50,929 nt of DNA from Girardia tigrina (lineage: Eukaryota): positions 1 to 50,929 of the forward strand of contig MQRK01252856.1 in NCBI GenBank assembly GCA_001938485.1, in the 5' to 3' direction. Positions 1 to 50,929 of this stretch are shown here, in pieces. The notes under the pieces were generated by a model. It searched no databases, had not been told where the DNA came from, and was given only the letters and a program-made list of their open reading frames with translations. Numbering within the stretch: the stretch's first letter is position 1; each line of letters starts with the position of its first letter. The position numbers and the translations under genes were made by a program.

Positions 1-86
1 ACCGGCACCGGCCGGTTTTGCTACTTTTAAAAAATACCAGCACCGGTACCGGCCGGTTTTGAAAAAGTGAAACCGGTACATGCCTA
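1..86. mobile_element. End of a hAT-like/MITE DNA element with repeated ACCGGCCGGTTTT motifs
   Basis: GC-rich repeated accgg motifs ending in accggtacatgccta (reverse complement TAGGCATGTACCGG); truncated by the window edge. Confidence 0.4.
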
Positions 87-598
87 GATTTTATAATCAA
101 ATTTATCAGTATTTGAAGTCCCGAGAAACCTTTATATCTATCACGGAAAACTAAACTAGCTTTTTACAATTATGGTAATACTGGATAAATATAAAAGGAC
201 ATACCTACCAAGTATTCTTTAATAATAATTGATTATAACTAAATCTTCCTCAATGAGGAGAGTTTTTTATTGATTACAATTAACCTATTTAAACGGACTT
301 ATATCTTTTTGTTATTTGTGACATTAATCTTCCGTTTTTTAACCAGTTAGTGTTGAAGAAAAGATTTTGACTTATTTTCACGATTTTATTACTGACAATA
401 TTCCTATTTATATATATGCTTTTATTTATTTTTGTCGTTCATTGTTACAAAAAGAGCTTTTTACATTACCCCATTTTTATTGTTTACTGATTATTCTTTT
501 TTCTCCTTATTTCTTCTGTTCATACCTAAACTAAAACTTCTTTATTTTAACTACTAGCTTTAGATTTTTATTTTTACTTTTTAAAAATATTTATTGTA

Positions 599-656
599 GC
601 CAGTGGCCGCAGTTGCGTACGCCCGATTTCGTCCGATCTCCGAAGTTAAGTGCACG
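599..656 (+). pseudogene. 5' half of a 5S rRNA-like sequence (pseudogene or SINE3-like head)
   Basis: gccagtggcc...acgcccgatttcgtccgatctccgaagttaag resembles animal 5S rRNA nt ~1-60 (GCCTACGGCC...ACGCCCGATCTCGTCCGATCTCGGAAGTTAAG); followed by a T run. Confidence 0.6.
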
Positions 657-1067
657 TTTTTTTATTAAATCCTATATAATTTCAAGATTTTGAGAACTTG
701 AAACAAAAGCTCATTACAATACCAACAACTTGTACGAAGAAATCCAATATTAGTTCATGAAATTTAATGGCTTCAGTTTTAACTGTATCAAACCATGCTG
801 GGCTATTTATTTATACAAAATAACAACAATAATTTTCAATAGAAAAAAAAATTTTAAACAAAAATATTTAGGACATATATTAGGGTTTCCCAACGTTTTG
901 ATTAAGTATCATAGTAAAACAGAAATATTTTTCACAAATTAAAATTATTTACTTATTTATCCAATGAAATCTAGAGTAAATTTGAAAAATAAACGCAAAA
1001 TAATTATCCTTTTGGCAAAATTAATATTAGTTTTGTAGCTTATATAGAAAAGAAATTATTGTGAATT

Positions 1068-1090
1068 CCCTAACCCTAACCATAACCCTA
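1068..1090. repeat. Short interstitial (CCCTAA)n telomere-like repeat
   Basis: ccctaa ccctaa ccataa cccta. Confidence 0.6.
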
Positions 1091-1149
1091 TTGAAATGTA
1101 TTTAACAAAGAAGTAATGGGTTGAGAATTGAATATTAATGTTCGAATCA

Positions 1150-1979
1150 TTTAAACGCACCTCTTAGTTGAATTGAAATCAAATCAAAGATACATCTTCC
1201 CTTTTGATGTGAAGATGGCTCAATGTCCGGTTGTTTAGCTTGCGCCTCTACCTTCGTGTCGTCATTACGAGGAGTTACTCCCCCTTACACAGTGTAACTA
1301 AAAATCATTGACTGAATAGGTGTTATTCAGTGCCCTCTTTTCGGTGTTTCTCTTTGTGCTTGCGCGTTTTCTTTGGAGGTTCTACTTCATTGTTAGTATC
1401 CGAAACGGGAAGTTCTCGATTTGTGGTTGTTTTCTCTGGATGAATTTCTGATTCTGAAATTGGAGTCTCCATAAGGGGAGTCAGTGTGTTCTTTATAGAA
1501 GATGAGTTTCACTGTCTAAGAACTCAGATAGTTTGTCGGATAAGTTGAAGAAAGATTGGTCTACTTTCCATTTAAATAAATCAGTGATTTTGTCAAGTTT
1601 TTGTGTTAATGGCTTCGGTAATGATCATGGCAAAGGAGTTCTCATTGTCATTAAAGGTAAGTTCAGAAGCTGTTCCGACTATGTTTTCTGCAAGTGCGTG
1701 CAGTTGTGATAGGATTTGTGAGTCCTTGATGAAATCCTGTGAGTTGTACCTTTTTGTGAACATTTTTGACATTTGGTTGTATCGAAGAGTTAGTGTCTTG
1801 ATCTCTTCTGAAATATTGCCATTAGGTGTGGTTGATCTTGGTATTTGATTAGGGATTATGTCCTGATCAGCCCCATCTGACTGGTTAGGACGACCTGTGT
1901 CTGTAAATTTAGAGTTTCTGGACATTTTTACACCTTTTTCATAAAGCCTTACATATCCATTATTATCAATAATTTCCAA
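1150..1979 (-). mobile_element. Degenerate ORF, possibly a non-LTR retrotransposon ORF1 remnant
   Basis: 128 aa ORF continuing as a stop-riddled coding-like tract with a basic patch (PPKKTRKHKEKHRK). No KA1 similarity and no diagnostic motif. Confidence 0.3.
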
Positions 1980-2256
1980 AACGATTAAACAATATGAAGA
2001 TCATTTTCATCTACTTTCTTTTAAAAACTTATTTCGTTAGAAAAATGCGATCTTCATTTTTTATAAATTATTAATTATAATAATTTTACTATAAGCATAT
2101 ATAAATGTATTTATTAATTTGAACTATATTTAAAAGTTAAAATGTCATCAAATGAAATAGAGAATTTTTTTAATATAATTTTATCACGAATAATAATAAT
2201 AAAAAAACGAAAACTAGACAATATGAAACACTGAAATTTTTCATGTAGTATTTTAC

Positions 2257-2755
2257 CTCAATTTCCCACTGAATTACTGCCTCACCACTGTTTTCCCCAT
2301 ATGTACAAAAGAGGACAAAATTGGATTTTTGTTCGTAATCAATATGGAATGCTACTAACACCCGTTTAATTTCAGCTACCAGATCTTCTGGACTTTTCTT
2401 ACTTACAATTTCTGTACGGAAAGAAAATCGAAAGTCTCTTGGTTTAGTCTGTACTTTGTTGCCATGATTGGCTATAGAAGAACCACTACTTGTAAGACTT
2501 GTAGCACAACTGCTTATAAGATTTTCCATATCGAAATTTGTAGCTTTATTCGACTGTCCAAAACGTCCTGGTCGATCTGGAAAATATGGTGACGGTGATG
2601 GGGAAGCTTCAGCAGTAAAATTGGACCACTTTTCCTTAGTATCAATATAACGGTTTTGATTTGTGTGAGACCTTTGGATTGACCCTTGTCCCATTGACGC
2701 AGAATCCTGATTCGATGGGGATCGATTTATACTAGGAGAAGGATTTGACAACTTT
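2257..2755 (-). CDS. par-1: MARK/PAR-1 exon: end of spacer and most of the KA1 domain
   Basis: Boundaries tttag|AAAG and GAG|gtaaaa; 499 nt, phase 2 to 0. Encodes [30 protein letters not shown]...FVLFCTYG...VIQWEIE. Confidence 0.93.
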
Positions 2756-5700
2756 CTAAAATTCGAGAAAAAAGATTGTAGAATTTCTTAAAAATTTATT
2801 GCATTTAATAATATAAAACCAGAAAAAAGATTTTAATTACAAAGAAAATATGAATATCCATTTCATTCTATATGAAAAATATTCAAATCGTGCTTCAAAA
2901 GAACTATTGATTGGAAATAAGCGTAGAGAACATGCAAAAAGAATAATAAAAGAAACAATCACAACGACAGCAGGAAACAGTTGACTTACTCGTGAGTCGT
3001 GGCATGCCTCATCCACAAATTGGGTCTGCCATAAATTTATTCGTTAACCACAGAAGGAACAATCAATGATCATTATTGATAATAAATAATTCTTCTATTC
3101 GATCAATTTGTTTTTATTTATCGATTGATTTATTATTTTGCTTTTACGAATTTCGTGTATTTATTTTGAAAACTCAAAAAAGATTTTAGAAATAAATAAA
3201 ATATAATTACATTTTGAAAGAAATTCTTGTAAATATTTTGTTAGATTATATAAGACCGAATGGGCAAATTTACAGTAATAATAATTAAAGATTGAATCCT
3301 TTGAAGATTGATTGAGAAAAACAGTTGAGGAAGGTAAGCTATATGCTCGAGCTATCTTTCCAGGGTTTATATGTCTTTATACTTATTTATGTATTGAGGA
3401 TCAATGTATTTGATTCGTTCACAACAAATAAGGACGAAGAAGAATTATCACTAGTTAATTGTACCTGCAACTATGTCACTTACACATGACTTTGATATGA
3501 ATGAATCCGAAAGGATCTGAAATCAAAAACGGAATGAAAGAAGAAGACAACAGGAATGATCTTCGAAACTAATGTCTTCTGATCTTTCTATGAAGTCAGA
3601 TGAAAAAAACATTAATATAATCCTCACATAAACTTTATATAGGGTAAACCTTTCTTTGTTTTTATAAGTCATAACTACTTTTTTCAATTGATGAATTTCA
3701 TTCAGATTCTTAAATATTTTAAACATTCATTTAGTCTTTAGGAATTTTGACATATTAAACGGATTCATTTTCTAACACGCTAGTGTATTATAATGTATGA
3801 TCAATTAATGATCAGTCACGCACCTGCGTGAAATAAAGTTTGCGCTCATAAGTGATCATCTTATTAATCAGTATTGGGTGTAATCAAATTTTCAGAGACA
3901 TTTTACTTTAAAAACCAGATTATGCTTTTTTTTACAAAAAAGACATTGCACGTATTAATACCAAAGAATTCTGAAGACTACTATAAAAGTACGGCAAAAA
4001 TTTACTGATGAGAAATGTTTACATAGTAAATGCGTTAGATATGAAAGAATAACATAATTAGTGAGTCCAACTTCAAGTTTTAAAATGATTTTAGCTACAA
4101 TATGAAGAGAATGTATTTTATTGGCATGTAAATATTACTGATAAATTATCATCAATAATAAATTTTAAAAAGAATGATAATATTGTATATGTATTATTGA
4201 TTAAAAATTTAATTGAAGCGTTTTTGAAATAGGACATTTTTAATGTTTTCTTACACCAATACCCCAAATTAAAAATTAATTGAAATAAAATATTAAAAAT
4301 GATAATGTCAAATTAATGTAATAAATTTAAATAATCACAATTTATCCTGCACAAACACGGACGCAGGACTGTTTTAGTATAGGTATGTCGAGAAAGTTTG
4401 ACCGAAGGTTTTCTATAGGTATCTAGTGATTGATAAATGTCTATGATATTTACAGTATAGATTGCATATGTGAATGATTTTGTAAAATATAATTCAAAAA
4501 TAATCATTTTTTTCTGTTGCCTACCGGATTTTTTTGGAGATATGTTAATTTTATTGAAGTTTTAGACGTAACAAAGGTAATCCAGCATGAAAAAATTTTA
4601 AAAAGACTTAGAAATATTTATTATGTAAGAGTTACAAAATGAGTTTTTTGAGTCACAAACAAGAGTTTTCAATGAATATTGCAGTATTATTATATTTTAC
4701 TGATTAGAATTGGTTTTTATCACTCATCTACATCAAAATGAAGCTTAGTGTGGTAAATTCGGAAACAATTTGGTAAGCATAATGGCACATTACAGTCAAG
4801 GCACATAAAATAATTTCGTTGTCGAATTTGTTTCGCACTACAAACAATACAATTTCTTCTACTTCGTTTTATACAGTTTTGGATCTTATGGAACATTGTC
4901 TGGAAAGTGACGAGCAACTAATCTCAAAGGTGTAGGAGCATTAGAAGGTCTTCCAACTCTATTTCTCTCTGAAGGACCATATATCTGAAGTATTTTATAC
5001 CACTTCAAAGTTTTCCTAATTGAAGCAGAGAATGATATCTGCATGTCAGTTTCATCAACATCTCCCATTTTTTTGCGAATATTCCATGATTAGAGCGGGG
5101 CTTCATAATTTATTTTCTTTTTATTCTATCAATTTTTCCACTGTTCAAGAAATTCGTATTATTTACAGTCGATAACATGTAGACATCTCATTTGTCTTTC
5201 CATTTCATTGCTAGAAGAGCTGAAGACGAAAACCAGTGAACATCTCCTTTTCGTGATTTTCCAGTGAATTTTGGCAATACTTTACGATTTTTTCCCACTG
5301 TTCCACATGCTCCAGTTTTGTTCTGATGCAATAAATTGAATAGAGTTGGACTAGAGCGCGAGAGAGCTGGACTAGAAAAGTAATAATAATATATAGAAAA
5401 ACACTGCATTAAAAAATTCCTTTTCGTTCAAAAGTTATAAGCCGTAAACCCATATACGGGTCTCCGGTAGTCAACGGGTTAAAGGAAAACTAATTTCAAA
5501 ATATCAGTTAACAAATTGTTTCGAAAATAAATATTATTTTGCAATATTGTTTGAAAGTTTTATTTTCATTGCGTTAAAATGAATTTGAGTCAACGTGATA
5601 TTCGAATGATGATATATAACTGCTGGAAACGTAATTTGAAGCCCCCCGCTATATGTAAAGAGATGAATGCAGCGCTTGGAAGTGGTACTGTTAGTGAGAG

Positions 5701-8700
5701 CACTTGCCGTCGATGGGTAACACAGTTGAACAACAGTGATTTTAATGTGGAAGATCTACAGCGCTCTGGAAGGTTGTCAATGAACAATGATGATGCTATA
5801 TTGCAACAGCTGAATTTGGACAAATACAGCACATGTCGTTCCATAGCACTTGAGTTGGCAATTTCCCATGAGACAGCTCGAAATCATCTCATTCAGATGG
5901 AGAAAAGGTACCTGTGTAAATGATGTATCCAATATCTACTGTCCCCCAGAAAAAATGGCTAATAGAGAAAGAATATGTAACGAGCTGTTAGCAAAGCAAT
6001 CGGCTTTTGATTTTCTTGGACAACTGGTAACCATGGATGAATCATGGATATATTGGGACAATGGAGGCTCACAACATCATCGTTCTTGGCGAGTAAAAGG
6101 AGACAATCCTCCAGAATACTTTAGAATAAAGTACCTTAATGACCTGTTTATGATTTTTAATATTATAAACTACGGATCTGTGAATCTCTAGTGATAAGAA
6201 ACTTCAACTAGTCATTAATTAATTTTGATAATAGGTAAAATGTTTGTAAACTTAAAATTTTTAATAAAATACAAATTATCGTCATTAAGCACTATTATTT
6301 TAATTATTATATTAATTAATATGTATAAATAATAATAATAATATTAGCTAAAGGTAACACAAGATATATCATATTTCTCTTTTTAAATCAATATTTCAAC
6401 CAGGATTTCCTTTCAGAGTACTTTTTTTCATTTGTTAAATTAAAATATCTATAGTTTTAGATAAAAGCAAAAATATACCAACTTGTAATAGTCTAAAAAA
6501 TTTGAATTAATGATTAATTTATTTCTTTTAGTCGGAATAATTCAGGAAAATGAGAAGTGTTCATTAAAAAGTAATGAAGACATTATTTTTCAAGCGTATA
6601 CAATCAGGATTTTCCAGTGATAATAAGGAAGAGAATTAGAAGAAGAATCATCATTGTGAGGAATATTTTTGAATGGAGCTTATTGTATGTTGTTTTAGGA
6701 TTTTGTTTTTCCAACCCAGATGGAAGATTGATATTTTAAATGTTTGAAAACGTCGGATTATTTATTCAATTTTAAAATTTAAATAACTAACTTTAAAATT
6801 AAATTAATATCATAAATAATATATTTAAAATATTTTTTAAAATTATTTTTTAATTTAAATTAGAAATTATTTTGAATTGTAAATAGATTGTAATTTAAAT
6901 TTGTTTGAATAATAAGACTTTTATAAACAGAGGTAAAAATTTATCAATCTAGAACGATGACTAGTTACAAATGTATTGAAAATCCAATTAGTGTTCGTAA
7001 TAATCATACTTCAAATATCTTTGAAAATTATTTTTTATATTGAAGCTATTACTATAAAGAACAGATTTGATGTAATATTATATTCGAAAAATAAAAGTTT
7101 TATCGTAAATTGATACTTGCAAATCAAATTATTTAGTAAAATACATTACTAGTATTTATTAATATTTATTTTTATAATTTTTTAAAGAAATAATTTCTGT
7201 TTGTTGAGAATATCAATTTCTTTTCATTATCTCAGACAAAAGGATTAATTCGAATAATACGGATTAAAATTTAATTCTTTCTGAAATATTATTTTAGCAA
7301 GATTATTATTTACTGATAACTTCATATATTTTAGTTTGATAAACAAATGAACTTTTTTTGTTTTCAACTCTGTAACCTGAATTTAGACTCACTAAATGAC
7401 AGCAAATTTGGATAGCAATAACGAATGATGAAATGTTTAATTTAACTTTGAAGATTTAAAAAATAAATAAATAAAATCAGGAATAATTATTTTGAAAAAA
7501 ATTTAATGCTTCTAAATAAACCTTTAAATTTCAAAAAAAAAAACATTGATTCTTTAAAATAAAAAAATAAAATATTGTTTACTTTTTATTTCTCTTTCTT
7601 TTAACAAATTAACAATTTTTTCTCCAGTTTATACAATAGAAAACAGAGTTTCCTTTAAAAAATTATGTTGAAAAATAACTATTATTCACAATGAAATTAA
7701 TTCAAAAGGAAAGGTTTGTTGAATAATTTTCGCATTGTATTGCAATCTCGAAGAAGAAGGGTTCTTGAAAGGTTTATTTGATATAGAAGACGATTTAGAA
7801 TTTAAATCACAAAATCACGGTATACAGAAGCGATTTTTTTGCAACAAGTTCTGTTTACATCTTCACAAAACCAAGTGAAAGTAGAATAAAAGCAGACAAA
7901 ACGCATCAGACACACAAAACTTCAGTTATTTATTTACATAGAAATATCTCTTCAAAATCGAAATGATAAAAGTTAACGTTCTCATTCAATAAAAGCAAAG
8001 CAACTTACGTGTTACCAACAGTACACAAATACTAAATAAATAAAAACGTAACACAATAAAAAAATAATCAAACTATAGCAAATTGATCGATATTTTATAA
8101 TTAATTGAAAAAGAAAACTAATAATTCATTTGAAATTAATTTTGTTCCGATTTCATTTGAGCATGCTCAATCAAGCAATTAATTTCTTTTGAATGAATGA
8201 AATTGAAAGAAAATATGATAAAATGGCGATCTTAAATGCGATATCCGTCATGTTAGTTATGATAATTTGACAAAAAGATGATTTGTTCGATTTGAGTCAT
8301 TAATGCTGGTAATGATAATAATAATAATGACAATAATAAAATGCCACAACGCGCATGCATCTCACAGAGCAAAGACAACAAAACTATCACAATATCCATC
8401 ATTATATTCCATCAATTCCTAACCTGATATCAACGTCATCTACTTGAGATGTCTGTCTGCAAAATTCAGTAAATTTGAATTAAAGATTATTTTCATACTT
8501 TCATCAAATATTTAACTTAAGAATATTGAATTAATATTTTATTTAATTTTCTTTTCAATAAATATTAAATTTGCATTGAGAAAATATAATCAGATAAAAA
8601 ACAAAACTTGAATAAAATTGACAAAAATTATCAAATCTACATAGAAAATGTTTTGGCAGCCTTGATAAAATAAATAAATTATTACATTATAATGGGTACT

Positions 8701-11700
8701 CAAAATCAGTATTGGAAAAACTAACGAAATAATCTGTTGATAAATTAATTTACGAATTTAGTAATAAGCATACGATGTTTAGGATCAAGATTAAACTTCT
8801 AACACTGATAATATTACTTTATAAATCGGATACGTTCTAACCGCTTCCTATTCAGTAGGATTTCAAAATTTAAAAATTCCATCCTTTGAGCATTAGAGAT
8901 TATGTTATTAATTTAAAAAACAATCTTCCGTATGTACACAGTGTTGTGTTTGGATCTCGCTTACCAATATAAATGTGGGCATCCCATCTCTTTTGAATGG
9001 TATTGAGCCACGAGGCTCTTTAGAGGGTCCACCCAAACTAAAGAGTGCTAGCTGCCCCCCGATAGGCCTCCTATGGTGACGGAGTGCTTCAGTCTCCGAA
9101 ATTTCTTGGGCTTCCCTGTTGCAAACGACCAATCATGGACAGTGGTGCCCTAATTCAGCATCCTTCTGGCTGTATTTGTGGACTTGGTACAGCCGTGAAC
9201 TTTGAACTTTCCTCTCGTATTTGGATCTGCGATCCTAAAAGACAAATCTTTGGGATGAGTTGTTTGCTCCACCACCAATGAAATAGTCGGGGTGACTGTT
9301 GCTGACTGAAAGTCGGTCATTTGGATGAGTGTGGGTTCTTTGTCTATGTCTGAATTGTCACTTCTTCTGTTGTATTGCGCTGATGATTCTGTCGAATGTT
9401 CATTGATATTCTCCTTCATCTATATTCGATGATCTTTACGCAGATGCCTCGTAAACCATCCTTTCATTTTGTAACCTTTGCTGCATTTGGTACACTTAAA
9501 CGATTTTTCATCTTGTGGAAGCTTTAGCGGAATGCTTACTGTGGATTCCGTGTGATCCGGGGATAGAGATGTCTATTCAGCTCCTTTTGTTCGGCAAACT
9601 CCTTAAAGCAACCTTCTATCGTACATTGAAGGAGTTTATCTCTCTCATTGAGTAATTTCGGCAGATCGGTTCTTGTTCTGTTCTGCTTTCCTTCTCTTAT
9701 TAATGAGTTGATGTATTGCCTCTTTCTATAGTGGGGTTTCTGTGGACAATGTGGTGAATGAAGTCTTCATACGTTGCACTATCCCCGAAGAGACACTGTA
9801 TATCCACTGCGAAGCATTCGGAGAGAGCTTGCTTCTTTCTCTCACTGATCTTCTTTCCCATTGATATTGTTGCTTTCCACACACCTCACAATGTTTGGTA
9901 TATCAGAGGCGTCCAACCTGCTATGATAGGCAAGTCTTCTGCTTGCAATGATATCCATGGGGAGTGGGAGTCCAATTTCGATAGTATCCATCTGTATCCT
10001 CTCAGTCTTCTGCACTTTCATGATTGTGCGAGTGCACAAATTGTGAAAGGTAGCCAGCTTCTTGATTGTTTTGCTACCTGTTCGCCAACTCTCACAATTG
10101 TGAGTATACTACGGGAAGTATGCAAGTATTTACTAATATAAATGTAAATAGTTTAACACTACATGCATCTAAGAGGCATTAGGTAATCTCTGTTAGAGAA
10201 TCCAGATAACCGATTTATAATAAAGAGTTTTATTTTGACTAGAGTTTTTTTATTTATGTTCTAGATTTTTGATTTTTTTTCTATTTTCGAACCAGTATTT
10301 CCTAAATTTTATTTTTTTAATATTTATATATAATTAATACTTTTACATAAATATAGATGTGGTAATATTAAAATTAATATAATTTATTTTAATATTAAAA
10401 TAAATAAATACTTGAATATATTTTTATTAATTTTTAAAATCACAATTATTAAATAATAATGTTAAAGTAAAGATAATTTTTTATTACCCGTATATAATTA
10501 TCGTATAATTATTAAATGAAAAAATATTAAAATAAATAATATAAACTAAAATAAAAGTATTTAAAAAAATGAATAAATGTATTTAAATCCTGTAATTATA
10601 ATTTAGTGTATACTCGTTTTTATTGGATTACAAATGGGATGGCATATTTTAACTTATCAATGTATAAGGTTTTAACAAATTCTATAGCATTATTCTCTTT
10701 TTCTTCGTTCTAATCATCAGAATATTGATGTTTATTTTTTTTATTAAATACGCTTCATCGGTTATACTACCAAACAAATCTTCTCACTGAAGTTTAAATT
10801 TTATGTAAATTAGTTGAAGTATATAATTCGATTTCATAAAAATTAAATTATAACGTTTTTAAAATGATTAAAAGAATCACTTTGAATATTTAAATGTGAT
10901 TTAACACCAGAACTATCAACCGGTCAAAATGAAAGGTTGTATAAATTGTTCGCAAGATTTCTTTTTAAATTTCATTTAATATTTTATGATAATATTATGA
11001 CTTGTTCTAATTTTATGCATTTAATAATATTCTTAATTATTTTCATTCCCCAAATATAAAACCGGTCAAAGTAATTCTGGAATTTTTTAATAATTATCAA
11101 ATTTATCCAACAGAATATCAGAATCAGTATCATGGTTTTCACTAAAATTGAAACTTCCTGCCATTCTCTAAGATTGTTAACAACTGAGCTATTCCTACTC
11201 AGTTGAGTATCTAGGATGCAGAATAAATTTCACAATGGAAATTAAAATTTTTGTACATTTTGAATTTTTTTATATAATTTTATTAACTAAACAATTTCTT
11301 ATTACATTCTATAAGAGAAAAATCAGTCGAAAAAATTCATTCGAAACCAAAATAAAATACGAAAATCAACATATAAATCTCATACCTAAATCGAAAATCT
11401 CGAAATTAAATCAATATACAAAACAGAAGTCGAAACAAAAATTCTCATTTTCAAGTGAAAACCTTCTCAGCAACTTTATTTAGTTCCCATTTGTTCTGAC
11501 TATAACGCTTAAACCGTCGAAATTAATTACCTAATAAATCAAATTAAATTGACTGTGATTTGTTATTGCATACGAAACTAACAGGAATTTGTAAAACTTT
11601 GATCTTTAATCATATCCTAGCACGTAATGATAGTCAGATTTACTGTTAAATATTGTTGACAAAGTAAATTTTAATCGCGTTATGTACAAATACCAATGTT

Positions 11701-14700
11701 TGATCTTTATCGATCATTTTTTGGATCAATTCCATCAACAATTGTTTTAATGTTTCGCTTACTTAATGTTTTTTTTTCACATTTTCATAATAAATTACAG
11801 AACAATCATAGTACAAAATATTTTATATTAATAAAACTTGCAAGTATAGTTTCTATTTAGAAAAATAATCAATACTGAAATACAATTTTATAAGTGGAAA
11901 TTGTAACTATTCAAAGTGTAGTAATGAGGAGAGTCACATCGTGAAGAGACAACGGGAAAATTAAACCTCACAGTAAACATGGGCTAGATACAGCGATAGA
12001 CAACACTTTTCCTTCACGTCGAGTGACAAAACAATAAAAGACAACCTTACTGAGTCACCATGCCAAGTGTATTGAACATTTGCACTTATATCATCTGTCG
12101 TATTTTTCCTATTATAACGCTTTATTCTAATAACAAAAATAGAGAATATTCCACAGCTTCAGGTCTCAGTTATATATCTGAATATCGTACGACATAATTG
12201 AACATAAATCTCATTGTAGCTACTTTTTACTAAAATTTAATTAATCAAATTGTTCAAATAATTTCTTTTTTTATATTATTATACAATCTATCGTTAATTT
12301 ATTGTCTTACAAATGATTAAATTAAAAAAATTAATTAACAGTTGATTTTTAAAATTTTAGTCTATATCCATAAGGGACACTTTTCCGACAAAATACTACA
12401 TTAACCTGTGAAATAAATAACGACTCATCAAAATGTATCTTAAGGAATACGGAACTTAGTCAGGAGACAAAACCCACTTACGAAAGAGGGATTTCAGTAC
12501 CGCGTTCTATTAGGTTTTCTAATGAAATATGTGTCCAGGACTTACTTATCTGATTTTCGTACATTATCTGATTTCATTATCATTTGTCAAACTGTACAAT
12601 CAGGGTATTTTTCTTATATAATTTAATTATTTGATTATTGTATAGTAAAGTTAATCCCATTTTAAAGTTTAAATCATGGGAATCTTGATTTCAATAAAGT
12701 GATATGTAGTGGAAATGTAGTTAAAATATGCCACGAGGATCGTATAATTTCAATATTTGACAACAGATTAATTCTATCTAATTATTTTTTATAGAATCTA
12801 GGAATATTTAGTAGAAAGATGTGAAAGAATCTTCCGAGTATATGTGATAGTTTGTTGTTGGAATATATTGTATCTTCTAGAGTAAATAAAATTAAATCTA
12901 CTTAAGGTGCCGTCTATCATCATTTTAATGTACTATTAAATATTCGTGTATAACGCACGGTTACAAGACACCTCAACACATGACATCTCATCACATCCAA
13001 CTCAACATATGATACTTCAACACGCGACATCTCATCACATTGTTAATTTCAACACATTCACATTACATCACGGATAAATGTTTAAAGTTTTTGAGGTACA
13101 TTTAGAAATTATATATTATTTTTAATATATTATTATAATATACTTATTTTATTTTAATTGTAAAATATATTTTAAATTACCAAACGGTTTTTATTAAAAT
13201 TCATTAATATTATTTTATAACAAGAATTAAATTTTGAGTTTAAACTTAATTTTAAAATGTTTCCGACATTCCAAAACATTCTCAATATTTAAATAACGAA
13301 ATATGTTTAAAATATTTTGAAAGTTTTTTATTAAATTCAATAAAAATAAATAAAATAAAATAAGTATATAATATTACATTAATAACAATATATTATTTTA
13401 ATATACTTATTTCTAAATGTATTTCAAAATTTTAAACATTTAACGGCAATATCATGAGAATGTGTTGAAATTAACAATGCGATGAAGTGTCATGTGATGA
13501 GATGTCAAAAATGCATAAGATTTTTAATTTCACGTTATACATAAGTACAATTTTTATTTGATTACAACTGTTATATGTATGTGTATATGATCTTGAGTAA
13601 AATGGTGTAAGTAATTGTAATATCAATGGAATTGAATATTAATAAAATTAAAGTAATTCGAACGGAAATAAAAGTCACAATATGTTGTAAATAAAGAAAA
13701 TGTTTAATAATTATTTAATAGGATTCATAAAAATCACAAAACCTATTTACTATTCTTGATCAATTATTGAGTTTGAACTGTGTCTAAATTGCGTATCGCT
13801 CACGAAGGATGATTACATGAACATTTTAATGAATTTATTATACAACGATAGTGATGATAAAATACGGTTCAAAATTTGACAGTTTTTATCCAACAATTAA
13901 CACTGTACCAGAATCAGGAGAATACATAATTATCAACATATTGAAGAAATACTGTGAAAGAAATACAATTGGATTTCACTCGACAAATTCGAGAATAGAA
14001 TGAAATCTTTGACACCAGTAACAAAAGCAAACATTCATTTGTTTACAGAAAAAACAACAAGAAAAATCTGATAAAATTAAATTTTGGAAAGTATCATAAA
14101 TACAAGTCAAATAATTTCAGATTATTACACATAATTACTTTAAATATTTATCTATTTTATTGAAATAATTAAAATATTTAAAAAAGTTTTATTAAAATTA
14201 ACATCTCAACCAAAATTTGTTATCTTAGAGTTTGCTTAAACATCTTTCTTGTGAGTAGACGAATACATTTTTCCTTCGATTTTGTGAACTTTAATTTTTT
14301 TATTTTTAGTTAGTCTCTTTTTAATCATTTTTAACTACCATGTTTTTACCTTAAAACTTTTAAATTTAAAAATCACAAATGTACACTCTTAACAAATGTG
14401 CATACAATATATTCAGATTTTTCAACAAAATATTTTTTTAAATCGTACATTTCCTAAATATTTGAAAAAAAAATAAATATCATGTATTAATATTAAAAAA
14501 AATGTACTAAAAATTTAAATTAAAATTTGAAAACTTTTTTTTTAAAGCTGGATTAAACTAAAATGCAAATGAATTAAATTAAACTAATAAGTGTACAATA
14601 TTAGTTATATTTAACGTTGCAGAATTATTTATAATTTATAATATATTTATTGATTGTAATAAATCAATTTATTAATAATTAATTTATAATATAAGCAAAA

Positions 14701-17700
14701 AATTAATTTTATTATTACAAAAATTTGAACAAATGTTCCGATTATTTTCCGAAATCAACAATGATTCGCCGATTTATGTTATTTAAACAATCATTTATTC
14801 ATGTAACTGAATATTTGGTATTATATTTGTTTAAATAAGACAAATATTGCATATATTAATAAATCACTTAAAAATCTTATAACCAATTTTTAACAAGCTA
14901 TCGCGGCACTGAAAACAGTCAAGAATTTCAATAAATATTTACAAATGGATTTATAATTAATTATAACCATACATATATGAATTATAATAACAAATAAAAT
15001 TAAAAAGACCTTCATAGACTAATAATGATCTTTTCACATGTTCTTAGTTAATAAAAGTTTAAAAATTATCAACTTTTATAAACGATGCATTAACATACAA
15101 AATCAGTACCAGGCAACCTATAACCCGTGTGTAACAAAGTGCCCCGCTTACTCATTTGAAGTGACCCACTTATTATTCTTTTTAAAGGTTTTTTATTTTT
15201 TTGATATAAATAATAGATTAACAGCATACTTTGACGAAATAAAATATTTTTCATTGAAATCGAAGAAGTTTATTCCGAGTTTGGTGATGAGACATGTTTC
15301 TTCTTTTCTTAACTAACACAATGAACGAGTATAATAAATTTAATCTACAACTCCATACAATTCTAAAAATGTTCGAGAAATGGAAGAGTTTCTGTTCTAA
15401 ATTATTTTTATTCGAATTGGATATAAAAAACCGTACATTTGAGTTCTTTCCAAAGCTAAAATTAGAACATAAAAAATATTAAAGAAGTCGATTTGAAAAC
15501 ACTTTTGCCCCTTCATATCGACTATTAACTAGGAATTAGCAAAGAGATTTCAAACTCTAAAAAATCATGGACCAATGCTTACTTAATAACGTTGATGAAA
15601 CCATTTTAGAAATACAATATTTTAAGTTTCTTGTAATCCAAAATTATACTTTAGTGTATTTATTTTAAAGGTTCAACTTCATGGACTGATAAATTTTAAT
15701 CATTACGTTATGATTTAAAAAATACAGAACATAATCATCTTGATATAGACGTGCTGGGCGGTATCCCTTCCATCAAAGTTTTTAAATTAAACAAAATTGG
15801 ATTTGCCCGCTTTGGTTCTAGCTATAAATGTGAACAAACATTTTCACAAATGAAATATATTTTAAATGAAAACAGGACGAATGACTACTGAACATTCTGA
15901 TGACTGCGTTCGATTAAAAACGACTGAATATGAACCGGACCTGTTCAAAGTAACTAAAGAGGAACAGCATCAAGGAAGTCATTAATCACAAAGAGTAATG
16001 ATTGTAGATTTGTAAATAAATTACTTTTCTGCTTTTGATTTAATTTATTATTAAATTTTAGTATCGTACATTAAAAATATAAATATTCTAAGTAAGCTTT
16101 TGCACCTAATTTTAGTTTCATATTTTACTACTTTTTAAAATACCCACTGACCCGCCATGTGTTATAACAATTTACATTTTGCCCGAATATTACCCGCGAC
16201 TCAAAAAGGTTGCCGACTGTTGCACAAAATGTTAAAAGCCAATAATTTAAAAAATCAAATTTTTAATTTTTTTTTTAAATAGAAAGTGACCTCCCCTCGT
16301 ATTTTCTATCTTCATTGCTCTTATATTTTCTTATTTGATAGCTTTCTATATTTATTTTTCTAATTTACTTTCTAATTAAACTGCATTTGTTAAGTGTTTA
16401 GAATACGTATGTAAAATTTTAAATTGCTAGCATGATGAAAAAGTGGTAAATTAAAGGTCAAAGTTTTGTACTACATAGACAGAAAGTGTGAGTTTAAAAA
16501 GAAGGTCAATAAAACATAATCGTTTCCAAATCCATGTAAATGAAAACGTAATTATTTATTCAAAATATATGATTGTTTCAAATATTTGAAAAGTGCGTTA
16601 TTATTACAAAAGAGTTATTTAAACAAGAAATTAAATATGCATTATTAAATATCATATGAATATGCTTATTCAAATGCAATATGGAGAGTTTTAATAAGAA
16701 TAATTTTGAATCATTGCATTTAAATATATTTAATTTAATTTAACAGGGCTTTAATAATTGTTTCATATTTATAATTAAAGTTACTAATTAAAACCTGAAA
16801 GTCATTATTTTTTTTCCTGACATATAAATTGAGCTCTTTCAACTTGATTTTGTTTGTTCTGCTATTCTAATACGGAGTCAACGATTTGTCTCTCCAATGT
16901 ACAAGTTTTGGATGTGTAAAAAGAATCATCCAATCATTTTAGAATATTTTGTCGTAGTGGTAATCTGCCTATATCAGAGATGCGCAACATGCGGCCGTGG
17001 AGAAGTGTATGAATTTAATCATTAAATTAAAATTTCAAACATTAATTAAAATTTAAACATTAAATTTTAATGTATAAAGCGGTCATATATATCAAATGTT
17101 TGAGCAGTCTAATGGCTTATGATAGGCAATATCGTCTTGTCTGTGTTTGCGCCCACATTTGCGGCAAGTCGGCTACACATGGCCAATCATCGCTTCGAAA
17201 TACATGCGGCCATAATTCCAGAAGACTTATTGCTTTGTGGCCGTCAACAACAAAAATTTGCAGAATTACAGAACTGATAATGAAACAAGTCGCAAAACTG
17301 CTTTTGTTCTTCGTTTTTATTAAAATTATCATTTAATAAAATTCATGATTAATTTAATAAATTAATTTAATTTATTTATTTTTATTTAATTTATCTATTC
17401 ATATGTAGTTGAACCTGTCTAATCCGTCCCTCTTTAATCTGGCAACCTGTCTAATCCGACAGGTCCGAAAATCCCCATTTTTCAATCACGGTATTTGTTC
17501 TGACTCTCTATTCCGGCATATTTTACAATCACCGGCCATGCCGGAATAGCCAGGTTCTACTGTATTTAAGAAAAATTATATCTGCCAACCCATATGAAAA
17601 ATTGGTAAAAAAATATTTTTCTTTTTCTTTAATAAAATATGAAAATTAAATAAAAATATTCAAAGACTTTAGAAAGAAAACATTTTATCTTTTTGGAAGT

Positions 17701-20700
17701 TATTATCATCATTTAATTTTCCATTTCATATAAACTATAATTATATATTTGTTCTCAAAAAAGATTGAATTTGTTTAAAAATATGAGATAACAAAAGCAA
17801 ATAGATGATAAGAAGTCAAAGGAAATTAATTTCGATATATTTTAAACTGTATTAAATTAAATGATAATTAAATTGTAAATATTAATAAAATATATAAATA
17901 GACAAACTTTTTTGATATTTTGGTGGTAAGTGATTTGAAAAACGAATTGACCGATTTCTTTTTTGATTTTGTTGCTACATCAATCTGTTCAGTTAGGCAT
18001 TCATCTGACGACTTTTTTGAATGACTACTAGCTTTTTTAGGTGGCTGAGGATGACTGATTGATCCACCGAGAGCTATTGGCAAGTTACTGGGCCCACTAG
18101 GACCCCCAACTCCACTTAGGATTTGCTTCTCCAACTGACTTCTTTCACGTTTGTTTTGAGGTACATGTTGTATTGTAGCTCGTTCTGGTGTATTTCTAGA
18201 AAATGGTGACTGTTCACGATTTGTCATAGCTCCAACTGCTTGGACGGGTTCTTCCTTTTTAGTATAAACATTACTGTAACAAGGGGAACCAGTAAATGCC
18301 TGATATGAAGGAACCATGTCGGGCAATCTGAAATATAAATTATACAATTATACAGCTTAAAAATTTTCTACATAGTTTAAATATCGAAACTAAAATAGAA
18401 ATAAAACTAGAAATGAATAGCAAGCATAAGACACCATCTAGACAATATTATAGCAAATAATGTATATATGTATAATATTAGTAGCTGCATAATTAAATCA
18501 GTTAAGTGAATCAGCACGCTAAAAATAATGTGGCCACACCAATGTCTATTAAACAACAGGTCTACCTCAAAGATTGATACCCTTTTGAGGCACGATGGAA
18601 CTTGGTTGATTCATGCGATGTTTCAACATCATTTGAATTATCTGGTTCCCTATAAATAATCAGATATTTCTGATCTACATAATTCTTAATAAGAAGTAAC
18701 AAACAAAAACTAATCTCGTTTATTAGACATGCACAAAAATGGAACATTTTCAATTAACTTACTCAATTAATTTGTCCATTGGTTCGGATATACCAATCTG
18801 TTTGAAGGTATTGGTCACGGATCTCACATTTGACGTATTGGATCGCTGTAATTTTATATTGTATTGATCTTTCTGAGAACTTTCAAGATCGAAATTTCCC
18901 AAATTTAAACTGAAATAAATATTCAAAGACATTAAATAAGCCTATATATTTATTTTAATAATTATATATTTAATCAACTAAATAAATTAAGTGTTGTCAT
19001 CGGGTTTCCTTTCTAGATAATGCAAACGTGGAAATATAGATTTTGAATAAAATACTGATTGAATAATTGATAATAATAATAATGATAATAATTTTTAATG
19101 ATAATGGTCAATATCTTTTTAATGTTTAGAGATGTAAAAATTCAAAAATTTGAATTTAAATGATATAATTTTTCATTTTAATATCAATGATGTAAATGAA
19201 GGGGGTTAGATTATGGGTACATAGGAGACAGAAAAATATAGAATAATCATCGATACCAGCGAGTAGTTAGCATTGAAGCACCAAAACCTGTTCTTAGATG
19301 ACAAAGAAACCTTGACTTGTTATGGTGTTAATAGGATGAAGAGGTAGGGAAAGTGGTATTTAAATCAGTATTTTCTTTTTAAAAAACTGAAATTTCCATT
19401 TTCGCAAACTCTCTATCATCTATATTAGCGGTTCCCAACCTTTTTCATTAGAATACCCCTCTACCTGATTGTTTACTTAGTGGGTACCCCTAACACACAC
19501 AAATAAGAAATCATTTAGTAATTTCAGATATGCAAATATATTTACTTTCAAGACCAGTATTTTTCCCTTAAATAAATGTTTTAAAAATCAGCATACGGTA
19601 CTATTTCCTATTATTTAATCTTTTTAATATAAGAAAATAACCATTTACAATGTGTTTAAAGATTCTTTTGTGTTTTTAGGCTAAATTTGAATTGCATTTT
19701 CCGCCGTAATACACTTTTTGAGTACCCCTAGGGGTACGCGTACCCCAGGTTGGGAACCGCTGCCCCATATCATCATTTTACGGTGTATAGAGCTAATTAT
19801 AATACAGTCAAAAAACCACTGTTTTGAAGTAGTATTTAAGAACGTTATTTCTGTACAAAGATGTATTTTCTACATACAATAATACATTATTGATCTGCAA
19901 TTTCATAAAATTGTTTTAAAAATTACAAAAATATTTGATAAAAAAGAACGTGAAATTTCTAAATTTAAACAAAAATGATTTACAGCATATTTCCAAATGC
20001 AATTGGTGCAACTCAAAGTCTTGAAGGTTTAAATCAGGCGATTTTAATCTGAACTACCCTCTCAAAAACAGATTCTTCATCACAGTTATAAAATAATCTC
20101 TTAAAACAATAACTTGGAACAAATTCAAAGTTTCTACACGATAATTAAAAACAAGAATATGTTCTGACAAAAAGATATTTCGAACAATAATCAGAAGTTT
20201 CGAAAGATCAACAAATCAGAAATTTGGTTACCACATCTACTCTACTGTTAATATTTTCCAGCAGATTTCCATCTGTCATTTTGTATTCCCCAGAGAAGAA
20301 GTGGAACCATGTCTGAATAAGCGGAATATTTTTGAACTTAAAATCAACAATGAGACCATCACGGCAGACGTATACCACCATTTATTTGATCAATTGCGAT
20401 TAGCTATGGCTACTAAGAGACCAGCTTCAGTCAATAATAAAGGAGTCCTACTATAATAAGATAAAATAAGACTGAGAACTGCTCGTGACGGGAATTGAGT
20501 AAGTCATTCCAAAATGTCAATGAGATCAATTAGATTCTTTGAGTCTGAGGATAATAGTTCTAGCAGAAATAGAAGAGCTCTCAAAAAGATGAGATATGTA
20601 TCGATAATGATGACAATTATATAATCACTTTAAATTTTTTTTCAAATTCGATTTTTGAAAATAGTCATGAAACAACGGTTTTTATTCCTTAACTTTACTT

Positions 20701-23700
20701 AGTTAAGATATTTTTAAAAATAAAATTCTACTTCTCTAAAGACAAAATTAAAATAGAAGTTTTGTTAAATGAAAAACTCTATGTATTTTTTAACACTTGA
20801 TGTTGTACATATTATTTTCTTTTCTGATGGATGGAATGTCGGTAATGCAATACAAATAAAATGTTGAATATTTAGGGATAAAAAAATTATAATTAACTTT
20901 TCAAGTTATTTCAGATGTAATCCTACTTGAAAGTTTAGATTTATTCAATCCAATAATACTTTGTCGGATAAAGTAGACAAACCGACGACATACATGTAAA
21001 AACTGTATAATTTAAAACTGAAAAATCTCAAAGAACAAGTTTAGAAAATCATGCTTGAGATCAATGGAACTTCTAAAACCAATTTTTAAAATTTATTCAA
21101 AATATAACAACCCCACATAGAAAAAGAACTACGCGAAAACACTCGGCTAAACCAATGAGTTACAAATATCACTTATTTGTAGACTGGAGTTATTTCATTA
21201 ATTATATTAATCACAATGCGAAAAGGATAATTTTTATCCCTTCAACATAAGTAATACGGACGAACTCGAAAGTTTTCAGTAATTAACGGAAAAACTTGTA
21301 TCTTTCAATAACCGATGCTTTCCCTACTTAGAAAAGCATGGTTCTATAGCTTAACAACAAAGTTCTATGCCTTCAATCAAATTTATAAGGAATATCATCA
21401 TCATTTTTTTACCTTTTCAAATATTGCTTATCCTATAAAAGGAATAAAAGTTACTTTAATTATACATCAATGTCATTTACAGTTTGCAAATGCGGTTTAT
21501 TAGGCCATCAAGTATGAAATATGTAAAACTAAAGTCAAAGCTTATTGATAATTTAGCAACACAAATATTTATATCATTATACCAAAAATGCACCCATATT
21601 ATCGACACACTTTTGCCATTTGAACGATAGCTTGTTGAGGCAATTTGAATAAAAATTTGATGAATGAGAATCTATAAATTCCTGGAAGGCAGTTTTTACA
21701 GAATGCTCGGAATTGAATTTTTTTCTAACAAAAAGTAGTTCAAATTGAGAAAGAAATGTGGTTAGGTCTGATGAGGATGATGATTCAGAAGTTCCAAATT
21801 AAATTTCTGTTGTTTTGTCAAAAACTTGAGTGCAGTATGTGGTTTTGTATTGGTAGTCGACCTGTTTACAAAATGCGGTTGTTTTTCTTTGGGTGTCCAC
21901 ATTATATCTTACAATTGGTTGTATTAGACATCTGCTGTGATAAACGAACCAGTTTTCATGAAGTCGTAATGAATTACACCTGCGACAGACTACTAAACAC
22001 TTATCATCAACTTCTTTTGATGAATGTTGTGGTCTGTACTGTGTTTTGGTGCTTCATTTGTGTCTGCTCAGCTTTCTGAACATTTACGATTTTCATATAG
22101 GATGCAATTTTCATCACAAGTGACGATTCGATTTAAAAACTGATCACATTTATAACGAGAAAGCAAGTAAGTATCCAAACGCTAATGTTTCTGCTTTTCA
22201 TTCAAATTATGTGGAATCCAGTTATCCAAGTTTTTCATTTTACCCATTTGAACAAATCAATTCGATATTATTTGTTTTGTAACATCAATCATTAGTGATA
22301 AATCATCAAAATCTTGTGCTAGATACAACTACACGGTTACCTTCAGTTCGTCATTGTCTACCTACGACCTAGAGACTCTTTACCTTTCACGAATTTCCTG
22401 AACCAATTTCAGACTGACTGCTGCGTAGTTACATTGTATCAGAACACACTATTGATGTTTAACATGGTTTCTGATGCTGAGGTTCCACGTAGGAACTCGT
22501 ACTTCATAATAGTTCGAATTTCTGGTTTTCCATTTTTTGAAATACTGATTTTTAAAACAAGTTAACAATAATTTTAATTAACTTTTATTGACATGTAGCA
22601 ATCAAACAAAAAACTGAGCAACAAAATATTAAGTCATTGTCAAATTATACTATTTGAATTTATTGTAATCATGCCTACAAATTTCATACTTTACCACCTA
22701 ATATTATAATAAAATAAAAATAAAACTGTTCAATGTAAAACCAAAGAAGCATATACCAGTGAATTTCATAAACAGACTACAACAGTTCCAGAGCCATAAA
22801 ATATCCATTTTAAAATCTAAATTGGATCATGTTGAGATACATTTAACAAAAGATATTTTATTTTAGGAATTACAGACGTTTTTCAATCTAATATGCTATT
22901 ATGAATTATTATAGTGTGGAAAAAAATGTTTATTTCTCAATAAAATCTTGAGTACAAACTTCAACTACTACTGATGAAAACATAGCCATTGACTTTTTAA
23001 CGAGATAATATTACAACAAAATAAACCGGTATTAATATATCAGTCCACGAGAAAATATAAAAAGTTTGTGGTGTTGTTTATTCTTTCTTTAAGTTGTTAA
23101 ACTTATCTAAGACCCCCTAGATTAGACAACTGATTAATTAAAATAAATTAATAACAATTTGTGAAAATCAATAAAAAATATTTTACATAAATAAAATCTG
23201 AAAGTTTTCAAAAAAAGATTAAATCAGAAGAAGTTTGGTTGTCCGGTTCAAAAATCAAATCTGCAATTTGACGGAGTCATTCGAAACTATTAGGTCGATG
23301 CATAAGTTTAAGACCTTTGATAAAAAAGGGATATACTTCTTTAATTGTCCCCAGAATCCACGTGTTAATTTTTTTATAATTCTGGAAATGGATACCAATA
23401 AAAATCACATACACCACTGTATATTATTTGTTTAATCTTGTCAAAAAGGCGTCGCGAGAGAAGGACGAAATTTACCAAGCATATGGTACAGGTCCTGTTG
23501 GCCTTACAACGATTAAAGAATGGTACGCCAAGTTCAAGGAGAGCGAATTCAACCTGGAGGACCAGCCACGAAGTGGTAGACCAAAAGAAATGGAGGACGA
23601 AGAGCTTCTGATTCTCTTAGAAAATAATGATGGACAGTCAACCCATGAACTGGCCAAGCGTCAACGTTAATCAGTCGACAGTCCTACGGCGTCTGAAAGC

Positions 23701-26700
23701 TCTAGGAAAGGTGTAGAAAACAACAAGATTGGTCCCACATGGTCTCTCTTCCCGAAACAAGGACGATAGAATGAATATCGCCATGGCTCACCTCACCCAC
23801 CACCGAAGAAAATCGAGACGAGAATTGGGTGTATTATGATAACCCAGAATGAAAGAGGCAATGGGAAGACCCCGGAACTTCATCAACTTACACCCCAAAA
23901 CGCAATATTCATGGCAAGAAGGTTCTTCTGTGTATGTGGTTTGACATGAAGGCCATTCTTTATTATGAGCTGTTGGATCACGGGAAAACGGTTACCGCAC
24001 AACGCTATTGCGATCAGCTATCTACGCTGAACGAAAAAATCAGCGAGTTAAGGAAATATGTGGGCCATAGTGGACGCAAGGTCATACTGCTATATGATAA
24101 CGATAGACCACATGTTGCGTCGGTGACGAAAAATATGATTTTAGCGCTTGGATGGGAGGTTCTACAGCATCTGCCCTATTCACCGGACTTGACTCCAACA
24201 GATTTCCACATATTTCGGTCTCTCCAACATAATTTCACTGGACAACATTTCAAAACACGCGATGAAGTCAAGAAACGCATAGATGACTTCATTGATTCAA
24301 AAGATGAAGACATTTTCACCAAAGGCGTCTATTTGTTGCCACAAAGATGACAAAAGACCATAGATGCTAAAGGTGAATACTTTGAAGATTAATCGTTCGC
24401 CACTTTGCTTTAAAAAATAAATAGCTGTAATTAAAAATGGTCGGAAATTTATGCATCACCCTAATAAATTGACTATGGAGATTAAAGAAAAACGAATAAT
24501 TTAATTTAATTTTAAATCGAAAAAAAATTTTAGAATAAAATAAATCATATCAAAAATTTTATTTCCATTATGAAAATAATTTAAATAGTTTTGCTAACGG
24601 ATTTTTGTTTGATCCTATATTGAGCGGAGAGTTACTAAACCCTTGGTTGAGTTTGGATTGATCAGTAGACTGATTTGAGAATAAACCATAATTGAAAGTA
24701 TTTTGTTCAGCTAGACCTTTCCTTACTGGACTACCGACCGGATTCAGTGAACTTGGATAGTTATTAAACGTTTTATTACGTTTAACTTTAGAAATTGGTT
24801 TATCTAAAACAAAAATAGAAAACCCAATAACTGTTAGAAAACAAGTACCATTAGAGTGAGGATGAATTCTTGACACTTCCAGATCGTCGATGTTAGTTTC
24901 CAACAGTTTGTTGGACGAAGACGTCTCAGATTCCGAACAACGATCATCATCAACGATAACTGTTTTATCTGCGGCTTTTATCTCACTTGAATTTCTAATT
25001 TAAATAAAATAATAACAGTTTAGATTTATTTAATTTTTTTTAATAATTATAAATCACATTTTTAATAATTACTTAAATAATGAACTATTGAAAAATAAAT
25101 AATCATTGTACTATTTTTTTAAAAAAAACCTGCATGAAAATAACTCTATTTTACCACGTTTTTATTAGCTTGCTTTCTTGTCTGGAACAAATCTTGCGAT
25201 TGATTTTTCGACCACTTTCAGTCATCCAATTGAGCTGAATTTTTTTATACAGGCTTGCTTCCNNNNNNNNNNNNNNNNNNNNNNNNNNNNNNNNNNNNNN
25301 NNNNNNNNNNNNNNNNNNNNNNNNNNNNNNNNNNNNNNNNNNNNNNNNNNNNNNNNNNNNNNNNNNNNNNNNNNNNNNNNNNNNNNNNNNNNNNNNNNNN
25401 NNNNNNNNNNNNNNNNNNNNNNNNNNNNNNNNNNNNNNNNNNNNNNNNNNNNNNNNNNNNNNNNNNNNNNNNNNNNNNNNNNNNNNNNNNNNNNNNNNNN
25501 NNNNNNNNNNNNNNNNNNNNNNNNNNNNNNNNNNNNNNNNNNNNNNNNNNNNNNNNNNNNNNNNNNNNNNNNNNNNNNNNNNNNNNNNNNNNNNNNNNNN
25601 NNNNNNNNNNNNNNNNNNNNNNNNNNNNNNNNNNNNNNNNNNNNNNNNNNNNNNNNNNNNNNNNNNNNNNNNNNNNNNNNNNNNNNNNNNNNNNNNNNNN
25701 NNNNNNNNNNNNNNNNNNNNNNNNNNNNNNNNNNNNNNNNNNNNNTTAGGTATAAAATTTCGCACATGTCTAGAAAAAAAATTATTTTCCTCTTTTTAGT
25801 GCATTGGTAATGCTTGAAAAACGTGGTTGTTTTTATAAAAAATTTTTTTATTAATAATATTTTATTTATAAATTTATACATTTAAAAAAATATATTATAT
25901 TCAATTAACTATGTTTACTAGTGATCTTGCAAACATTGAAGGGTGAAGAACCAAGGATGAGTCTAATTTTCCACGCTTCTAAACTTGGGAGTTTCTTGGG
26001 GGACCTTATTTAAAATTTTTAACAAAAAATTTAATAAATATATTTTAGAATTTACAAGAAAAAAAGTTTAAAAAATAATTAAAGGTATAAGATTGAAATT
26101 TTTAAAATAGATTGTTAGTTATACTTTTCCTACTTTACATTTACCGAAACAATTCAATGGAAAATAACCATATAATCGGTACGTAAAATTCTAACAAAAT
26201 GATGAAAATAGATTGGATCAGTACATCGTTTTATTTCCCCTTTTAACACTCAAACACTAAAGTTCTCCATGAGGTAGAAATGCTTTACTATTTGTGTGTT
26301 TCCAAATCATTCTAACTTACCCAAAGGTTCCAAGAAGCTCCTTCAATTGATCAAGGTTGAAACAGTGGTTTAAAATTAGTCAAATAATCAATTTTGGTGG
26401 GAAAATATTTTAAATCTTGAAGGACCTCAAAGATAAGAAATATTTTTACTTATGTTAAAATTTAATAGCAACATGATTTAATCAAATTTTATATTCTCAT
26501 TGTAATTTGGCTGATACCTAAGCTTCACTGATTATTTTGATAAGTTTCTCGATATAAATTTTAACATTTTAAAATTCTACACTTCTATATTACAGAAATG
26601 TAAATACAAGCTGTGTCGTAAAAAACGGCGTTTTCTCTGAATCATCGTATAGCCTGGTTTTCTCTAATACATGGTGATCATAAAGTAACTACCGGGTTTT

Positions 26701-29700
26701 AAACTGCAATAACTTTTTTTGGCAAAACATTATGAAAAAATGGTTTTAAATAACAAAAAAGCATTTATTAAAATCTAATAATATTCAACAGAATAACCAT
26801 CGACATCAATACAATGTTTAAGGCGTCCATGAAAAGACTTAATGGCATTTTGGCACATTTCACCATCTATTTTTGCCGCTTCTTGACAAATAAAATCTTT
26901 AAGTTGCTGAATTGTTTCTGGTTTTCTCTTATACACTTCATTCTTCAAATACCCCCACTCAAAAAAATCGAGTGGTGTCAAATCAGGTGACATGGCCGGC
27001 CATACATATGGACCACATCGTCCCAGCCAACGTTGTGGAAACGCTTCATCCAGAAATTGTCGCACAATCAGTGAATTATGTGGAGGTGGTACATCTTGGT
27101 GGAACACAGCTTTCCGTTTGCATGTTCTTGATAACGATGACATAAAGCAACTTTTTAACATATCCAGATAAAGCGCCGCTGTTATGTTTCCTTCAATAAA
27201 AAAGGGCCCATAAACACGAGTTGAAGACAACCCAATCCAAACATTAACTTTTTCACTAGCCTATGACCTCTGATATGTTTCGGTTGATATTTCAGTGCCC
27301 CAAATGAGACAGTTATGTCTCTTTACAATAAAGATGGAAAGTTGAATCATCAGAGAATATCAGGTTACTAAGAAAATTTTCTTCTGCATCTATTGATTGA
27401 ATTAACGTTTCACACATTATCTAAAGTGCGTTATGTCTGGACCTGTATTTTTCTAAAGATACTATTTCAAAACAAATGTCTTATCATCTTGAGAAGCAAA
27501 AAAGTCTGGTTAGTACAATTGAAGTGTTTATACAGTGTGTTTGAAAAATTTAGGCAAATTCGACATCAATAGTTCTGGGCACAAATGGGTTAAATAAACA
27601 TGATTTAAAATTATTCGTTTTAATTGACTTATTCATTGATTGCAGTATTACCAGATAATATATTGATATATTCTTGGCACAAAAGAAGAGTAAAGAAAAA
27701 CGAATTTTCGATCATTTATCTTTCCTAATCTGATAAACACTTCATCCTGTCTTAGTTTTTTTATTCCAGACAACGTAGTTTAAATTAATTATTACGTTAC
27801 GAACATCCAATATAATTTCAAATAATTTACTCTGATTCCTTTTCACTGGTTTCCATTTCATATATATTTGAATCAAAACTTTGACTATCGATCTTCATTT
27901 CATTAGAATTTTCTTTTATTGTAATGTCTGAGTATGGAGAAACGGCCAATCTATGAGGCTGTGGTCTGGGTCTCTTTTCATCGCTATCTTTGTGAATTTT
28001 TTGAGAATTGGATTGAGTAAAATCTAAAAATTTTATTAATTTCAAAAGGAAATAAAAATAGATAACCATAAGTAGCTGGTCCATTAGCACTAGAACCAGT
28101 ACTGCTACAGCTTGATGAAGGCTGTTTGTCAATAGGGGGATCTATATCAATTGAAGTCGTCGTTGTATGAGTAGTTGGTTTACGATAGAACCTCGAACTT
28201 TGAGATCGATTATGCGAAATAACATTTCTAGGATTTTCTTGGGCTATTATTAAAAATAAGAATCATTTGAAATTTTAATTAGCAATAATAAAAACTCAAA
28301 CACATTAATAAAAATTAAAAGAAGTCCCATAAAATTTGAAGATAAAATTTTTTTCTAGCTCTTTACGAAATAAAATGTAGTTTGGCTTCACATTACCAGT
28401 TTTTTATTATTTGAAAGAAGTTGTACAACAATAATTATTAGGCATAATTAAATAAATAATTATAAAATAAAGTATCAAGAGATTAATAAAATTGTTATCT
28501 AAATTATAATCCGAAGGATTATAAATATTGTTTATTAAATAGTGTACCAAACAGGATATTGGAATTTTAGAAGAATTCAGAATACATTAATTAACGTCTA
28601 TTCATATAACCTCCAATTAATTTACACTACAAAATGAAGCAGTGCCATAGAAGCAAGGCATAAAATATTTGATAATTAGGCTATTTCTGTTATATTAGGT
28701 GTACAAGTATGAAATGCGGATTTCAGAAAACGGATTGTGCACAATGCAAAAAGTAGGTCAATGGTTAGGCAATGATGTCATAATATTGAGTAATTATGTA
28801 GTGTCTCATACATAACTCATAAATTGATAAAGCGTTTTAATAATTCTTGTATTCCTGTGTTTTAGATGTCCAAATTTATGCCAAGCAGGGAGCATTCGCG
28901 GACGGAACTAATTTTTTTTACCATCTAAAGAAAACTGCTGCTGAATCATACCGATTACTCCAAGAAGCTTATGGTGAATATGCCCCATCGCAAGATACAT
29001 GTGAACGATGGTTTCGGCGCTTCCANNNNNNNNNNNNNNNNNNNNNNNNNNNNNNNNNNNNNNNNNNNNNNNNNNNNNNNNNNNNNNNNNNNNNNNNNNN
29101 NNNNNNNNNNNNNNNNNNNNNNNNNNNNNNNNNNNNNNNNNNNNNNNNNNNNNNNNNNNNNNNNNNNNNNNNNNNNNNNNNNNNNNNNNNNNNNNNNNNN
29201 NNNNNNNNNNNNNNNNNNNNNNNNNNNNNNNNNNNNNNNNNNNNNNNNNNNNNNNNNNNNNNNNNNNNNNNNNNNNNNNNNNNNNNNNNNNNNNNNNNNN
29301 NNNNNNNNNNNNNNNNNNNNNNNNNNNNNNNNNNNNNNNNNNNNNNNNNNNNNNNNNNNNNNNNNNNNNNNNNNNNNNNNNNNNNNNNNNNNNNNNNNNN
29401 NNNNNNNNNNNNNNNNNNNNNNNNNNNNNNNNNNNNNNNNNNNNNNNNNNNNNNNNNNNNNNNNNNNNNNNNNNNNNNNNNNNNNNNNNNNNNNNNNNNN
29501 NNNNNNNNNNNNNNNNNNNNNNNNNNNNNNNNNNNNNNNNNNNNNNNNNNNNNNNNNNNNNNNNNNNNNNNNNNNNNNNNNNNNNNNNNNNNNNNNNNNN
29601 NNNNNNNNNNNNNNNNNNNNNNNNNNNNNNNNNNNNNNNNNNNNNNNNNNNNNNNNNNNNNNNNNNNNNNNNNNNNNNNNNNNNNNNNNNNNNNNNNNNN

Positions 29701-32700
29701 NNNNNNNNNNNNNNNNNNNNNNNNNNNNNNNNNNNNNNNNNNNNNNNNNNNNNNNNNNNNNNNNNNNNNNNNNNNNNNNNNNNNNNNNNNNNNNNNNNNN
29801 NNNNNNNNNNNNNNNNNNNNNNNNNNNNNNNNNNNNNNNNNNNNNNNNNNNNNNNNNNNNNNNNNNNNNNNNNNNNNNNNNNNNNNGTATCCACAATTTG
29901 AGATATAGATGGGACAAATGTATCATTAGTAATGGAGCATATTTTGAATAAAGATTTTTTTATCGTTCTTTTGTTTTTAACGTATTTCTTTTCAAAATTT
30001 AATCCACATTTCATACTTGTACACCTAATAATGTTTCACAGATAGAAAAGATAAGAATATTGTGATGATTTGACGAACTCATAAATTTTTGAATATTTAA
30101 AATAAGCAAATATTTAAAATCAAAAGTTCTTGAAAAGAATTATAATTAAAATATCTCTAATTAATTTTAAAATATAATTCTCAGAAATAAATTAATGAAA
30201 TTTTATTTGCTAAAATGTAATTTTTAAAACAGATAATTTTTACAAAATTAAAGCTATTTGAACATTTTATAACTAATGTTTATATATTTTATAATTAATT
30301 TAATGTTTATATATTTTATAATTTATTTGTCATAAAAATAAATATTTGGAGTTATAAATTCTATTATTGACATCGAATCCAACAAATATGTAAATAGATA
30401 TAAGAAAAGATGACTTGTTGGTTTTGCTTCTTGTGAGGAATATTTGGAATGTTAATGTTTTGTGTATTGTTTGCATATTTAAATGTTATGTGTTGATTTG
30501 GGATCGTGTGTCTCCTAATCAGATGGATGATTAATATTTTGATTCTTATTATCTGAAACTAACTTATTCAAATTTTTAATTTATTATTATTGTAAATTTT
30601 AAATAATTTTAATGATTTTATTTTTGTAAATTTTTAAATAATTAAATCAAATTAATGTTGTTAAATGATTCTAAAAAGTAATGTTATTAAAACCAACAAA
30701 ATAGTTTAGATTTTAGATAAGTATTAAACACTGAGTGACGAATTTAAGCGAAAGCAATACAATTGATTGTCATAGAAATGATTCAAATTGTGAATGTAAT
30801 AAATGTTCTACCAAATGTGTGAGTTCTCTTAACATTTGTTATTACGGACTAAATTTTATTTTTCCTTTTTCCCTGTACATTGTTTTCTGATTACAAATTC
30901 TCTGGTTTTCAAAAATTCTTTTAAAAGTTTTGACCTTATTAAAATGTCAATCATTAAAACATTAAAAACAATTTACAATTCAGGCTTGAAATGTTAAAAT
31001 CTTTTTTTTGCTTATGTGAAACTATATCTGAAATTATTCAAAACTATTTTCAGAGAATTATAAAACTTCAATGTTGAACACTTAAAGAAAGTAGCACAAA
31101 AGGCTTATCAAATTAAAGAATAAAAAAATTAAGTTCGGGGTTAGTCACTTGTGAACGATAAATCAAATTGTATATTTCAGGTAAGTTCAAGTAATACAGA
31201 TAACACATCATATAAAAGAATTAAGCATAAGGAGGGAAACCAGGTGAACCATAAAACCATAAAAACTGAAAATGGTTTCCTGAATTGCCGAATTATTTTA
31301 ATATATGTCAACATCACACTAGATCATATCTTGAAGATTTTTTTAATGCCATTAACAAATCCTCAATAAATTTTACTTCGGTACAGTTGCCAGACCACAA
31401 TTATCACGGATACCTTAGTTTTGAAGTAAGTTTATAACCACTACACATCAATAGTATGGGACACTATCATGTTAATACCCTAAATCCTGAATTGAGCTTG
31501 AAGAAGGGAAACATGATACCAAAGAGGATGTAAGTAAAACTTACAATTTATAGCCCCGTAACCAGCAACGAGGGTTCTGGTAAGTGATAAAACCCCACAA
31601 CATCTCTTAATCAACAAATGCTTATATGAATTACTGTATGCGTAATTCTTATGACTGCTATTTGATTTCGGTACACCCAATTACCTCAATTGACTGACAT
31701 TGATTGTTGTTTCGTTGCGAAATGTCACGGTCCTATTTTGCTCCAATGTACATCGAGAATTTTGTGGAGCCCATCTAAGACAGAATCATTGTGAAAGTAT
31801 TCTTCCAAAAAACCAAAGAAGTTTTTCTGGTAAATGACTATTAACAAGGTCGAAATGAACTATTTCATTTATAATAACGTTTCGAAAAGAATCAAAATAG
31901 TTTTTTTTGAAAACTTTCTCAATATATTTTCGACTTTTTCATAAAACAAATGTATATATTGTATAGTAATCAATTGCCATAATAACTGATCCGTCACACT
32001 CAAATGAGTCCTGTAAATCAATAAGTGTTTAACTTTGTTTAACATTAAAAACTGGTACAAATTGATGTGATTTTACCATTATCTAATAGGTTTTCTGGTT
32101 TGTATAAATCCAAACCTAAATGATTAACTATTTTAATAAGTCGTCACTTTTTCCTTCTGCAATTTTATCAATTACTTGAATAAGAATTTTTGTCTTATAT
32201 AAAGTTTCGTATAAGTTTCATATTAATAATAGCATTTCCCCCGTATTTTCAACATTTATATACAGATAACTCTCAAACCAGAGGGATAAATGTATAAAAT
32301 TCTTGTCTAGAATGTATATATTGTATATTATCTCTCCAGTAAAATTCGGAAAACACCAGTGAGGTACCGGTCACCAGATCAAACAGTGGTAGTCGGTGCC
32401 CCTTTATCGTACGGAGTGACTCTGCCCAACGAGGATGATCATATGTGTCGATAATGCTCCAAGCTCCGTTGGGCTCATAGATCATCGGTCAGTGCATCGT
32501 TGCATGTCGGTCCCGCGACCGACTCGTGGTGGTTCCCCGTTGTGTGTCGATTTCCGTTCGACGATCCGTCCCGTCTCGGATGATATTCGATGATGATTTG
32601 TGTCCCCATCTTCCACTCAACGACTATGGGTGAATAGACCGTGTACCGATACCTAGAGTGAGGCGTCGGTCGGTCCGGAATGAACGATTCCATTTTGTGT

Positions 32701-35700
32701 ATCGATTAAAGGAATGAATTATCGGAAAAGAATTAAAAAGACGATTTTATTGGGAAACATATATTTTGTATATTCAAAAATTGTAATTTTGATTTTAACA
32801 CATTTAATTTACTGAAACAAAAATATAAATTGAAAGCTTTTTTTCAATTTTGACTTTTTAATTGTCAGTTTTTCTGAATACTACAGCGATGTTATATTTT
32901 AAATTGATAAAATCGATCATGGTACTGGCTAAAATAAGGCGATTTCCGATTTCCAATATTATTTCCAATGTGCATTACCTTGCGTCTTAATGTATCTCAT
33001 TCGACATGCCAAAATTTCAAGTTCCCCATAGCAAAATCTAAATGTAGTTCATCGAAAAGTATTTCAACAAGGTTCCTTCGAGTTATAATTTGAGGGTGAT
33101 CTTTATAACTAATAAACTGTCGAGATATTTCTCAAATAAATCAAAAACTCCATCGAGTGTCCAAGTTAATCTGATATATCAATTTTAATGTCACAAGTGT
33201 GAATCCTTGTACATTGGAAAAAATCGTCATCTCTGCACTAGAATAGCTGATCACACCCAATTGAGTAGGAATAGCTCGATTCTAGATCACATAAAAAATA
33301 CAGAAATAGAGATAAAGTTAACTATGAGTCTGAATTTACAGTCTTGAAGAAAAACTTTGACACAAATCATGAGAGGATATTCACTGATCGTATTATTAAT
33401 AAAGCATTTAAAAGCATGCTTAAATGTCCAAAGTGAATTATGCAATCATATTAAAATTTTTTATATTTAAAAAAAGATTAATTGTGTAATAGTTAATGTA
33501 CCATGTAAATGACTTATCCGAAATTATTTCATGACTGATGATGCCGTAATGGCGAAACATGTCTTGTATAATAAAAAACTAATATATATATATATATATA
33601 TATATAATATAACAATAATATAAGCTAAAGGGAAAACAGTGAAGACCCCAAATAATCAATACTGTATTCTCTTTAGAAAGAGGATTCTTATCATAAGAGC
33701 TGATTTTATCTAAGAATATTTTGACAATTTTACATTTAGCAGAAAGATTGAAGTCTTACAGTGTAATATTACTAAAGATCATTATTTTAAAATTCATTGT
33801 ACAAAGTTTCAAATTTCCTAATAAAATTAAAAATAAAAATCTATAATTATTACAATAGAAAACCTTCAAGTTTATCGATTAAGAATGTTTATATTTTGTT
33901 TTAATTTTCATTTAGAAATACTGTAATACAAGTTTATTTATTTTTAGTAATTTTTAATGGGTCGAAATTAAAAAAAAATACTTTTTTTAATTGATCAAGT
34001 AAAATTGCTTATTCTATATTTGATAAAAAGTCTAAATACAATTTCCTGTTTTAGTAAAACGTACTTTTTAGCTGGTCTTTTTTGTATAATTAATGTTTCA
34101 GTTAACAACCATTAATTGATTACTCAAAAATTTAATTTTACCATTCCCTCTTTACACATTTGAAAATAAATCTAATTTTATATATTTATAATGAAAAATT
34201 GAATTTCTGACGATCTCATCATTTTATTAATTATTATTATTTAATCAAACTGGATGAAATTCATTAATTTAATTAAAATCTATAAGTATGGACCTTAGTC
34301 AACCAAATTTCTTATTTTATATAAAGGAAAAAGTAATGTACCGGGATTTTTCGAAAATAAGCGTACCTGCGCTGATTTTTTGCTTCCATATGAATTGATC
34401 AAAAAAATAATTGGTCAATTCGAGGTAAAATGCCAGTTTCCAAAAATAAGCACATGCGCTTATTTTCGGGGACAAAGTGAAACACCTACAAACATAAAAA
34501 AAACTAAATAGAAGAGCATGCGCTTATTTACGGAAAATCCCGGTACCATTCAACAGCAACAACATAGAAAAATTAGTGGAGTTAATAAAATTTATTTCAA
34601 ACTAATGAAATTCATGTTTCAATATTTTTTATATTTTTTCAATATTTTTTTGATAAAAATCCAATTAACATTTAAATAAAAGAAACGAGAATTCTTCGAA
34701 AAACGCCATATGGTGTATATGAGAAAAATTTATATTCATTAGAAATCGGAAAAGCTCATTCAACTTAATGGATCCTACTTGATGTTGCAATGATTGTATT
34801 GGATTCAAAGATCCAAAAACTAAAACAAGGAAATCACGTACATTATGTGTTATTCTTTTGTAATCATATTCTTACTATTAACAGGATACATCTTTTTCTT
34901 TCTGAAATTATATTTTTAGTTAATGTCATGTCATATTCTTCTCTACTAACATCTACTAGCGTGACGATGAAGGATCCCATGCAACGATATTTTGAATTCC
35001 TTTTAACTGGTTCATGGGTTATCAAAGGCTGAATCCCAATCTAATCTTATAAAGATTTTTTATTCATATCTCATCAATAAATATTATTTTCGTTATTTTA
35101 CTACCGTTCCTTAATGATAACTTCAACGTGACAGAACTTCCCATATTTGTTCAAAAATCTATTGTGTGCGGTTTCATTCTTCGAGTCTTCTGCAATTTTT
35201 TCAAATTCGGTAAATAGTGTTTGTAGAGACATTATGTTTTCGACCTTATACAAGTCTATCTATTTATACTTTGTAAATTATATTTAGACTTTTTTTTATC
35301 TTTAGTGATGTTTAACTTTGAATAAATAACAGAAGTTGAAATGTCGTTGAAATATTAGGTTGGTCGAAAAATAATGGCGGTTTTTGAGCTTTATACTTTG
35401 TTTATCTACTTTGATATGTATATAAGTTTAAATGCATTAGTGTTAGATATTATTTGAAATCTTATGCCTAGCTGTATATTCCTATAGCCATTATTAACAT
35501 AGTGCTGTTATTTTTTAGAATATTTACGGAGCTAAATTAATAATGGAAAAAATTAAAATTCGAGCAATTTTCTTGTACGAATTTAAAGTGGGTCGTAAAA
35601 CAGCAGAAACGGCTCGCAATATCAATAAAGCGTTTGGTAAGGGAATAGCTTCTGAGCGCACAGTGTAACGATGGTTCCGAAAATTTTCTGATGGAGATGA

Positions 35701-37635
35701 AAACCTTGAAGATGAAGAAGGTCGAGGTCGTCCAGTTGCTGTGAACAACGACAATTTTAGGACAATGGTGGAAACAGATCCCCGTACAACAATCAGAGAA
35801 CTTGCAGATAGGTTGGGCATTAGTCATTCAACAGTCCTGGATCATTTAAAACAACTTGGAAAAATCAAGAAACTTGATAAATGGGTTCCACATGATTTGA
35901 ATGAAAATCAAAAGAACCGACGCTATGAAATTTGTTCTGCCAATCATCTTCACAATAAAAACGATCCATTTCTTGATCGTATTGTTACCTGTGATGATAA
36001 ATGGATCCTGTATGATAACCGATGTCGATCTGCACAGTGGTTTGACAAAGATGAAGTACCGAAACACTTTCCGAAACCGACAGTTTGGTGGTGTGATGCT
36101 GGAATCATCCACTATAGTTTTTTGAATCCAGGTGAAACAATCACAGCGGAGAGGTACTGTCATGAAATTGATGAAATGCATAAAAATTGAAAACCATTTG
36201 TCCTGGATTGGTCAATCGAAAAAAGTCCCATCCTTCTTCATGATAACGCTAGACCTCANNNNNNNNNNNNNNNNNNNNNNNNNNNNNNNNNNNNNNNNNN
36301 NNNNNNNNNNNNNNNNNNNNNNNNNNNNNNNNNNNNNNNNNNNNNNNNNNNNNNNNNNNNNNNNNNNNNNNNNNNNNNNNNNNNNNNNNNNNNNNNNNNN
36401 NNNNNNNNNNNNNNNNNNNNNNNNNNNNNNNNNNNNNNNNNNNNNNNNNNNNNNNNNNNNNNNNNNNNNNNNNNNNNNNNNNNNNTGTATTGATGCCAAC
36501 GGTTCATACTTTGATTAATAAACTTTTGTTTCTGTGAATTTGCACGTCTTTGAAGTTTGTGTCCCAAAACCACCATTATTTTTCGACCAACCTAATATAT
36601 ATATTAACCTAATATAATATCAATGTTTACTAAGATAAGTTAGCTGTAAAATATATTTTGTCATAAATCACATTGATACAATATTTTTATTATTTGTTTA
36701 AGACTCATTTTAATATCTGAAGAAGTAAAAAAAACTTTAGTGTAATTACGAAAATTGCCCCATGGTCATCATTATGTTTTTAATGTGACATTCCATTGCT
36801 GGGTTTTTGAATTTATAAATATAACTATTATTAGTATTATTCTTTTATAATATTATGTTATCTTATACCTAATCTATAGATACAAGATCTTAACGGAGAG
36901 GCAATATATTCAAATACATTTGTGTAAATATACGATATTCAAGATCGGCAAATTAACAGTTTCAAAACTAAATTAGAATTTATGTTTATAATTATAAATT
37001 ATTAAACAAAAACTTAAAAGTCGAATGTTTCACAAAACATTTTGTACAATTAACAACTTAAAAAACTTTCACTAACCATAATAATATATTATATTATTAA
37101 TTATATAATATATATTGAAATTATTTTTTACAATTCCTAATTTCTAAAAAATATTAAAAAAATAATTAAATCATTGATTTTTCTTATAGAATGAAAATTA
37201 TGAAAATTTAATATATTGAAAATTACGATATTGAGTCTTGGGTAATGTTGGTACTTCTGGATTTGTTACAGAGGGTGTTGTTATTGATGAAATTTGTGAA
37301 TAATTGGTTTGGGGTCTGCTATTTGAATAATTAGATACAATTGAATGGTTTGTAGGCTTGGTCTGTGGCTTTGGCATACCAGGCTCCCATAACAGATAAA
37401 TAGCTGTAATACTGTCGTATCGTTTCTGTTGTAAAGAGTCTGTTATTTGCTGAAGTGTGAAGCCCATACTTAAAAGAACATCTGTTTAAAAATAAATTAC
37501 AAATATATCTATCATTTAAAACTATTATATGATACCTATTTTTGATTGATCATTATAATCTATCTCAGGCTCATGAAATGGTTTCAATAAGCAATCTTCA
37601 TAACCAATATTTATCCAGTAATCTTTCATTATATC
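2257..37635 (-). CDS. par-1: MARK/PAR-1 family Ser/Thr kinase, partial multi-exon gene (CD linker, UBA, spacer, KA1)
   Basis: Exons 37536-37635, 37227-37481, 28067-28243, 27831-28023, 24849-24994, 24599-24803, 18763-18909, 18566-18649, 17908-18327 and 2257-2755 all have GT-AG boundaries and splice in frame (2226 nt). Motifs: [23 protein letters not shown] (post-kinase), [26 protein letters not shown] (UBA), [10 protein letters not shown] and [12 protein letters not shown] (spacer), KPRDFRFSF...LVAEIKRVL...QWEIE (KA1). Confidence 0.93.
2931..2936 (-). promoter_or_regulatory. UGCAUG (RBFOX-type) intronic motif downstream of microexon D
   Basis: catgca on the plus strand reads TGCATG in the pre-mRNA. 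Confidence 0.5.
2990..3025 (-). CDS. par-1: Candidate microexon D ([12 protein letters not shown])
   Basis: Boundaries ttatggcag|ACCC and ACGA|gtaagt; 36 nt, phase 2 to 2. TGCATG lies about 55 nt downstream. Confidence 0.72.
3484..3516 (-). CDS. par-1: Candidate microexon E ([11 protein letters not shown])
   Basis: Long pyrimidine tract, then tttcag|ATCC and ATGT|gtaagt; 33 nt, phase 2 to 2. Confidence 0.72.
4510..5482 (-). mobile_element. Internally deleted piggyBac transposon
   Basis: TTAA-CCCGTTGACTACCGG end at 5482 and a degenerate copy near 4510-4529. Fragments [38 protein letters not shown], and the C-terminal Cys-rich domain RRNCIVC...[18 protein letters not shown]. Confidence 0.88.
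5579..6115 (+). mobile_element. Truncated mariner transposase (HTH plus first catalytic D)
   Basis: [10 protein letters not shown]...VEDLQRSGR and [10 protein letters not shown]; frameshifted and 3' truncated. Confidence 0.85.
7377..7391 (-). CDS. Candidate 15 nt microexon F (ESKFR)
   Basis: Sequence ttgctgtcatttag|TGAGTCTAAATTCAG|gttaca; phase 2 to 2, stop-free; TGC just upstream of the acceptor. Confidence 0.45.
8009..8031 (-). CDS. par-1: Candidate microexon C (YLCTVGNT)
   Basis: Boundaries tttttatttatttag|TAT and ACAC|gtaagt; 23 nt, phase 0 to 2; restores frame after exon A (58+23=81). Confidence 0.55.
8354..8359 (-). promoter_or_regulatory. UGCAUG (RBFOX-type) intronic motif downstream of microexon B
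   Basis: Minus strand reads gaTGCATGcgcgttgtgg within a UG-rich tract. Confidence 0.5.
8424..8456 (-). CDS. par-1: Candidate microexon B ([11 protein letters not shown]) with tandem acceptors
   Basis: Boundaries ttttgcag|Acag|ACATC and CAG|gttagg; 33 nt (phase 2 to 2) or 29 nt (phase 0 to 2) in the same reading frame. TGCATG lies about 65 nt downstream. Confidence 0.7.
8860..10130 (-). mobile_element. Degenerate non-LTR retrotransposon 3' fragment (RTE-like) with C2H2 finger
   Basis: [13 protein letters not shown]...PNIV...SECFAVDI resembles the RTE post-RT region; [24 protein letters not shown] is a C2H2 finger; many stops and frameshifts. Confidence 0.55.
10901..11082. mobile_element. Possible degenerate piggyBac-type MITE
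   Basis: ttaa-caccagaactat...accggtcaa on the left and accggtcaaagtaattctgg on the right. Confidence 0.3.
11967..11983 (-). CDS. Candidate microexon A2 (PMFT, 12 nt; or PMFTVR, 17 nt)
   Basis: Acceptor tgtatctag|CCC lies 67 nt after exon A. Donor is gtgagg (12 nt, phase 0 to 0) or AG|gtttaa (17 nt, phase 0 to 2); both are frame-compatible. Confidence 0.35.
12051..12108 (-). CDS. par-1: Candidate alternative small exon A ([19 protein letters not shown])
   Basis: Boundaries ataatag|GAAA and CTCA|gtaagg; 58 nt; open in phase 2; ends in phase 0. Confidence 0.6.
12960..13507. mobile_element. Foldback/MITE-like element with long (~250 bp) inverted arms and subterminal GACATCTCATCACA repeats
   Basis: Left arm gacatctcatcacattgttaatttcaacacattc...tacatttagaaat matches right arm atttctaaatgta...gaatgtgttgaaattaacaat...tgtgatgagatgtc. 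Confidence 0.75.
15104..16222 (+). mobile_element. Deleted hAT (Charlie/Buster-like) transposon
   Basis: TIRs cagtaccaggcaacct and aggttgccgactgttg; 8 bp TSD tacaaaat/cacaaaat; dimerization domain remnant [15 protein letters not shown]...EH..DCVRL.T..YEPD...QHQGSH*. Confidence 0.88.
17406..17562. mobile_element. Tc1/pogo-type MITE
   Basis: Ends tagttgaacctgtctaatccg and ccggaatagccaggttctactg-ta; internal repeats of ctaatccg. Confidence 0.65.
17908..18327 (-). CDS. par-1: MARK/PAR-1 spacer exon with aPKC-site-like motif and basic motif
   Basis: Boundaries tttcag|ATTG and AAAA|gtttgt; 420 nt, phase 2 to 2. [11 protein letters not shown] resembles MARK FPRG.SSRSTF; [13 protein letters not shown] resembles S.FSK.TSK. 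Confidence 0.9.
18566..18649 (-). CDS. par-1: MARK/PAR-1 spacer exon ([28 protein letters not shown])
   Basis: Boundaries ttatag|GGAA and TGAG|gtagac; 84 nt, phase 2 to 2. Confidence 0.82.
18728..18733 (-). promoter_or_regulatory. UGCAUG motif in the 113 nt intron between two symmetric phase 2 exons
   Basis: TGCATG about 30 nt after the 18763 donor. Confidence 0.4.
18763..18909 (-). CDS. par-1: MARK/PAR-1 spacer exon ([14 protein letters not shown]...PMDKLIE)
   Basis: Boundaries tttcag|TTTA and TTGA|gtaagt; 147 nt, phase 2 to 2. Confidence 0.85.
19426..19762. mobile_element. hAT-Charlie-like MITE
   Basis: 16 bp TIRs tagcggttcccaacct and aggttgggaaccgctg; subterminal gtacccc palindromes; partly conserved 8 bp TSD. 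Confidence 0.85.
19800..20690 (+). mobile_element. Highly degenerate mariner-like element
   Basis: Remnant [31 protein letters not shown] of the catalytic region; weak terminal inverted similarity. Confidence 0.5.
21500..22701 (-). mobile_element. Mariner element, degenerate transposase
   Basis: TA-flanked TIRs ttagg...aagtatgaaat and atttcatactt...cctaa; [20 protein letters not shown] and KWQKCVD fragments. Confidence 0.88.
23290..24464 (+). mobile_element. Mariner (DD34D) element with stops and frameshifts
   Basis: TA-flanked TIRs ttaggtcgatgcataagttt and aaatttatgcatcaccctaa; [21 protein letters not shown] and [13 protein letters not shown]. Confidence 0.95.
24599..24803 (-). CDS. par-1: MARK/PAR-1 spacer exon ([13 protein letters not shown]...GSNKNP)
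   Basis: Boundaries ttttag|ATAA and ATCC|gttagc; 205 nt, phase 1 to 2; follows a 45 nt intron. Confidence 0.8.
24849..24994 (-). CDS. par-1: MARK/PAR-1 spacer exon ([10 protein letters not shown]...RIHPHSN)
   Basis: Boundaries attag|AAAT and AATG|gtactt; 146 nt, phase 2 to 1. Confidence 0.82.
25151..25769 (-). CDS. Candidate MARK/PAR-1 exon spanning an assembly gap
   Basis: Strong acceptor ttttttttctag|AC at 25769, open in phase 1 (MCEILYL). After the gap an open frame reads [19 protein letters not shown]...LIKTW* with GT sites at 25157 and 25154. The interior is N. Confidence 0.35.
25919..26004 (-). CDS. Candidate alternative MARK/PAR-1 exon ([28 protein letters not shown])
   Basis: Higher-GC island bounded by aataag|G and CTA|gtaaac; 86 nt; open only in the phase 2 frame delivered by the upstream exon; ends in phase 1. 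Confidence 0.4.
26670..27420 (-). mobile_element. DD41D (rosa/Visitor-type) Tc1/mariner fragment
   Basis: FHQD-x41-D ([19 protein letters not shown]); upstream SDDSTFHL motif; one TA-CATGGTGATC end. Confidence 0.85.
27831..28023 (-). CDS. par-1: MARK/PAR-1 spacer exon ([13 protein letters not shown]...SEKESE)
   Basis: Boundaries ttttag|ATTT and CAGA|gtaaat; 193 nt, phase 1 to 2; follows a 43 nt intron. Confidence 0.82.
28067..28243 (-). CDS. par-1: MARK/PAR-1 spacer exon ([23 protein letters not shown]...GPATY)
   Basis: Boundaries aatag|CC and TATG|gttatc; 177 nt, phase 1 to 1; open Ser/Thr-rich frame. Confidence 0.8.
28695..30028 (+). mobile_element. Mariner element, Mos1/mauritiana-like; interior in an assembly gap
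   Basis: Near-perfect TA-flanked TIRs ttaggtgtacaagtatgaaatg; [19 protein letters not shown]...CERWFRRF and [20 protein letters not shown]. Confidence 0.93.
32273..32693 (-). other. GC/CpG-rich island with two overlapping short ORFs of unknown origin
   Basis: Markedly higher GC than the flanks. ORFs of 72 and 70 aa join into about 140 aa with one frameshift. No motif recognised. Confidence 0.35.
33040..33606 (+). mobile_element. Penelope-like element 3' fragment (GIY-YIG endonuclease), ending in a hammerhead and (TA)n
   Basis: [26 protein letters not shown]...SSILDH, followed by a hammerhead, AATAAA and (TA)n. Confidence 0.85.
33531..33567 (+). ncRNA. Minimal type I hammerhead ribozyme
   Basis: ATGA-CTGATGA-T-GCC(GTAAT)GGC-GAAA-CATG-TC|TTGT; intact core, palindromic stem III (ACATGT), GUC cleavage site. 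Confidence 0.85.
34341..34543. mobile_element. TA-flanked Tc1/pogo-type MITE
   Basis: TIRs ccgggatttttcgaaaataagcg and cgcttatttacggaaaatcccgg with TA on both sides. Confidence 0.85.
35355..36595 (+). mobile_element. Mariner element, cecropia/Hsmar1-like
   Basis: TA-flanked TIRs ttaggttggtcgaaaaataatgg; [54 protein letters not shown]; contains stops and an internal gap. Confidence 0.95.
37227..37481 (-). CDS. par-1: MARK/PAR-1 exon: UBA domain and start of spacer
   Basis: Boundaries aaacag|ATGTT and TATC|gtaatt; 255 nt, phase 1 to 1; follows a 54 nt intron. Encodes [32 protein letters not shown]. Confidence 0.92.
37536..37635 (-). CDS. par-1: MARK/PAR-1 exon: kinase C-terminal end and CD linker ([33 protein letters not shown])
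   Basis: Boundaries tttag|GAT and ATAG|gtatc; 100 nt, phase 0 to 1. Matches the MARK IMKDRWMN.G.E..ELKPY.EP pattern. Not in the ORF track. Confidence 0.93.
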
Positions 37636-38149
37636 CTAAATAAATAATATACATTAATTAATGTATCATTTCTATTTGTTTTTCAAGAAATGAATGTAAC
37701 GTTTATTTATAATAAGTTCAAATATTGTATATTCTTCTATAAGCAAAATTAACAATAATGTCATCACCAAAGAACTTTACCTATTCATGTTAAGTATTTA
37801 CAATTAGTTGGTAAAATTAATTATACAATGTGTAAAACTCACTCTTTATTCACTGACAAAACAAAAAAATAAACGAAAAGTGAGTTTTAACAGATATCTT
37901 GCGTTATGTTGGAAAAATAAAAAATCGTAAAAGAACAATCGAACTAAACTGACCTAACCAGTACGTGGTTAGATAAATTTAGTAATTCGATTAAAAATAA
38001 ATAACTTTGTAAACCAAATAAATTGTTTCGTATAAACAATTTTAATGACAGTATTAACACAACGTGTAAACAAATAATTACCAATATAAATCATCAAACT
38101 ATTTATGTCAAATATGTAATAGGCAACGATCGGAGGGTATGAATGTTAT

Positions 38150-38348
38150 TGTTAGGAAGAATATTAGTATTATTAAATTATTATTCAAAATTATAAACAT
38201 TCAAATAAATATTAATTTATATAAAATTATTTAAATGTGGTTCCAATTATTTCATCATTAATTCTCGCATTTTTTATGTAATTGTTTTAATTAGTAAATA
38301 TATTTTTGGGAAACGAAGTTATTGTGTAATTCTTATTAAAAACTAATA
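38150..38348 (+). repeat. 5' LTR
   Basis: TGTTAG...CTAATA, a direct repeat of 42855-43051. Confidence 0.95.
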
Positions 38349-39361
38349 TGGCGACCACGTTCAGTTATTGGAAAAATCTGGTTCCCGATACATACAATGG
38401 AGAAGATAATCTTGAAGAATTTATCGAAGAATGCGGAAGATTTTATGGAGTTTCCGGCACCGACCCCAATCTCAAAGGAATTATTGTGAAGGCTTTTATT
38501 TCAAAGGATTTAATTCCAATTTATCAGAAAGTGGATTCGAATATCGTGGAGTTTGATGAAAGGCTCAGAGCAGAATTTGCCAAACCTTCATCCCTTATTC
38601 AAAATTTCATGAATTTATATTCATATGAAAAAGGATCAGATGGAGCAAATTTATATTTCGACAAAATCGGGAAAATGGTAAGAAAATTATTGTCCCACAA
38701 ATGGGATGAAAAAGAATTGATGGCCTATTTCTTGGTACATTGTACGAGAAATGCCACAATTAAACGAGAATTGACTCTACGGGATGCCAAGGACATGGAT
38801 CAGATCAAAGATGTTATTCGAAAAATTGAAAATGTTGAAAAGGAAGAATCAATGCATATATCAGCAATGAATCGTAAAGAAACCTAGGCAAAAGTCGTTC
38901 AAAAGCGTCAACAGTATTCGAATTCACGGATTTATAAATCATCAATGGAAAAGACAAAATGGAGTCATCAAAACAAACCACAGCCGAGAAATTTAGTCGT
39001 ATGTTGGAGCTGTCAGATGCAAGGACATATTAGCTGGAATTGTCCAAACAAAAGCGTCCAGACCAAATGTCATGCATGTCAAAAACATGGGCATATTCGA
39101 CGAGAGTGCCCGAACATCAAATGCAGCCACTGTAAGAAAAATGGTCACTTTAGTTTTCAGTGCTGGCAAAAACGGGAAGAAAACTATATGAAGCAGAGAT
39201 ACTATCATGGAATGAAGGCCGACGGATCGAGAAAGAGCATTGCGGCATTGGATGAAAATCGTGATGGAATCGAGGGCTTTGATGACGAACACGAAGAAAG
39301 AGATCAGACCCCAAACGCTCAGGCTCCATTAAGGCGAGAGGTGATGGGAGCCATCTTTTAA
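38348..39361 (+). pseudogene. gag: Gypsy gag (one in-frame TAG) with three CCHC zinc knuckles
   Basis: ORFs 38348-38887 and 38945-39361 are in the same frame; CWSCQMQGHISWNC, CHACQKHGHIRREC, CSHCKKNGHFSFQC. Confidence 0.9.
39310..39352 (+). promoter_or_regulatory. Candidate -1 programmed ribosomal frameshift signal (C CCA AAC plus stem-loop)
   Basis: X XXY YYZ heptamer in the gag frame, 5 nt spacer, stem GGCTCC-ATTA/TGAT-G-GGAGCC; the -1 frame is open to 39699. Confidence 0.75.
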
Positions 39362-42300
39362 AATGTAAGAAATTTTTGGAACCATTTATTTGTAATTTAA
39401 CTTATTGTAATTGTAATAATAGTAATATTTTATTTGATAATTTTAATAGTAATATTTATTTAAATGATAATTTTATTAATAATTTTTATTTGAATGAAAA
39501 AAGTAATAAGAATGATGATAATGTGAATAATCTTTTTCAAAAGATAAACGAATTTAGTGAAAGTGAGCATAATAAAACATTTGTAAATCGGTATTCTAGA
39601 TTGTACGATAAGGATACTAAGAATAAAATTAAAAAAGAATTATGTCATTACGACCCAATAAAAACTAATTGCGAAAATGACCGATTATGTAATGTGTAGG
39701 GTAGTTGTATGTCAAATGTTCAACAAATATAGATGTATTATGTAATAATAAAAAAATAACTGCGGAATATCTAGATTGTGTAATTTTAAAATAAAACATG
39801 ACAAACTTGATGGACGACCCCGAATGATAGTTAAGTGTAATGATCTGTATTTTTCTTGTTTACTGGATACAGGCGCGCGAATAAATGTTATAGGAATAGA
39901 GGAAATTAATAGATTAGGAATAATTCCGGAAAAATATAGTAATGAAAGTATTATTTGTGCAAATGGAAGTGATTTAAGCATATTAGGAATTGTCTTTCTA
40001 AAGATAGAAATAGGTGAAATTTATAAGATAATATTGCAGATTATATTGCTGAAAAAGTATCACCATCTGTTATATGCAGTGTGGAATTTTTAAATACTTT
40101 TAAAATTTACTTAAAAATAGAGAATGAACAATTAAATAATAAAGGATTTAATTTTGATGNNNNNNNNNNNNNNNNNNNNNNNNNNNNNNNNNNNNNNNNN
40201 NNNNNNNNNTTTGGATTGCAGATACCTCATAATATTAGGGTGAAAAATATTCTTGATTTATTGAAAATAAAATTAGACTCTCCTTTATATGAAATAGTGA
40301 AGAAACATTTAGATGTATTTATGGCACACAAATTGGATGTGGTTTGTACAAAACTTTTGAAACATAAAATTATAACAAAAGGCGATCAGATTTTAATGAA
40401 ACTGAGAAGGCAACCAGCCAATTTAGAAGATAAAATTGAAGATCTGATAAAGAATCTGGAGGATAATAAGATTATCAAACGATGCGATTCGCCCTGGAAC
40501 ACACCCATGATTTGTGTGTGGAAAAAAGACAAACAAAAAATACGACTATGCTTGGATTTTAGATAGTTAAATAAAGTAACAGAAAAACCAGCATACCCTA
40601 TGCTTAACGTTGAGGAAATATTGGATTCTCTTAACGGAGCTCGTGTTTTTAGCACAATCGATTTGGGATATGCCTATTACCAAGTGGAGTTAGATGAAGA
40701 TTCAAAACTGAAAACGGCGTTTTCCACAAAAAGCGGTCAGTTCTGTTTTAACCGCATGCCATTCAGAATAGCTGCTGCCCCAGCAACTTTTCAAAGATTA
40801 ATGAATATTGTTTTAGGGTATATGCTTTGGAAGGAAGCTTTGGTTTATTTAGATGACATTCCTGTTTTCTCAAAGACTTTGGACGAACATATTTTTAAAT
40901 TAAATAAATTGTTTGATAAAATTAAATGCGCAGGTCTTAAAATAAACCCAGAGAAATGTCATTTTTTAAAACAGGAAACCAAATTTTTAGGTCACATGAT
41001 TGACGAAGAAGGAATTAGAACCGATCCAGACAAGTTAGAATCCATTAAAACATTTGAAAGACCGAAATGTATTAAAAAATTAAAAAGTTTTATGGGTCTT
41101 TGTAATTATTATCGGAAATTTATAAAAAAAACTATTCAAGTCTTGCAAGGAATCTAGAAACTTTCTGTGGCAGCAACAAAGAAAAACTCCTTTGGAACGA
41201 TGAATATGAAAAATCATTTTGTCAATTGAAGGAAGCTCTAACGAAAACACCAGTGCTAGCATATCCTGATTTCAATAAGGATTTCATTTTAGATACAGAT
41301 GCAAGTCACAATACGATTGGTGCAGTTTTATCTCAGTTAGATGACGAATGGAATGAAAAAGTAATTGCTTATGGATCACATGCTATGAGTAAACATGAAA
41401 TTGGATACTGCATAACAAGGAAGAAGTTGTTAGCAATTTATTTTTTCACAAAATACTTTAAGCACTATCTATATGGCAGACAGTTTACTTTAAGAATGGA
41501 TCACAAAGCAATAACTTTCATGGTGACAACGAAGAAACCTATAAAATCCCAGTTTCAAACGTGGCTAAACTTTTTAAGTAGTTTAGATATGACATTAGAG
41601 TATAGAAAGGTATTGCATCATTCAAATGCAGATGCATTATCAAGGAGAGATTGTGATATGTGCTGTCAATGTCAAATGCAACACGAGGAGTCTAAAAAAG
41701 GAAAGCTGAAGACCAAAGTTTTAGCATCATTTTCTGAATCAGATGTTTTCAAATGGCAACATGATAACAAAGAGATTGAGGAGATTAAAAGACGGATAAA
41801 TAATTATGAAATAGATGAATATACGTTAACCCAAGGAGTGATAATGACACACGATAGAAAAATATTGATTCCGGTTAATAATAGATGTAAATTTATTCAA
41901 TATATTCATTCAATGTTGTGTCATGCTGGTATAGAAAAAGTTTTCAATTACATAAAAGATACTCATGCAATGGAAAATCTTAAAGAAAAGGTTAAGGAAA
42001 TAATAGAAACGTATGAAGCATATCAAAAAAGGAAAGTATTAAAAAACAAGGACAAAAGAAGTTATAATCAAACAAAATGCGATTACCCATTTGAATCAAT
42101 TTTTATAGTTTTCTGTGGACCGTTAAAGGCTAATAAATATGACAAAAAGTATATAATATGTATAATTGAACAATTTAGCAGATATATTTCACTATCTGCA
42201 ATTGCTAAACAAGATGAAGAAACTACATCTAGAACTATTTTGAACAATTGGATATTGAAATTCGGTGCGTCAAGAATTATTCATGTTGATCGTGGAAAGA

Positions 42301-42860
42301 CATTTGAATAGAAATTAATTAGAATCATGTGTGAAAAATTTCATATCAAATTAGAGTTTTCAAGTCCATACCACCATAATACAAATGGTATAATTGAAAG
42401 GCAATTTAGGACTATTCGGGATTATATCAACACGACAAGTGAGACAGATAAAAGTAGGAATTGGGTTGATTTACTTCCAGAAATTGAATTTCATTTAAAT
42501 GCTACTGTGCAAAAATCATTACAAATGAATCCAGCAGAAATAATTTTCGGTTTTAAAATCAATAGAGAATAGGTTGATACAAATAGAGCTGGTAATAGAG
42601 AAGAACGGAAACAAACAGCTATCAAAAATCAAAATTTAATTACTTATCAAAATGACAATCGTAGAAATAGGTTTTTTGAAATAGATGACAAAGTGTTAGT
42701 AAAAAAAGAAGGTCGTGGGAAAGATGAACACAGGTATGAAGGTCCTTATCGAGTCATTAAAAAAATTCATGATCGCAGTTATGAGTTGGAAAACGATATC
42801 GGTAAAAAAATTATACGCAATATAGAATGGTTAAGGTCTTTTAAGAAAGGGGGATGTTAG
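39310..42860 (+). pseudogene. pol: Gypsy pol (PR-RT-RH-IN), disrupted
   Basis: LLDTGA; SPWNTP...RLCLDFR; MPF..AAAPATFQR; YLDD; DTDAS...GAVLSQ; NADALSR; CHAG; VDRGKTF; PYHHNTNGIIER; GPY. Confidence 0.92.
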
Positions 42861-43051
42861 GAAGAATATTAATATTATTAAATTATTATTCAAAATTATA
42901 ATCATTCAAATAAATATTAATTTATAAAATTATTTAAATGTGGTTCCAATTATTTCATTATTAATTCTCGCATTTTTTAAGTAATTGTTTTAATTAGTAA
43001 ATATATTTTTGGGAAACGAAGTTATTGTGTAATTCTTATTAAAAACTAACA
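42855..43051 (+). repeat. 3' LTR
   Basis: TGTTAG...CTAACA, preceded by the PPT and followed by TSD GTTAT. Confidence 0.95.
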
Positions 43052-44647
43052 GTTATAAAGTTTGGGATTTTTTTGGTTTAAATGAATAGAAGTTGACAAC
43101 GGTATGGTGCGATTTGGTTGACTTGAGTTAGTGGAATTGAAAAGAAATTAGTGTAAGGAAACGATTCGGAAATCCATTGGTTGGCAATCCTCCTGGTTGC
43201 CAAAAAAATTTTTTTAATTTTGATTGATTGAAATATATTGATTGTAATTCAAATTTCATAATTATAATTATAATTTCTTTATATCTTTCCTTTTCAGATG
43301 TTTATTTTATATTTTCTTTCTTTTCTCTTTTTTTCTTCTTGAATATAAAATATAAATAAAAAATAATATAACACAAAATTAATACAAAAGGCATAAAATG
43401 TACCACAGGTGAATAAATTACATGGGAACAAAGATATCAGGCATTGCAAAAAGAAATCAGTTAAATTTAAAACAAATATTTATTAAATATACATATATGT
43501 CACTTGGTATTCTCGACGTTGTTACATAATAACAAAATTGTCCGACACTCACAATCATCAACGAAATGCTTATTGAAATAAAATATGAATTTTTGTCAGA
43601 GTCTACTACATAAGCCTTCCCCTAAAAACGGGGCGAAGTGTTTTCCTGTGTTTTGTTTTGTCTATTACACAATGTTTCGTATTTCCCAGGTAGAAGGTAA
43701 GGAATCCATTGCTACAACAGTTTGCAAAGCATTAGTATTTTTCGATCTCCAACGACAACGCTTATATTTCTGAATATCCTGATCAAAATCTGGTATTCAC
43801 TTTATCTATTTGTTTTGTGTTCCACAGTTTGATGGAATATTTATGATTATTAATGGTGAAAAATAAAATTAAATTTATGACAAGTTAAAAATACATTATT
43901 AATACATTGTACCCGGTTTGATAAAACTTTATTTGTTATTTCTTACATTTATATTATTAAAAGTCAAATATCTATTCTTATTTATTCTAATGTTTCATTG
44001 ATCTTTCTTGCAAGTTTTTTTACAATATTTTTTTATAATTTTAATTTTTTTAAATAATAAATGATAATATTATCGATTAATTAATAATATTTTCTATGAA
44101 ATTAATTTATACATTTTATGTATCAAATCGTACGAATTTCTCTCTCGGTATTTTAATATGCAAAAATAATAAGATCAAATTTATAAGTGATGATAACAAA
44201 CATTCTTCCCTTGGAGAACTCACTGTTGAAGAAGAGGATGCCAACATTCCACTCGTTATTAAATTATATTTAGTCTCGAATTATTGAGATTATAATAAAT
44301 TAATATTAATTTTTCATCTGTGAATGCGGTATGGAAACAGTGATAATGCTACATCTCTTCAATAGGATTCAATTCTTCTGTCGTGTTTAGGATTGCATGA
44401 TAAAAATATAAAATGTCATTAAATAAAAAAAGCTTTATATTTTTAAAATAAATTTTAAATGAGCATCTATTAGTATTATATAAATCATTTGTTTGTTACA
44501 AAGAGAAATATTGTTTGAATAAAATATTGTTGTTCAGAAACTAAAAAATAAGTTATAAAATTAAAAATTAAAAAATTTATTATCGAAAAATATTTTATTT
44601 TTTAAAATATTATATTATCCTCGAATTTTTACACAATCTACATTTAA

Positions 44648-44868
44648 CCCCTTACCGCATAGTGGATCATATATGCTCCAAAATAATTGTTCATAATTTT
44701 ATTACCCTAACTGCATAGCGTGCAATATATGGATCAAATTGTTTGTTTGGATATTCTACACGAAAAAATCATTTTTTTAAAAAATAAAAAAATACGTATC
44801 TCTTTATTCCTATTTTCCTATATTATATATTTTTTTATTAAAATAAAAGAAAATCATGCAGTAAGGGG
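44648..44868. mobile_element. piggyBac-type MITE
   Basis: ttaa-ccccttaccgcat and atgcagtaagggg-taaa. Confidence 0.75.
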
Positions 44869-45679
44869 TAAAATGTAACCTATGTATCTTGTAAATGTCC
44901 CGTAAACCTTCTCTAAACTTTTGATGGAGAAAAATTCAAATACTATTTAGTAAAAATAGACAAAATTTCGACTTAAGAAATAAATTTAAAGAAAGTACCA
45001 TTTCGAAAAAAGTTTCGATTGACATTACACCATTATTTGGGTGAATACTTTAATTCTAAGAACATATTTTATTTATTAAAGAAAAATAAATGAACAAGAA
45101 TACAAGTACACGAAAATGAGACATGGGGTGCCTTATATACGATCCATGGAGAGCTCTAGAGAAACCATCGTAACTTTTGTCAATGGATAAGAGACTTTAT
45201 TTGTTTGCAAAAGCCAAAGTAATGGAAACATTTTACAAATTCATTTCCTTTATAATTGAATTTACTCTATTTCTTTATTCAAAAATATTTAAAAAATCTT
45301 TTTGAATGATCCATGAAAAATGTTTACAAACGACATAAAAAAATTAAACCGTAAACTAATTAATATAACATAATCACCAAATACAATTATTACAGTCGTA
45401 AATTTACTATTAGAGGATCGGAAAACAATTAATTATTTTAAATACATTTTGAGATACTTTGAGACTCAAAGACGTTCATGTCAGTGCAATATCATTTTCA
45501 AATAAACTAAGACAAACCCCATATAAAATCACTTTTAAAAAATCCACGACCGACAGAACATCCAAATGTCGCTGAGACAAAAACGTTGGAGATAAATATT
45601 GAAACGCGGATGGAGTTCCATACCGCAGATATACATCAAGTGAAACATTTAGATGTTCATACCGAGGTTGTGTAAAATC

Positions 45680-46300
45680 AGACAGCCAAAGGTATAATCA
45701 GTTCATGGTTTCTTATTTCTAAATTGTAACCAATGATCAAGAACCTTACTCGACTGAAATGATTGTGAGTGCTCACTAATCCAGATTTTGAGATGATGAT
45801 TTGTCTATCGAATATACGAGTTTTTAAAAATGTGACAATTAAATTTATAAACCAGATTAAGCTTACAATCAAATAATCGTTGTCGATTTATTTTAGAGGA
45901 AACTTTGAAAGTTGGATATCATTGAAACCATTTTAATACTAACTATATTTTAAAAATATTCTTCTTAAATGCTTAAAATCCTTCAGAATATGGTATTTTA
46001 ATTATTTGTACTCTTCAATGTTTTCTTCCTTTAATCCTTTTTTAATCCTTGTCTGTATACATTTTGTCTCTCAAGTATCCTCTTAGACTATTTAAACCAT
46101 GATCTGTGCTTTTAAAATTAGAAGAATTCCAAACTCCATGAACACTTAATTATACCATCTCTATATTTTCCATCGTCAAAACTCTGTAGTGTTGTGTAGA
46201 GACATGTATCTGTTGTCTTTTTGTATAATTCAGTTAAATATATCCAATTCATCCTATTCAATTTATACATCTCTTAGAGCGCACATTTTCCCCAAGGGTA
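45680..46300 (-). mobile_element. Degenerate Penelope-like fragment (RT C-terminus plus GIY-YIG)
   Basis: TELYKKTTDTCLYT..SF, IPYSEGF and SYIR*TNHHLKIWISEH...VLDH. Confidence 0.65.
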
Positions 46301-46339
46301 CGCATCAATTTAATCATTTAATCATTAATTTAATCATCA

Positions 46340-46941
46340 AAATTGAAACTAACGTTGGAGCTTTCATGTACCATACTTTGTTAGAAAGATATGGTATAAA
46401 TATTGGTTTTAATATTCATAAAGGACACTTGAAAGACAAAGTGTACACACACAAACAGATAGATCACAACATTAAGGTTACATTGGACTAATTATGAACA
46501 CATGATTAAGAAAGGAGTAAAGGGATGAACAAATTATTAAATACCATATTTTGAAGGATTTCAAGCATTTAAGTAGAGTATTTGCAATGACATAAAAATT
46601 TCAAAGCTTGCTCTCAAATAAATCGAAAACGATTTGTTGATTGTAAGCTTATCTGGTTCATAAATTTTATTGTCACGCGACGCTTCTGTAAATCATTATT
46701 GATAAGACACTACAACCCATTAATAAGCATTCAAAATACTCAAATTAAAGCCGTTTCAAATTTTTAATTATATTAAAAATGGCCATTATAATCCAATATC
46801 TTGAATAATTAAAATAAACAAATAATCTTCAATTAAAACTAACATTCTTTCAAATTAAGAAATATTATATTATGATTGTTGATGATATTATATAAAATTC
46901 GAAACGTTCGAAAATAAATCTTTTAAAAAATTTTTAAAAAG

Positions 46942-46982
<41 letters not shown>

Positions 46983-47050
46983 NNNNNNNNNNNNNNNNNN
47001 NNNNNNNNNNNNNNNNNNNNNNNNNNNNNNNNTATATATATATATATATA
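46340..47050 (+). mobile_element. Degenerate Penelope-like fragment in inverted orientation, ending in a decayed hammerhead and (TA)n
   Basis: Inverted homology to 45830-46040; IPYFEGF, NKSKT...LVHKFYCH; TTGATGA...GAAACGT at 46879-46907; (TA)n from about 46944. Confidence 0.6.
46944..47050. repeat. (TA)n microsatellite with internal gap
   Basis: TA runs flank the N-gap at 46983-47032. Confidence 0.9.
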
Positions 47051-47879
47051 ATTATTTTAAATACAAACAAAATTCTTGAATATGCAAATTACTTTTAAAA
47101 AATTATAAAATCAAGTACACAATACTTAATTTTTTAATCTGCTCAGATTGAAATATTTCTGCATAAATAATATAAAAAAGTCATATTTAATTTCTTTTTT
47201 ATAAAATCTGTAAGCAAAAAAATACGTTATATTTTCGATTTGAGAAAAATTGTTCACAAAATAAATTTAAATAATCAATACAAAAGAATGTAATAATATT
47301 TCTATTTTCAACAAAATCCTAAAATAAATACTCAGATATTATACTACTAAATTACTAAAAATTAAAAAAAAAATTATTTAATGTTTCAAAACTAATTTTT
47401 TAAAACTAGAGACATTAAAGAATTTTTTAAAATGTTAAATATTTACGGTAAATTAACAAGAGCCAGTAAAGAAATTTCGCTATTTGAATAAATTGAATTA
47501 TTACATTAACTATCAACTATTTTGCCTGTTACGAAATGTTAATTAATTTATTTTATTCGAAAAAAATTCGTTAAATTTCAAAAAAAATTAATAGTAATTC
47601 AGACACTAATGGATTAATGAAAATTTGTCTAAAGCTTTTCCAGAAAGAAGTGATATAAATTTCAATTTTTTAATTAAAAAATTGTTATTAGAAGTATAAA
47701 TTAAATTTTAACATAATTTTATATTATAGATATTTACTATAAATTATCAGAGCAAAAAAAATGTGAAATAAAGTTTTTTCGGATAATCAAAATACATTGT
47801 ATAACATTATAATATAATATAATGATAATAAATTACAATATTTTGAAAGATTACAAAACTATAATACAAAGAAATAATA

Positions 47880-49156
47880 TTAGGTTGTTTAAAAAATAAT
47901 GTCTTTTTTTAACCTTAATTTTTAAAGACAAATCTCAGCGTAGAATAAACTTTATTAATCGAAATAAAAACCGTTAGCATCAATACACTTTTGCCAACGT
48001 TGCCAAGTTTATTTATTTCGGTTGCATAAAATTCTGGCTTTCTGAAGGCGATGAAATCATTGAAGGCAGTTTTAGCATCCCCTTGATTTTTGAAGTATTT
48101 CTACTGGAGGAAAATGTCAAGATGTTTGAAAATGTAATAATCAGTAGGCGAGAGGTCAGGTGAGTATGATGGATGACTCAAAGTTTCGTAGCCAAGTTCG
48201 TTCAACAGTTGCATTGTCAGACGTGCGATGTGTGGCCGAGCGTTGTCGTGGAGAAGAATAGGCCCATTCTTATTGACTAATACTGGTTTTTGTTGTTGTT
48301 GGAGTTTCTGGTTCATTTTGACAATTTCCTGAGAGTATCTCTCTGCCGTAATTGTTTCTCCTAGATTTAAGAAGCTATGATGAATAACACCGGCTGCAGA
48401 CCACCAAACAGTCACCATCATCTTTTTGGTAAAATTTTGGCCTCGAAAAGTGTTGCAAAGTTGATCGTAGTCCAACCATTGAGAAGAAAGTCTCCGATTG
48501 TCGTAGAGAATCCACTTTTCATCACACTTTACAATTCGGTCCAGAAACGGATCATTCTTGTTCCACAGAAGAAGTGACGACGATGCCTCAAAACGACGCA
48601 TTTTTTTATTGTCATTTAATTCGTATGGAATCCATTTATCCAGTTTTTTAGACTTCCAAATGTCACTCAGATGGTTTTAAATTGTTCCTATCGTGACACT
48701 TAGTTCCTCCACAAGCTCTCGAACTGTTGTGCGTAGATTTGCTTATACTAGAGCCTTCAAATTTTCATTTTCAATAGCAGGTTTCCGTCCACGGTCATCA
48801 TCATCTTTGAGGGTCTCATCTCCTTCTTGAAATTTTTTGAACCAACGTTGTAACATAGGTTCGTTTGTGGTTCCATCGCACAACGCACCTTTGATATTAC
48901 GGGCGGCCTCCGATGCTTTGTGGCCAAGTTTGAATTCATACAAAAATTGCTCGTTATTGCGCTTTTTGCACATTGACAACTACTTAAGTAAACATATTAT
49001 TTTAAAGTTAATATTTAAACAGTATCATAGAAATATAGAGCTTTTCATAAGCTTTAAAATTAAGTATAAAACATAAATAAATGATAAAGATTTATTTGAA
49101 AACATGATCAAAAATCAGGACCATTCAAAAAACGACATTATTTTTAAACAACCTAA
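47880..49156 (-). mobile_element. Mariner element, cecropia/Hsmar1-like (DD34D), disrupted
   Basis: TA-flanked TIRs ttaggttgtttaaaaaataatgtc; [47 protein letters not shown] and YSPDLSPTDY. Confidence 0.96.
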
Positions 49157-49439
49157 TATTAATATACTACAATCTTCCCTCTGTAATTTGTCAATTTCCG
49201 GGATTCGAAAGTGGTAAATTATAGAGGTATGTAATATATGTGGAATATATGTAGAATATATGGAATATATTAATATATGTGGAATAATAAATTTAGATAA
49301 ATTGTACTTCTTCTCTATGGAAGTACAACTATAAATAAAATTTATAAACAATTTGATTAAAAATAAAAACAAAATTTAAAAACAAATTAAATTTTAGTAG
49401 TCAAATATAATATATAAACTTACTATATCAAAGATTTTT

Positions 49440-50929
49440 AAAATAATTGTAAATTATAGAGGTTTGGTAAATAATATAGGTGTTCTGCTGCAAAAGCCTC
49501 ATATGCAAAGAAAATATGGTAAATTTGGGTGGTAAACAAAGAGGGTTGACGATATTTATATTTTATAAATTAAATTGTATTTACATTATTAATCATTACT
49601 GGAAAAGTTATAATATCGATTAAGTAAATTAACCTTTGAAAATATTTCCAGTGAGAACCTTTAAAAGCATTGTTGGTACAATAGTGTTAAGTTGACATTT
49701 TTATATCAGATCTTAATCAAACTTTAATTTATATTATATCAAATGTTCATGAACACAAATATTAAATTTCTCATTAAGATTATAAAACCATTAATAAAAA
49801 TGAAAAATAAATAACTTTAAATCATAAAATTCGTCTACATCATTTTAGTTTAAATTTCTTTTAAGTTGACATATTTTGTTTTTGTCGTCTTTTTGATAAT
49901 TTTAGAATAGTTGGTGATAAAATTTTGATCCATACTATTGAAAAGGATTTAGTCGTAAAAACATAAAACCAACGAAAATATGAAATATGATGACACTTCA
50001 TGAAAACTAAATTGAGCAACAGTCCAGGCTCAGAACCATCTGGATGTCAACCAGCCTAGATTATTCGAACTAATTCACTGTTTTACTACAAAACGTTTTA
50101 GTTTTCGATGACTTCATATATGGAAGTACATTTGTGCCCTTAATTGTCTCAATTAAATTAAAGTGATGTCAATGTAGTGTTTATATTATATTATATGGAT
50201 TGGCCGCTCGACTATATCGACATATGATTAAACCTTGCTCTTTCAGAATATTTACAAGATTTCTTATCACTCAAGACTCAGGAAATCACAATTCTCCTGA
50301 ATGAAACGTAAGAGACAAGCATAAACTGTTGTGATTTAAAATTTTTAATGATTTAAAAGTTGCTCTTATTATTGAGATTTTTACTGAATTTAAAAACTGA
50401 AAGAATCAATCAATAAATTTTAAAGAAAGACAAATGGATTACAAGAACAATGCTAACACGAACGGGGTTTGTTTATAAAAGAGAAAAGGATTAGAGATAT
50501 TGCCACAGGATAGTTGAAAAAGTAAATAATTTGTTTGTCAAAACTGAAGTAACATTGCAGGACATAGAAGACATTATAAAGGAGATATAAATTCACAACA
50601 TTTTAAAATTCTGTGCACTCAATTTAAAAATTATTGGGAGATAGTGACATGTGAAGCGTTATATATAAGATCTTTGGATCCTAAAACTAACGTTCAAACT
50701 GCATTCTCTACAACTTTGTTGAGAGTTTTTAAATGACGTGTTGTTTACGCAATGATTACATAATCATTAACTGCATTAAATAAGTAAATTTCGTTTGAAA
50801 AATCGTTTGTTCTGATGATGACGATCAAACCGTCGAAATTAATAAACTTTGATTGGCTTAAGAATTTTTTATTTCATAATTTATCAATTTTATTTCAATT
50901 TATTCATATATATATATATATATATATAT
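49440..50929 (+). mobile_element. Highly degenerate Penelope-like element ending in a hammerhead and (TA)n
   Basis: RVDDI and NIKF RT-like remnants; C-terminus FKILCTQ...CEALYIRSLDPKTNVQ; hammerhead; (TA)n at the window end. The 5' boundary is approximate. Confidence 0.65.
50809..50847 (+). ncRNA. Minimal type I hammerhead ribozyme
   Basis: GTT-CTGATGA-T-GACG(ATCAAAC)CGTC-GAAA-TTAA-TA|AAC; palindromic stem III (ATTAAT), AUA site, stem I GTT/AAC. Confidence 0.82.

Follow-up and report, generated by a model that had tools for sequence, protein, structure and literature searches.

A strongly conserved short exon, and probably further cassettes, predicted in the phase-2 spacer intron of a planarian PAR-1/MARK paralog

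Several short exons in a row characterize the Dscam arrays, whose exons are duplicated, mutually exclusive and equipped with docking sites, and the MEGs of schistosomes, secreted proteins made mostly from symmetric microexons. Closer to the locus described here, phase-2 introns of human MARK3 lie directly after a basic motif homologous to the planarian one, with a regulated exon of 27 nt and another exon of 45 nt (PMC4978528 suppl. files 3, 4). In planarians, regulated exons of 51 and 96 nt were reported by Solana et al. 2016 in two Schmidtea MARK genes, and the motifs of BRULI (UGU) and MBNL (GCUUGC) are enriched in Schmidtea downstream of the exons that these proteins enhance (PMC4978528).

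Our analysis concerns a window of 50,929 nt from Girardia tigrina (the whole stretch of DNA that was analysed). A first-pass annotation had proposed that an intron of a PAR-1/MARK gene in this window hides an array of seven short exons, A, A2, B, C, F, E and D (Table 1), at a place where vertebrate MARKs carry short alternative exons. The vertebrate precedent is sound, since the cassettes of MARK2 and MARK3 occupy the same phase-2 intron (PMC4978528 suppl. file 4). These 27- and 45-nt cassettes (e.g. HsaEX0037925) agree with the planarian locus in intron position and phase, after an F-x-K-L/F-T-S-K motif, and in exon type, both short and symmetric and located between spacer and KA1; in the planarian gene, segment D is such an exon in a phase-2 intron right after the basic motif. 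The planarian intron differs from its vertebrate counterparts in the number of candidate exons (up to five, against two there), two candidates being asymmetric, and the planarian protein has about 108 extra spacer residues before a KA1 domain that is itself divergent and split by an intron. Exon-level likeness to the vertebrate 27- and 45-nt exons is confined to three residues in E, whose peptide starts with SFRI and loosely resembles the SFRF of the human 27-nt cassette, the lengths being different.

Within planarians, the programme of CELF/MBNL-regulated cassettes likewise involves short exons with downstream UGU/YGCY (PMC4978528). The known Schmidtea MARK exons differ from the present locus in being single cassettes, and the 51-nt exon, which precedes the basic motif, belongs to a paralog of the type that we found on contig C218969 (PMC4978528). 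This G. tigrina paralog has the same phase-2 intron, 6.2 kb long, in which we found neither GTAAGT nor a match to the joint test described below. A MARK paralog in the same genome encodes a protein nearly identical to Schmidtea mediterranea MARK (PMC4978528). At the position of the basic motif, length variation is also seen among invertebrate MARK proteins. Together with the introns of the human genes and of the planarian paralog, this variation indicates that the site is ancestral and already known as alternatively spliced. The locus is thus most likely a known splicing feature on a larger scale and not a new system; what may be new is how many cassettes there are, together with the asymmetric pair. 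With Dscam and the MEGs, the latter also from flatworms, the intron shares several short exons in a row and a possible combinatorial use; it differs from them in that its segments are unrelated in sequence, lie within one kinase intron and do not pair. A mutually exclusive array of the Dscam type was rejected, as there are no repeats among the segments and the duplex energies of possible docking/selector pairings among them were not above background.

The predicted host gene, encoded on the minus strand, is a divergent planarian PAR-1/MARK paralog. Its kinase exons carry the T-loop TFCGSPPYAAPELF, as in AMPK-related kinases of the MARK type. The region after the kinase domain matched the UBA of MARK proteins (tblastn E-values from 1e-11 to 1e-15), and the Pfam model UBA_SIK3 matched the same two exons with an E-value of 1e-4, under the cut-off. 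Spacer exons were found between the UBA exons and the kinase-distal tail of the gene. The last of them before the intron under study ends in a basic motif homologous to FFSKLSSKFSK of other MARKs, and an 83% identical exon that ends at the same place was found in another species (P0153). The intron itself spans 15,152 nt and is of phase 2 at both borders; both flanking borders, at 17908 and 2755, were as first annotated. At the C-terminus, residues ~100–166 of the next exon match MARK/PAR-1 tails and have KA1 domains as Atlas neighbours, the KA1 core (RFSF) beginning 108 residues into the exon. A phase-0 intron after QWEIE splits KA1, and the last exon lies outside the contig; C234771:1294-1407 is a candidate for it, with putative linkage. 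We searched the G. tigrina assembly (AT-rich, 1.43 Gb in 255,254 contigs) and found the gene in a single copy. No runs of N occur within the segments and flanking exons at issue.

Table 1. Exons of the PAR-1/MARK gene and short segments proposed as exons of its spacer intron, in gene order (positions in the window, except for the kinase exons).
Feature	Position	Strand	Description
Kinase exons	70135-70554	same strand	Same contig, outside the window; 80% identity to P0067, an insect-type MARK; domain covered in part
End of kinase domain linker and UBA domain	37390..37635	(-)	Two exons; tblastn with MARK proteins
Upstream spacer exon	17908..18327	(-)	Ends in basic motif; phase-2 donor GTTTGT
Segment A	12051..12126	(-)	76 nt from the better acceptor 12126, 58 nt from 12108; phase 2 to 0; donor GTAAGG
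Segment A2	11967..11983	(-)	12 or 17 nt; within the UG-rich downstream flank of A
Segment B	8424..8456	(-)	33 nt (B33), phase 2 to 2; inner acceptor 4 nt in gives 29 nt (B29), phase 0 to 2
Segment C	8009..8031	(-)	23 nt, phase 0 to 2; donor matches consensus at 8/9
Segment F	7377..7391	(-)	15 nt, phase 2 to 2
Segment E	3484..3516	(-)	33 nt, phase 2 to 2; long pyrimidine tract, TTTCAG, GTAAGT
Segment D	2990..3025	(-)	36 nt, phase 2 to 2; cross-species conservation
Downstream exon	2257..2755	(-)	108 spacer residues, then first part of divergent KA1

Segment D is almost certainly a real exon under strong selection. The evidence comes from a protein match (P0001), 89% identical to the KA1 exon, which is encoded on a 1,192-nt genomic contig (L016) from run SRR33002330; this contig extends upstream through D and stops short of E and the remaining segments, so that the conservation data cover one segment in one other species. 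Between the two species, D agrees at 35/36 positions, its acceptor side at 22/25 and its donor side at 13/14, and neither splice site is lost. The sole change is synonymous in the frame first annotated and non-synonymous in the two others. The intron around D reaches 38–49% identity in a forced alignment with many gaps, and the next exon differs between the species at 46/59 four-fold sites (78%). It is this near-identity, with a single and synonymous change, amid unalignable intron and strong divergence at four-fold sites, that points to selection on D as an exon, and D is accordingly much better conserved than its flanking intron. In both species, GCATG and UG-rich sequence occur within 60 nt downstream of D. 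Conservation at silent sites and in intron flanks is typical of regulated cassettes, and we infer that D would be alternative rather than constitutive.

Database searches with the segments added little. Protein searches, run exon by exon, returned only two relatives on genomic contigs and no transcript-derived protein, and the peptides of the segments were in no database protein searched. Neither D nor the KA1 exon was present in the JGI metagenomes. No repeats or extra copies of the segments were found in the genome of G. tigrina, and none has an allelic or paralogous copy there; a repeat origin was ruled out, every segment being single-copy. A structured RNA was also considered and rejected on the absence of any Rfam match.

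The remaining segments cannot be judged by their borders. Their coordinates, lengths, AG/GT borders, phases and open frames, like those of D, were annotated correctly on the minus strand, and a local check of the junction codons agreed that every permitted junction gives a sense codon; the perfect donor GTAAGT, attributed to three segments, is present in C, E and D. The pattern as such, AG/GT-bounded and stop-free, is no more than chance. The intron has 793 YAG..GT segments of 9–80 nt with at least one frame free of stops; among these, 159 are of phase 2 and a multiple of 3 in length. GTAAGT occurs five times in it, where dinucleotide shuffles give 3.1 (P 0.22) and control DNA gives 2.2 (P 0.07). 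True donors of this genome often match the consensus poorly, which makes formal exon candidates cheap. We therefore rejected these borders and open frames as evidence by themselves. The term microexon also fits the set in part: with the definition of 3–27 nt (PMC4978528), it applies to C, F and A2, and not to D, B and E (33–36 nt) nor to A (58–76 nt).

Splice-site scores, from a matrix built on 18 donors and 20 acceptors of mostly short introns, separated the segments further. B ranked first among the 390 donors of the intron, and it is followed by a UGU cluster and, 65 nt downstream, by TGCATG at 8359, a motif that also follows D; B33 is likely to be a real cassette exon. The inner acceptor that would produce B29 scored -6.2, and its use is doubtful. 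Segment C is also a likely microexon, with slightly less assurance than B33; it would keep the frame only alongside A and otherwise act as a frameshifting (poison) exon. E has well-formed splice sites and lacks a UG signature downstream, and on the whole it is quite plausible as a cassette. For A, we noticed an acceptor at 12126, in frame and 18 nt further upstream than the one first annotated at 12108, with a better T-rich tract. A needs a 0-to-2 partner to keep the frame; its status as a real exon is plausible, at slightly better than even odds. The seven-member array did not hold, because F and A2 score below zero on splice sites and look like noise: F, with an acceptor score of -3.1 and no downstream signature, is better explained by chance and unlikely to be an exon, and A2, whose acceptor score of -7.4 is the lowest of the set, is probably not an exon at all.

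A signature common to D and several other segments was found in the sequence downstream of the donors. Counting UGU and YGCY in the 100 nt past the donor, we obtained 10 for A, the densest flank of the set and in the top 0.5% of intron windows, 7 for both B and D, and 6 for C (all within the top 0.5–8%), and 2 each for E and F. With one setting, a joint test requiring a good donor, an acceptor, an uninterrupted frame and six or more motifs picked out exactly A, B, C and D in the intron, and 227 kb of control DNA gave no match; its thresholds had been chosen post hoc with the segments already known. For this reason the settings were varied. B and D were returned in 48/48 settings and C in all those with a window of at least 100 nt, with P ranging from 0.1 to 3e-7; A was lost when donors were scored by consensus match (5/9 for A), and some settings gave two false positives (6135 and 6144) inside a mariner remnant. 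Thus, with post hoc thresholds, the downstream UGU/YGCY of planarian CELF/MBNL-regulated exons is found at A, B, C and D and not at E and F, and the signature shared with D, less robustly so by A, makes B and C likely exons.

The evidence can be read more sparingly. In a rather unlikely alternative, the intron holds one or two real exons (D, perhaps E), constitutive or simply alternative, and A, A2, B, C and F are pseudo-exons of an AT-rich intron with weak requirements for splice sites. The abundance of formal candidates, the non-significant count of GTAAGT and the weakness of many real donors, which would make pseudo-exons plentiful, all agree with this, as does the disruption of the frame by A or C alone. 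It accounts less well for the top splice score of B, for the presence in B and C of a downstream signature that they share with D and that is rare in controls, and for the complementary phases, 2 to 0 in A and 0 to 2 in C. These last two segments might instead be poison or truncating exons: A alone or C alone leads to a stop 21–26 nt into the penultimate exon, that which begins at 2755, far upstream of the last junction, and with one more intron to follow, an mRNA with only A or only C would be sent to decay. Alternatively, A with its donor read through would end the protein at 11964, without KA1; its frame is open for 65 codons from stop to stop, and AATAAA/ATTAAA occur 200–480 nt downstream. 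However, open stretches of 65 codons are not rare, such signals abound in AT-rich DNA, and A and C jointly restore the frame. Poison or truncating exons are very improbable as the main explanation, even if they can coexist with the reading that we prefer.

At the other extreme, the segments might be freely combined apart from phase-locked pairs, in which A would be followed by C or B29, to give at least 16 kinase isoforms, and up to 80 with F and A2. On paper, A, B33, B29, C, E and D allow 16 in-frame and 32 broken combinations, and the addition of F and A2 raises the in-frame number to 80. The dozens of isoforms first proposed go unsupported, these combinations being counts on paper. The sense codons at all permitted junctions suit such a model, and so does the combination of A, B33 and C, which is in frame by length yet interrupted by stops, which would leave B29 and C as exclusive partners of A. 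Against it stand the poor acceptor of B29, the background level of pairing between segments, the lack of support for F and A2, and the fact that one 2-to-0 segment together with one 0-to-2 segment is common by chance; we consider the full array unlikely. A narrower version, in which A is used only with C or B29, D, E and B33 are free, unpaired A or C is removed by nonsense-mediated decay and the resulting ~16 PAR-1 isoforms serve as a cell-type code, is marginally less unlikely.

We favour an intermediate reading, to which we assign a probability of about 0.6: an ancestral phase-2 intron after the basic motif would have gained several short alternative cassettes, whose inclusion would be enhanced by CELF/MBNL and would tune the spacer. 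It is anchored in the anatomy of the sequence, the conservation of D and the homology of the intron; the exon status of B, C, E and A, the identity of the regulators and a possible effect on the kinase are predictions from these. According to this reading, the intron hides at least one real short exon, D, and probably three to five, with B, C and E as probable and A as possible further members, normally skipped or partly included. Binding of CELF (BRULI, UGU) and MBNL (YGCY) in the downstream intron would raise their inclusion, as it does for planarian cassette exons at large. The symmetric segments D, E and B33 would each add 11–12 residues to the disordered spacer beside the basic motif, and the added residues may tune binding to partners, phosphorylation or association with the membrane, differently from one cell type to another. 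The basic motif may have a role in membrane binding. The insertion had been described as just upstream of KA1; it is indeed on the spacer side of that domain, but it adjoins the basic motif, and the KA1 core comes 108 residues further, which makes a direct effect on KA1 less evident.

Our results suggest that, in a flatworm paralog, the MARK intron which mammals use for regulated short exons likewise harbours one or more short exons with strong conservation. Such an exon is invisible to annotation based on open reading frames, and there may be more of them here than vertebrates have. Were the larger array confirmed, it would make the splicing control of a polarity kinase, in stem versus differentiated cells, accessible to RNAi, and would provide a tractable case of frame-coupled exon pairs. 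On present evidence, the locus extends known biology rather than overturning it.

The low-complexity spacer encoded before KA1 in the 2257-2755 exon retains 89% protein identity with L016, a 1,192-nt genomic contig of a related species, even though four-fold sites are saturated. The constraint on this supposedly disordered spacer is unusually strong. An exon farther upstream (24568-24803) may be an alternative end, since its donor is unclear.

Further splicing candidates were found in the MARK gene. The 84-nt exon, whose splice sites score modestly and whose downstream flank is UG-rich, may be another cassette. The two extra GTAAGT donors have weak acceptors, and no UG signature (a cluster of UGU/YGCY, the planarian CELF/MBNL enhancer motifs) was found downstream of either.

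Features identified in the MARK gene and its introns
Feature	Position	Strand	Remarks
Exon, 84 nt, phase 2 to 2	18565-18648	-	Directly upstream of 18327 exon
Two extra GTAAGT donors (12545, 12481)	12482-12549	-	Absent from first-pass annotation
Spacer exon	24568-24803	-	Frame continues to stop after basic 12-residue motif
Mariner/Mos1 transposase remnant	5579-6191	+	Broken; Pfam HTH_48
Additional mariner pieces	23428-24350; 35741-36190; 48101-48601
GC-richer insert	9060-10140	-	C2H2 zinc-finger-like frame with stops
Putative degenerate piggyBac-like remnant	4700-5470		Cysteine-rich end, judged by eye
Gypsy-type LTR retrotransposon gag-pol	38348-42572	+	Split over several frames

Mobile-element remnants are present in the introns: the mariner/Mos1 remnant lies within the long intron, antisense to the gene, and the Gypsy-type element in an upstream intron. 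The GC-richer insert, located between candidate short exons A and B, probably represents the front part of a non-LTR retroelement.

The same genome also contains several copies of the KA1 exon of another MARK (L004-L008), some with stops or an insertion; these are likely pseudogene copies. On a separate contig (G000:C234771, positions 1294-1407 of locus L051), a phase-0 exon starts at the exact point where KA1 of the MARK gene studied here breaks off, and this candidate is likely the gene's missing last exon.
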